NCBI GenBank assembly: GCA_963796275.1
Contig: CAWCKY010000003.1
Location: 1,120,001 to 1,184,000, forward strand
Source: an uncultured Acidobacteriota bacterium
GTDB lineage: Bacteria > Acidobacteriota > Blastocatellia > RBC074
Length of the DNA stretch: 64,000 nucleotides
Direction of reading: 5' to 3'
Below the pieces are notes generated by a model that had not been told where the DNA came from, did no database searches, and saw only the letters and a program-made list of their open reading frames with translations. Positions 1 to 64,000 of this stretch are shown here, piece after piece. Within the stretch, counting starts at the first letter, position 1. Every line of letters begins with the position of its first letter. A program made the translations under genes and the position numbers.

Positions 1-279
1 GCCTATATCCGGCAGGGAAACCAGGAAGACGCGCGTAAGGTATTCGATCAACTGATCAAGGGTTTTGAATCGCGTCTCACCGCAGGTGCCGACGATCCAT
101 TCACGCGCTATTACGTTGCCTGCGCCTGCGCGATGATGGGTGAGAAAGACCGTGCGCTGGAGCATCTTAAAATTGCGGTCGATGGCCGGCGTAATTTCAA
201 TGTCGCGCGCGCGAAGGTCGAGATCGATTTCGAAAGCCTGCATGATGACGAAAGATTCAAGGCGCTGATCAAAAGCTAG
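1..279 (+). CDS. C-terminal part of a TPR-containing protein (5'-truncated by window)
   Basis: Frame 1 open from base 1: AYIRQGNQEDARKVFDQ...YYVACACAMMGEKDRALEHL...DFESLHDDERFKALIKS*, typical TPR end-of-group segment. Confidence 0.7.
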   Translation, partial: AYIRQGNQEDARKVFDQLIKGFESRLTAGADDPFTRYYVACACAMMGEKDRALEHLKIAVDGRRNFNVARAKVEIDFESLHDDERFKALIKS

Positions 280-600
280 CAGAGAAATAAACAGGCAGAA
301 ATGAAGCGCGGTCTGCGGCCCCTATCCGGAAATTTTGTTAGCGAAGAAGAAAGTTTGTGACTGCGCTGCGCCCCGTCCGATGATCCATTGAAAAGTAATG
401 CAACGGCCTTTGTGTAACCTGTGCCTGCTCAAGAGCGACGCGACCACGCACATAGGATAGAGGCGCAGGTGGTACGCATATCCGCCCTTAGCTGGACGCT
501 TATTTGCATATATTTTTCAAAACCAGAACCGGGCAGGGCAATTTCAAACGAGTAGAGTTACCACATTTTTGCTTTGGCCATTTTTTCTTCACCTCATCTT

Positions 601-1431
601 ATGAATTTAACGGTTCACGAGGTAGTTGCCAAAAACTACGGTGCAGATCACGCCAACCGGATCCACAGTGATGATGGCGCGGCAAGATATGGTTTCACCG
701 GAGCGCTCGTGCCGGGCGTAGGTCTCTACGCCTATCTGACTCAACCCGTTTTGGAGACATTGGGGATGGAGTGGCTGGCGCGCGGCGCAATGAGCGCGAA
801 GTTCATACATCCGGTCTATGACGGCGAGCGTGTTTATATTGAATGCCGGAGCGCTGGGATTGACCCGATCGAATTGCGGCTTGAACTGTTCAACCTATCA
901 GGTGTGCTCTGTGCCGCAGGTGCGGCCGAGCTGCCATCATCGCTTCAGCGATTGGACCGGGATGATTATCCGCTTCACGCGCTGCCCGCCAACGATGAAC
1001 AGGTTCCGGCGGCAATCGACAATTTTCGCGTGGGCGATCGCCTCGGTTCTCTGGAGTTCACTTTGGATTGGGCTGGTAGGATGGCGAAGTTTCTCGATGA
1101 CGTGCTCGAATATTCGCCGGTTTATTGCGGATATGATGCGGTGTGTCACCCCGCCTTCTGGATTGCGCAAGCGAATGAGATATTGATGCGGAATATGGTG
1201 CTCGGTCCGTGGATTCATACGGCGAGCGAAGCGCAGCATTATTCGGTTGCAAGAGACGGCGAGCGCGTGTCGCTCCGCGGGAGAGTGATCGATTTACATG
1301 TAAGACGCGGTAATGAGTATATCTCGCTTGAACTGGGGTTTTTCGGCGAACAGGGTCGACAGATCGCGAAGGTCAAACATACAGCGATCATCAAATTGCG
1401 CGAGCCGGATAAAGATGAACAAACTGACTGA
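601..1431 (+). CDS. Double hotdog-fold / MaoC-like dehydratase
   Basis: NRIHSDDGAARYGFTGALVPG MaoC-like motif, second hotdog-like half; ATG at 601 within ORF 574..1431. Confidence 0.65.
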   Translation: MNLTVHEVVAKNYGADHANRIHSDDGAARYGFTGALVPGVGLYAYLTQPVLETLGMEWLARGAMSAKFIHPVYDGERVYIECRSAGIDPIELRLELFNLSGVLCAAGAAELPSSLQRLDRDDYPLHALPANDEQVPAAIDNFRVGDRLGSLEFTLDWAGRMAKFLDDVLEYSPVYCGYDAVCHPAFWIAQANEILMRNMVLGPWIHTASEAQHYSVARDGERVSLRGRVIDLHVRRGNEYISLELGFFGEQGRQIAKVKHTAIIKLREPDKDEQTD

Positions 1432-2257
1432 AAAAGAAGAGAAGGTAGGGCGGCATTACGACGATGCTGTATTCGAGTATGAATCGATGCGTTCGGAATA
1501 TTGCCCGGTGGAATTTTCTATCACCGCGAGGCAACTCAAGCGTTGGATCCCCGAACGGGCAACGGTGGCTGAAATAGGCGTCGGTGGGGCTTTCTACACG
1601 GAATTTTTGGCGAGACACGGCTGCCGGCTCCATCTGGTCGATGTCTCGGCGCGCTTGCTTGATACGGCATGGGCTAAGCTTCGCGTGGGCGGGTTTCAGG
1701 ATCGGATAATCGATATAGATCTCGCATCCGCGACGAATCTCCATTGTCTGCAGAGCGAAAAGTTCGATGCGGTGCTGATGCTTGGCCCCCTATATCACCT
1801 CTGTAGCCTCGACGAACGACGCCGTTCGGTGAGTGAAGCCGCTCGCGTGTTGAAGCCGGGTGGATTGTTATTCGCCGCCGGCATCAATCGGCTGGCCTAT
1901 CTACGCGATCTGTTTCGCGAGTCTCCCCGTGAAATTCTGGCGCGACAGGGATTTCACAACCAATTTTTGAGCGATGGCAATCTCGACCCGGAGCACGCAC
2001 CGCCCATCGGACTTGCACATCTGACGACAATTGCTGAATTCAGAGAGCTCTTCACTTATCGATTCGATGAGATCAGTTTGATGGGAGTCGAGTCATTCGC
2101 CATCATCGAGCAGAAGAGATTGCATGAATTACCGGATGAAGAGGTGAATGCCTGGACGGAGCTGATCGAGCGAACAGCTACCATGCCGGAAGCGCTCGGT
2201 GTGAGCGATCATTATCTGTTTATCGGAAGGAAAAAATCGGAGGGCGAAGAAGCATGA
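1415..2257 (+). CDS. Class I SAM-dependent methyltransferase
   Basis: AEIGVGG motif I, FDAVLMLGPLYHL, RVLKPGG. Confidence 0.85.
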   Translation: MNKLTEKEEKVGRHYDDAVFEYESMRSEYCPVEFSITARQLKRWIPERATVAEIGVGGAFYTEFLARHGCRLHLVDVSARLLDTAWAKLRVGGFQDRIIDIDLASATNLHCLQSEKFDAVLMLGPLYHLCSLDERRRSVSEAARVLKPGGLLFAAGINRLAYLRDLFRESPREILARQGFHNQFLSDGNLDPEHAPPIGLAHLTTIAEFRELFTYRFDEISLMGVESFAIIEQKRLHELPDEEVNAWTELIERTATMPEALGVSDHYLFIGRKKSEGEEA

Positions 2258-2718
2258 GCGATGTCAGAGTGACGTTAAACTGGGGCGGAGAGATGAAATT
2301 TACCGCCGTCAATGCGGCAGGCCACCTGACGTCCATCGATGGAGATAAAAAATCGGCCGCCAGCCCCGTAGAGATATTGCTCGAGGCTCTCGGCGCCTGC
2401 ACGGGAATCGATGTCGTTCTGATCCTGGGGAAGATGCGAACACCCGCGGAGCGTCTCGAGATCGCGATCGAAGGGAATCGCCGGCAGACGGAACCGCGAT
2501 ATTACACCGAGGTGTGCCTGCGATTCGATGTCTGGGGCGATGGGATCAATCCTGACAAGTTGGCGCGCGCCATCGATCTTTCAATCGCGAAATATTGCAG
2601 CGTTTATCACTCACTCCGGCCCGATCTTAAAACGGTGGCCGAGTTCCGCCTTCATGCTATCAGCGCCGATGCGGCTGGAGAATATCAGATAGTTGATTTT
2701 GATAAACAATCTCTATAA
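2254..2718 (+). CDS. OsmC/YhfA family protein
   Basis: SPVEILLEALGACTGIDV and KYCSV conserved Cys motifs; ATGA overlap with upstream gene. Confidence 0.9.
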   Translation: MSDVRVTLNWGGEMKFTAVNAAGHLTSIDGDKKSAASPVEILLEALGACTGIDVVLILGKMRTPAERLEIAIEGNRRQTEPRYYTEVCLRFDVWGDGINPDKLARAIDLSIAKYCSVYHSLRPDLKTVAEFRLHAISADAAGEYQIVDFDKQSL

Positions 2719-2778
2719 CAATCGATTTCACATTTAAATTTGTTACGATATCCCCTTAAATCTCTGCATTAAACACTG

Positions 2779-3234
2779 TTACTTTTTATTCATTTCCGCA
2801 GTATCGAGCCAGATCGTTACCGGGCCGGAGTTATGAATTTCGACCAGCATATCAGCCTGAAATTCTCCGGTCTCAACCTTGAAACCCATCGCATTTAACT
2901 TTTGCACGAATTTTTCGTATAGGGGAATGGCTATTTCGGGCCGTGCGGCATCGGTGAAGCTCGGACGACGGCCTTTGCGAGCGTCGGCGAAGAGCGTGAA
3001 TTGCGAGATGACGAGCATTTCTGCATTCACCTCAAGCGCCGACAGGTTGAACTTACCCTCGATATCCGCAAAAATTCGCAAGTTGGCAATCTTATTCGCA
3101 ATAATGTCAACATCGGATTCTTCATCGCCGGCTCCGACGCCGAGCAAAATTACCAGTCCGGCATTGATTGAGCCGACGACTTCTCCTGCGATCGATACTC
3201 TTCCTTGTGTGACCCGTTGGATGACTGCGCGCAT
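2779..3234 (-). CDS. dtd: D-aminoacyl-tRNA deacylase
   Basis: MRAVIQRV start, SQFTL, KGRRPSF, GPVT motifs. Confidence 0.95.
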
Positions 3235-3244
3235 AAGAAGAATG

Positions 3245-3327
3245 GATAATTGATAATTGGTAGACACTGGGGCACGATTTATACGAATTATCAATTATCA
3301 ATTATCAATTATCAATTATCAATTATC
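3245..3327. repeat. Heptamer tandem repeat (AATTATC)x6 at 3286-3327 with inverted (GATAATT)x2 at 3245-3258
   Basis: Read directly from sequence. Confidence 0.95.
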
Positions 3328-4533
3328 TTATCTCCTCCTCGTTTTGCTTCTCACTTTCTGTGAAATTCGCAAAGTTACTCCCTGCTCCCGCGCGAAACGC
3401 TGGAAGAGGGCATAGAACGCGTCGCGTTCACGGGAAGTGATGACGGCAGCGGCATCTGCCGTCTCGATCACGTAAGGATAACCGTTTCCTACAATCACTT
3501 CGGCGCGAATCAGGTCTATTACCTGGTCGAGCAATCCACGATCGTAGACCCACAGAGGTAGCTCCAGGCGCGCGGGAGGCGTCTGCCCATTGGTTCTAAG
3601 GTATACAAAACCGATGCCACGCCGGTACTCCTCAAAACTTTCCAGCACACCCGGGTGTTTGCGGTCAGCGCCGCCCCGCGCGCAGATGAATATCGGTGTG
3701 CGGTCTCCCCATTCGAGCGAGTCGCCGGTGATCTGGGCATCGTGCACGCGCTGCGCTTCGCCCAGGTTGAAACAATGCGCGAGCATATTGGTCAGATCGC
3801 GGGCATAACTGGTGTCGACATAGCCGACGACCGGGATGCCGGTCTGCTCCGAACAGCGCAGGAGCTTGAGCATCGCATTGACGTGCCGCACCCGCATCTC
3901 TTCCTGCAAGCGATCGGCAAACGAGATCACGAGCGAGCTATCGAATAAAGCCACAGCCAGTTGCGCCGATTGATCCCGCTCCGCCGCAATTCGTCGCATC
4001 AAACTGCAGAGCGTTTCAGTTTCGAGCTCGAAGCGACGCGCGTTGACAGTCTGCTCGGAAAATATACGATCACCATTGAACTCGACCAGCAGCTCCTCAG
4101 GCGTCAGGATTTCAAAAGCTACGTCTTTCGTGTAGCTAGGTTCGAGGCGGTGTCGATTTTCGAACAGCGCGACCTGTACGGCAGCGATAGGTATGTTCAG
4201 ACCCGGGTCCGGCCTGATCTGACTACCATCGACGGCGAAGGTAGTATGACCGAGCAGTACTTCGAGCGCCCAGCCGCGGGCTTCCTGGTGATTGCCGAAC
4301 CTGTTCGGGAATTCGAGGCAGAGACCCCTCGCCCGCTCGAATTCGGGTGTCGGTAGCGCGCCCGGAGTGGTTTCGCTCGATAGTCGGGAAAGCAGGTTCT
4401 CGCAGGAGAGCTCAGCGAGTCTGTTTAAAGCATCACGGTAGTCTTTCGTGTCGTCGCGCAAAGTCTCGTTGAAAGCGTCAAATTGGGGCCATTTTTCGCG
4501 TAGTTGTGTGATAATCTTGTGGTTTAGGATCAT
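3328..4533 (-). CDS. nurA: NurA-domain nuclease
   Basis: FAVDGSQ, LFDSSL and GYPYVIETADAAAVI motifs typical of bacterial NurA. Confidence 0.8.
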   Translation of the reverse strand: MILNHKIITQLREKWPQFDAFNETLRDDTKDYRDALNRLAELSCENLLSRLSSETTPGALPTPEFERARGLCLEFPNRFGNHQEARGWALEVLLGHTTFAVDGSQIRPDPGLNIPIAAVQVALFENRHRLEPSYTKDVAFEILTPEELLVEFNGDRIFSEQTVNARRFELETETLCSLMRRIAAERDQSAQLAVALFDSSLVISFADRLQEEMRVRHVNAMLKLLRCSEQTGIPVVGYVDTSYARDLTNMLAHCFNLGEAQRVHDAQITGDSLEWGDRTPIFICARGGADRKHPGVLESFEEYRRGIGFVYLRTNGQTPPARLELPLWVYDRGLLDQVIDLIRAEVIVGNGYPYVIETADAAAVITSRERDAFYALFQRFAREQGVTLRISQKVRSKTRRR

Positions 4534-4671
4534 ATTTATTGCTTCAACTATTGCTTGATATCATTGTGCGCCTATGTTAGCTTTCAGCCTGTTTTTACAC
4601 CATTTATTTCGTCGACGCATCGGCTTGTTTTATCAATATCAACAAATAGGAAATTTTTCTGGAGGCCCGGT

Positions 4672-5010
4672 ATGACCATTTCAGAACGTAAGAGTGGTGA
4701 CGTAACTGTTCTCGATGTAGAAGGCAAAATACTCCTCGGTGAAGGCGACGTCCAGTTAAAGCGCAAAATAGATGAATTGATCGAACGCAACGAGAAGCTA
4801 TTATTGCTCAACCTCGCGAATGTTCCGTATATGGATAGCGGCGGCCTCGGGGAGGTTGTCCGCAGTTATACGACTGTCAAGCGTGCAGGCGGCGATCTCA
4901 AGCTGGTCAATGCGACGAAGCGCATCAGCGATCTGTTGACGATCACCAAGCTGATCACAGTATTCGAGGTCTTCGATGACGAAGCGCATGCAGTGAATAG
5001 CTTCGCCTAA
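4672..5010 (+). CDS. STAS-domain anti-sigma factor antagonist
   Basis: LLNLANVPYMDSGGLG, LLTITKL; GGAGG RBS upstream. Confidence 0.9.
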   Translation: MTISERKSGDVTVLDVEGKILLGEGDVQLKRKIDELIERNEKLLLLNLANVPYMDSGGLGEVVRSYTTVKRAGGDLKLVNATKRISDLLTITKLITVFEVFDDEAHAVNSFA

Positions 5011-5042
5011 ACGAAACGTCGAAGAACACCAGGACACCGAAA

Positions 5043-5103
5043 AGGCGAAATAAACTGAACAAACGAACAACCATTGGCATCGTTTGTTCTGTTTATTTCG
5101 CCT
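5043..5103. terminator. 24-bp inverted repeat between convergent genes (likely bidirectional terminator; nonamer-type palindromic repeat)
   Basis: AGGCGAAATAAACTGAACAAACGA pairs with TCGTTTGTTCTGTTTATTTCGCCT (23/24). Confidence 0.75.
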
Positions 5104-5125
5104 GTTTCGCATCTCCCTTCCGCCA

Positions 5126-6304
5126 TCACTTCGCCGCTCCATACTTCCGTAATATCTCTGTGACTTTATCTATGGGCAGCGCCTCGGCTCGATGGCCGTC
5201 GCGGCCGGTGACCGTGGTTGCACGCAGGAGCGAGTTATAGATCGCTTCCTCGGTGGCTTCTACAACGGCCTGAAATAAAGGCGACATCGAATCATTGCCG
5301 AGCGTTCGGATAGTACGCAGCTGTTCGCCGGCGCGGATGCGGTTTTCTTCGGATGTGCTGAATGCGATGATGTAATCGCCGCTCCCTTGCGTTGAAGGTG
5401 ATCCGGTGCGGCCCAGTCCGAGCATGGCGCGCGCCGCCAGTCGCTTCAAATTGCGCGCGTCGAGCGGGGCATCGGTGGCTACCACAATAATTATCGATCC
5501 ATCGGCTCTATCTCGGCCAGGATCATCGGGGATATCGTTGCGGCCGACTCGTTCGAGTTGTTCCTTCAGGTAATAACGGCGGAGCTCGCGGCCGACAGGC
5601 GCGCCGTTGATCGTCAATACCCCGCCGAAATTCGATTGAACGAGTACTCCGACCGTGTAACCGCCGAGGTTTTGCGGAAGCGCTCGGGACGATGTGCCGA
5701 TGCCGCCTTTATACCCGAAAGCCACGGTGCCCGTGCCGGCGCCGACCGAGCCTTCGGCGATTGGGCCGTCCTTCGCTGTTTTTAAGGCCGCGAAAACTTC
5801 ATCCCGCCCGACGTGGCGTCCCCGAATGTCGTTGAGATAACCGTCGTTCGTTTCGGCGACTATCGGATTGATTGAACGAACATCCTCATTGCCCGGCAAG
5901 GCGAGCATCCAATCGATCAGAGCGTCGGCGACCCTGGGTACATTGAGCGTGCTGGTGAGCAGGATCGGCGTTTCGATTTCGCCGAGCTCATCGACCTGAG
6001 TCGACCCTATCAGTTTGCCGAAACCGTTGCCGACGAAGATCGCTGCCGGGATCTTTTCCTGAAAGAGATTGCCTGAGTGAGGGATGATCGCAGTCACTCC
6101 CGTTCTCACCTTATCACCTTTGCTCAAAGTGGTGTGGCCGACTCGCACGCCCGCGACATCCGTGATCGCATTCAGTCTTCCCGTTGGTATGATTCCCACT
6201 TCGATCCCAAGATCTCGCGCTCGGGGGCGCGGCTTTTCAGAGCTCGTCTGACTCATAAGTAACAGGAGGAAAAGCAAAGGATATGTAATTCTCGCTGCGG
6301 TCAT
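5126..6304 (-). CDS. P1/S58 family (DmpA-like) aminopeptidase with signal peptide
   Basis: NAITDVAGVRVGH, GNGFGKLIG, EGSVGAGTG, DGSIII autoproteolysis site. Confidence 0.9.
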   Translation of the reverse strand: MTAARITYPLLFLLLLMSQTSSEKPRPRARDLGIEVGIIPTGRLNAITDVAGVRVGHTTLSKGDKVRTGVTAIIPHSGNLFQEKIPAAIFVGNGFGKLIGSTQVDELGEIETPILLTSTLNVPRVADALIDWMLALPGNEDVRSINPIVAETNDGYLNDIRGRHVGRDEVFAALKTAKDGPIAEGSVGAGTGTVAFGYKGGIGTSSRALPQNLGGYTVGVLVQSNFGGVLTINGAPVGRELRRYYLKEQLERVGRNDIPDDPGRDRADGSIIIVVATDAPLDARNLKRLAARAMLGLGRTGSPSTQGSGDYIIAFSTSEENRIRAGEQLRTIRTLGNDSMSPLFQAVVEATEEAIYNSLLRATTVTGRDGHRAEALPIDKVTEILRKYGAAK

Positions 6305-6308
6305 TGAT

Positions 6309-9236
6309 TCAGCCCGTATTTCTCATTCCGGCCGCAATCCCATTGATCGTCAGCAGGATGGCATATAGTAGCTTTTCGCGCTCCCGGGCGGAAGCTTTAC
6401 CGGCCCGCTTACGTGCGAGCAATTCGACCTGTAAATAACTCATCGGGTCGACATAAGGGTTGCGCACGGCGATCGATCGTTGCAGAAACGGCGAATTATC
6501 GAGCAATCTTTTCTCCCCCGTAATTTGTAGGACAATGCGACAGGCGAGTTTATATTCATCTTCGAGCATTTCGAATATTCGTTTACCCAGAGTGCGATCG
6601 GGAGTGCGCGCGGCGTATTGCCGTGCAACCTGAAAATCCGCTTTGGCCAATGACATTTCGATGTTCGAGATGGTGCTATGAAAGAACTCCCAATCGTTAT
6701 ACATCTCGCGCAACAGTTCGAGATTCTTTCTTCCGGCACTGAACTTATCGAGAGCTGTGCCGACAGCGAGCCAGCCGGGCAACAGATGCCGGCTCTGCGT
6801 CCATCCGAAAACCCACGGAATCGCACGCAGATCATCGAGACTTTGCGAGCCCTCTTTTCGCTTAGCTGGCCGTGACCCGATGCGTAGATGCTGTAACTCC
6901 TCGACTGGCGTCGCTTGAATGAAGTAATCGTAAAAACCCTCGGTCTCCCGGATAAACCGGCGGTAAGCTGCGAATGCGTCTTGAGAAATGCTCTCCATCG
7001 CATCTTTCCATAGGGAAAGTTGCTCATCATTGTGCTTCTCCTGCGGTAAACTGGCGGCGACAGCTGCAGCGGTTGTCAGCTCCAAACTACGCAGGGCGAT
7101 CTCGGGCAGACCGTACTTTGAGGAGATAACTTCTCCCTGTTCGGTGATCTTTATCCGCGATGCTACCGTCTCGGGAGGTTGCGCCAGGATAGCTTCGTGA
7201 CTCGGGCCGCCGCCGCGGCCGACCGTCCCTCCACGGCCATGAAACAGGCGTAATTCGACGCCATTCATGCGCGCGACCTCCCATAAATTCTCCTGCGCTT
7301 TGTATAACTCCCAGCTCGAAGTCAATATCCCACCGTCTTTGCTGCTATCCGAATAACCGATCATTACTTCCTGCAGGTTCCCATGACTCTCGACTAGTCT
7401 TCGATAGATGCCTATCCCAAATAACCGATTCATCACCTGCGGTGCCCGTCGCAGATCGTCGATCGTTTCGAAAAGAGGCGTGACTGATAGAGAGAACGGA
7501 TAAACGGGAGAACCGGCGGCTTTTCTCTCATCTCCCGCTCCTCCGTTCTTCACAATACCTGCTTCTTTAGCCAGTACGAGCACGGCCAGGAGATCGCTGA
7601 CCTCGCGCGTCATGCTCACAATATACGTCCCGATGGCATTAGTGCAGATTTCATCGAACGCGCGCCGAGCGACCCGGAAGACGTTGAGCGTTTCCGTTGT
7701 TTCTATGCTATAACGGGCATCAGGCGACACCAGCGGGCGAATGCTCGAAAGCTCCTGTGTCAGCCATTCGAGGCGTTGTTCTTCATTCATCTGTGCGTAA
7801 TCGCGCGCAAATCCCAGGGTCTGTGTGATCTCCGTGAGCGCTGCCGTATGCCGTAAGCTGTGCTGCCGCAGATCGAGCCGGGCCAGGTAAAGATCGAAAG
7901 TCGCGACCTGCCGCAACAAACGGTCGATATCGCGCGCTGCGTATGTGGCCTTCCCCTCTCGCAGGCTCTCGCGTACCAGGCGCAGATCTTCCCACAGGTC
8001 CGCGCCTGTTCGATATAGACTTGCATTGGTCCCCGCTGAGCCGGCGGCTACCGCGGTCAGCGGGGTCGATTGGCGGATTGAGATCAGCGAATTCGGGGAT
8101 TCGGCTCTCAGCGAAGATGCCAGCATCTGATTATGCTGCAGAGTCCGATCGAGCCGCGTATAAATGAATGAGAGTTTTTGACGATACGGTTCTTCCGGGT
8201 TCCGTTTGAAAATCTCTGCCGCAATCTGCGGCATCTCGCGTGCATCTCGCGCGATCGAGGCGTGCAGCTCGCCGGTCGCCGGCGAGAGGCGGGATGATTC
8301 GCTCAGGCGCCGCGATAGATCTGCTACCGCGTTACGGTATTTTCGCAGTATCAGTCGCTGTTGCAGCCGCAGGGTCTCCCACGTGACTTCAGGGGTGACG
8401 AACGGATTCCCGTCGCGATCGCCTCCGACCCACGAGCCGAAACGCAAGGGAACTCGCGGTTCGTACATCTTCACGCTGGGGAAATTTTCAGAGAGCCGCC
8501 GCTCCAGCTCTTCGAGCATAATGGGAATTGAATCGAAGAGCGTCGTATCGAAGTAGTAGAGCGTATTGTTGACCTCATCGAGCACGGTTGGTTGCATGTG
8601 CCGCACTTCATCGGTATGCCAGACAGATTCGACTTCCGCGGCAAGTCGTTCAAGTAACTCCGTCTGTTTGCGCTTCGGAAGGTTTTGGTCATCGAAAGCG
8701 GTGAGCAGATCGGCGATGCGGCGATGCTTGTCGAGCAGCGTCCGCCGGGCTGCTTCGGTCGGATGCGCGGTCATTACCAGTTCGATCTCCAGACGGTCTA
8801 CCACGTGCTGGACGTTTTTACGTAATTCAGATTCGCTCAAATGTGTGTTTTCGTTCTTGATGCGGTTGAATGTATCCGCCAGCGAGCCGCGTTGCGGCTG
8901 GTCAGGCGTATGAAGTTCATAGAACCGCTTACGGCGAATGCGATGATGCTGTTCGGCGATATTTACGAGCTGAAAATAGACGGAGAAGGCCCGAATTACG
9001 CCAATGGCGTCATCGAGGTTCAATCCGTTCAGCAAATGTTTAAGTTTTCGTTCATCGGCAGGTGAATGATCGGTACGAAGTCCTTTGCAGAGAGCCCTGA
9101 CGCGCTCTTCGGTTTCGAAGAGCCTACTGCCGCCGAGGCGTTTCAGCGTCTCGCCCAGCAAGTCTCCGAGACGGTGTATGTCATTGCGTAGCGGCAGATC
9201 TTTTGACGATGTCTGTGCTTTACGATTATCGCTCAT
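6309..9236 (-). CDS. ppc: Phosphoenolpyruvate carboxylase
   Basis: VMTAHPTE, GSWVGGDRDGNP, VMIGYSDSSKDGG, FHGRGGTVGRGGGP, C-terminal MRNTG. Confidence 0.97.
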   Translation of the reverse strand: MSDNRKAQTSSKDLPLRNDIHRLGDLLGETLKRLGGSRLFETEERVRALCKGLRTDHSPADERKLKHLLNGLNLDDAIGVIRAFSVYFQLVNIAEQHHRIRRKRFYELHTPDQPQRGSLADTFNRIKNENTHLSESELRKNVQHVVDRLEIELVMTAHPTEAARRTLLDKHRRIADLLTAFDDQNLPKRKQTELLERLAAEVESVWHTDEVRHMQPTVLDEVNNTLYYFDTTLFDSIPIMLEELERRLSENFPSVKMYEPRVPLRFGSWVGGDRDGNPFVTPEVTWETLRLQQRLILRKYRNAVADLSRRLSESSRLSPATGELHASIARDAREMPQIAAEIFKRNPEEPYRQKLSFIYTRLDRTLQHNQMLASSLRAESPNSLISIRQSTPLTAVAAGSAGTNASLYRTGADLWEDLRLVRESLREGKATYAARDIDRLLRQVATFDLYLARLDLRQHSLRHTAALTEITQTLGFARDYAQMNEEQRLEWLTQELSSIRPLVSPDARYSIETTETLNVFRVARRAFDEICTNAIGTYIVSMTREVSDLLAVLVLAKEAGIVKNGGAGDERKAAGSPVYPFSLSVTPLFETIDDLRRAPQVMNRLFGIGIYRRLVESHGNLQEVMIGYSDSSKDGGILTSSWELYKAQENLWEVARMNGVELRLFHGRGGTVGRGGGPSHEAILAQPPETVASRIKITEQGEVISSKYGLPEIALRSLELTTAAAVAASLPQEKHNDEQLSLWKDAMESISQDAFAAYRRFIRETEGFYDYFIQATPVEELQHLRIGSRPAKRKEGSQSLDDLRAIPWVFGWTQSRHLLPGWLAVGTALDKFSAGRKNLELLREMYNDWEFFHSTISNIEMSLAKADFQVARQYAARTPDRTLGKRIFEMLEDEYKLACRIVLQITGEKRLLDNSPFLQRSIAVRNPYVDPMSYLQVELLARKRAGKASAREREKLLYAILLTINGIAAGMRNTG

Positions 9237-9295
9237 GCATAAATCATAGCATTTCCCGTGAAGGTTCACGGTCGAGCAATGAAAGGAATAGATCG

Positions 9296-10276
9296 ATGAA
9301 ACCACGCATCGCCACATTCTTCACCGGGGGCACGATCTCTATGCGGATCGATCCCGTAACCGGCGGCGCGATTCCCGCGCTTTCGGGCGAAGAGATAATC
9401 GCCCTGGTGCCGGGGTTGGAGGAGATCGCAGAATTCGATGTGGTCAATTTTGCGCTCTGGCCGGGGCCGCACGTCACGCCATCGAGAATGATGGATCTGG
9501 CCGTGAAAGTGAAAGAAAAACTTGCCGATAAGAGAATCGCCGGCGCGGTGATCACTCACGGCACCGATACGCTCGAAGAGACGGCATACTTGCTTGATCT
9601 GGCGATCGATGACGATAAGCCCATCGTACTGGTCGGGGCTATGCGCAACAGCTCGGAACTGAGCTGGGATGGTCCGGGAAATCTGTTCTCGGCTGTCCGC
9701 GCGGCGATCGATACGAAAACCCGCGGGCTGGGAACCATTGTCGCCATGAACGATCAATTGATTGCCGCTGCCGACGCTACCAAGACGCACACGGAATCGA
9801 ACGAGACTTTTCAGAGCCGGGATTTCGGGCCGATTGGTTTGGTTGACAAGGATCGGGTGATCGTTGTGCGCCGCCCCGTTCAGCGCGAGCATATCGCGAC
9901 CGGCCGGATCGAAGAACGCGTCGATGTGATCAAGATGTTCGCGGGGGCGGATGGCCGTTTCATCAATTTCGCGGTCGACGATGGCGCGCGCGGATTGGTG
10001 ATTGAAGCTCTGGGCAGAGGAAATGTCACCGTTCCTTCCCTGCCGGCTATTGAGAGGGCGATCGGCGAAGGCCTCCCGGTCGTGATCACTTCGCGTTGTC
10101 CGCGCGGGAGAGTCCTCGACACATACGCCTATGAAGGGGCCGGCAGGCAGTTGAAGAAAATGGGCGCCATTCTCGGCGGTATGCTTCCCGGTCATAAAGC
10201 TCGCATCAAGCTCATGCTTATGCTTGGAGCAGACTGGAGCATCGAACAAATTCGCGAGTCATTCGAATGTAATTGA
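9296..10276 (+). CDS. L-asparaginase
   Basis: TGGTISM and HGTDTLEET catalytic motifs. Confidence 0.93.
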   Translation: MKPRIATFFTGGTISMRIDPVTGGAIPALSGEEIIALVPGLEEIAEFDVVNFALWPGPHVTPSRMMDLAVKVKEKLADKRIAGAVITHGTDTLEETAYLLDLAIDDDKPIVLVGAMRNSSELSWDGPGNLFSAVRAAIDTKTRGLGTIVAMNDQLIAAADATKTHTESNETFQSRDFGPIGLVDKDRVIVVRRPVQREHIATGRIEERVDVIKMFAGADGRFINFAVDDGARGLVIEALGRGNVTVPSLPAIERAIGEGLPVVITSRCPRGRVLDTYAYEGAGRQLKKMGAILGGMLPGHKARIKLMLMLGADWSIEQIRESFECN

Positions 10277-10386
10277 ATAGCACTCAGGAACATAGGATGG
10301 CGAAGCCTGTGGAATGCGGCGGCCGAATTCATATAAATCGTATCGCGAACGAAGCTTTGGCAAAAAAATTCGGTAGTCACACGCGA

Positions 10387-10406
10387 TACCGCTCGCGGTA
10401 CTGATT
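10387..10406. repeat. REP-like palindrome unit TACCGCTCGCGGTACTGATT (same family as 63773-63851)
   Basis: Near-identical units at 63773-63793 (inverted) and 63833-63851. Confidence 0.65.
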
Positions 10407-10444
10407 CGCCGCAGTTTCGCTTGCTTGCAACCGCTTTGGTCATA

Positions 10445-10501
10445 AGCCCCCAGGGGGCGTTATATATAGCAGCCAGGGGTGAAGCGCAGCGCAGCCCCTG
10501 G
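10445..10501. repeat. REP-like double hairpin
   Basis: GCCCCC-A-GGGGGC followed by CCAGGGG...CCCCTGG. Confidence 0.55.
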
Positions 10502-10524
10502 ACGCATCAGAGAAATGGGCAGTA

Positions 10525-11562
10525 ATGAAATACGGTGTTATCGCTACCAACCCGCTTGAACTGCTGGCTTTATTATTCGGCAAGGTTCCCCTCACGATAC
10601 TGGATTCGCTTTATGCGATCTTGAAAGCACGTACATTGATGGCCGGCGTACAACTCGGGGTCTTTGATGCATTAAAAGATGAATCCGGCACTGCGGCGAC
10701 ATTGTCGCGTCGATTGGCGCTGGATGAGGAATGCCTGGACCTGCTTTTGCGCACTCTCGTGTTTTCCGGTTATCTCGAGCGTGATGGGACGGCATATAAA
10801 CTCTCGCGACTCGGGAGGGAGAACTGCATCAGGGAATCTCCGGCGGGGACTTCCAACTATTTGTTATGGAACTACACGCAATGGGACTGGGTCGGTCGAT
10901 TGGAGGATTTGCTGCGGACGGGTGCGGGAATCGACTTCCACCAGAGCCTGCTTGATACGGCGGCCTGGGAAACATATCAGCGGGCCATGTTTGAGATCGC
11001 GCGCAAAGACGCTCCCTATCTCGCTGCAAAACTCCCGGTTCCGCAAGGAGCCAAGAGCTTGCTGGATGTCGGCGGTGGCCATGGGTTGCTGGGCGCTGCG
11101 ATCTGCCGCAAACACCCGCCCATGAAATCGACGGTCCTCGACCTGCCGCAGGCTGTACACCACGCGCGCAGCCTGGCCAATGCAGAAGGATTCGGCGATG
11201 TAGTGGCATACCGCGAGGGCGATTTGCTCGAATCGGCCTGGGGGAGCGCGCATGATGTAATTCTGCTCGCCAACATTCTTCATCATTTTTCGCCCGGGGA
11301 GAATGAGGGTATTCTGCGCAAGGCGGCAGACGCGCTGCGCGAGGGTGGAACCGTTGCCATCTGGGACATCGAACGATCGCGCCAGGATGCTGATGTCTCG
11401 ATCGGAGACCCGGCTGCATTATTTTTCAGGCTGACGTCAAATGCTAGCGTCTACCGGGCTGATCAGTATGTGCAATGGGCTTCGGAGGCCGGTTTTCGGC
11501 GGGTGCGCGTTACCAGATCAATTCGATTTCCCGGGTTTGCCCTTATTATCGGGAGACGATAG
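10525..11562 (+). CDS. O-methyltransferase (Methyltransf_2 type with dimerisation domain)
   Basis: LLDVGGGHG, VLDLP, GDLL, ANILHHF motifs. Confidence 0.9.
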   Translation: MKYGVIATNPLELLALLFGKVPLTILDSLYAILKARTLMAGVQLGVFDALKDESGTAATLSRRLALDEECLDLLLRTLVFSGYLERDGTAYKLSRLGRENCIRESPAGTSNYLLWNYTQWDWVGRLEDLLRTGAGIDFHQSLLDTAAWETYQRAMFEIARKDAPYLAAKLPVPQGAKSLLDVGGGHGLLGAAICRKHPPMKSTVLDLPQAVHHARSLANAEGFGDVVAYREGDLLESAWGSAHDVILLANILHHFSPGENEGILRKAADALREGGTVAIWDIERSRQDADVSIGDPAALFFRLTSNASVYRADQYVQWASEAGFRRVRVTRSIRFPGFALIIGRR

Positions 11563-12699
11563 CAGCTCGAGTATCTTACTCGCCGCTCGTTTTGACGCGT
11601 TAGACGAGCCGAGGGCCTGACGTACTTGGGCCAGGTCTGCCCGTAGATGCGTGAGGCTTTTCGGATCGCTGAGCATGGCGGTGATCTGCTCCGCCAATCT
11701 TTCCGGATTCATTTCATCCTGCAATAACTCGGGAGCGATCTCCCGCCCTGCTATCAGGTTCGGCATACCGACGAATGGGACGTTGATCAATGGGCGGAAT
11801 ATCCGCCAATTCAAGGTCGAGGCGCGATAGACGATGATGAGCGGAGTGCCGATGATAGCAGTTTCGAGCGTAGCCGTACCGCTTGCGACGATCGCAAGCT
11901 CCGACGCTGATAGCGCGTTATAGGTATCATTCTCAATCGGCTTTAGATTTCCGATCGGATGGGATTGCATGCCGATTTCGTCAATGGAAAATGTGCGCGC
12001 CAGAGGCAAAGCGAATTGCAGTTGCGGTTGTGATCGGTTGAGTATCCGGGCCGCATCGAGCATCGGAGGCAGGATATATTTAATCTCCGAGTGACGGCTG
12101 CCCGGCAAGAGCGCGACGATCGGTCTCGCTGGGTCGAACTGGTGGCGTGAACAGAAATCATCCCGGCTCGCGGTCACGCGCACGCTATCGAGCAGCGGAT
12201 GGCCGACGTAATCGACATCGATACCGTTGCGTTCGTAATAATCTTTCTCGAACGGCAAAATGACGAGCATCTTTTCGATATACCGTTTGATGGCGTGGAT
12301 GCGGTAACTGCGCCACGCCCAAACCTGCGGGCTGATGTAATAGACCAGGCGCAGATTGTCGCTATGCAATTTTTTGGCAAGTCTGAGATTGAACTCTGGC
12401 CAGTCGACCAGGATCACCAGCGCGGGTTTCCTTGTGCGGGCTAACTGCCGGAGTCGGCGAAAAACACGAAGGAATTTAGGCAATGCCCGGGATACCTCGA
12501 GCAGGCCCATAATCGCGACTTCGCGAATGTCGACATGTGTCTCGACTCCGGCGCCGCGCATCTCTTCACCACCGGAGCCAAAAAATTCGAAAGGCAAATC
12601 GGGACGCAATGAACGCAACGCGGCGACCAGCTTCGCCCCGTGTTTATCACCGGAAGCCTCGCCCGCAACGATCATGATTCGCACAGATTGATTGACCAC
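11518..12699 (-). CDS. lpxB: Lipid-A-disaccharide synthase
   Basis: AGEASGD, YYISPQVWAWR, GHPL, LPGSR, SGTATLE. Confidence 0.96.
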   Translation of the reverse strand: MVNQSVRIMIVAGEASGDKHGAKLVAALRSLRPDLPFEFFGSGGEEMRGAGVETHVDIREVAIMGLLEVSRALPKFLRVFRRLRQLARTRKPALVILVDWPEFNLRLAKKLHSDNLRLVYYISPQVWAWRSYRIHAIKRYIEKMLVILPFEKDYYERNGIDVDYVGHPLLDSVRVTASRDDFCSRHQFDPARPIVALLPGSRHSEIKYILPPMLDAARILNRSQPQLQFALPLARTFSIDEIGMQSHPIGNLKPIENDTYNALSASELAIVASGTATLETAIIGTPLIIVYRASTLNWRIFRPLINVPFVGMPNLIAGREIAPELLQDEMNPERLAEQITAMLSDPKSLTHLRADLAQVRQALGSSNASKRAASKILELLSSPDNKGKPGKSN

Positions 12700-12825
12700 G
12701 ATCTACATCATACCCCAGGGGATCAATAGTCCGATTACTATGTATGCGAGAGCCGCGGTTTGGCAGGTATTCGGGATTGATGTGATTGTGATAGAGGCCT
12801 TCGGGCTCATTGGCTCAATTTTCAG

Positions 12826-13803
12826 TCAATAAATCTCTGGCTCGCCCTCCGGGCGCGTCCGCCAGCGACGATGTATCCACAGCCATTGATCGGGGTAGCG
12901 GCGGATGATCGATTCAAGCACCTTAGCGTATTGTGCTGTATTGGCGACTATATCTTCCTTCTGATTTCCGGTGTCGATCGTTTCGATCGGCTTTTCGAAG
13001 TGCAGTCGGTGGACACGCTGCTTATCATCCCACACGAGATATCCGGGCATGACGACGGCGCCCGTACGCATAGCCAGAGTGGCTACGCCCGCTGTGGTAC
13101 ATGCCGGCACCCCGAAGAAATCGCAGAAGACCCCTTCTTCTCGCGATGAATTGAGATCGGCGAGAATACCGACAGCCCCGCCGGACTTCAATGTCTTAAT
13201 CACCTCGCGCGCCGATTTAGTCTTGTCGATGCTGCGATTGCCGAAACGGGCGCGATAGCTTTCGGCCAACTGTTCGACTAACGGATTATCTACGCGCCGC
13301 GCCAGAAAAGATATGGGATGACCATTTATCGAATGCGCGTATACGGACAGTTCCCAGGCGCCGATGTGACCGGTGAGCAGAATCACCCCTCGCCCCCGCG
13401 CCTTCGCCTCCAGGAAGTTGGTGAGGCCATCGTAGTTGACGATTGATGATATGTTGTCGCGGTTGTAGCGCGGGAACTGGCTGATCTCGCCGAGCAGGCG
13501 CCCGAGATTACTGAATACCCCGCGCTTGATGCGCTCGAGTTCCCCTTGCTCGATTTCAGGAAAGGCCAGACGCAGATTGATCTCGGCGTTGCGCCGCAGA
13601 TGTGGCAGAAGCAGTTGCGCGAGCCTGCCGACCGCCTGCCCGATCTTCAATGCGAACGGGCGAGAAAACAGCCCGACGCCATGCAAGATGAACCAGGCTA
13701 TCGCGTATTCGACATAGGTTCGTACTACGCCCCGTTTCCTGATTGCCCACTCCATGGGCTCCGATTTCTCTTTCTGATTGTTGTCTAAAGCAGTGTGATA
13801 CAA
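12826..13803 (-). CDS. Lipid A acyltransferase (LpxL/HtrB family)
   Basis: TGHIGAWE and YPDQWLWIHRRW motifs; adjacent to lpxB. Confidence 0.9.
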   Translation of the reverse strand: MYHTALDNNQKEKSEPMEWAIRKRGVVRTYVEYAIAWFILHGVGLFSRPFALKIGQAVGRLAQLLLPHLRRNAEINLRLAFPEIEQGELERIKRGVFSNLGRLLGEISQFPRYNRDNISSIVNYDGLTNFLEAKARGRGVILLTGHIGAWELSVYAHSINGHPISFLARRVDNPLVEQLAESYRARFGNRSIDKTKSAREVIKTLKSGGAVGILADLNSSREEGVFCDFFGVPACTTAGVATLAMRTGAVVMPGYLVWDDKQRVHRLHFEKPIETIDTGNQKEDIVANTAQYAKVLESIIRRYPDQWLWIHRRWRTRPEGEPEIY

Positions 13804-13860
13804 GCCGGGACGAAACTAGCATTCGTGGCGGGTGACTGTCAATTTATGCTGATTCGTCAA

Positions 13861-13930
13861 AAACACAAAAATAGACACAAAAAGCACAAAGAATATTCTT
13901 TGTGCTTTCTGTGCCCCTACTTTGTGTTTT
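13861..13930. repeat. Palindromic CACAAA-type repeat with perfect 28-bp core (13881-13908)
   Basis: AAAGCACAAAGAAT|ATTCTTTGTGCTTT; related element at 50621-50713. Confidence 0.8.
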
Positions 13931-13939
13931 CTGCGGTGA

Positions 13940-14800
13940 TTACTCCGCTATTCGCTGAAACGGGCTATATCCCAGGCTATTCAACCGTTCGGCTATCAGC
14001 TGGTGACCTCGCCCGTTTGGGTGAAGGCCGTCGAAGGCGATAAAACCGCGATCACCCGCGTCCAGCGTACCGTTAGGTCCGTTGAATGCCCGATAGACCT
14101 GGGCGGAAGGAATGTTATACGCGCGCGCTGTTTCGGCGATATAGTTGTTGATCTGGTCAAGATAGATCTTTCCGACCTGAAAATCATTGCCCTGATCATT
14201 CGGCCACGTGTCTCGCGCACTATCCACATTGACGTATGGGTTGTAAACATCCATCGTCCGGATGATTGTGTTACTGGTGCTGCGCAGCGAGAGGACTTCT
14301 AAGAGTATAGCGTTAAAATTTCCTTTGAATGTCGCGACCATTGCCCTCAGGCAATCTTGATTATCCGGCCCTCCGCAGGTCCTATCTCCATAGCTGCCGC
14401 GCGCGCCTAAGAGGTCATTGCCGCCAATATTCACGGTAACGATTGGCGAAGCAGCGACAGAGACGCGAAAGAGAATATTTCCGCTGATCGCGCCCAGCAG
14501 ATCGCTGCTCGTCCAGCCAGGGACGCAGAGGTTGATCGCAGTTACATTCGCTCCGGTGTTGGCTTCGACGAGGCGACCATAGGCAGGCACATAGCCATCT
14601 CCGATGGGCGCGAAGAGGCCAAAGCCGATTGAATCGCCGATACCGGTATATACCACGTTCTGCGCAGCCGCTTCTTTAGGCGTCGCAAGTAGCGTTAAGA
14701 GAAATAGTGAGCAAATGCTCAGGCTAACGGCTCTTCTGGTGAATATATTACGGTTGGTGATTTTGCTTAGAACCCGATGCGCTCTAGAAAACAGACTCAT
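13940..14800 (-). CDS. SGNH/GDSL hydrolase, secreted
   Basis: GDSIG, IGGNDL, DGLHPN blocks; signal peptide ending AAA. Confidence 0.9.
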   Translation of the reverse strand: MSLFSRAHRVLSKITNRNIFTRRAVSLSICSLFLLTLLATPKEAAAQNVVYTGIGDSIGFGLFAPIGDGYVPAYGRLVEANTGANVTAINLCVPGWTSSDLLGAISGNILFRVSVAASPIVTVNIGGNDLLGARGSYGDRTCGGPDNQDCLRAMVATFKGNFNAILLEVLSLRSTSNTIIRTMDVYNPYVNVDSARDTWPNDQGNDFQVGKIYLDQINNYIAETARAYNIPSAQVYRAFNGPNGTLDAGDRGFIAFDGLHPNGRGHQLIAERLNSLGYSPFQRIAE

Positions 14801-15125
14801 AGGTCTTCCTCCTTTAATTGCTTAAAGTTAATTACTGCAAGTTAATGAATTCGTGAGTGAGGTTTTCTCGCATGTATCCTGTGTATCAGGGGGGATTGGG
14901 GCTTGTGGGGAAGCTTCAAATTATAGTGTCTGGAACTACAAAATATTTCGCTGCTATAACTGAGGCACTAGCAAAAACCGGATGCAGGATGCCACACGCG
15001 AGTTGTCGGAGTCAATCACGAGTTGATCGACGCATAATCAACCGTTATTATTGCCTGCGTCAGAAAACGCTAAATCGTGGGGGAAACCCCGTTCCATCAA
15101 ACATTTGTAACTCAGACTAACTCAT

Positions 15126-15581
15126 ATGATCACTAAGCGAGATGGATTTGTTGCTTTGTTAACCCTGAGTGTGACGCTGACCGTGGTTGGCTTCGCTCAA
15201 ACCGATTCAACATTAATGGGTTCTTCGATTTTCGATTGGAGTTCGATTGAAGCGAAGACTACAAAAGTAGGAGCGACGCGCAAATTTTTTCAGGCTCCCA
15301 CGGCTACACTTGATGAGCTGGAATGCCACGTTACTACGCTCAATCCAGGTGAGACGCCTCATCCCCCGCATAAGCATGCGGACGAGGAATTGATAATAAT
15401 AAAAGAGGGAACAGTCGAATCTCTCGTCAATGGCCAAATCAAACGCGTGGGACCCGGTTCGGTGATCTTTCAGGCTTCCAACCAGATGCACAGTATCCGC
15501 AACGTAGGTCAGACGCCGGCGACTTATCATGTAATCAAATGGAATTCTCCCGGGATGTTAAAAGCTAAACAGAAGCCGTAG
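15126..15581 (+). CDS. Cupin-domain protein with signal peptide
   Basis: HPPHKHADEE...H cupin metal motif. Confidence 0.85.
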   Translation: MITKRDGFVALLTLSVTLTVVGFAQTDSTLMGSSIFDWSSIEAKTTKVGATRKFFQAPTATLDELECHVTTLNPGETPHPPHKHADEELIIIKEGTVESLVNGQIKRVGPGSVIFQASNQMHSIRNVGQTPATYHVIKWNSPGMLKAKQKP

Positions 15582-15585
15582 CAGT

Positions 15586-16119
15586 ATGGCGTCAATCATC
15601 ACACATCCGATCGTGCCGATAACAGTCGCGGTGATATTTCCCAGGAAAATTATCGCCCCCGCTGTGCTAATTGCCGGCGCGATCTGTTCTATCGTACCCG
15701 ACTTCGACGTTATCGGCTTCGCATTCGCAATCGAATACGGCGACATGCTGGGTCATCGAGGCATCACGCATTCGATAATGTTTGCCGCCTTACTCGCGGC
15801 ACCCCTCACCTTTCTCCTCGTCCGCCATGAGCGCAATACACGTCTTCCGGTCTTCGTATTCTTATTCTTATCGACTCTCTCACACGCAATCCTGGATGCC
15901 ATGACTAACGGTGGTCTGGGTGTGGCACTATTCGCACCCTTCGATAACACGCGGTACTTTCTGCCATGGCGGCCGATTGTCGTATCTCCCATCGGCGTTG
16001 CCGGGTTTTTTTCGGTTCGGGGGCTACGCGTAATCCAGAGTGAATTGCTGTGGATATGGATTCCATCGGCAATCGTATATGGCGTTGCACGCTATTGTAA
16101 AAATGTATGGCTGATATGA
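15586..16119 (+). CDS. Membrane-bound metal-dependent hydrolase (YdjM/YbcI family)
   Basis: PDFD, GHRGITHS, SHAILDAMTNGGLG. Confidence 0.9.
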   Translation: MASIITHPIVPITVAVIFPRKIIAPAVLIAGAICSIVPDFDVIGFAFAIEYGDMLGHRGITHSIMFAALLAAPLTFLLVRHERNTRLPVFVFLFLSTLSHAILDAMTNGGLGVALFAPFDNTRYFLPWRPIVVSPIGVAGFFSVRGLRVIQSELLWIWIPSAIVYGVARYCKNVWLI

Positions 16120-16520
16120 TTCCGGTTGTATCGTTCGCGCGGCTGGAGGAGATGGAGCCGATCTGCATCACGTTCAAAGACGTCCCGTATTGTCTGATCA
16201 GGGTCGGAGAGGAGATATATGCATTCGTTTCAATATGCCCGCACAAAGATCTGGCGATGCTTCCTCCGAAGGTGAAGAATGGATTGATTGTCTGCCCGCA
16301 TCATAAGGTAGGGTTTGACCCGATCACCGGTGAGGTGGTTAAAGACCAGGGGAAAAGCGTCGAGGATCTGACTCCTGTGAGGACTGAGATAGTTGATGGT
16401 GTTATTTATCTGGAAGCGCGGAAGCGTTATCGCAGGCTTGTGCCGAAGAGCGAGCGGGAGTGGCTGGAAAAAGAGAGCAAAAAATCGGAGAAGATTATGG
16501 AGGAGTACAATAAAAGATAA
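16107..16520 (+). CDS. Rieske [2Fe-2S] ferredoxin-like protein
   Basis: CPH...CPHH motifs. Confidence 0.85.
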
Positions 16521-17182
16521 TGAGCGATCAGAAACGAGCGGTTATCTGGGATTTGGATGGAACGCTTATCGATTCATCCGCTTTTCATTGGGAGGCATGG
16601 CAGCAGGTGATGAAGGCTGAAAACCTGGCATTGACATATGAAGAATATGTCGCAGATTTTGGCAAGCGAAATGACGAAATTTTGCGCGGGCGTCTTGGCC
16701 CCAACCTGACTGATGGCGATATCGTGCGGATCACAGACGCGAAAGAGGGAATATACCGCGAACTGGTGCGGTCGAGAGGGCTGAAACTTTTACCGGGCGC
16801 CGGTTATTGGCTGCAACGACTGAAATCCGATGATTGGCTGCAGGCGCTCGCTACCTCATCGCCGCGGGGCAATATCGGCGCGGTATTCGCTGCGCTGGGG
16901 ATAGAGAAGTACTTCGACGTGGTGGTTTCTTCGGAAGAAGTGGAACACGGCAAACCGCATCCGGATGTTTTCCTGTGGGCGGCGGAGCAACTGAAGGTGG
17001 CGTCCAGTAGGTGTATCGTGGTCGAGGACGCTCCGGCAGGCATCGAGGCAGCACATCGGGCCGGGATGAGAGCGATCGGCGTGCGGACCACGCATGCCGA
17101 GTTGGTCGCTGATTGGGCTTTTGAATCTTTGGATAGATTGCCGATGGATTTCTTCCATCGAGATGAAGCCCTGAAACAATGA
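16520..17182 (+). CDS. HAD family phosphatase (beta-PGM-like)
   Basis: [21 protein letters not shown]. Confidence 0.9.
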
Positions 17183-17295
17183 AGGTATTTAGTCAAGTTA
17201 GAAGTCCTTCGGGCTGTTAGCTGGATCGATCTCTGAAAGATACCTTTCGCTGCCTGCTGAAGACTGAAACCTGAGAATTATTGCCTGAGAGGCGC

Positions 17296-18243
17296 ATGAA
17301 CCGTACTGACCGATTGCTCGCTATCGTACTTGAGCTACAGCGTAAAGGTCATCGGCGCGCTGAAGACCTCGCTGCATTCTTTGAGACCAGTAAACGGACG
17401 ATCTACCGCGATATCCAGGCGCTTTGCGAATCCGGCGTTCCGGTGGTTGCTCAGCCCGGTTCAGGTTACTCGCTCGTCGAAGGTTATTTCCTGCCGCCGG
17501 TCAGTTTCAGCACCGACGAGGCCACTATGCTTTTGCTCGGCGGCGAATTCGTCGCTGATAAATTCGATGCGCAATACCGCGAGGCGGCACATTCGGCGAG
17601 CCGCAAGATCGAGGCCGTGCTATCACAGAAGCTTCGCGCTGAAGTCGATTATTTACGCAGCAGTATCGCATTTGTCCCTGCTCCCGTTCTCTCGGGCAGC
17701 GCCGCAGCCAACTATCTGCCGCAATTGCGGCGCGCGATTATAGAGCAGAGAACGATTAAGTTTCATTATCACACCAGGTATTCGGATGATGGCTCGAGCG
17801 TTCAGAGGACGCGCGAGGCCAATCCATTTGGATTGATCCACTACGGGGACTCATGGTACTTCATCGGCCATTGTCATCTACGTAACGACATACGCAATTT
17901 CAAAATCAACCGAATCTCCGACCTGAAAGTCCTCGAGCGGAAATTCGAACGGCCACCGAATTTCCGGATGGAGCCACCAGAAGATGAGAGCCGCCAACTC
18001 CTCGTGCGCGCACTCTTCGATAGTGATATTGCACCCTGGGTGCGCGAAATGCGGTCTTTTTTTGTCACAAATATGGAGGAGATTCCGGACGGTTTGATGG
18101 TTTCAATGAAAGTCCGCGTCATAAACGAGATTTTACCGTGGTTGCTCAGCTGGGGCGGGCAGGTGCGAATATTGGAGCCCGAATCTGTGCGGCGGATCAT
18201 GATGGAAGAGGCGAAAAAAATGCTCGAAAAAAATTCGTCGTAA
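17296..18243 (+). CDS. YafY-family HTH-WYL-WCX transcriptional regulator
   Basis: N-terminal HTH (SKRTIYRDI), WYFIGHCHLRNDIRNFKINRI WYL motif, C-terminal WLLSWG..VRILEP. Confidence 0.93.
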   Translation: MNRTDRLLAIVLELQRKGHRRAEDLAAFFETSKRTIYRDIQALCESGVPVVAQPGSGYSLVEGYFLPPVSFSTDEATMLLLGGEFVADKFDAQYREAAHSASRKIEAVLSQKLRAEVDYLRSSIAFVPAPVLSGSAAANYLPQLRRAIIEQRTIKFHYHTRYSDDGSSVQRTREANPFGLIHYGDSWYFIGHCHLRNDIRNFKINRISDLKVLERKFERPPNFRMEPPEDESRQLLVRALFDSDIAPWVREMRSFFVTNMEEIPDGLMVSMKVRVINEILPWLLSWGGQVRILEPESVRRIMMEEAKKMLEKNSS

Positions 18244-18254
18244 TGAATAGCTAC

Positions 18255-18270
18255 TGACATAGGGCTGTCA
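18255..18270. promoter_or_regulatory. Putative WYL-regulator operator TGACA-N6-TGTCA upstream of the DinB gene
   Basis: TGACA TAGGGC TGTCA inverted repeat between regulator and dinB-family gene. Confidence 0.6.
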
Positions 18271-18327
18271 CATGGGTGGAATATTTTGTCTCTGTTCGAA
18301 AAACACAGTTTTAGAAGGGAGACTGAA

Positions 18328-18843
18328 ATGACGAAAGAAGGACTGCTCAAACAATACGCCTATTTCAAGATGGTTCATGGTGTGACCTTGCGCCTGATCG
18401 GAACCTTTGAGGATAAGGATATCGATTTTCGTCCCGCGCCAGGTATGCGCTCGGTGCGCGAGCTGATTACACACACATACGGTATGATGGGCACTTTCTC
18501 TGAGGGAATACGAAGAGGCAGGCTGACAGCCGAAATTGAAAATCATGCAATACCGGAGACCGATGAGGGCAGAGCGAAAGCGTTCTCATTTAAAACTATG
18601 GCGGCGCTTCAAGATTTCGCGCTGAAAAATTTCCGCACGATTGAGGAAACTCTGGCGGGACTCACGGACGAACAACTGGCACAACCGCTTGAGTCTCCTT
18701 TCGGAACATATCCCACCTGGCAGTACTTCACTTTCGCTTACGACGAGCACTGGCATCATCGCGGGCAACTTTATACTTATGCGAGGTTGGTTGGAAAAGA
18801 ACCGCCGATGCTCTATGACTACGAAAATTCTCCGGTTCAATAG
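18328..18843 (+). CDS. DinB/YfiT family protein
   Basis: FRPAPGMRSVRELITH and EHWHHRGQLYTYARL His motifs. Confidence 0.9.
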   Translation: MTKEGLLKQYAYFKMVHGVTLRLIGTFEDKDIDFRPAPGMRSVRELITHTYGMMGTFSEGIRRGRLTAEIENHAIPETDEGRAKAFSFKTMAALQDFALKNFRTIEETLAGLTDEQLAQPLESPFGTYPTWQYFTFAYDEHWHHRGQLYTYARLVGKEPPMLYDYENSPVQ

Positions 18844-18889
18844 TTATTATTGACATTCAGCTTGGTCGTTTAAAAAATAATGCAAACAG

Positions 18890-18929
18890 GTAGGGCAGAC
18901 CTATGTGTAATACACAGGTCTGCTCTTAC
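18890..18929. repeat. GTAG-type REP hairpin / terminator at left edge of accessory region
   Basis: GTAGGGCAGACCT...AGGTCTGCTCTTAC. Confidence 0.6.
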
Positions 18930-18962
18930 GTTGGATGACGTGATTGCATCTATTTTTCAAAG

Positions 18963-19758
18963 TTGGGTAGATTGTGGGTTGCACTCGATCGAGCCTGGCC
19001 GCTGTTGACCGGAGGACCGGCAGGAACGGGCAAAACCTCGCTCTGTGAAGCCCTGGCTGAGGGTTGTAACCTGCCGATGTTTGAGGTGACGGGGCATCCG
19101 GGCCATGAAGCGAGGGACATCATCGGCGCTTGGAACCGAAGGGCAGGACAGAGCGGAGGATGCTGCCCTTGCCGCCGGCGCGTCGCAGCAGGAAGCCGCG
19201 CGGGAAAGGTGGAGAGAGGAGTTCTTCGAGTGTGGAGAGGTGCTCGACGCATACCGCGAGGCGGCGCGTGCCGCGGCGGCCGGCGAGCCGCCGCCAGTGT
19301 TACTAATCGACGAAGTCGAAAAGCTTCCTGTGCCGATCCTTCCACTGTTGATCGAGCCCACGCTTAAGAAAGTGGGAGCGCGTGCGAGATTGCCGTATGA
19401 GGTCAGGTTCGCCCCGGCTGCGCTCGACACGCTGTGCAACTGGGGCTACAGATGGCCGGGCATTTTCCGCGAGTTCGAAAACACAATTCTGTAGCTGGCG
19501 ATAAAAGCGAAGAGAACCGAGGGAGTCATCACGGAAGCTCTCGTGTGGGAGATGTTCGGGCGGAGCGGCGCAATTGCGGAGGACTGCAGCGGCGGCGCTA
19601 GCGCCGAAATTGATGAGATGCGGGAATATCTCGACATCATGGGAGCGCTCAAGATGACACGCGGAAACAAACGAAAAGCAGCTCTCTTTTTGGGAATGCC
19701 TCGCACGACGATGCAAACGAAGCTCCAGAGATTCGAGCGCCGCGCAGGCCGTTTTTAA
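18963..19758 (+). pseudogene. Chimeric remnant: MoxR-like AAA+ fragment joined to sigma-54 activator C-terminus with Fis-type HTH
   Basis: GPAGTGKT Walker A, frameshift, LLIDEVEKL Walker B, then YRWPG.FREFEN (WPGNVREL-like), stop at 19492-19494, ALKMTRGNKRKAALFLGMPRTTM Fis HTH. Confidence 0.7.
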
Positions 19759-20041
19759 AATACGCACAGCTTCAATCACCTATGCGCGATTTATCGGGGA
19801 TAAAAAGTCTCGGCCGAGCCAGGAGCACAGAGTACAAACATCCACTCAGCCGATAAAGCGTCTTCCCAATCCCTGCGACAAATCCGTGGCCGAGAGGCTC
19901 TCGTAGGGATTAGTGGTTAGTAGCGAGAGAATTTATGCAGGTAGTCCGAGCATACGAACAATGAAAAGAGCGAACAGCCCTAATAGGCATACGTGTGCCC
20001 CCTCACAGACGAACGCGAAGCATGGAGCTTCGGTCGATGGT

Positions 20042-20248
20042 GAGTCGCTCCTCGATGATCGAGATTGGGAGCTTTTCCTGAAAGCATCCGGACTTGATGG
20101 CGATCCGGAGGTGGCGGCTGACGTGCAGGCTCGTCTCTGGTTGCGGCTTGACGAAACTCTCGACCAGCCGTCGAGCGGCAGGCGGTTACGGAGCACGTTT
20201 CGCGCCGGGATCAGGGAAGCTCACAAGCGCTCGAAGTTCATCGAGTAA
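20042..20248 (+). pseudogene. 5'-truncated paralog of the 20263..20658 orphan gene
   Basis: SLLDDRDW.LFL...QARLWLRLDE.L...RLRSTFRAGIREA matches downstream gene. Confidence 0.7.
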
Positions 20249-20694
20249 CCATAGAAGAATACATGGCATACATCGAAGGGGACCTGGATATCTATTTTGT
20301 GAATGATGGTATTGAATTACTCTATCACAGAGAGGTAAGGCCTATCGAGATTATGGCATGGACGGATTCTCTGTTTGATGCGCAAGACTGGCTGACATTT
20401 TTGAATCCGGATGCACTTCATGACGATCCGGATGCGGTCGACGATCAAGCCCGTCTTTGGTTGCGACTGGATGAAATCCTAAACAATCCACAGAATGCAG
20501 CTCGATTACGGTATACGTTTAGGGCAGGCATTAGAGAGGCTCAAACACGTTCGACATATAAACACCTGCCGCTACAAGACTACATCGCACATATCAAGAA
20601 CGGATACAGCCGAGAGATCAGGAATACTCTGAGCGGCATGGGTAGAAGGAGAGGGTAATATGGCCGCAAGACCACGGGACACTCCCTCACCCAA
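20224..20694 (+). repeat. ~470-bp diverged direct repeat, copy 1 (copy 2 at 37115-37579)
   Basis: CAAGCGCTCGAAGTTCA...GTAACCATAGAAGAATACATG...GGACCTGGATATCTATTTTGTG... shared throughout. Confidence 0.9.
20263..20658 (+). CDS. Hypothetical protein (orphan family, 3 copies in window)
   Basis: 131-aa ORF; conserved in two other copies. Confidence 0.7.
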   Translation: MAYIEGDLDIYFVNDGIELLYHREVRPIEIMAWTDSLFDAQDWLTFLNPDALHDDPDAVDDQARLWLRLDEILNNPQNAARLRYTFRAGIREAQTRSTYKHLPLQDYIAHIKNGYSREIRNTLSGMGRRRG

Positions 20695-21262
20695 ACAAAT
20701 TAAAGACGCGTTGAGAGAGGCATCAGATGACGACCTGTTCTATGAGGCCTGTCGACGGGGGATGATCTCGTCTCTGGAAATCAAAAGAAGGGAAAGGTGG
20801 GGGGAGGCAAAAAAATCCCAAGAAGATCAAAAAGATTCTGCAGCCAGGCACAGAGAATATGTTGAGGAATTGTTTATCCTACTTCACCAGAAGCGGATCG
20901 AGATGATGAAGGAGAAATGTATCTGGCGCGCGCACACGGCTCCTGAGTTTGCCGCTCTTGGCGTGGTGATGACCAAAACAATTTTCGATCATTTGGTCGA
21001 TGCCCGGCGTGCCGAGTTGGATCAGGGCAGTTGTAATATTGAATCGCTATTGGAAGACTTCATGAGTGATAGCGGCCGCTCATTTGCGGAAAGTCTTGTT
21101 TCAGGAGATATCCGCATCCGGCCTAGTTTGTGGGCAAGTCTCATTTATACGACGGTCCATTATGCTGCTATGTCTTTCTCGGACATAGTGGATGAAGATG
21201 CAGTAGAACCGCTAGACCAGGACGATCAGAATAGTGACAATGAGCCTGGTTTCATCAACTAA
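20660..21262 (+). CDS. Hypothetical protein
   Basis: 200-aa ORF starting 1 nt after upstream stop, GGAGAGG RBS; no recognised motif. Confidence 0.6.
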   Translation: MAARPRDTPSPKQIKDALREASDDDLFYEACRRGMISSLEIKRRERWGEAKKSQEDQKDSAARHREYVEELFILLHQKRIEMMKEKCIWRAHTAPEFAALGVVMTKTIFDHLVDARRAELDQGSCNIESLLEDFMSDSGRSFAESLVSGDIRIRPSLWASLIYTTVHYAAMSFSDIVDEDAVEPLDQDDQNSDNEPGFIN

Positions 21263-22035
21263 CGAAAAGCCCGCCAGTTCCGCATTTTCAAGTAGGCAGA
21301 GGAACAATTGAAACGAGTAGAGCCGCCTTTATCTCCTCTTATTTGCATCGTGCTCAGCTCCTCTCGCCGTCAACCCACCGCTTTGCTCCGGGGTCCTTCG
21401 GAGCGCCCCACACACAATCGATCGTAGATTTGGCTAGCCGTATGGCGCTGTTTGCGCGGCGCCTTCTGATTCTCGGTCAGAAATCTGGTCGATAACTCGC
21501 GCACGGGTCGAACACAGGACTGTGTCGCCGCGGGGATTTGCGGGCAGGAGTAAGAGCGTTGGCCTGCACTTGTACCGACGCCGAATTCATACTCACGCCT
21601 GATCTGTTCTAAGAGTTCCAGTTTGTTCTCGTTGTCATTGGTGGCCTCCCTGACTCGGATTTGTTTAGTCAAGAGGTGAAGGTTCCAGGGACGAGAGGGG
21701 TCAAATCAGGGCACCAAAATGGGCCAAATCAGCAAATCAGTGCCAGAAAGCCCTGAAAAATTAAATTCTGAAAGATTCGCATTAAATTAATCACTCCTTA
21801 TACAGGAAGGAGTTTGTTGTGGGAGCCGATTGCCGATAATCGGGTTCTTCTAGTTGTTCTCAACGTAGGTCCTCACTAATCGCCGTTCTATCGTGATTGA
21901 GCTTGTCGGTCCTTTACCGAGGAATACTCGATGATGTGTCTGCTCGCCGGCAAGTGAGAATCGTGCGTGATTGTATATAATTTGGAAGCAAAGGAAATAG
22001 CCTCTGTCATAGCTCGAAGGCGATGACCGCAGAGT

Positions 22036-22978
22036 ATGACACCTTCCTCAACTGCACGCGGCAGCCTGGAATATCAGTTTACAAATGAAGTCACCCTGGC
22101 ACCAATTGCCGTTGAGGTCCAATCCAAGGAGCCCCATGTTGCGTATCGTCAGCCTTTCTGCCTCTCGTCTCGTCTTGTCAATTCTATTCTCATTCAGTCT
22201 GATTTATGGGCCGGTCATCTCGCTCAGATCAGTGAGCGCGGAAAACCTGTCCCGATCAAGCCCTCAAGCAAAGCCCAACAAGTGACCAAGCATCACAAGG
22301 AGGGCGAGATAATCGTCAAATTCAAACAGGACGCGCCGCAGTCGCTGCGCGATCTGGTCGTCCAAACCTATGCCAGCAGCGAGAAGCAGTCGCGCGGGCG
22401 CGGCAAATTGAGCACGCTCCGGATCAAGGGCGGGCTCGATCTGAGCGATACCATCTTCAACATCAAGCAGATGGATGCGATCGTCGAGTACGCCGAGCCG
22501 AACTACGTCGTCACTCGTACCGGTAATCTCAAGAAGCTGAATCGTCACGCCCTCTCAAAGCCGACTACAAAAATTCCGAACGATTCCAGGTTCAGCCTGC
22601 AGTGGGCGCTCTCAAACGCGGGCCAGAACAACGGCGCGCCAGGCTCGGACATCGGCGCCCTGGCCGGCTGGCAGCAGACCACGGGCTCAGAGAAGACGAT
22701 CATCGCCGTGATCGATACGGGAGTCGATGCGAGGCATCCCGACCTGGCGCGCAACCTCTGGGTCAACAAACAGGAGAGCAAGGGCAAGCGGGGCGAGGAC
22801 GATGATGGCGATGGTTATTTCGACAATGTCTCGGGATGGAATTTCGTCAATGATTCAAACAATGTGACAGACGATCACGGGCACGGGACGGCGATGGCGG
22901 GCATCATCGCGGCCGAGGGCGATAACCGCGAAGGGATCGCGGGTGTGATGAGGCGCGCGAGCATTATGGCGCTCAAGG
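22036..22978 (+). pseudogene. S8 (subtilisin) serine protease, N-terminal part only (start uncertain)
   Basis: Prodomain (GEIIVKFK, VEYAEPNY), IAVIDTGVD and DDHGHGTAMAGIIAA; catalytic Ser region absent. Confidence 0.85.
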
Positions 22979-23453
22979 CAGAGCGAGACGCGCCAGTTCC
23001 AGGGACTCTCGGGGACCTACCGAGTGAGTTACGCATACAACCTGGTCGATGCGCTCAAGCAGGTGACTTATACGGCCAACAGCTGGACCAAGAGCGTCAA
23101 TTACGATTACAACTTTGCCGGAGCGACTGCGAAGATCGGGACGAACCTCAATCCGCTGGGGGGAGTGAGCGACAACGTGATGAAGACTCTCAACTATCGA
23201 GCGTTTGGAGCGCTCAAGAACGGAGATTTCGGCAACGGGCGGAGGATCGAACTGGACTATAGCCATAAACGGCTGAATATGACGAGCCACAAAGTGATCA
23301 AGGCGAGCCCGTTTGAAGCGATCATCGACAACGTCTATGACTATTACGATACGGCGGAACTCAATAATGGCCGAGTGCAGAAGATCACTGATAATCTCGA
23401 TTCCAATTTCACGGCGACCTATGGATACGACGATTACGATCGGCTCGCGAGTG
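22979..23453 (+). pseudogene. RHS/YD-repeat protein, fragment upstream of the nested IS insertion
   Basis: SETRQFQGLSGTYRVSYAYNL...YRAFGAL...NNGRVQKITDNLD...TYGYDDYDRLAS. Confidence 0.85.
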
Positions 23454-25080
23454 TGCATATTTCGACGTATCGTGAACACCAAATCCGGCTGATCGGTTCT
23501 CCCCAGAGTTTGGTGAAGACATTCCTTGTTATTCAACTGCGCTAAGGTGGCTCTGCTCATATCGCATTCAATATCCGCGCCTTCAGCAGGTCGAATTTAG
23601 CCCGACCGAACATCTGTCTCTTGATATATTTGAGCTTATTTACCTGTCCTTCTGTTTGACCGTTACTCCACGGTGAGGTGAAGGCTTTCTTAACGGCTTC
23701 ATAATCGCGGCGGATTCCATTGATAAAGCCCTTGAACGGATTACCTACTGCGGCTTCAGCTTGTTTGATCCATTCATCCAGACCGCCTACTTTTCTGGCA
23801 GCCAGGAGACGGCGAAAGCTCTGCACCAGCTCCAGACCTTGTTTAATGGGATCCATCTTCAGAAGCTGTTCGCGTTCTTGCCGCTCTTGCTCGGTCAACT
23901 TGTCTTGCGTTCTCAACAAGAGCCAGACACTCTGCCGTGCCGTCGGAACCTGTCGTTTCGGTGGCTTGAAACGGGACGGTGATAATAGGATGCCATTCAC
24001 GATAATCCCATCGTCCTGGCGCCAGGGATACACATAGCGCCAGACTCTGACACGGCTGCCGATGGTATCCTTGCGCAACCAATTCTCGATGCAACTGTTG
24101 AGCGTTGTGGCAACCTTCTGCCCATCGCGCCCTCAGATAAGCATCATATTGCTCAACTCCACTGCCAGGCGCTTGACGTTGTACGATCGGATATTCACTG
24201 GCTTCATAGAGCAACCGCGTCCCTTCGTAGCTGCCACCCAGATACCGTGCAACCTGGGCAATGTTCAGTCCTTCCGCCTTGAGTTCCTGTACCTTTTCAT
24301 AACGTGCTTTGCGGCTCGCGTGCCATTGCTGCCGTTTAATTTGATCTTTCTGCGATCGGACGTACTCGCTCGGTGTCGGCGGCACCACATGCTCAATCTC
24401 CGGTGGAGGTGGCGGTGCTGTCGGCAATAACTCATCAGCAAAGACCGTTTGCCAGTGTGCTTTGATGGCACTTGCCTGGCGATGCAACAGCTCTTCAAAA
24501 GCACTCGTCAGGTTCTTGAAGATATGCCAGCGATCGGCGATCTGCTCGGCCTGTGGAGCACCACTAGTCGCCCCTTCCTGGTAAGCCGTCGCGCGATCTC
24601 GACTGATCGTGGTTACGCTCGGATGTTGATGCAGCCATTCCGCCAGAGGAGCAGCCTCGCGACCCGGCAAAAGGTCGATTACCTTGTGCCTTTCAAAGTC
24701 CACCAATACCGTGCCGTACTCGCAGCCTCGTCGCAGAGCGAAATCATCGACGCCTAGGACTTTTATCTCGTCCGTTGTTTGCTCCGCCACTGGCGCGAAA
24801 TCGCGAATGCGTTTGATTAAGGTCGAGGCGCTTACTTGATAACCAAGCTTTTCTGCCAGTCTGGACCCTAGCTCTCCGCCCGAGGCGAGCCCCAGCAAGG
24901 TTTGATGCTGATTAAGGCGCACGGTGCCATGGGAATATTTTTCCACGCATTCTGGCAGTCGTTCACAAAAGATGGTGCGAGGGCAGCCCGTGTTTTCACA
25001 AAAGAATTTGCGCGCATGAAGTAGGAGGCGGACGGAAAACCCCGCAGTCGGTAGATCGCGAGGGCGCCGTAGGTAAGAGC

Positions 25081-26477
25081 CACTGGTATCTACACAAGTT
25101 TTTGCGTTTGGTTGCAAAGAGTTATCGCAATCAAACCTACCGAAAGAATATGCTCTTTGAATGTTTCTCCTCAAACCTCCATTTGACCCCCGTTTGCAAA
25201 GACGGTATGAGAGGCTGGTGAATGAACATCTCCATACAAGCGAGAATCAAGCTGCTGGATCGCGTGCGCTGCCGAGCGTTAATGAAGCGTTTGCCAGCAC
25301 GCAAGCGGCCTGGCGATTTTATGCCAACCCCAATGTGAGGCTGACGGGGCTGGTCGAACCGTTGGTAGAACAAGCTCGGCGGGAGATGCCGCTTGTCTGT
25401 CGACGGTATGGACTGGCGATCCACGACTGGTCTGATCTGCGCTACGGAACGCATACGAGCAAGAAGGATCGGAAAAAAATCGGCAGCGACTTGGGCTACA
25501 AACTGGCGACCACCTTGCTGCTGAGCGACCAGAGCGGGGCGCCGATAGCGCCGATCAGCCTTGGGCTGTGGGCCAATGATGGTTGGCACACAACGCTTGA
25601 TGAAGAGAGGCACAGAGATTGGTCGCCCCTGGGATTGGTGAGCCAGACAATGCGGGCTTCGCAGAAGCAAAAACTGTCGTTGCCGCTGGTCCACATCATT
25701 GATCGGGAAGGCGACTCGATCTTTCACTATCGTCAATGGAATAGTGAAGGCCATCTGTTTGAAGTACGTGCCAACGGGGAACAGAGAGTTGTTTGGCAGG
25801 AGCGGACACAACCGTTGAGCCAGGTCGCAGCACAGGTCGCCTTGCGCGCTAGCCAAGCGGTAGAGATTTCGGCCAATCTCATTGGGCAACTGTTTGTGGG
25901 CGAAACCAGCATCGTCATTGATCGTCCGGCCTTTCCCCGCGCGCGCGACGGGGGCAAGCGTCAATGGATCAAAGGTGAGCCGCTCGAACTGCGCTTGATT
26001 GTCTGTCAACTGCGCTTGCCCGATGAAACGATTGCGGCTGAATGGTACTTGCTCAGTAACGTGCCGGCTGGCATCAGCGCTGAGCAACTGGCCGAATGGT
26101 ACTACTGGCGCTGGAGAATTGAATCTTACTTCAAGTTGCTTAAAAGTCATGGTTTCCAAGTCGACCAGTGGCAGCAGGAAACTGCTGAGGCGATTGCCAA
26201 ACGTTTGTTGGTGGCGGCCATGGCTTGTGTCGTAGTCTGGCACATCCAACGCGCAACGGATCCGCAGACGGTCACCCTGCGCAATCTCTTGGTGCGATTG
26301 AGCGGTCGACAAGTTCGGCGTGGGCAACCCACTGCACCAGCATTGTTGGCTGGGTTTTGGAGTTTCTTGTCGACACTTGAATTGCTCGAACATTATGACC
26401 TCAATGACCTTAAACAGATGGCCCGGCTCATTGTGCCAGGCTATTCCTGACCGTCGGAAAATGTGTAGATGCCAGTG
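25081..26477 (+). mobile_element. IS4-family (IS50/Tn5-like) insertion sequence, 1397 bp
   Basis: IRs CACTGGTATCTACACA / TGTGTAGATGCCAGTG (15/16); 9-bp target duplication GGTAAGAGC at 25072-25080 and 26478-26486. Confidence 0.93.
25161..26450 (+). CDS. IS4-family transposase, apparently intact
   Basis: IHDWS, IIDREGD, YYWRWRIESYFKLLKS (YREK signature). Confidence 0.92.
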   Translation: MFLLKPPFDPRLQRRYERLVNEHLHTSENQAAGSRALPSVNEAFASTQAAWRFYANPNVRLTGLVEPLVEQARREMPLVCRRYGLAIHDWSDLRYGTHTSKKDRKKIGSDLGYKLATTLLLSDQSGAPIAPISLGLWANDGWHTTLDEERHRDWSPLGLVSQTMRASQKQKLSLPLVHIIDREGDSIFHYRQWNSEGHLFEVRANGEQRVVWQERTQPLSQVAAQVALRASQAVEISANLIGQLFVGETSIVIDRPAFPRARDGGKRQWIKGEPLELRLIVCQLRLPDETIAAEWYLLSNVPAGISAEQLAEWYYWRWRIESYFKLLKSHGFQVDQWQQETAEAIAKRLLVAAMACVVVWHIQRATDPQTVTLRNLLVRLSGRQVRRGQPTAPALLAGFWSFLSTLELLEHYDLNDLKQMARLIVPGYS

Positions 26478-26719
26478 GGTAAGAGCTATGGACCTTCTGT
26501 GTTGGCTGTTGGCATACAGGGCAATGAACAACTGTTCGTGTTGTCTTAGCCTCGATCGTCATCACTAGCCCCGAAACGTTAAGTTTCTCGAATGCAATCA
26601 GATGCGGTGAGGGAATCAAAGCATCCATCCCGCAGCTTTTAACAGATGCTACGTCTCATCACCAAACTCTGGGGAGAACCCATCGTCGAATTTACCTTTC
26701 ACCATCACCGAAATACGCA

Positions 26720-28142
26720 AGTGCCAATGCGACATCCTTCGGGCGCACATACAGCTACGATGAATGGGGCAATCTGACCAATGTCGCTGCTACCGGTGCT
26801 GGAGAGAGTGGGGGCTATTCACTCAGCTATGTGAACAATGCGAGCGGTGCGCCGCTCAATAACAGGATCAACAACGCCGGGCATGTGTACGATGCGGCCG
26901 GGAATATGACTCAAGACCCTGCGCTGAGTTATACATATGACGCGGCCAATCGGTTGAAGACGGCGGGAGTGGGCAGCAGCTACGGATATGACGGAGACGG
27001 GTGGAAGGTAAAACAGGTGTCGGGAGTCAGCACGGGTTTCTCCCTGTGGTCGAGCGTGTTGGGACAGCCGGTGGTGGAACTGACGAGCGGAGGAGTAAAC
27101 CGAGCCTATGTCTACTCGAGTGGAGGGCAAGTGCTTGGGCTGCAGGCGACGGATCAACAGTTCTACTGGGTGCACACTGATCATCTGGGAAGCGGGAAGA
27201 TGATGACGAACACGAGCGGGGCAGTGGTCTATCGAGGACAGTACGATCCGCATGGGCAGATGGTCTATGAGTGGGCGAGCGATGGACAGATGAACAAGAA
27301 TTCGCACAAGTTCACGGGATATGAAAGGGATTCGGCGGCGGATTTGGATTATGCGAAGGCGCGGATGTACAGTAGGTTCAAGGGGAGGTTTACGTCGCCT
27401 GATCCATTGGGGTTGGGTGCTGCTGATCTGAGCAACCCGCAGAGTTTGAATCTGTATAGCTATGTCGGGAATGATCCAGTGAATTACACTGACCCGACCG
27501 GCTTGTTTAAGCATAATCCACCACAATCACCAAAACCACCAAGCATATGATCCGGCTTTTCTGGACTTCTTCCTGGATTCATTGGAGTTTCACAGCCGAA
27601 GTGGCGGCGGGTTTCAAGGGGGAGGAGGCGGTGGTCGCGGGGGGCAGGCGCCAGCGCAAACACCAACGCCGCCTCCACCGCAAACTGATTGTGAGCGGTT
27701 TGCAGACATGGTTGCTAACATTGCGGCTCAGGCGACTGGAAGTGAGAATTTCTTCGACAGGATGGCAAGTACCTTTACTGCCGCGAATAACAGTAGCATA
27801 AGTGAAATGAATAGAACTCAAGCATTGGGATTGCCAGCTGGTAGACCAAGATTTGGAGATTCGGGTTTCAAAAGTCAGTTCCGAGATGGCAGTAATCAGG
27901 TTCGGCATTTCACAGCTGGCCTGATAGCGGGATATAGGATAGGCACTACACCTGCTCTTCTCTTCATGAATAGTCGAGAAACATCCGGTATAGATGATGC
28001 TGACATTGCACTCAACCGTGAAAGTACTAGTATGGGGATGACTTACAGCGCTAGACCTGGGAGCTTTGCTGATCTTATCAACTTAACGGGTGGCAACTAC
28101 GGAGAGTTAGCTGATCAAATAAGAAAGAGATTATGTTTATGA
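26720..28142 (+). pseudogene. RHS core plus C-terminal toxin domain (frameshift near 27540)
   Basis: HTDHLGS, FTGYERD, GRFTSPDP, NLYSYVGNDPVNYTDPTG; C-terminal domain with GF...FRD.SNQVRHFTAGL...RE...DADIALN. Confidence 0.88.
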
Positions 28143-28669
28143 GTAAGTTTATCAAATGTGCAATCACTATTATTGGGGTTATAGCGTTAAGTAGTTGCAA
28201 TCTTCTGCTTCCCCCTCGTATAGGTAAAGTAACTGAAACTTGGGTCACTACAAATAACACATTTAAAATTCGTGTGAACAGGCACGCCGAAGAAAATGGT
28301 GGATTTGTGGGAGGAGCTTATTACGTTTTCCAAGCTGCTAAACAAGACTCAGACAACTGGACAGAGATCATGGTGGTTCGACACGATGATCCGATTGATA
28401 TTCCGCGAAAACAATTGCGCTTTGTGAATGATCAGATCGGTTACACATTCATGAATCGCAAGTTCGCCTCCACTATTGATGGAGGAATAACTTGGTCTGT
28501 TTGGGATGCGGTGGACAACCTTCAGGATTGGAAACTGACACGCGCATCGATAAGTGATGTACATATAGAGCCAAATGGGGATGGAGCTATGAAACTCGTT
28601 TCTTTTACAGATCACCCCCCTCCCAATCTTTTTACAAAGGACTATGGAAAAATCTGGGTTGTCAAGTAG
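28139..28669 (+). CDS. Putative immunity lipoprotein for RHS toxin
   Basis: ATGA overlap with toxin stop, lipobox LSSC, STIDGGITW Asp-box, AT-richer DNA. Confidence 0.7.
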   Translation: MSKFIKCAITIIGVIALSSCNLLLPPRIGKVTETWVTTNNTFKIRVNRHAEENGGFVGGAYYVFQAAKQDSDNWTEIMVVRHDDPIDIPRKQLRFVNDQIGYTFMNRKFASTIDGGITWSVWDAVDNLQDWKLTRASISDVHIEPNGDGAMKLVSFTDHPPPNLFTKDYGKIWVVK

Positions 28670-28672
28670 CTT

Positions 28673-29230
28673 TCAGACCACTAGTCGAGCATAGTGGCAG
28701 AGCAGTGGTGGATGTGACTGACTGTAGACGTTCTTAATCGTAAATGCCTCTTGGATGAGGATTCCATCCACATCGAATAATCGATTAAGAACCTTCTCGA
28801 GAGATTTTCCTCGCTTATTTGTGTCGGTTTCTTTGAACAAGGCGAATAAGTCAGCCTTTATAGATGAGATTCTCTCACGACGATTGGCCTCTTCCTTTTG
28901 TTTAGCGCGAGTTTCCTCTACGCGTTGTTGTCTTTCTGCTTCACGCTCTATGTTCATCCTCGTGAATGCATCTTTTACGCCAATAATACGTCGAACATCT
29001 GCGACTTGGCCCTTTGCCTTCAATTGATCATTTGGCCAGCAAGTAGAAAAGTCTTCAAAGTCCGAAATGCGTTTTAGAACTTCGCGCCTTTCTCGCAGAG
29101 TTGCATCTCCGCCTTCATTTAGTCTCGTTAAAACAACGCGCGCGTAATTTCGTATTTACTGATGCTGTCTCTATCTATATCAATCTTCTGAACGAGGTCA
29201 TTTGTAATATCTGAAGAGACGCCAGCTCCT
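28673..29230 (-). pseudogene. Fragment of Mrr-like restriction endonuclease family gene
   Basis: GAGVS...VLTRLNEGGDATLRERREVLKRISDFEDFSTCWPNDQLKAKG...RGKSLEKVLNRLF; frameshifted, truncated before catalytic core. Confidence 0.6.
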
Positions 29231-29241
29231 TTGGTATCCTT

Positions 29242-29275
29242 CAGTAACGCGTCACGAGCAGTAACGCGTCACGAG
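29242..29275. repeat. Perfect 17-bp tandem duplication CAGTAACGCGTCACGAG x2
   Basis: Direct reading. Confidence 0.9.
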
Positions 29276-29367
29276 TCCGGAATTAATATTTCGTGAGGGT
29301 GGTAATATCCAATGGAATTCAGCAACTTCCACCGGCAGAGTTCCAAGACGGAAGCAAAGGAACTCAT

Positions 29368-30025
29368 ATGTCATACTGGATGACTCTATATCGCAAGCTG
29401 TTTATCTTGAGCCTTGGATTGGGATTGATGACTGCTTGCTTTTTCTTAGTTGAGGTCTGGGCGAGCCGCCACTATTCAAGCAGGGCCCTGCAGAGCGCAC
29501 TGCCAGACCTAATACCTGCTACGACACTCCCTGGCACAGAGGATGAGATGAAGTGGTGGCAAACAGTTCGATCGCAGGCCGTGAAGCCGTCGCATCCTGG
29601 GCACGTAAGGACGAAGCAATCACCAAAGCCAAACGCAGACAGATAAGAGTCGCGTGGGGTATATCCGCTCATGCGAAGAGAAGGTATCTGATTCCACCAA
29701 ACAATTCGTGAGCTTGATGCGCGAGGCAGGTGAAAAATCATATCGAGTGCCGGTGCCTGACAACCGCCCTATCATTCTCCATAAAACCATGCCGAACTAC
29801 ACCGATGAGGCACGGCGGAGGAAAGTTAAGGGATCTGTCGTCATCTCTACAATGTTTCTTGCTGACGGGGAAGTTGGCGATGTCAGGATTGTACGGGGAT
29901 TGGGAGCGGGATTGGATGAAAAGGCATCTGAGGTTGCCCGCCAGATTCTCTTTCTTCCAGCAGTCAAGGATGGAGTGTTTGTTCCAACCCACTCCAACGT
30001 GGACATGGGGTTCAACATTTACTGA
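29368..30025 (+). pseudogene. TonB C-terminal domain protein, frameshifted
   Basis: N-terminal TM segment; PNYTDEARRRKVKGSV...GLGAGLDEKA...FLPAVKDG. Confidence 0.75.
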
Positions 30026-30152
30026 GCGGGCATTTTGGGAGATACGAGTTTGGACAAATAGGGGATGGTCAAATGGCCTATCCATATGGATGTTAACTTT
30101 GCCAGAACTGTATGGTCCTAAACTCCATATCAGGCTAAGCAGGAGGCACAAA

Positions 30153-32298
30153 ATGCATGCTGTATCAGGAGGCGCTTGCGCCAGTTGCAGAGCCATCTGC
30201 CTTTTCATTGCCATCGGGTTGTTACTAGGCGGCAAGGGAAAAGCGCAGGAGAAAACTGACATACTCCATGATCTCGCGCAGAAATTGCAATCTCCTGACA
30301 GAGTCACCCGTCGCACTGCGGTAGAGGCGTTAGGAGTGTTTGGGGCGGTGGCTATGCCCGCCTTAATCGGCGCGCTCAAAGATCAGGACGCGGAGGTTCG
30401 CGTCTCTGCGGCAGAGGCGTTAGTGAATATTGGGCCGGCGGCGAAGGAAGCAGTGCCAGCACTGATCGTGGCACTCAAGGATCCGGAGGAAATGCTTCGC
30501 TTCTACGCAGCGTGGGCATTAGGGCAGATCGGTCCCGAGGCGAAGGAAGCCGTGCCGGCACTTATCGCCGCACTCAAGGATCCGAATGAATTTGTTTACG
30601 ACGTCGCACAAAATGCATTAAAGCGAATAGGGACAGCAGCCGTGCCTGCGTTGATCATCGCGCTCAAGTATCCGGAGGTAGGTGATCGCAGCTCCGCGGC
30701 AGAGGCATTAGGAAAGGTTGGGCCGGCGGCGAAGGAAGTAGTGCCGGCGCTGATTGAGGCACTCAAGGATCCAGAGCCGCGTGTTCGCAGCTCCGCGGCC
30801 AAGGCACTGGGGGAGATCGGGCCCGAGGCAAAGGAGGCTGTGCCCGCGCTGATCCTGGCACTGAAAGATCCGGATGCACGTGTCCGCGGCTCCGCAGCAT
30901 ACGCGTTCAAAGGGATTGGGCCGGCAGCGAAAGAGGCCGTTCCGGTGCTTATCGCCGCGCTCAAGGATCCACGGGAAAGTGTTCGCGGCGCCGCAGCATC
31001 ACTAGGATGGATTGGGCCTGAGGCGAAGGAAGCAGTGCCGGCGCTGATTGCTGCGCTCAAGGATCCACATGAAATTGTTCGTAACTCCGCAGCATCCTCA
31101 TTAGGGCAGATCGGTCACGAGGCGAAAGAGGCCGTGCCTGCCTTGATCGCCGCGCTCAAAGATCCGGATGGAGTTGTTCGCGGCTCCGCAGCCAATGCAT
31201 TGGCGCGGATAGGGCCGGAAGCCGTGCCTGCCTTGATCCCCCTGCTCAAGGATCCTGGGGTAGGTGTCCGCAACCTTGCATTCCATGCATTAGGGCAGAT
31301 CGGTCCCGAGGCGAAGGAAGCAGTGCCGGCACTTATCGCCACACTCAAGGGATCCGGACGCAAACATTCGCATCGCCACACAAAATGCATTAAAGCGAAT
31401 AGGGACAGCAGCCGTGCCTGCGTTGATCATCGCGCTCAAGTATCCGGAGGTAGGTGATCGCAGCTCCGCGGCAGAGGCATTAGGAAAGGTTGGGCCGGCG
31501 GCGAAGGAAGTAGTGCCGGCGCTGATTGAGGCACTCAAGGATCCAGAGCCGCGTGTTCGCAGCTCCGCGGCCAAGGCACTGGGGGAGATCGGGCCCGAGG
31601 CAAAGGAGGCTGTGCCCGCGCTGATCCTGGCACTGAAAGATCCGGATGCGCATGTCCGCGGCTCCGCAGCATCACTAGGGGGAATTGGGCCTGAGGCGAA
31701 GGAAGCAGTGCCGGCGTTGATTGCTGCGCTCAAGGATCCGGATGCACGTGTTCGCAGCTCCGCGGCTAGTGCGCTAGGGTGGATTGGACCTGAGGCAAAG
31801 GAGGCTGTGCCCGCGCTGATCCTGGCACTGAAGGATCCGGAGGCAAATGTCCGGAGCTCCGCAGCATATGCGTTCAAAGGGATCGGGGCGGCGGCGAAAG
31901 AGGCTGTGCCCGCGCTTATTGAGGTGCTAAAGAATGGAATACTCGCTAATAGAATACTCGCTAGCGGCTCCGCAGCAGAGGCCTTGGTGGGAATCGGGCC
32001 GGAAGCCGTGCCTGCCTTGATCCCCATGCTCAAGGATTCGGATGCAAGGGTTCGAAGTTCCGGAGCCTTTATATTAGGGCGAATCGGGCCGGCGGCGAAG
32101 GATGCCGTGCCAGTGTTAATCGAGTGGCTCAAGGATCCAGATGCGAATGTTCGCAGTTTCGGAGCAAATACATTAGGTGGGATCGGGCTGGCGGCGAAGG
32201 AGGCCATGCCGGCGCTGATTGAGGCACTCAATGACCCGGAGTCACGTGTTCGCAGCTCCGTAAAAGGAGCATTAGCGAAGATCGGATCTGCGCCATAG
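30153..32298 (+). CDS. Secreted HEAT-repeat (PBS-lyase-like) protein, one extra G at 31349-31351
   Basis: AGGAGG RBS, signal peptide, about 20 copies of ALKDP..VR..AA.ALG.IGP.AKEAVP; removing one G joins both ORFs. Confidence 0.88.
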
Positions 32299-33811
32299 AA
32301 ACCCTAACAATTCTCTCTACGCAGATAATCTCAGCGGCGCAATGACCAGCAATGCATACGGAGAGGAGCGTGTGCTATCGGGAAGCCGGCTTCCCGAAGC
32401 ACACGCTCATTTGATAGTCCTGCATGGATACTCCGATTGGAAGCTGTTGAAATTGCTGGATTTAGAATTCAATCACTCACTTGTAATGTGTCCGGCAGTA
32501 AAAACACCACCACACGCCGCCGTGACCGGTCACCGGGCATTCATCTCGATGGAGATGAGAAAACTTACCGCCTCATGCTGTTCGCTCTCGGGCTCAAAAA
32601 ATCATCGATTACCTCCTGCGCGCTATGGCCCCACTGCGTCCGGCCGAGAAACTTCTACCGTGGCGCATATGTGCCGCAGACAGCAAAGAAAGGTGCGACG
32701 GAATTTGACGATGAGATCAGTGCCAAACGGGCAGCGCTGCGCAAATTTTGGGGAGCGAGCGTTCTGGGGCGTTGGTCACGCTGATCGAGGCCGCGCACAA
32801 CTCATCGCGAATTCCTGCCAACGCTTTCTAACACTATCCGGGTGAAATGGGTGACATCATCCGGAATTTGCCAGACATCATAATTTTTCTGCCAACTGAT
32901 GATCTCGACAGTTGACGTCGGAGAGAGTGAACAAATTGAAGCATCAATTCAGGTGGGGATCGTTCGAGTTGCGCTCTCTCTTCCCGACGTGCTCGTCGAT
33001 TTTCGGCTGATACAGCATCACACTATCGACGATTTAAACGTCTACGAGAGAGGCTTCTACGAGCGGTTGCTGTATATGATGTTTAGTTGCACGGAGGTCC
33101 ATTTAATTGAACAATCGATTACTGATATTCAGATAGCTATACTTTCCTACATAGATGAGTTGATCGATGGTCTTACGGATTCCATTAACCAGGTCCACTC
33201 ACCAGGCATAGAGTATTTGACTTTTCCTGGGAGACCGCCGCCCAAGGTAGAAGGGCACTGGCCCCGCGTCACGATGTGCGCAGAGTTTGGTGAACGGGAG
33301 TGATCGGTGCCGATCTTGTTCTCCCAGGTAAGGGTGCAGGTGACAATGGGGGCTAGAGCGCCATCGGCTTTAGCGTGCGTCCTCAGCATCAGCACGCGTC
33401 CTCAGCAAAGAGGCGGTAGAGATGATCTCTACCGCCTCGGCGACGGAATCGCTCCCACCCGCTTAGTAATCGATGATGCACAACCAAAGAATACCAGTAA
33501 CACAAGCCCGGTTACTGATCAATTAGTTCGTAACTCGGTCCTCGCGGATGTTGAAAATCCTGAGACAATTCATTCGTCAAGGGTCTTGCGAGGGAAAAGT
33601 CATAGCCCCGTTGATTTTTGCGGGCGGCTGCGTTTCCCCGTCGCTACCGTAACAGAAATCAATATTTCTCCCGGAACCCAGTATCAGCGAGACATCATCG
33701 TGTGTCCGATATCTGACCTGGTCAGAGGCACGGAATTTTTTCAAAGAGTGCTGAAAGTGCGAATGGTAGCACAACCCCTAAAGCCATTGGAGGCTACCAA
33801 GTGAAACCACT

Positions 33812-34378
33812 TCATACGTACAGTAATTCTGTTTTACCGGAAAGCTGAAGGCTGCTCTCCGGAGTATTCAGCCTCGCAGTCAATCGACTCTTGGCCAGAT
33901 TTCCCACCGTGGTTGTCGGATTGAAAAACTTTGATCGCCAGTCGACGATTTCGACCGTCAACTCGGTATACTGACCGTCTTTGAGGACATAGACGCCGAT
34001 TTCACCGGGCAGAGCACTATTTTCACCGGGTGCTCCGGGAGCGGCTGTTTTAGGTCGCGCGGCGGTCAGCATGGCAGTGATGATCTTCTCACTGACCCCA
34101 GCATTTTTTAGGGTTAGCAGCCCGTCTGCGGAAGTGTCAAAATGTGGCTCGTTTGTGCGGATGGCTTCGAGAATGGTTTCTTCACTAAAACCGGCTTTAA
34201 TCATTTTGAGTATATCGTCATTGGTGAATGCTTTGTTCTGCCCGAAGCTGAGAGCTGAGGTCCAGCTGATCAGGACTACCAGGCAACAGCAGATTCCAAT
34301 GCGTGCCAGGCGTGAATGTAGCAAATTGTAGTTCGGGCCACGGACTCGCCCCTCGCCATCCGTTACGTTTTTTTTCAT
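33812..34378 (-). CDS. Secreted hypothetical protein, probably 3'-truncated
   Basis: Signal peptide then FTNDDILKMIKAGFSEETI...FDTSADGLLTLKNAGVSEKII helical domain. Confidence 0.65.
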   Translation of the reverse strand: MKKNVTDGEGRVRGPNYNLLHSRLARIGICCCLVVLISWTSALSFGQNKAFTNDDILKMIKAGFSEETILEAIRTNEPHFDTSADGLLTLKNAGVSEKIITAMLTAARPKTAAPGAPGENSALPGEIGVYVLKDGQYTELTVEIVDWRSKFFNPTTTVGNLAKSRLTARLNTPESSLQLSGKTELLYV

Positions 34379-34613
34379 AATTTCTTCCTTGCTACATTTG
34401 CGATGCCAATTGGACCAGCGTAGGTTGTGGGCTGGTGGGGGCCGCGCCGGGCAGCTTGACCACGGCCCCTTTCGCGATCTCAGGCGCGAGTCGCGTCGCC
34501 AAAATCGGTTCGGGCCGCAAGCTCCAGGAATGGCCCATTTGCGTATAAATCGGCGTCATGGGTCAACAAACAATATTTGGCGTACTGTGGTGGAGGTGAC
34601 TTTCTACCACCTC

Positions 34614-34913
34614 TCACGGTCGGGCTTTGCACGGGCCCGTGTTTGAAATCTGCCGCGTTAGCGTCACTGATCCGTCCTCGCATATGTAGGTGCATAGCCG
34701 TTCGCAACAAACCGCCGGATTCCGTTGATCGATACACGCCTCCTGTAGCGTGCATCCTTGCGCGGCAGGTTCGCATGGCGGGGCGTTATGGGGGTTTCCC
34801 CCAAAGTTAGTTGTCGGCAATGTTACCTCGCGGCCCGTAACTCCGCCATATGGCGTGATTGATGCCGTTATGACGAGAAGTAGCAATACTATTGTTAATC
34901 TTTGCTTTTTCAT
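34614..34913 (-). CDS. Small secreted cysteine-rich protein (8 Cys)
   Basis: GGAGG RBS, MKKQR + hydrophobic signal, C-x6-C-x5-C-x8-CC-x3-C-x3-C-x16-C. Confidence 0.65.
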   Translation of the reverse strand: MKKQRLTIVLLLLVITASITPYGGVTGREVTLPTTNFGGNPHNAPPCEPAAQGCTLQEACIDQRNPAVCCERLCTYICEDGSVTLTRQISNTGPCKARP

Positions 34914-34957
34914 TTCAGTCCTCCGTGACTTTATATTAACGAAGAATAAATGGCCCC

Positions 34958-35542
34958 TTAATTGACCAAGAGTCTCATTGTTTTCCTCACCTCGTAATAC
35001 ACACCAAACTCAAAAAAGCTTCGCTCCGTTGAAAGTTTTTTTCTCAACCCTGTCAATTCCCCCCGCAGCCTCCGCTTCGCGCGCACCAACAGCGACCCGA
35101 CGGCCTTGAACGAAAGGCCCAGTTCCGCCGCCGTTTCGGCGTAACTGCACTCTTCCTCATAGCACAGGGTCAAAGCCAATCGCTGATTGGGCGGCAGTTT
35201 AGCCATGGCTGCGGCCATGACAGTTCGCTGCTCTTCGTGCGCAAGCTCTCCCTCCAGATCGTCAATTGCGCGCGCATCTTTTAACAGTTCGATGAACGTA
35301 CGATTCCTGTTTCTCCTGACAGCATTGCGGCAGAGATTGGTGAGAATCGAGAAGAACCAGGTTTTAAAAGAGGCGGTCTCAGGATTGTACAGGTAAGCGC
35401 GCCGGTGGACTTGCAGGAAAGCATCTTGGACCAGGTCTTCGGCCTCAGCATGTTGCCCGATACATCGCTGCGCCACTCGCAACGCCGGCTTCTGGTAGAG
35501 ATCGAACAGAGTTTCGAAAGCCCTTGCGTCGCCATGGCTCAC
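34958..35542 (-). CDS. ECF sigma-70 factor (ends uncertain)
   Basis: AEDLVQDAFL, FKTWFFSILTN, LPPNQRLAL, SYAETA, SLLVRAKRRLR. Confidence 0.85.
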   Translation of the reverse strand: MSHGDARAFETLFDLYQKPALRVAQRCIGQHAEAEDLVQDAFLQVHRRAYLYNPETASFKTWFFSILTNLCRNAVRRNRNRTFIELLKDARAIDDLEGELAHEEQRTVMAAAMAKLPPNQRLALTLCYEEECSYAETAAELGLSFKAVGSLLVRAKRRLRGELTGLRKKLSTERSFFEFGVYYEVRKTMRLLVN

Positions 35543-35742
35543 GCGCAGAATCAGGCCCTCATCAGTGACCGTCGTGGCGTTGGCCCCATGGCAACGATGT
35601 TAACTTATGCCATATAGTGCATAATCGCCCTTATCCCCTGCATAAGGGCGAATTGCTGTTAGGACTTTTATTGGCGGGCCTTTTTCGTTAGTCTGCTTTA
35701 CTCTATCAAGTACTATGTGCACATAGGGGCTCGGGCGACTCG

Positions 35743-36213
35743 TTGCATGGGCCGGCCCACCGGGAGGAATTCCAAGAGTTCGTGATCTCCCAATACGACA
35801 AAGCCTATCGACCGATCCTGCGCCGCCTCTATGTTATGTGGGAGAAGTACGCTAAGTATCTATTGGCTGAAGAGTCGATGATCCCGCCCTACATAATGCT
35901 GGCGTCTCCTTCCCTTCCACAGCATTTCGGAGATTATTCTCCAGTGAGCGGGTTCGGCGGACATTCGCAGATTCGTCTCCGTCCGACGCTCCTGACGGGG
36001 CAGCACAAAGCGATGAAGAAAGGCGACCGATACGCGGAAGGGAGGTTGCTTTTCGTGTGTGACGTTCTTCTCCATGAGACCATCCACCAGTACCATCACG
36101 AAATCACGGGAAAGACGGAAGACTCTTACAAAGGGCACGGCCCGCACTTTAGGGACACAGGCAACCTCGTGGGAAAGAATCTTTGGCTTGGTCAGGTGCG
36201 CGTTGCCAAATGA
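35743..36213 (+). pseudogene. SprT-like zinc metalloprotease fragment
   Basis: LLHETIHQ (HExxH) plus GHGPHF. Confidence 0.6.
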
Positions 36214-36403
36214 TGGCGGGGGCCTTGCTGGACACGGCGGTGACCACGGACATCGGATACCTCAACCTCCTCGCAGCGCAGGAAGCCGCCAATACGCTGA
36301 TGCGTGGCTTTACGAGTGTGCGCGACATGGGGTACCCGCGTTTGGGCTCAAACGAGCCATTGACGAGGGCATAGTCGTGGGCCCGTACGCGGGATTGCAA
36401 TAA
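36210..36403 (+). pseudogene. Amidohydrolase family fragment
   Basis: TLMRGFTSVRDMG (frameshift) FGLKRAIDEGIVVGP. Confidence 0.7.
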
Positions 36404-36442
36404 ATTCCAATTGATCATATTCATAACAGGAGGAGAAACCAC

Positions 36443-36928
36443 ATGAGCCATCTATCTGAGACCATTGCGAATGGATTCATTGCGACCTATCGGGACTTCG
36501 CCGGGGAAGTGCGCGCTCTTTCGGCAGAACTCTCGGAGCGACAATTCTGGACGAAGCCGTTTCCATACGGAAACAGTTTTGGTCATCTGACTCTTCACCA
36601 GGCCGGTAATTTGAACTATTACCTGGGCGCGCATATCTCCGAGACGGGATATGTCCGTGACCGTGACCGCGAATTTAACGAAAGCGACCCTCCGTCGAAG
36701 GAGGAGGCCTTACGGCTGCTCGACGAGGCGGTGGAAATGGTGGTCAAGGCGCTCGAATTGCAGACGGCCGATTCCTGGACCTCTGAATATAGGGCGACGG
36801 GTGCCGAGATCGTGCATGACAGATTTACGATATTCCTGAGGTGTCTGGCCCATTTTCAACACCATCTCGGGCAGATGATCTATATCGTCAATGGGCATTC
36901 AAGTCTCCATTCTGCGGAGAACAAATAA
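36443..36928 (+). CDS. DinB-like (DUF1572-type) protein
   Basis: GNSFGHLTLHQAGNL, VRDRDREF, HFQHHLGQMIY; AGGAG RBS. Confidence 0.85.
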   Translation: MSHLSETIANGFIATYRDFAGEVRALSAELSERQFWTKPFPYGNSFGHLTLHQAGNLNYYLGAHISETGYVRDRDREFNESDPPSKEEALRLLDEAVEMVVKALELQTADSWTSEYRATGAEIVHDRFTIFLRCLAHFQHHLGQMIYIVNGHSSLHSAENK

Positions 36929-37154
36929 TCCGCAGGGCAACGCGGGTCATTTGTGCCGGGCTTCGGAAGGATTGATGGTGAACTTTCGGCAAATATATGC
37001 TTGCCGAAAGCTCACGGACATCTCTAGGCCACTTCCTCGCCTTCTCATATTAATCTCGTCAGCGCCAACCCTTGATAAATGGAGTAAGATGTCTCGTGTA
37101 TAAGAGACATGTACCAAGCGCTCGAAGTTCAATCAAGTAACCATAGAAGAATAC

Positions 37155-37550
37155 ATGTCAAATATCGAGGGGGACCTGGATATCTATTTTGTGGATGAGG
37201 GGATTGAATTGCTCTATCACAGAGAGGTAAGGACTATCGAGATTACGGCATGGAAAGATTCTCTGTTTGATGCCCAAGACTGGCTGATATTTTTGAGTCC
37301 GGATGCGCTTCGCGACGATCCGAATGCGGCCGACGATCAGGCCCGTCTTTGATTGCGACTCGATGAATCTCTCAACAAGCTACGGAATGCAGCTCGATTG
37401 CGGGACGCCTTTAGGGCGGGCATTAGAGAGGCTCATGCGCATTCTACATATAAATATACGCCGCTAAAACAATACATCGCATATATCAAGAACGGATACA
37501 GCCGAGGGATAAGGGATGCTCTGAACGGCGTGGGCAGAAGGAGAGGTTAA
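37155..37550 (+). pseudogene. Second copy of orphan gene (20263..20658) with TGG>TGA at 37350-37352; within direct-repeat copy 37115-37579
   Basis: Protein and DNA alignment by eye. Confidence 0.85.
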
Positions 37551-37986
37551 TATGGCAAAACCACGAGACACTCACCCAACAGGGTTTGGTCTCGACTCTG
37601 GAAATCAAGAACTATTAACTCGTAATGGCTCACAGAGTCGTTTATACAATATATATGACACCCTCGCGTGCACCCATCGCGCACTTTAGTTTCCCAGCAA
37701 CTTAACCCAATATTACTGTTGAACATTTACTGCTGAGACTGATTCGTGAATGTTCGGGCGTTTGCCCAGATGTTCAAACAACATAATCCACCTTGTGCCT
37801 CGCTTGTTAATCAGTCAAGTTAGTTTGCCGCCTAAATAACTGATTCTAAGTCCAGATGCTGTATAACACGTCGAAAGCACAGTGTTGTCAAATTTTGTTG
37901 TTATGTAGGCCAAGAGTAAAACCGAGAACCCGATATGTTTACTCCATTTTCCACACTAGAAAATTGTGTGCAAATGTGTAATTGGG

Positions 37987-38140
37987 TTGACGTGTCAGGG
38001 GTGTTTTATAAAGTTCAATGCGCCCCTCAGGCCATGCCTGTAAAGGCAGGGGTAAGGACGGATGGTGACTGTGATCTGACTCGTTGCCCTACCGGTTGTT
38101 CATTTGTCACCATCCGGTTTCTGGGAAATCCCCCTTTTTG
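37987..38140 (+). ncRNA. Candidate small structured RNA with sigma-70 promoter
   Basis: TTGACG-N16-TAAAGT; TGCCT-GTAA-AGGCA hairpin; 11-bp stem 38059-38069/38106-38116; GGG-AAAT-CCC plus T tract. Confidence 0.35.
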
Positions 38141-38142
38141 AT

Positions 38143-38343
38143 TCACGCAACAAAAGGGTATTCATTTACAAATTCCCCCTCAAGCGATTCCGACAAACAC
38201 AAGGTATTCAAGACAAAAAAATCCTTCAATACCAAAGGTTGGCATTCTCTTACGAGCAGATCGCCATCGTTGATCCCGGCATTGATCATCGAATCGCCAT
38301 GGCCGGAAGTCTGGTAGGCGAGATTGTCAGGAGCTTTTGCCAT
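38143..38343 (-). pseudogene. LexA/S24 peptidase fragment
   Basis: GDSMINAGINDGDLLV motif only. Confidence 0.55.
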
Positions 38344-38766
38344 ATCCTCAACGGTTTCTATAATCGCGGGCTTGGCCGGTAATTTGAGCAGAATGTTCTT
38401 AAGTATTGGTTTGCCGAACTTCCAAGCGTCGATCGTGGTCGGCGCGGTGGGGTGATGATGGTCACCTCAAACTTTGTGACATGACCGGCTAGGCTCATCT
38501 GCCTCCGATATTTCGTATGGGTGAGAACGGTAATGCCATGACTTGCTAGCCCCGGCGCGCACAAGGCTGAGGACGCTGTGTTGCTCTGGCAGAGCGTTCT
38601 GCAATAGAATCCGGCTAGTTCCTAAGCAGTCAGATCGAGCGCAGCAACTGGGCTTCTCAAGCGACTGTCCCTGTCACCGTCTCGTCCCACAGCGAAGATT
38701 ACTCAGAGAGCCGCTTAGAAATCCTTTGAAATTCCCTTTTTATTTTTAGAGGTTCTTAGAACGGCG

Positions 38767-40143
38767 ATGAGTAGTTCGACCATACATTTCTACGAGTTCG
38801 ATTCCTTCCGCATTGATCTAGTGAGACGTCGTCTGCTACGCGACAATGAAGTGGTGCCGCTGACGGAGAAGGTTTTTGCTACCTTGTCGGCGCTCGTCGA
38901 ACACAGCGGGCAGGTAGTAAGGAAGGATAGGTTGATGGAGCTGATCTGGCCCGATAGCTTTGTTGAGGAGGGCAACCTCTCCTTCAACGTCTGCGTACTG
39001 CGCAGGGCGCTCGGCGAAAGGCCTCACGAGCACCGTTACATCATGACGGTTCCAGGGGAAGGCTACCGCTTTGTGGCTAGTGTGAAGCCGATTGAGTCAG
39101 GCGATACAATTCCAGATACGGCTGTGCGCCGGGAGGAGCCGGCGCCTCCCGGCGGCGCGCTCCGCTTGAATTCTTCATTCTACATTACGCGGCCGACCGA
39201 CGAGCGATTCCGGGAGGCCATCAAGCGGCAAGACAGCATCATACTGGTTAAGGGGGCGCGGCAGGTGGGCAAATCATCGCTCTTGGCCCGCGGTTTTCAT
39301 CAGGCGCGGGAGGCGGGAGCCAAAGTGGTCTGGACCGATTTCCAAAGTCTCAACGCCGCCTACCTGGAATCGGCCGAGAAGCTCTTTCTGATGCTCGCCG
39401 AATTGGTGGCTGACCAACTCGATCTGGACGTCTCCCCCGATCAAGTTTGGAATCCCCGCATCGGTCCGAGCAGTAACCTCGAGCTCTACTTGCGGCGTGA
39501 GGCGTTGGCCAATGTTTCGGCCCCGATCGTGTGGAGCCTGGATGAGGTTGATCGACTTTTCGCCTGCGATTTCGGAAGCGAGGTCTTCGGGCTGTTTCGC
39601 TCCTGGCATAACCTGCGAGCGATCGAGCCGGCCTGGCAGCGGCTCACGCTCGTGATGGCATATGCGACCGAAGCGCGTCTGTTCATCACCGACCCTAATC
39701 AATCGCCATTCAACGTCGGGACGCACTTCCGGCTCGGAGACTTTACTTTCGAACAAGTGTCCGAACTCAACCGCCGCTATAACTCTCCTTTGCCTGATGG
39801 CGAAGCAGTCGCGCGATATTTCCATTTGGTCGGCGGGCATCCCTATCTGGTACAGCGCGGCCTATACGAGATGGCGGGCGGGCTGGAATGGACGGCTTTG
39901 GAGGCTCAGGCGGACGATGATGAGGGGTTATTCGGCAACCATTTGCGCCACCTGCTCGACTCGCTCAGATGGGACGCGGCGCTGTGTGAAGTAGTGAGCG
40001 GGCTACTTCGGGGAGAGCCGTGTGCGACCGCGGATAGTTTTTACCGCCTGCGCAGCGCAGGTGTGGTGGTGGGAAACTCTGCGCGCGAGGCGAAGCTGCG
40101 CTGCCAGTTGTATGCAAACTATCTCAGCCGGCATTTGCTGTAA
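38767..40143 (+). CDS. CadC/OmpR-type winged-HTH fused to AAA_35 STAND-like NTPase
   Basis: YEFDSFRID...WPDSFVEEGNL...LRRALG...YIMTVPGEGYRF; GARQVGKSSL Walker A, LDEVD Walker B, SPFNVG, GGHPYL. Confidence 0.9.
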   Translation: MSSSTIHFYEFDSFRIDLVRRRLLRDNEVVPLTEKVFATLSALVEHSGQVVRKDRLMELIWPDSFVEEGNLSFNVCVLRRALGERPHEHRYIMTVPGEGYRFVASVKPIESGDTIPDTAVRREEPAPPGGALRLNSSFYITRPTDERFREAIKRQDSIILVKGARQVGKSSLLARGFHQAREAGAKVVWTDFQSLNAAYLESAEKLFLMLAELVADQLDLDVSPDQVWNPRIGPSSNLELYLRREALANVSAPIVWSLDEVDRLFACDFGSEVFGLFRSWHNLRAIEPAWQRLTLVMAYATEARLFITDPNQSPFNVGTHFRLGDFTFEQVSELNRRYNSPLPDGEAVARYFHLVGGHPYLVQRGLYEMAGGLEWTALEAQADDDEGLFGNHLRHLLDSLRWDAALCEVVSGLLRGEPCATADSFYRLRSAGVVVGNSAREAKLRCQLYANYLSRHLL

Positions 40144-40182
40144 CCGCTCATCGCTATTCAGCTCATCCGCGCCACGAAGAGT

Positions 40183-40229
40183 TTCTAAGAACTTCTAAGC
40201 GCCTTTAAAGACTTCTCAATGGTCTTCAG
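40183..40229. promoter_or_regulatory. Phased direct repeats TTCTAAG (10-11 bp period), putative wHTH operator
   Basis: TTCTAAG at 40183 and 40193, TTTAAAG at 40204; inverted near-copy at 38745-38761. Confidence 0.5.
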
Positions 40230-40311
40230 CGTAGGGTCATCTCGGTCGTGATTCGATCATTGGGGTATTCGATCTCACAACCGTTACACCTTCGTAAAGG
40301 AAATAATCGTT

Positions 40312-43300
40312 ATGAGCGACTCTCAAATCAGCTTCTACGTTGTCGGCGGGACGCTGCCGTCGCGCGCCCCTTGTTATATACAGCGGCGCGCGGACCTGGA
40401 TTTGTACGAGGGTCTGAGGGAAGGAAGCTTTTGCTACGTGCTCACCTCGCGACAGATGGGCAAATCCAGCCTGATGATCCGCACTGCGGCGCGTTTGCGC
40501 GAAGAGGGTACGAACGTTGTGTTGCTAGACCTGGCGGCGGTCGGGCAGAACCTCAGCGCCGAGCAATGGTACGGCGGTCTCCTCATGCGGATGGGATCAC
40601 AGATGGGTCTGGTGGATGAGTTGCTGCGATTCTGGCAGGATCACCCATTGCTCGGCCCGATGCAACAATGGATGCAGGCGATACGCGAATTGGTATTGCC
40701 GCGCGTAACCGGGAGGATGGTGATCTTCGTGGACGAGATTGACGCGGTGCGGAGTCTGCCGTTTTCGACTGATGAGTTCTTCGCCGGGATTCGCGAATTC
40801 TACAACCGCCGCACTGAAGACTCGGAACTTCAGCGACTGACCTTCTGCCTGCTCGGAGTGGCATCGCCATCAGATCTGATCCGCGATACACGCACGACGC
40901 CGTTCAACATAGGGCAGCGGATTGAGCTGAATGATTTCACTGAGGCCGAAGCGGGGCCACTGGCCCAAGGGCTGAATCACAGTGAACGGCTCGGCGGGAA
41001 GCTGCTCAAGCGGGTTCTCTACTGGACGGGGGGGCATCCATACTTAACGCAGCGGTTCTGCCAGGCGATAGTTGAAGAGGCAAGGGAGGATACCACTGCC
41101 GAAGTTGATCGCCTGTGTCAGGAACTGTTTCTCTCACACCTTGCGCAGGGGCGAGACGACAATCTGCTGTTTGTCCGTGAACGAATGCTGCGCAGCGAGG
41201 TCGATCTGGCGGGCCTGCTCAGCCGCTACGCTCAGGTGCATGCAGGCAAGCGCATACGCGATGACCTGACCAATCCTTTGATCGGCGTCCTACGGTTGTC
41301 TGGAGTCACGCGGGCGGTTGGCGGCTACCTGGCGGTAAGGAATCGCATCTACGAGCGTGTCTTCGACCGAGAATGGTGTAACACGAATATGCCGGATGCT
41401 GAGCAGCGGCGACAATCGGCGGCCTACAGGCGGGGTATACGACGTGCCGCTGCCGTAGCCGCTTTGATCCTTATCCTTCTTTCCGGCTTATCAATTTACG
41501 CATTCAGGCAGCGCAACCGCGCCAATCAATATGCGAGGGAGCAAGGGCTAACGCTAACCAGATTACAGAGTGCTCTAGGCCAAGCGAAGCGGCAGGAAGA
41601 GGCAGCCATCGAGCACCGCAAGCTGGCGGAAGAGCAACGATGGGAAGCTGAACAGCAACGGCAGGTGGCAGAATGGCAGCGCGCCGAAGGCCAAACGCAA
41701 CGCAACCGAGCCGTGAGGGAAGAGCAATCCAATCGCAAGTTATTATATGCGGCGCATATGAATATGGCGCAACAGTCTTGGGAGATCGCTGATGTAAGAC
41801 ACGTCGAAGAGCTGTTGAATTCGTACCGCCCATATTCTGGGGGTGAGGACCTACGGGGCTTCGAGTGGTACTACTTGTGGCGTCTCTCGCATAGATTTTC
41901 ATCTACATTGCGCCACAATGGCGTTGTCCATTCAGTGGCCTTCTCGACCGACGGAAAGCAGCTGGCGACTGGGAGCAGTGATCGTACAGTCAAGCTATGG
42001 GACGCCGCTACCGGCCAGGAGACGCTCACACTCAAGGGGCATCCGAGCATTGTCACTTCTGTGGTCTTCTCCCCCGACGGAAAGTGGCTGGCGACCGCGA
42101 GTTGGGATAACACAGTCAAACTGTGGGACGCCGCTACCGGACAGGAGACGCTCACACTCAAGGGGCATTCGGACGAGGTCACTTCGGTGGCATTCTCGCC
42201 TGACGGGAAGCGGCTGGCGACCGGGAGTTGGGATAGCACAGTCAAACTGTGGGACGCCGCCACAGGCCAGGAGACGCACACCCTCAAGGGGCATTCGTAT
42301 CGGGTCACATCGGTGGCCTTCTCGCCCGACGGAAAGCGGCTGGCGACCGCGAGTTGGGATAACACAGTCAAACTGTGGGACACTGCTACCGGCCAGGAGA
42401 CGCTCACACTCAAGGGGCATTCGGGCTTGGTCACATCGGTGGCCTTCTCGCCCGATGGGAAGCGACTGGCAACCGGGAGTTGGGATAGCACAGTCAAACT
42501 GTGGGACGCCGCCACAGGCCAGGAGACGCTCACCCTCAAGGGGCATTCGGAAGAGGTCACATCGGTGACCTTCTCGCCCGACGGGAAGTGGCTGGCAACC
42601 GGGAGCGTTGATCGCACAGTCAAGCTGTGGGACGCAACAGGCCAGGAGACGCTCACACTCAAGGGGCATTCGTACCCGGTCGCTTCGGTGGCCTTCTCGC
42701 CCGACGGGAAGTGGCTGGCAACCGGGAGTAGTGATCGCACAGTCAAGCTGTGGGACGCAACAGGCCAGGAGACACTCACACTCAAGGGGCATTCGTACCC
42801 GGACGCTAATATGCTCATCTCTGGGAAGCGGCTGGCGACCAGGAGCGTAGATGGCACTGTCAAGCGGTGGGAGCTCACTGGCCAGGAGCTCACCCTCAAA
42901 GGGCATTCGGATCGATTCATTTCGGTGGCCTTCTCGCCCGACGGGAAGCGGCTGGCGACCGGAAGCTACCGCACAGTCAAGCTGTGGGACGCCGCCACCG
43001 GCCAGGAGACGCTCACCCTCAAAGGGCATTCGGAACAGGTCACATCGGTGGCCTTCTCGCCCGACGGGAAGCGGCTGGCGACCGCGAGTTGGGATCACAC
43101 AGTCAAGCTATGGGACGCCGCCACCGGCCAAGAGACGCTCACACTCAAGGGGCATCCGAGCATTGTCACTTCTGTGGCCTTCTCCCCCGACGGGAAGCGG
43201 CTGGCGACCAGAAGCTACCGCACGGTCAAGCTGTGGGACGTCGCTACCGGCCAGGAAACGCTCACCATCAAGGGGCATTCGGAACAGGTCACATCGATGG

Positions 43301-43866
43301 CCTTCTCGCCCGACGGGAAGCGGCTGGCGGTTGGGAGCAGTGATCCCACAGTCAAGCTGTGGGACACCGCCACCGGCCAGGAGACGCTTACCCTCAAGGG
43401 GCATTCGAGCTATGTCCCGTCGGTGGCCTTCTCGCCCGACGGGAAGCGGCTGGCGACCGCGAGTTGGGATCACACAGTCAAGCTGTGGGACGCCGCCACC
43501 GGCCAGGAGACGCTCACCCTCAAAGGGCATTCGGAACAGGTCACATCGGTGGCCTTCTCGCCCGACGGGAAGCGGCTGGCGACCGCGAGTTGGGATCACA
43601 CAGTCAAGCTGTGGGACGCCACCACCGGCCAGGAGATGCTTACCCTCAAAGGGCATTCGGAACGAGTCATTTCGGTAGCCTTCTCGCCCGATGGGAAGCG
43701 GCTGGCGACCGCGAGTTTTTCTGGCACAGTCAAGCTATGGGACGCCGCAACGGAACAGATCGGGATCACCGACGAAGTTTTGTCCCAACGGAATTATTCT
43801 ATTAGAAATAACTGTCATGAAACTCCTGGAAGCGTGTCAATCCGGTACAGGCTTGGGATACGGTAA
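40312..43866 (+). CDS. AAA_35 NTPase - TM - coiled coil - 15 WD40 repeats
   Basis: SRQMGKSSL, FVDEID, TPFNIG, GGHPYLTQ; TM AVAALILILLSGLSIYAF; GH...VAFSPDGK.LAT...TVKLWD repeats. Confidence 0.92.
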   Translation: MSDSQISFYVVGGTLPSRAPCYIQRRADLDLYEGLREGSFCYVLTSRQMGKSSLMIRTAARLREEGTNVVLLDLAAVGQNLSAEQWYGGLLMRMGSQMGLVDELLRFWQDHPLLGPMQQWMQAIRELVLPRVTGRMVIFVDEIDAVRSLPFSTDEFFAGIREFYNRRTEDSELQRLTFCLLGVASPSDLIRDTRTTPFNIGQRIELNDFTEAEAGPLAQGLNHSERLGGKLLKRVLYWTGGHPYLTQRFCQAIVEEAREDTTAEVDRLCQELFLSHLAQGRDDNLLFVRERMLRSEVDLAGLLSRYAQVHAGKRIRDDLTNPLIGVLRLSGVTRAVGGYLAVRNRIYERVFDREWCNTNMPDAEQRRQSAAYRRGIRRAAAVAALILILLSGLSIYAFRQRNRANQYAREQGLTLTRLQSALGQAKRQEEAAIEHRKLAEEQRWEAEQQRQVAEWQRAEGQTQRNRAVREEQSNRKLLYAAHMNMAQQSWEIADVRHVEELLNSYRPYSGGEDLRGFEWYYLWRLSHRFSSTLRHNGVVHSVAFSTDGKQLATGSSDRTVKLWDAATGQETLTLKGHPSIVTSVVFSPDGKWLATASWDNTVKLWDAATGQETLTLKGHSDEVTSVAFSPDGKRLATGSWDSTVKLWDAATGQETHTLKGHSYRVTSVAFSPDGKRLATASWDNTVKLWDTATGQETLTLKGHSGLVTSVAFSPDGKRLATGSWDSTVKLWDAATGQETLTLKGHSEEVTSVTFSPDGKWLATGSVDRTVKLWDATGQETLTLKGHSYPVASVAFSPDGKWLATGSSDRTVKLWDATGQETLTLKGHSYPDANMLISGKRLATRSVDGTVKRWELTGQELTLKGHSDRFISVAFSPDGKRLATGSYRTVKLWDAATGQETLTLKGHSEQVTSVAFSPDGKRLATASWDHTVKLWDAATGQETLTLKGHPSIVTSVAFSPDGKRLATRSYRTVKLWDVATGQETLTIKGHSEQVTSMAFSPDGKRLAVGSSDPTVKLWDTATGQETLTLKGHSSYVPSVAFSPDGKRLATASWDHTVKLWDAATGQETLTLKGHSEQVTSVAFSPDGKRLATASWDHTVKLWDATTGQEMLTLKGHSERVISVAFSPDGKRLATASFSGTVKLWDAATEQIGITDEVLSQRNYSIRNNCHETPGSVSIRYRLGIR
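41900..43752 (+). repeat. Tandem ~123-126-bp WD40-coding DNA repeats
   Basis: Near-identical GTCAAGCTGTGGGACGCCGCCACCGGCCAGGAGACGCTCACCCTCAAGGGGCATTCG units. Confidence 0.95.
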
Positions 43867-44985
43867 TAAGAGCTTTTCCGCAAACCACGTTCGCGAGATT
43901 GTGGAAAAGTTGAATCTATTCATTTGCGCATGTGTGAATCCTGACGGACGCCATTTCAGCCAGACGAGCGATCCGATGTGGCGCAAGAACCGCCGCCCAC
44001 ATTCGGGTGGTGGAAATTGTGTGGGCGTCGATTTCAATCGCAATTTCGATTTCCTTTGGGACCATTTGAGAAAGTTTGCCGGTGACTCTGTAGTGAGCGC
44101 TTCGGACGATCCCTGTAACAAGAATGTATATCGTGGCCCGTCACCCGCATCGGAGCCAGAGACAAGGAAGGTCGTCTGGCTGTTGGATACCTTCCCGCGA
44201 ATCCGGTGGCATGTGGATATGCATAGCGCTGTCCCGGTAATTTTGTACAGTTGGGGTAGTGACAAAACAATCAGACGACAGCCCCTGCTCAGACGTTTTT
44301 AAATAGTGCATTCGATGCGGTCCGGGGACGCGCAAACGATGCCGCGTATGGCGAGTACATTGCACAGAATGATCTCAGCATCGCCGCAACAGTGGCCAAG
44401 AACGTGAACGACGCCTTGAAAGCAGTTCGCGGCATCGACTATGGTGTTGAGCAGGCATTTGGCCTATATCCGACGTCCGGTGCAAGGGACGACTATGCAT
44501 TCGGCCGCTATTTTGCTGATCTCTCGAAAGCCAAGGTCTATGGTTTCACTATAGAGTGCGGCCAAAGCTTTCAACCAGCTTGGTCGGAGGCTGAAGAAGT
44601 TATCCGGGAAGTGTCAAGTGGTCTGATTGGCCTGTGCCTCGAAGCATCTTCCAGCGCGCCTATTCCGATTGTGGCGTCTGAAGGAACCGACATCGTGCTG
44701 GTCCGACAGACCGCAGGTTGGAACACGATCCCGATTGCGTTTTCCAATGAAGACGGCGGTTGGCGCATCACCAACGGCGGAGCGCCCGACTTCATTGCCA
44801 ACTGGGCCAGTCAGCCTGGAGTGAGATTAGTGACCGGTGACTTCAAAGACCATAAATACCGGGATACATTCATTGCGCCGCTACCCGGAGGAAGCGAAGC
44901 AAAACCGATTGCCCGAAGCTGCTGCCGATTGACAACCGGCAAAGTTTGTAGATTAACGCTACGAAAGGTATGTCACGAAAGGTAA
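43817..44985 (+). pseudogene. M14 zinc carboxypeptidase, N-terminally truncated and frameshifted
   Basis: VNPDG, WRKNR, GVDFNRNF, SEPET, DMHS, YPTSG..DD, FTIE; HxxE region missing. Confidence 0.85.
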
Positions 44986-45395
44986 GTTGATGCGGCAAGA
45001 TCGATCTGCCTCGATATGATCGCCCCCGCTCGCCAATACTCTCTCCTCGGTGGCTGAGAATCACATCGGACCTGACTGATCCATCCTGAATTTTTCAAAG
45101 AGGCAAATTTCCATGTCATGGCTTGGCCCATTTCTCTCACTTGTCAGAGGATGGGGATTCCACTCCTGGTGACTTTAATGTGATTGAGGTTTGCCACCTA
45201 TCTGACAGACCATTGTATAAATAATTGTCTATACAATGGTTTATACATTGGATCTCGTATTTTGGCCGTGTAGGCGCCATCAGATGCGAACAGCGCACTC
45301 TTAGGAGATCGCCCTCATAAACATTACCGGCTGCTTGCCGATCTGCAAGCGCATGATGACGCAGGGCGTGTATTGAACGTAAGAAGAGAACAAAC

Positions 45396-46083
45396 ATGCA
45401 AGAGGAAGGTGCCTTGGTCCTTTACGGCCGCGGAGCCGGTCTCGGAAATTTTAAGTTTTTCGCCGATGATTTAGTTACTACTGAACTGACATCTATTAAG
45501 CGACAGAACATATTCATTAAGAAGGTCGGCGCCGCAAAGATTTTTTCGAGCTATTGAACAATCCGCCGTTCACTTTCAGGTTGAAGGAGTTCCACATCTA
45601 CGCTCATTCAATTGGAGGCGGTCTTTTTCTCGGTTACGGAGACCTGGGCATGCAACAAGCGCGATACACGGTTGCGGACCGGGCGAGAGATGGAACGGCA
45701 ACCTATCTCCGAGTGCTGAAGACGGAAATTGGCACTATCTTCACGGACGATCTGATAAGGTCTCCATACAAGGATTATCGCTCGACAATTCGCGCTAGCT
45801 TAAGCAATAACGCCAAAATCAAAATATGGGGATGTAATTCGGGCGTAGCTAATTGACTTATAGCGACGTAGACAGTAATGGGAGTTACGTCTATGATCCG
45901 AATGCCCCTGCGAGTTCCTATTACTGGCGGGCATTAAATGAACTCAACACACCCAAGCCAAGTATTGCTCAGGCGTTCGCTGATTACTTTCAGGTCCAAC
46001 CTACGGCGCGACCAGCGGTTCGAGTATCCAAGTCAAATATAAAGGGCGTTGGGTATCGTCAGCCAAGCTTAATCGTAAGGTAA
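45396..46083 (+). pseudogene. Putative caspase-like (His/Cys) protein, disrupted
   Basis: FHIYAHS and IKIWGCNSG; frameshifts and in-frame TGA at 45854-45856. Confidence 0.45.
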
Positions 46084-46128
46084 ATGAACAAGACGTGCTT
46101 CGCCTGGCGCCCGACAGAGGAGTTTATA

Positions 46129-46893
46129 ATGAGTACATCCCACGGTAATGGCTTCCAAACTACTTTTTCTGATTTGATCGCACTCGTCTTAGTCATACTT
46201 TTGCAGAGCGCGTGTCTTGCTAGCCCACAGTCAAATACACAAAATGCCCAGGGCCAGGCGGTTACTACAAAACCGGTCGATTGCGCTTCGCCGACGCCAC
46301 CGGAAAATGTTGAAGCAATGCCGGAATGGGAAGGCAGCGATCTGCATAAAGCGATTTCTCGACAAGATGTGGCTGGACTTAAAAACCTGTTGAATCAAAA
46401 TGTGAACACAAACACAAAGGATAATTACGGAAATGCTCCGTTGTTTTATGCTTCCGGTCTGACCATCAAAGAACCGAATATGGAGATGGGCGAAGTTGCA
46501 CGTCGGGAAAGAGAACGTGAAAGAGAAAAAGAGGCGCAGTTTAAAACTACTGCGGTGGAAGAACTTTTGATGCACGGCGCAGATCCGAATCTTAGGGGGG
46601 CTCATAAAGCAACACCGTTGATTAAGGCGGCTTCGGGGGGATATGGACCCCGTCACACTGTTCAGATTTTGTCCTTGCTCATCGGATATCAGGCAGATGT
46701 TAATCTTCGTGACGAACGAGGGTATAGCGCGCTCATGACAGCGGCGCAGACCGGCAGCCCGGAAGTCGTAAATTTTCTGCTCGAGCACGATGCTGACGCC
46801 ACGCTGGCCAATTGCGATGGAAAAACGGCGATCCTGATCGCCCGGGCTTTAAATCACACGGAGGTCGTTCGTATATTACAAAGCGCGAAATAG
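46129..46893 (+). CDS. Exported ankyrin-repeat protein (possible lipoprotein)
   Basis: GAGGAG RBS, hydrophobic N-terminus ending LQSAC, GADPN/ADVN, TPLIKAA, SALMTAA ankyrin motifs. Confidence 0.85.
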   Translation: MSTSHGNGFQTTFSDLIALVLVILLQSACLASPQSNTQNAQGQAVTTKPVDCASPTPPENVEAMPEWEGSDLHKAISRQDVAGLKNLLNQNVNTNTKDNYGNAPLFYASGLTIKEPNMEMGEVARREREREREKEAQFKTTAVEELLMHGADPNLRGAHKATPLIKAASGGYGPRHTVQILSLLIGYQADVNLRDERGYSALMTAAQTGSPEVVNFLLEHDADATLANCDGKTAILIARALNHTEVVRILQSAK

Positions 46894-47307
46894 CGATCAT
46901 CAAGGCGAACAACAGATCACCATCGAAACCAGTGAGCCGGTCGGCGCCGGCGCTCTGCAACTCGCATCCGAGCAACAAGTCAAATCATCATTCATGGAAT
47001 CGGCGATATGCGCCTACCTCCCCATACGGCCCATACGGAAACGTACGCGTATTCGCCCAGAGTCCCGAAGCGATATTAAAATCTGGAGTATTAGTAATTC
47101 GGACGCGAGGCCGCAAAATCGAGTCTCGACAACCCAATCCCGCCGTATTAAATTCGAGAATTTGTTGACAATACTGAACTTGTTGCCAACCTTTTCCTTC
47201 ACAATTACTCTATAATTCACAAGCGTAGCAAAGCCCGACACTGCCAAAATCCTTCAGGCGTAAACATTTTTTCTTTAATTGTTAATATTTCGAGATAGAG
47301 AGCGTTT

Positions 47308-47922
47308 ATGGCTATGGAAGACGACGCAAAGGAGGAAATCGTGCCAGTAAACGCGACTCATATGAGAGCCATTCCGGATACAGAAATGAACCCAGTGCCC
47401 GGTTCAAGGTCGGAACTGGAGAGCTTATTTCGCCGGCATCACGAGCGTGTATTTCGAGCGGCATATCGAATCACGGGCAGTATCGTAGATGCTGAAGACG
47501 TATTGCAGACTGTTTTTTTGAGACTTTCGCGGCGCCAGGAAGATTTCAATTTAGAACCCAATCCGTCGAGTTATCTGCATAGAGCGGCGGTAAACGCCTC
47601 GCTCGATCTGATGCGGCAACGCGGCCGGACACAATCCATTCCCATCGAAGACATCGCGCCCGGTCTGGCTGCAAATCACAAGCTCGATCCCGAATCCCTG
47701 CGAGCGGACCGCGAACTCCGCACGGTTATTCGCCGTGCAGTCGCGAAGCTCGGAGAGAGATCGGCTGAAATGTTCGTGCTCAAATATTTCGAAGGGTATG
47801 AGAATAAGGAGATCGCCGAGATGATGGGGACATCTCCGCTCGTCGTCGGCGTCCTCCTTCATCGCTCCCGCGCCCGGGTCAAGAAATACCTTTCAGATTA
47901 TTGGGAGAGAGGCAGAGTTTAA
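47308..47922 (+). CDS. ECF sigma-70 factor
   Basis: [28 protein letters not shown]. Confidence 0.9.
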
Positions 47923-47924
47923 CC

Positions 47925-50621
47925 ATGAAACTAAGGGATATGAATAAAATGATCGACGATGTAACAGCAGGCATCCGCGACGAGCAACTCGATGCTGCGA
48001 CGATCGATGGCGCGGCGCAGCGCGCTTGGACGAGAATTTCGGGCGAGCATACGGCGGCGGAGGTCGGCGCGCCGCCGGTCGAACATATTCGCGGTTGTTC
48101 GGATTTTCAGGCTTTGATTCCAGCCTACCAGCAGGGAATTTTATCGAGCGCGCGTACCATGCTTCTTGAAGATCACGTACGCGAGTGCGTGCCCTGCCGC
48201 AAGGCGTTGAAAGCGGCCCGGGTCGGCAATCAGGCTGCGCTCCGGCTCGAAAGCCAAAAAGCCAGAGTGACGACCGATACCTATCGGATGGCCGTTTTAC
48301 GCTGGGGGGTAGCGGCCGTACTGGTAATCGGCCTGGGGATGATTGCGATGCCATGGGCGCGCCGGTTCATTAGTTCGATAGGCACGCTGCAGGCTGTCGT
48401 AGAGGCATCCAACGGCAGCGTTTATAAAGTCACCGACGAGCGAACGGAAGCGGTAAGAGCCGGCGAGAAGCTCAAGCGTGGCGAACGCCTCCGTACGGCA
48501 AATGATGCGACCGCGGTGGTCAAGTTGTCCGATGGTTCGTCGGTCGAAATGCGTGAACGCACGGAATTATCGATTTCCGACAATTCAGCGCAGGCCACGA
48601 TCAATCTTGAGCGGGGCAACATCATTGTGGAGGCCGCGAAGCAGCGAGGCCGCAAGCTGTTTGTGACCACCGATGACGCGCTGGTGTCAGTTACCGGCAC
48701 GATTTTCTCGGTCAACAACGGCACGAAGGGCGCGCGCGTTTCGGTGATTGAAGGCGCAGTCCACGTCGATCAGGGCGGTAAAAATCATCTATTGAACGCG
48801 GGGCAGCAGGCGACCACTCATCCGAGTATCGAACGAATTCCGGTGCAGGACGAGATCGCGTGGAGCAGGGAGAGGGAACGTTACATCAAGTTGCTCGAAC
48901 CGGTTCGCGGCCAGATCGACCAACAGGTGAGTATGCCGGGTAATCGCTACTCGACCCGGCTGCTCGACCTGATGCCGGAGAACACCCTGCTTTATGTGGC
49001 TATTCCTAACATCAGCCGGACGCTCGCCGAAGCCAATCGCATCTTGCAGGAGAATGTGCAGCAGAATCCCGAACTGCGCGAGTGGTGGGAGAAAGATCGC
49101 TCTGACAACCGGAAGAATCTGCGTCAAGCGATCGATCTGGCGCGCGAGTTGGGCGGCTATCTAGGTGACGAAATCGTCGTGAGCATAGAAGCCGGGGCAA
49201 ACGGGGCGAATGGTGCAAACCGGGCAAACGGCGCAAACGGCGCAAGAGGGCCAAATGGCGTGGAAGAGCCGATGGTCATCGCCGAATTACGCGATGCCGG
49301 CGGGTTCCGCATCTTCCTCGAGAACCAGTTGGCGCAGCTGAGCGCGGATGGGAAGAAGATTCGGATTGTCGACGATTCGTCGCTGGCCGAGTTATCGGAT
49401 ACGAAAGGAGAGCTCCTCGTCTGGATCGCCGACGATCTGGTTGCAGTCTCGTCGAGGCCTGCCGCCTTGAGACAATTGTCGGCACGGTCGCAACAAAGTG
49501 TTAAGTTATTTACAACGACCCCGTTTTACTCACAGATCAATGGCCTTTACCGTGAAGGCGCGGGATTGGTGATCGCCGCTGACCTGGAGCGGATGGTGGC
49601 GCAGTCTTTAAGGAAAGACCTGGAAAAGAGTGCCGCCCAACAGCTCGGTGTGACCGATCTGCGATACTTCATCGTCGAGGTGAAGGAGAAAGACGGCAAA
49701 CCGTTCAACCGCGCATCCGTAAGCTTTCGGGAGAATCAGCACGGAGTAGGTTCCTGGCTGGCGCAGCCCGGGCCGATGGGCGCTCTCGAATTCATCTCGC
49801 CTGACGCGAACGTCGTGGCGGCTTTCGTAGTGAAGGAGCCGGCGGGGCTGGTCGACGACCTGTTCAATACATTGAAGGCGGTCGATGACGCCTCGTGGCA
49901 GAAGCTGCAGAAGTTCCAGGCGGACCAGGGGGTCGACCTGCGCAATGATTTCGCCGTGCCGTTGGGAGGCGAGTATGCCTTCGCAATCGATGGCCCATTG
50001 TTGCCGGTGCCTTCGTGGAAGGCCGTCTTCGAAGTCGACGACCCCGTCCATCTGCAGCAGACCCTCGAGCGGACTATCGAAAGAGCGAACATGGAGCTGA
50101 CGAAGGATGGCAAACGAGGGTTCGCCTGGTCGCAGACTGAGAGCGGCGGAAAGCGTTTCTACACGCTCAAATCGCTCGATTTCCCGGTTGTTGAAGTCAA
50201 TTACGCGTACGTTTACGGGTATCTGGTCGCGGCGCCCAGCCGCGCGCTGGTCGAGAACGCTATTAGTTATCGCGAATCGGGATACACGCTGCTGCAGTCG
50301 TCCAAGTTCAGAGCTACGCTGCCAGAGGACAAGCAGGCCAACTTCTCGGCGATGGTTTATCAGAATATTGGCTCGCTTATTTCTCCGATTGCGAGGAGCG
50401 TCGGCAAGGCCGCGACCAAACGCGCGCCCGGGAAGGCGGGTGAGGCCTTCGAGCAGCTGCTCGGCGATAAGGCCGGCCTGGCCTATGTCTACGCGCTCAA
50501 TGACAGGATGGTCATATCGGTGAATACCGAAGATGGGCCGCTCGGATTGAGCGCGTCTGATCTGCTCGGGCTGCCCGGATCATCAGGTTTGGGGCACATC
50601 ATCAGAGAAGCTACGAAATAG
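47925..50621 (+). CDS. Anti-sigma factor: zf-HC2, TM, FecR domain and large periplasmic C-terminus
   Basis: [10 protein letters not shown] helix, [27 protein letters not shown]. Confidence 0.85.
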
Positions 50622-50839
50622 AGCACAAAAAGGCATCTAAAAGCACAAAAAGACGAAACATTGGGGAATTACCGATTCCCCGATGTCTCGGTCTTTTTGT
50701 GCTTTTTTGTTCCCAATAGTGCGTTCATGATCTCCGTAAATTACGCCAATCGGTTGAAACTTAGTTTCACCGGTTGGCGTAACCGTTTATGCTTTTCAAG
50801 AACTTTGTCAAAAAATAAAAAACGTCGGGAGGCGAGGAA

Positions 50840-51784
50840 ATGAGGCCGAAACTAACCACAGCATTGTTTGTAATTATTGGATTGAGTCTGACGTTTATTG
50901 CCGGATGCCACCATAGGCGCGCGGAGCGGGGCAGAGCGGATGGACCCGGGGCGGAAGAGAAGATCGCGCCCAGCGACGTGGCCAGGGACGGCAAGGAGGC
51001 AGCGATCTCCATCGTTGACAAAGGAGGTGAAGGGATCGACCTCCTGGAGAGAGAAGATATCAGCCGCGCCTACAAACTCGAGCCGGCGGCCTACGTGGAT
51101 ATCCAGGGCATCAACGGCAGCATCGACGTCGAGACGGCTGAAGTTGAGATCGCCGAAGTCCTCATCGTTCGTTCGGCCAACAAAAAAGACGAACTGCAAT
51201 ACCGCAAGATCAATATCGAGCATCAACCCAACTTGCTTCGCATCAGAGTCGAGAATGACCGAAAGAGTCTATTTTCGGCCCTGGGGACTATTCCGGAAGG
51301 CCGGCAGCGCGTCATGCTTAAAGTTCCCCGCAGCGTCGTGTTTAAAACACACGGTCTGAACGGTAATCTGACGACGGGCGAATTTGATCGCAAGGTGGAG
51401 ATCAATGGTGTAAACGGCCATGTCAAAATCGGACGTTCCACCGGCCAGGCGACCTTCCGCGGCATAAATGGAAAAATCGAAGCGACGGTTGCGAAACTCT
51501 CCGATGATGGCATCAGCCTCACCGGCGTCAACGGCGACACCGATCTGCGGTTCATCGGAGATGTCAACGCGACGATCGAAGCAAACGGGTTCCACGGCGA
51601 TGTCAAACCCGATCTGCCGAATGTCGAGGTACAGTCGGGCGAATCGAATATCGGTTTTTATAAAGCGCGGATCGGGAACGGCGGAATCCGGGTAAGAATA
51701 AATGGAGTCAATGGCAACGTCTTTCTGGGTAGAGCCGAGAAGAGCATAGCGGAATCGCCCAAACCTTCGGCCAAATCGAAATGA
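50840..51784 (+). CDS. DUF4097 / putative adhesin beta-strand repeat lipoprotein
   Basis: Lipobox IAGC, repeated GING/GVNG. Confidence 0.75.
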
Positions 51785-52704
51785 ATTCCATAAATCCAGT
51801 CATTGAACTAGACCAGCTGCGCGTCGCGTTTGGCAAGCGCCATATCCTGCAGGACCTTCAAGGTTCGCTCAAGGGCCGCTGCATCGGATTGCTCGGGCCG
51901 AACGGTGCGGGGAAGACGACGCTCATCCACACGCTGTTGGGATTTCACCGGCCCTCCGCCGGCTCCGCGCGCATCTTCGGACGCGACATTCGCCTGGAGG
52001 CTCAGCAGCTACGCACGCTCGTAGGTTATATGCCGGAGCGCGACGCGTTCATCTCTCACATGACCTGCGTGCATTTTGTGCGTCTGATGGGTGAGTTATC
52101 CGGGTTGCCCGGTGAGGCTGCGCTCGAACGTGCGCACGAGGCGCTCTTCTATGTCGGCCTGGGCGAATCGCGCTATCGCAAGCTCGACACCTATTCGCTC
52201 GGGATGAAACAGCTCGCCAAACTTGCGCAAGCGATAGTTCACGGCCCGCGCCTGCTCTTTCTCGATGAGCCGACGAACGGGCTCGACCCGCCGGCGCGCA
52301 AACGGATGCTCGAACTGATCCGCGAGGTCCGCGATTCAGGCCGCACACACATCGTGTTTTCATCTCATCTGCTGCGCGATGTCGAAGAATGCTGTGACGA
52401 GGTATTGATTTTGAAAGACGGGCATATTGCGGCCAATTGCAACCTGGAAGAGGAGCGGCGCGCCAATCGCAAATTTATCGAAATGGAGGCGCGCGATACG
52501 ACTCCGGCTTTCGTCGAAGCGATCGGCGCGCTGGGGTGCGAGTATGCGTTGACGGACAACCAGCGGATCAAGCTCGTCATGCAGGACGGGATGGAAATTC
52601 GCGACATTTATAAGGTCGCGGCGGCGAGCAACGTGCAGATTCGCCGGTTGAATTACAAACGCGATTCGCTCGAAGACATTTTCTTGAAGGCTATGGGACA
52701 GTGA
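51781..52704 (+). CDS. ABC transporter ATP-binding protein
   Basis: [20 protein letters not shown]. Confidence 0.95.
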
Positions 52705-52763
52705 GGCTTTGGTGATTTCTGTGTCCTGGCTTTCGTAGTGCATTTTCTTACCGGAGAATAAGA

Positions 52764-53626
52764 ATGGCCGTTTACGAACAGGGTTACAAACCGTATGAAG
52801 GAGAATTGACGCCCACCTGGTCGCGCTTTTTGGTGATCCCGCGTTATGCCTATCAGGACCTTTTCAAATACAAGTTGTTCATCGCCTTGTTCGTCCTCTG
52901 TTTCGTCTGGCCGCTGATCTCGACGGTCCTCATTTACCTGCGCCATAACGCCAATGCCCTGGCGGCCTTCGATTTGGTATTATCTGACGTAATACCGATT
53001 AACGGCACTTTCTTCTACATCTTTACCACCATACAGACTTCTCTGGCGTTTATTTTCACGGTGATCATCGGGCCGGTTCTGATTTCGCGGGATCTGGCCA
53101 ATAACGCTCTGCCGTTATATCTCAGCCGCCCCTTTTCGCGATTTGAGTACATCATAGGCAAAATGTCGGTATTGGTGCTTCTCCTCTCGGCGTTCACATG
53201 GGTTCCGGGATTGTTGTTATTTCTCTTTCAGTCGTATCTCGAGGGAGGCGGTTGGATGGCGGACAACCTGTGGATTGCTACAGCGATTTTCACCTTGAGC
53301 ATGGCCTGGCTGATGATCCTGGCATTGCTGGCGATGGCATTTTCCGCTTGGATAAAATGGCGCACCGCTGCGAGCGCGGCGTTATTCGCTATCTTCATCG
53401 TGCCCACGCCGATTGGCGTGGCGATCCACGAGATCCTCAATTCCGACAAGGGGTTTTTGCTCAATCTCGGGGTGGCCTACGGATCATTGGCCGCTCACCT
53501 GTTCCGCCTGGATTGGATGAATGAATTACTATCGCCGGTCGAAGCATGGGCGTATTCCTCGGGTTTGCAGCGCTCTCTCTTTACATGCTCGCGCGCAAGG
53601 TGCGGGCTTACGAGGTGGTGTCGTAA
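52764..53626 (+). CDS. ABC-2 type permease (apparent 1-bp frameshift near 53550)
   Basis: [16 protein letters not shown]; alternate frame gives final TM and [10 protein letters not shown] coupled (TAATG) to next gene. Confidence 0.85.
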
Positions 53627-54585
53627 TGCGATCGAACAGTGAACATCTGAGCTCCGAGATCGTTTTTGAGGATGTCTCGAAGTTCTATGGTGAGATCCTC
53701 GGCATCAATCGCGTCAATCTGACGATTATGCCGGGCATCACATCGCTCGTCGGCCCCAATGGTTCGGGGAAAACGACGTTGATGAATCTGATGACCGGAT
53801 TGATTCAGCCGACGCGCGGTCGCATCAGCATTCTCGGCGTCTCGCCGGACGAGCCGCAGTCGCTCTTTCGCATGGTCGGCTATTGCGGGCAGTTCGATTC
53901 GTTTCCGAAAGGGATGACCGGATATGAGTTCATCAAATCGTTCCTGCTCATTCACGGTTACTCGAAGAAAGAAGCGGACGAGAAGACGTGGATCGCAATC
54001 GAACGGGTCGATCTGGTCGATGCCGCGCATCGCAAAGTGGCCGGTTACAGCAAAGGAATGCGGCAGCGCATCCGCCTGGCGCAATCGATCGCGCACGATC
54101 CGACCGTTATGATTCTGGACGAACCCCTGAACGGTCTCGATCCGATGGCACGGGCGGAGACGATCCGCCTCTTCCGCCAACTCGCGAAAGGCGGGCTTCA
54201 CCTGATCATATCGAGCCATATCCTGCATGAAGTGGATATGATGTCGGACCGCGTCGTATTGATCAACAACGGCTATATTCTAGCCGAGGGCGGTGTGAGC
54301 GGCGTCCGCGAAGAGATGGATGAGCATCCGCTCCAGATCATGATTCGTTGCGATCATCCGCAGGATCTGGCCGCCCGCGTTTTCGCCTCGGACAACGTCG
54401 TCGAAGCTCAATTGCATCGGGACAATGGTGGATTGTTCATCAAGACGCGCAATGCCGAGGCGTTCTACCTGCTGCTCAATCGCCTCGTCGTGGAAAACGG
54501 AGTGGGCATCGAATCGGTCGCGCCGGTCGACGATGACCTCAATGCGGTTTATCACTATCTGATCGGATCGAACGGAAGCGGTTGA
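53626..54585 (+). CDS. ABC transporter ATP-binding protein
   Basis: [21 protein letters not shown]. Confidence 0.95.
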
Positions 54586-54682
54586 CGATTTGGCCGGGAT
54601 TTACAGGGTTTTTCAGGGTTTACCCACTATCCTGTCATTCTTGAATAATCTGGTGAGCCCAGTCTATTGGTGAGGCACAAGC

Positions 54683-55549
54683 ATGCGTACAGAGATTGAA
54701 ACAATGAAACCGGTGGCGGCCCATCCGGACTGGCCGCTCTGGCTGCGGCAGGTCCGCGCGATTTTGCGAATAGAAATCAGGAAGAACTTTTTGGGCAAAC
54801 GGGCGTTGTTGCTCTATTTGTTTGCAGCGATCCCGGTGCTGTTGATGTTCATATTAGTAGTATTCGACCCGAATGCAGAGGATGACATCAGGGGAAGATG
54901 GTCGGCGGCGGTTGAGACTTTCGCGTACATTTATGAAGCCTTGATACTGCGAACGATGGTCTTTTTCGGCTGCGCATGGATTTTTATGAACCTCTTTCGC
55001 GGCGAGGTAGTCGATAAGAGTCTGCACTACTACTTTCTCGCGCCGCTCCGGCGCGAAGTCCTGGTCGCCGGAAAATTTATGTCGGGTTTGCTGGCATCGG
55101 TCGTACTGTTCACTCTGACGAGTGCGGGATCGCTTTATTTCCTCTACTACGCGCGCGGCTATCCGGCGAATGTGGAATATCTCTTCGATGGCCCTGGAAT
55201 GGCACAGGTTCTTACCTATCTTGGAATAACCATTCTCGCGTGTCTCGGTTATGGGGCAGTATTTCTCGTCATCGGATTATTCTTTCGCAATCCGATCATA
55301 CCGGCGTTGCTCGTGTATGGTTGGGAGTGGATAAATTTCCTGCTGCCGCCCGTATTGAAGAAGATCAGCATCGTTCATTACTTGCACACGCTCTCTCCCG
55401 TGCCTATGAATGAAGGTCCGCTGGCGACTGTGGCGGAAGCTACGCCACCCTGGATCTCGGTACCGAGTTTAATCGTTTTTACGGCGCTCGTGTTGTTCCT
55501 CGCCGGTATCCGCATACGAAAGATGGAGATTGGGTATGGCGTGGAATAG
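54683..55549 (+). CDS. ABC-2 type permease
   Basis: Multiple TM helices, [18 protein letters not shown]. Confidence 0.88.
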
Positions 55550-56230
55550 AAATAATGGGAACCGATTGACGGACTGAGGCCAGATGGCCTTGCGAGTTTT
55601 CATAAGTCAAGGTTAAGCGCGCCGAGCGCCGGCGGTGAAAAGACCTGCGTGTCATCGCCGATCCCGGCTCCATTCATCTTGGCTCGCCATAGACCGATTG
55701 TCTTAATATCAGTTTTTCTATTCTCATTAATACCTCCCCCTGTAGATCGCACATCCCATAAATGCGAAGAGACACGATTGGCTGTATCGTGCCGCTTCGC
55801 CTCCTAAAAAGGCTGTTAAAGTGGTTGGCTGAGGCGTATATCGCGTTTTCACCCACTGAATGGCCGAGCAAAAAAAACTTGCAAGAAAATATAGAGAAAA
55901 TTATTTAGTCTGAGCCTCTGACGCCCCTGATAGGTGACTGGGAGGGCAGAAAGAAACTGGGTCCTCCGTCAAATATCCAGGTTATTACAAGGCGTAAAAC
56001 CTCTCGGCTACCGCCTCAACCGTCTTCTGGTTATCCGGTCACACTGTCGCTCTAGGTCCTCGGGTTGAACTGACCGACGGTTTTGATCTGCGATCAACTT
56101 AGACTCTGGCAAATGCCAATAGTTCCGTCTCATTTACAATTTGTATTGATCGGATGTCACTTCTTCAATAGCAAATGGCAACTGAACCAGTTATGTTATG
56201 CTTGAGCAATATTCCAGAGGCTATATCAAG

Positions 56231-56758
56231 ATGATCGAAGATATTCGGCAAGAAGGTATCTCAAGCGGCCCGCAAATTTTCTCAGAATTCCAATCGCTCG
56301 ACCCGCGAGTTATTAAACTTTGGATGGTCAGCGATCTGGTCGGATATGGTGTCATGCTGCTCATTCTCCTGCTCAGTTGCCTCGTCTGGGCATTTTGGCA
56401 GCCCTTGATTATGTTGTGGCTGGTCGCCGGCTGGCTTGTGGTGGCCGTAACTTGTTTGTGGTACAGCTTCTGGCGCCCACCCCGGGCTTATCGCGCTTGG
56501 GGTTATCGGATTGACAATCGGGTACTGGAGACGCGCAGCGGGATAGTATTTCACCGCGCACGATTGCTGCCACTCTCACGGCTGCAACACGTAGACATCG
56601 AGCGTGGTCCGTTCGAGCGAATGTATGGCCTCGCTTCGCTAGTTTTGCATACCGCCGGGACGCATTCGGCTAGTATTTTGATCCCTGGTCTAGACGCGGA
56701 CGAGGCTCTCCGGTTACGAGATCGGCTCGTGGAGGTCGGAGGGGACGATGCCGTCTGA
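56231..56758 (+). CDS. YdbS-like membrane-flanked bacterial PH domain protein
   Basis: Two TMs, [24 protein letters not shown]. Confidence 0.88.
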
Positions 56759-58267
56759 AATTTTATCTCAACCAATTTTTGAAGGGCGATTGCATCCGCT
56801 CACGCTCCTTTTCGGCTTATTGAAAGGGCTTCGAGGAGCGATTCCTATTATCCCGCTGATCTACCTGGGCAATAGATGGACATTCGCGATGCTATTGCTG
56901 ATCTTTTTTGTGGGAACAGTAATCAGTGCGCTCGCGCGCTACTTCTCATTCAGCTATCGCATCAAGGACAACGAATTGATCACCGAGCAGGGAATACTGG
57001 CGCGCAAACATCGGAGCATACCGCTCGAGAGAGTGCAGGAGATTCGCATCGAACAGGGCGTTATGCACCGTCTCTTCAATGTCGTCAACGCCCGGATCGA
57101 AACGGGTGGAGGGGAAGGCGCAGAAGCCAGCCTCTCTGTGCTCTCGCGACCTGAAGCCGAAAAATTACGGCGGATTGTCATTGAACGGGCCGCGGCGATC
57201 AGGGCTGGAAGCGCGCAAACGCATACCGCAAATGCAGATGTCATTGCGCCTGACCGAATCATCATCTGCCGATTGGGCTTCAAAGATTTGATAATCGACG
57301 GATTGATTTCAAATCATGTCTCTCTTTTTTCGTGCTCGCTGGAATGATCTGGAATTTCGCAGATGATATTTTGCCAGAAAATATCTACCAGCAGGCGGCG
57401 GGTATCGTTTCCGAAGCAATGATGCGCCTGATTGCGAGAGGGGCTGTGACTGCTGTAGTAATCACCGTGCTCGGCGCCCTGACCATACTTGTTGTCGGAC
57501 TCGTCGCTTCAATCGCGCGCTCTTTTCTTAAGTTTTACGGGTTCACCTTTTCTCGTCGCGGTGACGATCTGCAGCGCAGTTACGGTCTCCTGACGCAAAG
57601 AGCCAGCAGTCTGCCGCGCCGCCGCATTCAGGTGTTGGAGATCGAGGAGCAGTTATTGCGCCGCCTGTTCGGCTGGGCGACCCTGCGTGCCGATACATCC
57701 GGAAGTCATCGCGAGGACGAAGACAATAATGACGGGCGTGACGTATTGATCCCGCTCGTGCGTCGCGGCGAGGTCGATCGGCTGCTACCGATCATCTTCG
57801 ATAGTTTCAAGCCGGAAGATAAAGAGTGGCGCCGTGTATCCAGACTTGCGATCCGGCGCGGGACGATCAAAGGCGGATTTTTGGGTTTAATTACCTCTGC
57901 CGCCTTGTTCTTATATTACGGAGAATTGTTTGCCTTGTGGCCACTGACGATGTTGCCGCTGGCCTATCTCATCAGCCTGGCTCGTTACCGAAACCTGGGC
58001 TATGCGATGGATGATCTCTACTTGCGTACGAGGCGAGGCTGGCTCGGACGCTCGACCCACATAGTCCCCATCAACAAGATTCAGGCGATCGAGATCCAGC
58101 AAACCCCGTTCGATCGCCATCTTAATCTGGCCACCCTGTATATCGACACGGCCGGACAGGCATATACGGGTGGAGGCCCGCACATCAGTAATCTGCCGTT
58201 TGCCGAAGCGAGATTTATCGCGGCTGAGTTGGCCCACAAGGCAGCCGCAACGAGATATAAATGGTAG
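56748..58267 (+). CDS. YdbT-like multi-PH-domain membrane protein (frameshift in T run 57324-57330)
   Basis: RLHPLT start and three bPH_2-like segments across ORFs 56748..57347 and 57332..58267. Confidence 0.85.
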
Positions 58268-58276
58268 AGCATTTAA

Positions 58277-58408
58277 CATTTGTCATTTGTCATTTGTCAT
58301 TTGTCATTAATTGATGGAGCTTTTTCAACTGACAACTGACAACTGACAACTGACAACTGACAACTGACAACTGACAACTGACAACTGACAACTGATAAAT
58401 GACAAATG
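58277..58408. repeat. Heptamer arrays (CATTTGT)x4 and (CAACTGA)x10 between convergent genes
   Basis: 58277-58304 and 58326-58395, followed by TAAATGACAAATG complementary to first array. Confidence 0.95.
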
Positions 58409-58409
58409 C

Positions 58410-61400
58410 TCAGTTCCCCTTACCCTGGAAAATATTCAGCCATGACAGAATATTCTGCACCGCTTCGGGAAATTGCGCACCCAGCAGCGCGATGATCGGG
58501 ACTATGCCATGAATCAGCACCCTATAAACCAGATCGCCGCTCAGATTGAATGTTCCCGGGGTAGTGCCTGATAGCAAACTCAGCACTCTGTCGCGATTCA
58601 ATTGTATGAAGATGAATAGCGTCACCGCGGCGACCACCAGCATTGATACCCAACTGAAGAGCAATAACGGCTCGCGCGGCTGGAATGGATAGGATGTGGC
58701 GGCCAGCAGCATTAAGATCAACCCCACGGTCACCAGTCCCGCCATGTTCTGCAGATGCACGAGAATGTACTGCAGAAACGAAGCGACATGACCGATCATA
58801 AAAACCCTGCCCTGCCTGACCAGATCGGGATATTTCGCGGAGTCGTCGCCGATCTCGGTCCAGCGCGCTTCCATCCAGTCGGCTATCTCGTGGGAAGCAG
58901 CCGATATCGCCTGCTGCGTATCGCGGCGCGGTTTCAATGAGGCGCGCCATCGCCCCTCAGATTCGGCCTGGATCGCCTGCTGCAGCAGCTCTTCGGCTTC
59001 ATCGATTTCAAACCAGATATTTTTCTGGGTCCGGTTCGGCCATATCGAAACCCGCTCTTGTTTTTTCGTGTCATCGAGCAGACGGAAGAACTCCTTCGCG
59101 TGAGTGATCGAAGCGGACATCGCGGTATAAGTCGGCGTAGGCGACATTAAATTGACTTTTGGCATCAGTTGCAGGCTGTTGGTATCTATCGGCGTGTTGA
59201 ACAGAGGATGCCACTCCAGACGTTTGAGCAGTTGCCGGAGGGCCAGCGAGAGCCAGCAGAACCGCAGAAATGTCCAGCCGAGCAGTAGCGGTATCAGGTA
59301 GAACCCCATCTTGAAGAACCAGTCGATCCATTGCCCTTCGATGGATGGGATGTGGTGATCGATGAAGCGATGATAGTAGGGTATTCCTACGATGATGATC
59401 ATCAGGTATGCGCCGTTGACCGAAAAAATGCGTCCGATGACGAGTGCCTTTACTTTGTCTTCAATGGTTTTGAGCCCGGCGAACGATTCCCTCGCAAAGT
59501 TAAGATACGGATCGAATGAGGGAGGCTCTTTTGTCTGATCCTTCAGGAAATACATCTTCTCGGCCAGCTCCAATCGCCGTAGTGCGCTGAAGATGGCTAA
59601 AAAGAAGGCGAGGCTCAGAAATATCCACGGCAACAATATAGAAACGCCGCTCCTGAAATCGGTGGCGCGCAGAAAGAAGAAAAGCGATTCTAGGGCCGTT
59701 TTTTTAGTGTACGCGGAGATCACCATGCTTCCCAGCGCGATGCACGCCAGTAACAACATCACCATAGCTATCAGCAAGGAGAAAAACGCCATCGACCGCG
59801 ATCGCAGCCCAACGTATGGCTGGCGCACCCAATCGAGAATACTCAAGAGCAGCCATGGAAGGACCGAGAAGAGAATAAGCAGAGTGAGCGCGAAGACCGT
59901 GTATGCGGCAGCTCGGGCCCAGATGCTGTGATCCCACAAGGGATTTTTTTCGAGCCTTATCCATTCGGGCAACAACGCCGTCACTGTACAGACGAGTGAA
60001 ATGATCAGCAGGCTGACGCAGCATGAGAAAAGATAGACTCGCCGGTCGAAGTTGTAGCAATATTTCTCGTCGACGCTGAAAGTCCGTCCGACCCAGGTGC
60101 GATTGAGGAGTTTGAGTGAATTCAGCCACTGGTGAATATCACCGGTCAGCTTGAAAAAATAGAAGCGTTTGCCCAGCAATCTGAAGGGCCACTTGTGCGA
60201 CTGTTCGTTGAGCAGCTCCCGCACCATTTGCAGAAGCAAGACAACTACCGGAAACAGGCACAACAGACCGATCAACAATAAGATACCGGTTATCAGAGAT
60301 GAGTGGTCGCTATGACTTACGCGCACCAGTCGATTCTGGCCGTTTGTTGTCTCGGGTTTGGGCGGGATCGGATATGTCCCGCTCACCTGCGCCGCATCCT
60401 GTTGTAATTTATCTATCCCCTCATTCAATTTTTCGCGCGGGATTTTTTGCTCTTCATCCGGCCCGATAATCTTGACCGGCCAGATGCTGTTGCGCCCTAC
60501 GATCCCGAGCCAGTAAACCGGGTGATGGAAATGAGACTCGGAATCCGCCCCGGAATGTCGGCCTGTATCGAATGGACGCCCGTATTCAACCATTCTTTCG
60601 GGTTCATCCATCAGAGCCAGAAGCGCGTTATAGACCCCTTCAGCGCCATGAGAGGAAAATTGCAGACGGCCCTTATATCCATTGAATGGATAACTCCAGT
60701 ACTGGTTGAGATTGAAGAGCGGATAGGGTGAAATTACGAGAGAGCCCTGAAAATCCAGATTCGCTTCGGAATGCAGGTAGAGGAGGTCTCCGCTGAACAT
60801 AAAGATGACGGCGTTAGGGCAATGTTTACGCAGTTCCCGTACGAGGAATATCTGGTCCTGTACGTCGGTCGCCACCAATCCGATATAGCGTATCGGCTCG
60901 CGGTGAATCGCGGAAAGAATTTCTCTCAGGATAAGTTCGGTTGATGCCGTCTCGAGAGGAGAAAAGAGCGGGATGACATCGCGGGCATCAGATCCTTCGT
61001 TTAGTGGCAGAGATGTCTCGTGTGTCGGGCTGAGCGCACTATCGCTGACATCCGGTTTTGCACTGGTCCTCGTTTTAGATACCTCGTTGCGCAACTTCGA
61101 TATGTGGAGTGGAAAGGTGAGCGATAAGACGTTTACATCCACAGAGTCTTTGTCCTGATTCTGTTCAGAGAAGCAAGGCGATTCTACATCCAGAAGCTCG
61201 CTCTTCATCTGATTTTTTATTCTCTTGGTTTTCTCTAAATTTTCCGTGTCAGTTTGTTTCGGTTTACTTTTTTGACCATAGGATGTGTTGCCTTCGGTAA
61301 GGATCGCTATTTGAGGTTCGTCAACTCCTTCCTTGATTGCGCCAATGTCGCGCAGGTATGCGAAAAAGGCTTTTTGTACATCGGAATCGAGCGGGACAGT

Positions 61401-62270
61401 CGTGTTGAATGTCACATTCGCATTATTTCCGGTGAGGCAGAGGATGTCGTTTTTGTTAATCGCCGTGGCGCTGCCCGAAATGATCTGCACTTTTACGCGA
61501 GCAGACCGCGGTCTCTGATTGAAAAGCTCTTTGATCGAGAGGGAGAGCGATGTCGCCGAGCCGGAAAAACTGGGGCCGAGCACACGGATTTTCCAGCTCC
61601 CGTCTTCCGATGGCTGAGAGATCCCCGCTTCGTGGAGCCGCAATATCTGGTCGAGCGCATTGTTGAAAGCATCTTTGTGTATCCCGGTGGTCGGAGTTTC
61701 ACCCACCAGAAATAGTAGTAACAATCGGCGGTCGTCCGGTTTGATATTGCGGAAAAGGATGATGCCCGGTTCACGCAAATAGGCGCGCCGCATCTGGTAA
61801 GCCGTCAGCTGTTGCGAGCTCATCGATCGCCCCCAGGGCAGCCGGTTGCGGTCCAACACATATCCGGTTACTTCAACCGCGCGTTGCATCGCATCGAGAT
61901 TGCGGTCGAAGAAATAATCGAGACGCGAATCTCGGGGATCGGGAATGGTGGCGATCATATGCTCGATGTGATATCCCTTCGGATTCCTGCCGGCCAGGAG
62001 GAGACAATAGTCACCGCGTTCATTGTCAGGTTTTGCAGGTTTTATGCCGAAGAAGTCACAGAGCAATCTCGCCGCACCATCTCGCTCCGGCCCAGGCGTG
62101 CGAGATGCCGCGACCGATTGGGCGGTCGATCCCGCGGCCAGAGCCGCTGATGGTTTTTGGTTGATCGCATCCTGTAAGGCAGCCCCTTGCTTCCAGCTTA
62201 TCACCGGAAGAACGACCGCAAGTGCGACCAATAAAGAAAGCATGGCAGATTTTTGGTTCAGGCTATTCAT
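58410..62270 (-). CDS. Large hypothetical membrane protein (extracytoplasmic N-half, multi-TM C-half)
   Basis: 1286-aa ORF, signal/TM at N-terminus, about 10 hydrophobic helices after residue ~660. Confidence 0.8.
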   Translation of the reverse strand: MNSLNQKSAMLSLLVALAVVLPVISWKQGAALQDAINQKPSAALAAGSTAQSVAASRTPGPERDGAARLLCDFFGIKPAKPDNERGDYCLLLAGRNPKGYHIEHMIATIPDPRDSRLDYFFDRNLDAMQRAVEVTGYVLDRNRLPWGRSMSSQQLTAYQMRRAYLREPGIILFRNIKPDDRRLLLLFLVGETPTTGIHKDAFNNALDQILRLHEAGISQPSEDGSWKIRVLGPSFSGSATSLSLSIKELFNQRPRSARVKVQIISGSATAINKNDILCLTGNNANVTFNTTVPLDSDVQKAFFAYLRDIGAIKEGVDEPQIAILTEGNTSYGQKSKPKQTDTENLEKTKRIKNQMKSELLDVESPCFSEQNQDKDSVDVNVLSLTFPLHISKLRNEVSKTRTSAKPDVSDSALSPTHETSLPLNEGSDARDVIPLFSPLETASTELILREILSAIHREPIRYIGLVATDVQDQIFLVRELRKHCPNAVIFMFSGDLLYLHSEANLDFQGSLVISPYPLFNLNQYWSYPFNGYKGRLQFSSHGAEGVYNALLALMDEPERMVEYGRPFDTGRHSGADSESHFHHPVYWLGIVGRNSIWPVKIIGPDEEQKIPREKLNEGIDKLQQDAAQVSGTYPIPPKPETTNGQNRLVRVSHSDHSSLITGILLLIGLLCLFPVVVLLLQMVRELLNEQSHKWPFRLLGKRFYFFKLTGDIHQWLNSLKLLNRTWVGRTFSVDEKYCYNFDRRVYLFSCCVSLLIISLVCTVTALLPEWIRLEKNPLWDHSIWARAAAYTVFALTLLILFSVLPWLLLSILDWVRQPYVGLRSRSMAFFSLLIAMVMLLLACIALGSMVISAYTKKTALESLFFFLRATDFRSGVSILLPWIFLSLAFFLAIFSALRRLELAEKMYFLKDQTKEPPSFDPYLNFARESFAGLKTIEDKVKALVIGRIFSVNGAYLMIIIVGIPYYHRFIDHHIPSIEGQWIDWFFKMGFYLIPLLLGWTFLRFCWLSLALRQLLKRLEWHPLFNTPIDTNSLQLMPKVNLMSPTPTYTAMSASITHAKEFFRLLDDTKKQERVSIWPNRTQKNIWFEIDEAEELLQQAIQAESEGRWRASLKPRRDTQQAISAASHEIADWMEARWTEIGDDSAKYPDLVRQGRVFMIGHVASFLQYILVHLQNMAGLVTVGLILMLLAATSYPFQPREPLLLFSWVSMLVVAAVTLFIFIQLNRDRVLSLLSGTTPGTFNLSGDLVYRVLIHGIVPIIALLGAQFPEAVQNILSWLNIFQGKGN

Positions 62271-62547
62271 CGCTCACTGGCTGACAATCTAAAAGGAAAC
62301 CGGGTTCCGGATTCAATTGTGAAGAAATTGATCTCGGGGGAAAATTAAAGCGATGTCTATTGGTGTCATCTTAGTCGGGTAACATACAATAAAAGTTGAT
62401 TGAAAGGAAGGATACGGAAGACAGGGACTAATGGTAGGTGCGTGCAAAGAAAGATGAAGAGGCTTTGTTAGAAGATTTGCAACATTGTCCTAATGTCTAA
62501 CGCTTTCTGGCCCTTCGTTTTAGCCTCATAATTTGGATATTTAAAAC

Positions 62548-63759
62548 ATGATAACGCTATCAGATGTACAATCGGCGCAGGCTCGTATGGGCCGCGCGAT
62601 ATATCACACTCCCATAACAGTCTCCCTGACGCTCAGCAAGTTATGCGGATGCCGGACATTCTTTAAACTTGAGAACCTGCAGATGACGGGAAGTTTTAAA
62701 GAGCGCGGGGCGCTCAATAAACTCCTGCAACTCTCTCAGGCTGAACGTCGTGCGGGCGTCATCGCCGCGAGCGCGGGGAACCACGCGCAGGGTGTCGCTT
62801 ATCACGCGAGCCGGTTGGGGATTAAATCGGTCATCGTCATGCCGCTAGCAACACCGCTCATCAAGGTCGTGAACACCCGCGACCTGGGCGGCGAAGTCGT
62901 CCTTCACGGCACGAATTATGACGAATCGCTGGCGTGCGCGAGGCAGTTGGGAGAGGAAAGAGGTCTGACTTTCGTGCACGCTTTCGACGACGAAATGGTG
63001 ATAGCAGGGCAAGGCACGATCGCGCTCGAATTGCTCGATGAGCGAACGCCATTTGATGCCGTGGTTGTGCCGGTAGGCGGGGGCGGATTGATCAGCGGTA
63101 TTGCGGTCGCCCTAAAAGAGATCGATCCGCAGATGCGGGTGATAGGCGTAGAGCCCGATCATTCCCCCAGTATGAAGGCGGCCATCCAGGCGGGCAGTCC
63201 GATCGAGGTCATGACTCAACCCTCCATCGCCGATGGTCTCTCAGTCAAGCGCGCGGGCGAACGGACTTTGGAGATCGTTAAACGATACGTCGATGAAGTC
63301 GTCAGCGTTTCAGAGGACGAAATCGCAAGCGCGATCCTTAAATTGCTGGAGATCGAAAAAACGGTGGTTGAAGGCGGAGGTGCCGCCGGCCTGGCTGCCG
63401 TGCTCTTCCGAAAGATCAGCGGAATTGAGGGCAAGAACGTCGCCATCATCATCAGCGGCGGCAATATCGATCCGAATCTTCTTTCAAAGATTATCGAGCG
63501 GGGCCTGGCAAAGGATGGGCGTCTCGTGCGCATCCGCGCAATCATGCGCGACCGGCCGGGCGAACTGGCGCGCATCTGCCAACATATAGCGGCGGTCGGC
63601 GCCAACATCTTGCAGGTCGAGCATAACCGGGCATTTTCGAACCTCGAGGTCGGGGGCGTCGAGATCGATATGACACTGGAGGCTCGCGGCCACGACCACG
63701 TTGCCCAGTTGCTGAATGTGCTTCGCGATGATGGAATCGAGGCCCGTAGGTTGGATTGA
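62548..63759 (+). CDS. ilvA: Threonine ammonia-lyase with single C-terminal ACT domain
   Basis: [42 protein letters not shown]. Confidence 0.92.
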
Positions 63760-63772
63760 GAGAAAGAGAACC

Positions 63773-63851
63773 AGTCAGTATCGCGAGCGGTAGCCGATCG
63801 AAATTCTATCAATGACCGATTGATCCGACTCCACCGCTCGCGGTAATGATT
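63773..63851. repeat. REP-like inverted pair between convergent genes
   Basis: AGTCAGTATCGCGAGCGGTAG ... ACCGCTCGCGGTAATGATT. Confidence 0.7.
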
Positions 63852-64000
63852 TTAATACTTCAACTCTTCCAGTTTTACGGTCCGCTTCTTAGCTGCTGAT
63901 AGATCGGCCGCAAATACTACTCGGTGCGATTCAAAAGCGGTGTCGAAATCTGTCAGCGGCATATTTTCGCCCTGCCTCAAATTATCCACGAATGCCTGGA
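63852..64000 (-). CDS. C-terminus of probable Gfo/Idh/MocA oxidoreductase (partial)
   Basis: [10 protein letters not shown]...[32 protein letters not shown]. Confidence 0.55.

What the first reader, a model, noticed from the sequence alone, without database searches (positions are those of the whole stretch)
41900..43752. WD40 array with concerted-evolution signature and variable positions (7 + degenerate + 7)
Seen: repeats are near-identical even at many synonymous sites. Variation concentrates after GH (PSI, SDE, SYR, SGL, SEE, SYP, SDR, SEQ, SSY, SER) and around the structural Asp (SDR, WDN, WDS, VDR, WDH, SDP). Identical variants recur in non-adjacent repeats (PSIV in 2 and 11; SEQV in 10, 12 and 14). 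Repeat 8 is degenerate and separates two sets of seven. Known: fungal HNWD NLRs such as Podospora HET-E diversify specificity this way. Inference: a double propeller whose recognition surface is reshuffled by inter-repeat recombination.
Basis: partly seen in the sequence, partly recalled or inferred. Interest (0 to 1): 0.7.

Follow-up and report, generated by a model that had tools for sequence, protein, structure and literature searches.

The report
Hypervariable WD40 sensor of two-gene switch
A soil acidobacterium carries a membrane-anchored ATPase whose 15 look-alike WD40 blades differ mainly on their binding face and are shuffled among themselves, a receptor design already known from cyanobacteria and fungi.

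Summary
Window 41911-43776 holds 15 WD40 units of 126 nt (7 + a degenerate eighth + 7) inside one intact 1184-aa gene (40312-43866). Units are 82-86% identical in DNA. Framework codons have dS 0.29 and dN 0.04. Variation sits at columns 4, 5, 7, 23 and 25, which include the canonical top-face hotspots and the four HET-E sites under positive selection. Twenty related arrays vary at the same columns. A recombination test (PHI, 0 of 5000 permutations), a 138-nt exact tract shared by non-adjacent units, and missing positional orthology with related arrays all indicate unit turnover.

The protein reads AAA_35 ATPase, conserved transmembrane helix, coiled coil, then two seven-bladed propellers that are probably outside the cytoplasm. 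The gene upstream (38767-40143) is a second AAA_35 ATPase with a winged-helix DNA-binding head. In relatives that head is a kinase, TIR, caspase or cyclase. The pairing is conserved in 48 of 66 loci, and a complex model passes its controls.

This matches the published WRAP two-gene arrangement of Nostoc (PDB 2YMU) and highly repetitive bacterial WD40 proteins. It is a new member of a known kind. The scan has found similar arrays on other DNA. Function is inferred, not shown.

The parts
38337..38364 (+). sigma-70-like promoter match about 400 nt upstream of the partner gene
   Evidence: 11 of 12 hexamer matches. It is the only such site in 38300-44400, where shuffles give a mean of 2.1. No terminator-like site lies in the 168-nt gap between the two genes. 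This is weak evidence for one transcription unit.
38767..40143 (+). partner gene, 458 aa: OmpR-type winged helix (Trans_reg_C) plus a complete AAA_35 ATPase
   Evidence: Pfam Trans_reg_C E 2e-17 (res 28-102) and AAA_35 E 2.1e-75 (res 128-454). Walker A G168/K169, Walker B D259/E260 and R278 are invariant in 30 sequences. No hydrophobic window reaches 1.6 in 0 of 30 partner sequences.
40312..43866 (+). sensor gene, 1184 aa, intact ORF: AAA_35, TM helix, coiled coil, 15 WD40 units
   Evidence: ORF list and Pfam.
40348..41079 (+). AAA_35 ATPase core (residues 13-256)
   Evidence: Pfam AAA_35 E 2.3e-29. G50/K51/S52, D141/E142 and R161 are invariant in 29 sequences. AF2 model has pLDDT 88.7. Nearest folds are the archaeal AAA+ entries 2FNA and 2QEN, ORC/Cdc6, RuvB, CED-4 and MalT.
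41449..41505 (+). predicted transmembrane helix (residues 380-398)
   Evidence: The 19-residue Kyte-Doolittle mean is 2.38. A window of at least 1.6 occurs at the same place in 28 of 29 relatives. The N side carries more K+R in 20 of 27 sequences (7 equal, 0 fewer), and net charge is higher on the N side in 26 of 27.
41506..41910 (+). coiled-coil and pre-propeller segment (residues 399-533), part of the exchanged sensor module
   Evidence: The long helix continues from residue 363 in the AF2 model. pS against L055, L052 and L054 drops from 0.67-0.68 (res 1-399) to 0.35-0.41 here, with bootstrap intervals that do not overlap.
41911..42786 (+). WD40 units R1-R7, first seven-bladed propeller
   Evidence: Unit table. 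Block pLDDT is mostly 83-98, falling to 77-88 in the last blade.
42787..42900 (+). degenerate unit R8 (38 codons) between the two propellers
   Evidence: Three in-frame deletions and 65-79% nt identity to the other units. pLDDT is below 50 in the model.
42901..43776 (+). WD40 units R9-R15, second seven-bladed propeller; R15 diverges in its last third
   Evidence: Unit table. Block pLDDT is 69-95.
42972..43109 (+). 138-nt tract (R9 3' part plus R10 5' part) repeated exactly at 43473-43610
   Evidence: It is the longest exact direct repeat in the array. It carries the variable codons SEQ and ASWDH.
43473..43610 (+). second copy of the 138-nt exact tract (R13 3' part plus R14 5' part)
   Evidence: In the permutation test, the R10-R14 run of 37 of 51 identical polymorphic sites was reached by 0 of 2000 permutations.

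Best explanation
The array is the ligand-binding end of a two-protein, NLR-like switch.

Shown:
- The sensor is one intact gene. An AAA_35 P-loop ATPase with intact Walker motifs is followed by a conserved hydrophobic helix, a coiled coil and 15 WD40 units, modelled as two seven-bladed propellers joined by a decayed eighth unit.
- The blades share an almost fixed framework. They differ at five columns in the D-A loop, strand A and the B-C turn.
- Units are mosaics of one another.

Inferred:
- Unequal crossing-over and gene conversion between units keep the framework alike in DNA. The same processes move variable cassettes around, while selection favours change on the top face. Binding specificity would then evolve fast.
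- The helix puts the ATPase in the cytoplasm and the propellers outside it, so the ligand is extracytoplasmic.
- Ligand binding changes the state of the sensor's ATPase. That ATPase pairs through a standard AAA+ protomer interface with the AAA_35 ATPase of the upstream gene product.
- The partner's head delivers the output. Here the head is a DNA-binding winged helix, so the output is transcription. In relatives it is a Ser/Thr kinase, TIR, caspase or cyclase.
- The range of heads points to non-self or conflict sensing in the family as a whole. The ligand is unknown.
For: Anatomy.

Framework against hot columns. In 36 framework columns dS is 0.29 and dN 0.036. In columns 4, 5, 23 and 25 dN is 1.0 and omega 1.8. 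When the hot columns are defined from other proteins' arrays, dN at columns 4, 5, 7, 23 and 25 is 1.8-3.5 times framework dS in all 5 arrays with DNA. Tree-free minimum nonsynonymous changes per site are 1.0-3.0, against 0.64-1.22 for synonymous changes.

Top-face position.

Recombination:
- PHI gave 0 of 5000 permutations at windows of 5 and 8 informative sites and p = 0.0004 at 12. 56% of informative site pairs are incompatible.
- R11 combines the R2-type 5' half, including synonymous markers, with the R9-type 3' half, including its 3-nt deletion.
- A 138-nt exact tract is shared by non-adjacent units.

Concerted evolution:
- Against L050, the framework amino acids are the same (pN 0.11) but dS is 2.0 between arrays, compared with 0.18 and 0.34 within them.
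- Against L055, L052 and L054, internal units show no positional orthology. Only the terminal units R1 and R15 match their counterparts best (for L052, R1 only).
- The nearest neighbour lies in the unit's own array for 13 of 15, 9 of 15, 8 of 15 and 8 of 14 units.

Topology.

Partner:
- A partner-like AAA_35 ORF ends less than 1 kb upstream in 48 of 66 sensor-like ORFs that have at least 1300 nt of upstream sequence.
- Heads found: Pkinase, Pkinase+TIR, two TIR, Peptidase_C14, Trans_reg_C, and BTAD (in one case with a below-cutoff Trans_reg_C match).
- Among the best 120 partner homologues I tallied 77 kinase (4 also with TIR), 19 winged helix, 11 TIR without kinase (5 with a cyclase domain) and 13 with AAA_35 only.

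Complex model. ipSAE is 0.66 (runs 0.69, 0.65, 0.66) and the best of 3 controls is 0.00. That mark was reached by 116 of 157 solved complexes and 2 of 215 mismatched pairs. The runs share at least 71% of contacts and partner pLDDT is at least 82. The interface includes the sensor's Walker A region and D141, and partner residues 229-287 including the invariant R278.

Published parallel. The WRAP protein of Nostoc carries a STAND ATPase and is coupled to a second ATPase gene bearing TIR or caspase (passages read in PMC9218822).
Against: - No experiment and no expression data exist. No sequencing run holds this locus, so neither repeat-number variation nor the assembly could be checked at read level.
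- Omega above 1 comes from counting methods on short, recombining units, not from a likelihood site model. Three of the five arrays (L055, L052, L054) are close kin.
- Within-array dS (0.34) is only slightly below the dS to the L055-group arrays (0.38-0.51). Homogenisation since that split is therefore modest. Much of the likeness could date from one older amplification.
- The two ATPases are paralogues, about 30% identical. The complex pass may reflect the generic AAA+ protomer interface known from solved oligomers. It does not separate hetero- from homo-oligomers.
- Topology rests on hydropathy and the positive-inside rule only.
- PADLOC has no model for the sensor, and the partner matches only weakly at its P-loop. 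This locus has a DNA-binding head, not a death effector. An immune role is therefore an extrapolation from relatives.
- The unit-finding HMM was built from this array, which favours similar units in relatives.
Confidence: 0.6

Rival explanations
1. One-off recent amplification. The array was amplified from a single blade, as proposed for WRAP propellers. It has since only accumulated point changes, and no exchange between units is going on.
For: High internal identity is what amplification gives. Pereira and Lupas argue that even very similar WRAP propellers were amplified independently (passages in PMC9218822). Here, within-array dS of 0.18-0.34 is below the dS of 1.6-2.0 to L050, which either model would produce.
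Against: - 56% of informative site pairs fail the compatibility test, and incompatibility rises with distance (PHI 0 of 5000).
- Mosaic units such as R11 share synonymous markers with different units in their two halves.
- A 138-nt exact tract sits in an array whose units otherwise differ by about 14%.
- Framework dS of 0.29 shows the array is not young as a whole.
- Terminal units keep orthology with relatives while internal units do not.
Confidence: 0.15
2. Cytoplasmic sensor. The hydrophobic helix only tethers the protein to the membrane, or is not a membrane span at all. The propellers then sense an intracellular ligand such as a phage protein, as Avs/STAND defence proteins do.
For: Known bacterial STAND and NLR-like sensors act in the cytoplasm, and WD40 sensors occur among defence-associated STANDs (passages in PMC13581612). 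Relatives carry TIR, caspase and kinase heads on the partner.
Against: A single strongly hydrophobic 19-22-residue segment lies between the two halves in 28 of 29 relatives, with positive-inside bias on the ATPase side. With one span the two halves must lie on opposite sides, and the ATPase needs cytoplasmic ATP. The same TM-coiled coil-WD module follows Ser/Thr kinase and nSTAND heads in other proteins. 111 of 117 further WD-region hits have such a window anywhere in the protein; six were inspected for position, and four showed it 100-185 residues before the first blade.
Confidence: 0.15
3. Ordinary scaffold. The WD40 domain is a structural or protein-docking module, and its variable positions drift neutrally because they are unconstrained loops.
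For: Loops are the least constrained parts of WD40 blades. The counting methods used here cannot fully exclude relaxed constraint.
Against: Nonsynonymous change at the hot columns exceeds the synonymous rate of the framework 1.8-3.5-fold in 5 of 5 arrays. Neutral drift would not exceed it. The bottom-face loops (SPDGK, AATGQ) are almost invariant. The same five columns are hot in 20 related arrays.
Confidence: 0.07
4. Assembly artefact. The array's order or copy number is a mis-assembly of a repeat.
For: A 138-nt exact repeat lies inside the array. Read-level support could not be obtained. Short-read metagenome graphs shatter on this repeat family. The two closest metagenome relatives lack the array altogether.
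Against: The ORF is open over 3555 nt and all unit-length differences are in frame. Every unit is distinct, with at most 94% identity to any other. The genome is in 7 contigs of up to 2.9 Mb. Related full-length genes have 14-15 units and the same ends.
Confidence: 0.03

Closest known systems
[quoted passage not shown] 2014, known to me only through passages in PMC9218822 and PMC6805158)
   Same: The C-terminal highly repetitive WD40 array folds as two seven-bladed propellers. 2YMU is the best sequence match (E 9.4e-180) and the best fold match (E 2.6e-56, 51% identity). The propeller protein carries its own ATPase. Its gene is coupled to a second ATPase gene with a variable N-terminal effector, TIR or caspase. 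Here the partner heads are winged helix, kinase, TIR, caspase and cyclase. Disrupted copies with in-frame stops occur in WRAP relatives, and the paralogue in this genome has one.
   Different: WRAP has no synonymous differences between blades. Here dS is 0.29-0.34 and there is clear mosaicism. The ATPase here is Pfam AAA_35. Cyanobacterial proteins with similar arrays in my searches carry nSTAND1, NACHT or AAA_16 and do not match the AAA_35 profile. This locus's output head is a DNA-binding domain. I could not read the original paper, so I do not know whether the transmembrane helix was described there.
Podospora anserina HNWD family (HET-E, HET-D, NWD) fungal NLRs
   Same: WD repeats are highly conserved internally and under concerted evolution. 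Four positively selected codons form two pairs flanking a conserved residue, in the d-a loop and the b-c turn on the propeller top (PMC1805685, passages). These correspond to columns 5, 7, 23 and 25 here.
   Different: HNWD proteins have a NACHT NTPase and a HET death domain in one cytosolic polypeptide, and they exchange repeats among about ten paralogous loci. Here the ATPase is AAA_35, a transmembrane helix is present, the effector sits on a separate protein, and the genome holds only one such array plus a two-unit fragment.
Highly-Repetitive (HR) prokaryotic WD40 proteins of Hu et al. 2017 (PMC5587647)
   Same: Internal identity is at least 0.7, repeat numbers are large, and the sites that stay diverse are the predicted interaction hotspots (passages).
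   Different: That survey is a catalogue. The passages I read contain no occurrence of 'AAA', 'Acidobacteria' or 'immune', and describe neither a partner gene nor a membrane topology for this family.
STAND / NLR-like regulators with DNA-binding heads (AfsR/SARP type, MalT); recalled from general knowledge
   Same: An OmpR-type winged helix, in relatives with BTAD, is joined to a P-loop oligomerisation ATPase. MalT and CED-4 are among the fold matches of the ATPase.
   Different: In those proteins the sensor repeats are in the same polypeptide. Here the sensor sits on a second, membrane-anchored paralogue.

Membership tests
Highly repetitive / highly internally conserved WD40 proteins (Hu 2017; Dyrka 2014, 2020) | internal repeat identity of about 0.7 or more | tested here: met
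   Mean pairwise amino-acid identity is 0.79 over 14 detected units. This is my own measure, not the WDSP procedure of the paper.
Highly repetitive / highly internally conserved WD40 proteins (Hu 2017; Dyrka 2014, 2020) | residual diversity concentrated at predicted top-face hotspot positions | tested here: met
   Entropy peaks fall at columns 4, 5, 7, 23 and 25 in this array and 20 related ones. Columns 5, 7 and 23 are R1-2, R1 and D-1 by the sequence rule of PMC3419727.
WRAP two-gene system (Nostoc Npun_R6612) | C-terminal WD40 double propeller closely similar to 2YMU | tested here: met
   phmmer E 9.4e-180. Foldseek rank 1, E 2.6e-56, 51% identity. Two confident seven-blade blocks in the model.
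WRAP two-gene system (Nostoc Npun_R6612) | propeller protein carries a STAND ATPase | tested here: inconclusive
   Pfam assigns AAA_35, with no NACHT, NB-ARC or nSTAND match. Fold matches mix archaeal AAA+ (2FNA, 2QEN), ORC/Cdc6, RuvB, CED-4 (TMq 0.52) and MalT. The Atlas places nSTAND1 clusters at 0.90-0.91, behind AAA_35 clusters.
WRAP two-gene system (Nostoc Npun_R6612) | adjacent, co-oriented gene for a second ATPase with a variable N-terminal effector | tested here: met
   Partner at 38767-40143. The pairing holds in 48 of 66 loci. Heads are listed.
WRAP two-gene system (Nostoc Npun_R6612) | no synonymous differences between blades (very recent amplification) | tested here: not met
   Framework dS is 0.29-0.34.
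Fungal HNWD NLRs (HET-E/HET-D) | NACHT NTPase and N-terminal HET domain in the same protein | tested here: not met
   Only AAA_35 passes the Pfam cut-off in residues 1-533, and it starts at residue 13.
Fungal HNWD NLRs (HET-E/HET-D) | diversifying selection at two codon pairs in the d-a loop and the b-c turn | tested here: met
   counting methods; positions.
Fungal HNWD NLRs (HET-E/HET-D) | repeat exchange among several paralogous loci of one genome | tested here: not met
   The genome has one such array, a divergent paralogue (0.39 internal identity) and a two-unit fragment. Exchange of the whole sensor module between family members is, however, indicated.
Canonical NLR / STAND tripartite receptor | effector, NOD and sensor repeats in one cytosolic polypeptide | tested here: not met
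   The effector is on a separate protein, and a transmembrane helix separates the ATPase from the repeats.
Diversity-generating retroelement target | nearby reverse transcriptase and template repeat | tested here: not met
   RVT_1 matches lie only on contigs C1, C4 and C6, and none on C3, which holds the window.
Known anti-phage defence systems (PADLOC v2) | match to a defence-system protein model | tested here: not met
   The sensor N-terminal half matches 0 families. The partner gives only P-loop-local matches to PDC-S01, with E from 1.6e-4.

The most novel reading that the evidence does not exclude
This family would be a bacterial counterpart of a cell-surface pattern-recognition receptor rather than an intracellular NLR. 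A fast-evolving double propeller is displayed outside the cytoplasm. A TM-coiled coil-propeller cassette is swapped between different cytoplasmic heads (AAA_35, nSTAND, Ser/Thr kinase). The signal passes across the membrane to an ATPase hetero-oligomer, which fires a kinase, TIR, caspase, cyclase or transcription-factor head. In this reading, soil Acidobacteriota and their neighbours sense extracellular non-self, such as competitors, phage particles or kin, with receptors that diversify by repeat shuffling.
Probability: 0.3. Interest if true: 0.8.

Novelty: new member of a known kind. Interest (0 to 1): 0.45.

Why it matters
This is a well-resolved bacterial example of receptor diversification by repeat shuffling. 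It comes with DNA-level controls from related arrays, which most catalogue studies lack.

Three features make it more than another entry in the list:
- The sensor appears to face outward.
- The whole TM-coiled coil-propeller module has a younger history than the ATPase it is fused to.
- The partner gene carries interchangeable output heads, including TIR, caspase and kinase domains.

If the topology and the pairing hold, the family offers a tractable model for how an NLR-like ATPase pair relays an extracellular recognition event. The homologue searches were capped, but they returned 6420 sensor-like and 4129 partner-like proteins. The family lives in phyla, Acidobacteriota and Armatimonadota, where almost nothing is known about non-self sensing.

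Tried and rejected
- Read-level check of the array. The look-up of sequencing runs found no run holding the stretch, only two soil metagenomes at a 0.05 share of words. Laying their contigs gave only 60-95-nt unitigs on the repeat framework, and most fit two places (499 of 702 and 232 of 345). This says nothing about this locus or its habitat.
- Strain-level orthologue for a direct comparison of unit order. The N-terminal search gave at best 77% identity. The same-genus genomes G001 and G002 gave 43-45%. The WD-region search gave at best 69%. A partner protein 96% identical exists on a metagenome contig (P0121), but I could not fetch its DNA.
- Genome-collection loci as DNA controls. Of the 46 loci then held (34 from the genome collection, 12 from relatives' genomes), none held a full highly conserved array. 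The metagenome scan supplied four.
- DGR mechanism: rejected.
- Defence-system models: no informative match.
- Literature on PF14516/AAA_35. The search was swamped by unrelated tokens. 'AAA-like domain' with WD40, TIR, caspase and transmembrane returned nothing relevant among the 15 papers listed. The eLife 2020 conflict-systems paper describes other systems, in the passages I read. The original WRAP paper (PMID 24333018) is not held.
- The first choice of hot columns from the same data is circular. I repeated the test with columns defined on other proteins.
- Complex prediction met a full queue four times before it was accepted unchanged.

Full report
WHAT IS THERE. The window belongs to a 9.46-Mb genome in 7 contigs. 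Homologues with names come mostly from Acidobacteriota, especially Blastocatellia and Pyrinomonadaceae, and some from Armatimonadota.

One ORF, 40312-43866 on the + strand (1184 aa), contains the array. Tandem Repeats Finder gives period 126, 14.6 copies and 83% matches at 41931-43748. This is the highest-scoring tandem repeat of the genome apart from a homopolymer run.

Cutting at the GH motif gives 15 units. R1-R7 and R9-R15 are regular, at 41-42 codons. The length differences are single-codon deletions, and they recur: R6 and R7 share one, and R9 and R11 share another. R8 has 38 codons and is degenerate.

HOW ALIKE, AND WHERE DIFFERENT. Mean nt identity is 81.8%, or 85.8% without R1, R8 and R15. 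It does not decline with distance along the array.

In 36 framework columns dS is 0.29 and dN 0.036. In columns 4, 5, 23 and 25 dN is 1.0 and omega 1.8. That choice of sites is circular, so I took the hot columns from other proteins instead. In 20 related arrays the entropy peaks are the same, at columns 4, 5, 7, 23 and 25, on a nearly identical framework consensus.

With those columns, dN is 1.8-3.5 times framework dS in all five arrays for which I had DNA. A tree-free minimum-change count gives the same direction. Three of those arrays are close kin, and these are counting methods, not likelihood tests.

STRUCTURE. AlphaFold2 on the WD region used a 5-sequence alignment and gave mean pLDDT 78.6 and pTM 0.50. 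It shows two confident blocks of seven blades, with R8 between them at pLDDT below 50.

In each unit, strand A covers columns 6-11, B covers 17-22, C covers 26-31 and D covers 37-42. Columns 4 and 5 therefore lie in the D-A loop, column 7 at the start of strand A, and columns 23 and 25 in the B-C turn. The A-B (SPDGK) and C-D (AATGQ) loops are nearly invariant.

By the sequence rule of Wu et al. 2012, columns 5, 7 and 23 are the R1-2, R1 and D-1 top-face hotspots (passages). In HET-E the selected codons 7, 9, 25 and 27 flank conserved codons 8 and 26 in the same two loops (passages). That is the same geometry as columns 5/7 around V6 and 23/25 around D24. The tool gives no coordinates, so solvent exposure was not computed. 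The top-face assignment rests on secondary structure plus these papers.

The best solved relatives are 2YMU, 'a highly repetitive propeller structure', the designed WRAP-T proteins and Apaf-1.

TURNOVER OF UNITS.
- Among 12 regular units, 27 sites are parsimony-informative and 56% of their pairs are incompatible. Nearby sites are more compatible than distant ones (PHI: 0 of 5000 permutations at two window sizes, 0.0004 at a third).
- R11 shares its 5' half with R2, including synonymous markers. It shares its 3' half with R9, including the codon deletion.
- A 138-nt tract spanning R9/R10 recurs exactly at R13/R14, 501 nt away.

Four full-length relatives with DNA came from metagenome contigs. 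Against L050, framework amino acids are alike (pN 0.11). Synonymous divergence is 2.0 between arrays, against 0.18 and 0.34 within them. That is the classical signature of concerted evolution or independent re-amplification.

Against L055, L052 and L054 the between-array dS is only 0.38-0.51. There is no positional diagonal: only R1 and R15 match their terminal counterparts best (for L052, R1 only). The nearest neighbour lies in the unit's own array for 13 of 15, 9 of 15, 8 of 15 and 8 of 14 units.

I read this as continuing birth, loss and conversion of internal units on a pool that is about 0.3 dS deep. It does not look like a single recent burst.

A CHIMERIC GENE HISTORY. Between the query and the L055 group, the N-terminal 533 codons have dS 1.2 while the array has 0.4. 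A sliding window places the change near the transmembrane helix. pS is 0.67-0.68 for residues 1-399 and 0.35-0.41 for residues 400-533, and the bootstrap intervals do not overlap. Against L050 both parts are saturated, so there is no general synonymous constraint.

The TM-coiled coil-propeller module therefore has a younger common ancestor with those relatives than the ATPase does. Consistent with a mobile module, the HMM of the query's N-terminal part matches only its last 120 or so positions (TM to pre-propeller) in Ser/Thr-kinase-headed proteins. 111 of 117 further WD-region hits have a strongly hydrophobic window. In four of the six I inspected it lies 100-185 residues before the first blade, including the two Nostocales proteins with nSTAND1 or NACHT heads.

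THE REST OF THE PROTEIN. Residues 13-256 match Pfam AAA_35 at E 2.3e-29, and nothing else passes. Walker A (G50 K51 S52), Walker B (D141 E142) and R161 are invariant in 29 sequences.

The AF2 model of residues 1-403 (pLDDT 88.7) is closest to the archaeal AAA+ ATPases 2FNA and 2QEN, then ORC/Cdc6, RuvB, CED-4 and MalT, with TM-scores of 0.35-0.52. It is an ORC/STAND-like ATPase with a winged helix, but not a NACHT or NB-ARC by sequence.

Residues 380-398 form a hydrophobic helix that is conserved in 28 of 29 relatives and has positive-inside bias on the ATPase side. The propellers should therefore lie outside the cytoplasm. This is inferred.

THE PARTNER. The gene 168 nt upstream (38767-40143) encodes Trans_reg_C plus a complete AAA_35. 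There is no terminator-like site in the gap.

A partner-like ORF ends less than 1 kb upstream of 48 of 66 sensor-like ORFs with enough upstream sequence. In 31 related genomes, 22 have a match to the sensor's N-terminal part. That tally includes the unpublished genome G004, and no other claim uses it. The second system in this genome has the same winged-helix partner, but its sensor has ordinary divergent blades and an in-frame TAA.

Across relatives the partner's ATPase is conserved at 49-79% identity, while its head changes: kinase, kinase+TIR, two TIR, caspase, winged helix, BTAD (in one case with a below-cutoff winged-helix match), and TIR+cyclase.

A complex model of the two ATPase domains passes. 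The score is 0.66 and the best of 3 controls is 0.00. That mark was reached by 116 of 157 solved complexes and 2 of 215 mismatched pairs. The runs agree in at least 71% of contacts, and partner pLDDT is at least 82. My own alignments were used, so these counts hold only roughly. The interface brings the sensor's nucleotide site against partner residues 229-287, including the invariant R278. Because both chains are AAA+ paralogues, the pass may simply reflect the general protomer interface of solved AAA+ rings.

COMPARISON WITH WHAT IS KNOWN.
- Highly repetitive WD40 proteins with diverse hotspot sites were catalogued in prokaryotes by Hu et al. 2017 (passages).
- Bacterial NLRs with highly conserved WD and TPR repeats were noted by Dyrka et al. 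(passages).
- The closest match is the WRAP system. The Nostoc protein whose propellers are 2YMU carries a STAND ATPase and is transcriptionally coupled to a second ATPase with a TIR or caspase head, with frequent disrupted copies. It was interpreted as innate immunity (passages in PMC9218822; PMC6805158). A note from this scan's earlier findings led me to that paper.

The present locus fits that arrangement. It differs in three ways: an AAA_35-type ATPase, appreciable synonymous divergence with mosaicism, and a DNA-binding output head. I could not read the original 2014 paper, so I cannot say whether the membrane helix was described there. PADLOC holds no model for the sensor.

VERDICT. The object is a member of a known kind, and this scan has met similar arrays on other DNA. 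What my calls add:
- DNA-level evidence for unit turnover.
- The module swap at the membrane helix.
- The predicted outward topology.
- The census of partner heads.

Function, ligand and topology remain untested.

Noticed in passing
genome contig C6:2018754-2021992 (outside the window): A homopolymer run of 2794 plus 445 bases. It is the top TRF hit of the genome and probably an assembly oddity.
   Followed up: no
window 29730-32298: Two overlapping ORFs are full of HEAT repeats (HEAT_2 E 4e-87 and 9e-48). TRF reports period 195, 7.4 copies and 67% matches at 30432-31867. This is a second repeat-protein locus 8 kb upstream.
   Followed up: partly
L088 (G000:C3:327500-334500), 1295-5812: A paralogous two-gene system in the same genome. 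A Trans_reg_C-AAA_35 partner is followed by an AAA_35-TM-WD40 sensor. The sensor's blades are ordinary (internal identity 0.39) and it is cut by an in-frame TAA inside a WD unit.
   Followed up: partly
L089 (G000:C7:1047500-1051500), 1726-2070: An orphan ORF holds two WD units of the same repeat type (HMM score 70.8). It is flanked by stops and lies next to a thioesterase gene, and is probably a decayed fragment.
   Followed up: partly
L047 and L048, about 6400-6600: These are the two closest N-terminal relatives among the fetched loci with DNA (74% identity), both on metagenome contigs. Their reading frame stops at the conserved FEWYYL motif just before where the array should begin, and unrelated DNA follows. 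This is either natural loss of the array or an assembly jump.
   Followed up: partly
window 43691-44985: A Peptidase_M14 fragment (profile positions 80-196 of 286) begins in another frame, overlapping the 3' end of the WD gene. It is followed by an ORF with no Pfam match. The sensor's own C-terminus is about 25 residues longer than in relatives, which end soon after the last blade.
   Followed up: partly
genome contigs C4 and C6, e.g. C4:533097-534264 and C6:1252545-1253579: Many tandem arrays of about 79-nt period are 94-98% identical and scattered over the genome. Their nature was not examined.
   Followed up: no
P0121 (protein from a 29.5-kb metagenome contig): This partner protein is 96% identical to the window's. 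No sensor above 77% was found in the length band searched, so the neighbouring sensor in that close relative may be truncated, broken by assembly or replaced.
   Followed up: no
L052 and window R9, R11: Loss of the structural Asp codon in the B-C turn (GS-Y-RTV here; GSG-PTI, GSG-RTI and GSS-RTI in L052) recurs in separate arrays. Length variation also occurs at the hot loop.
   Followed up: no
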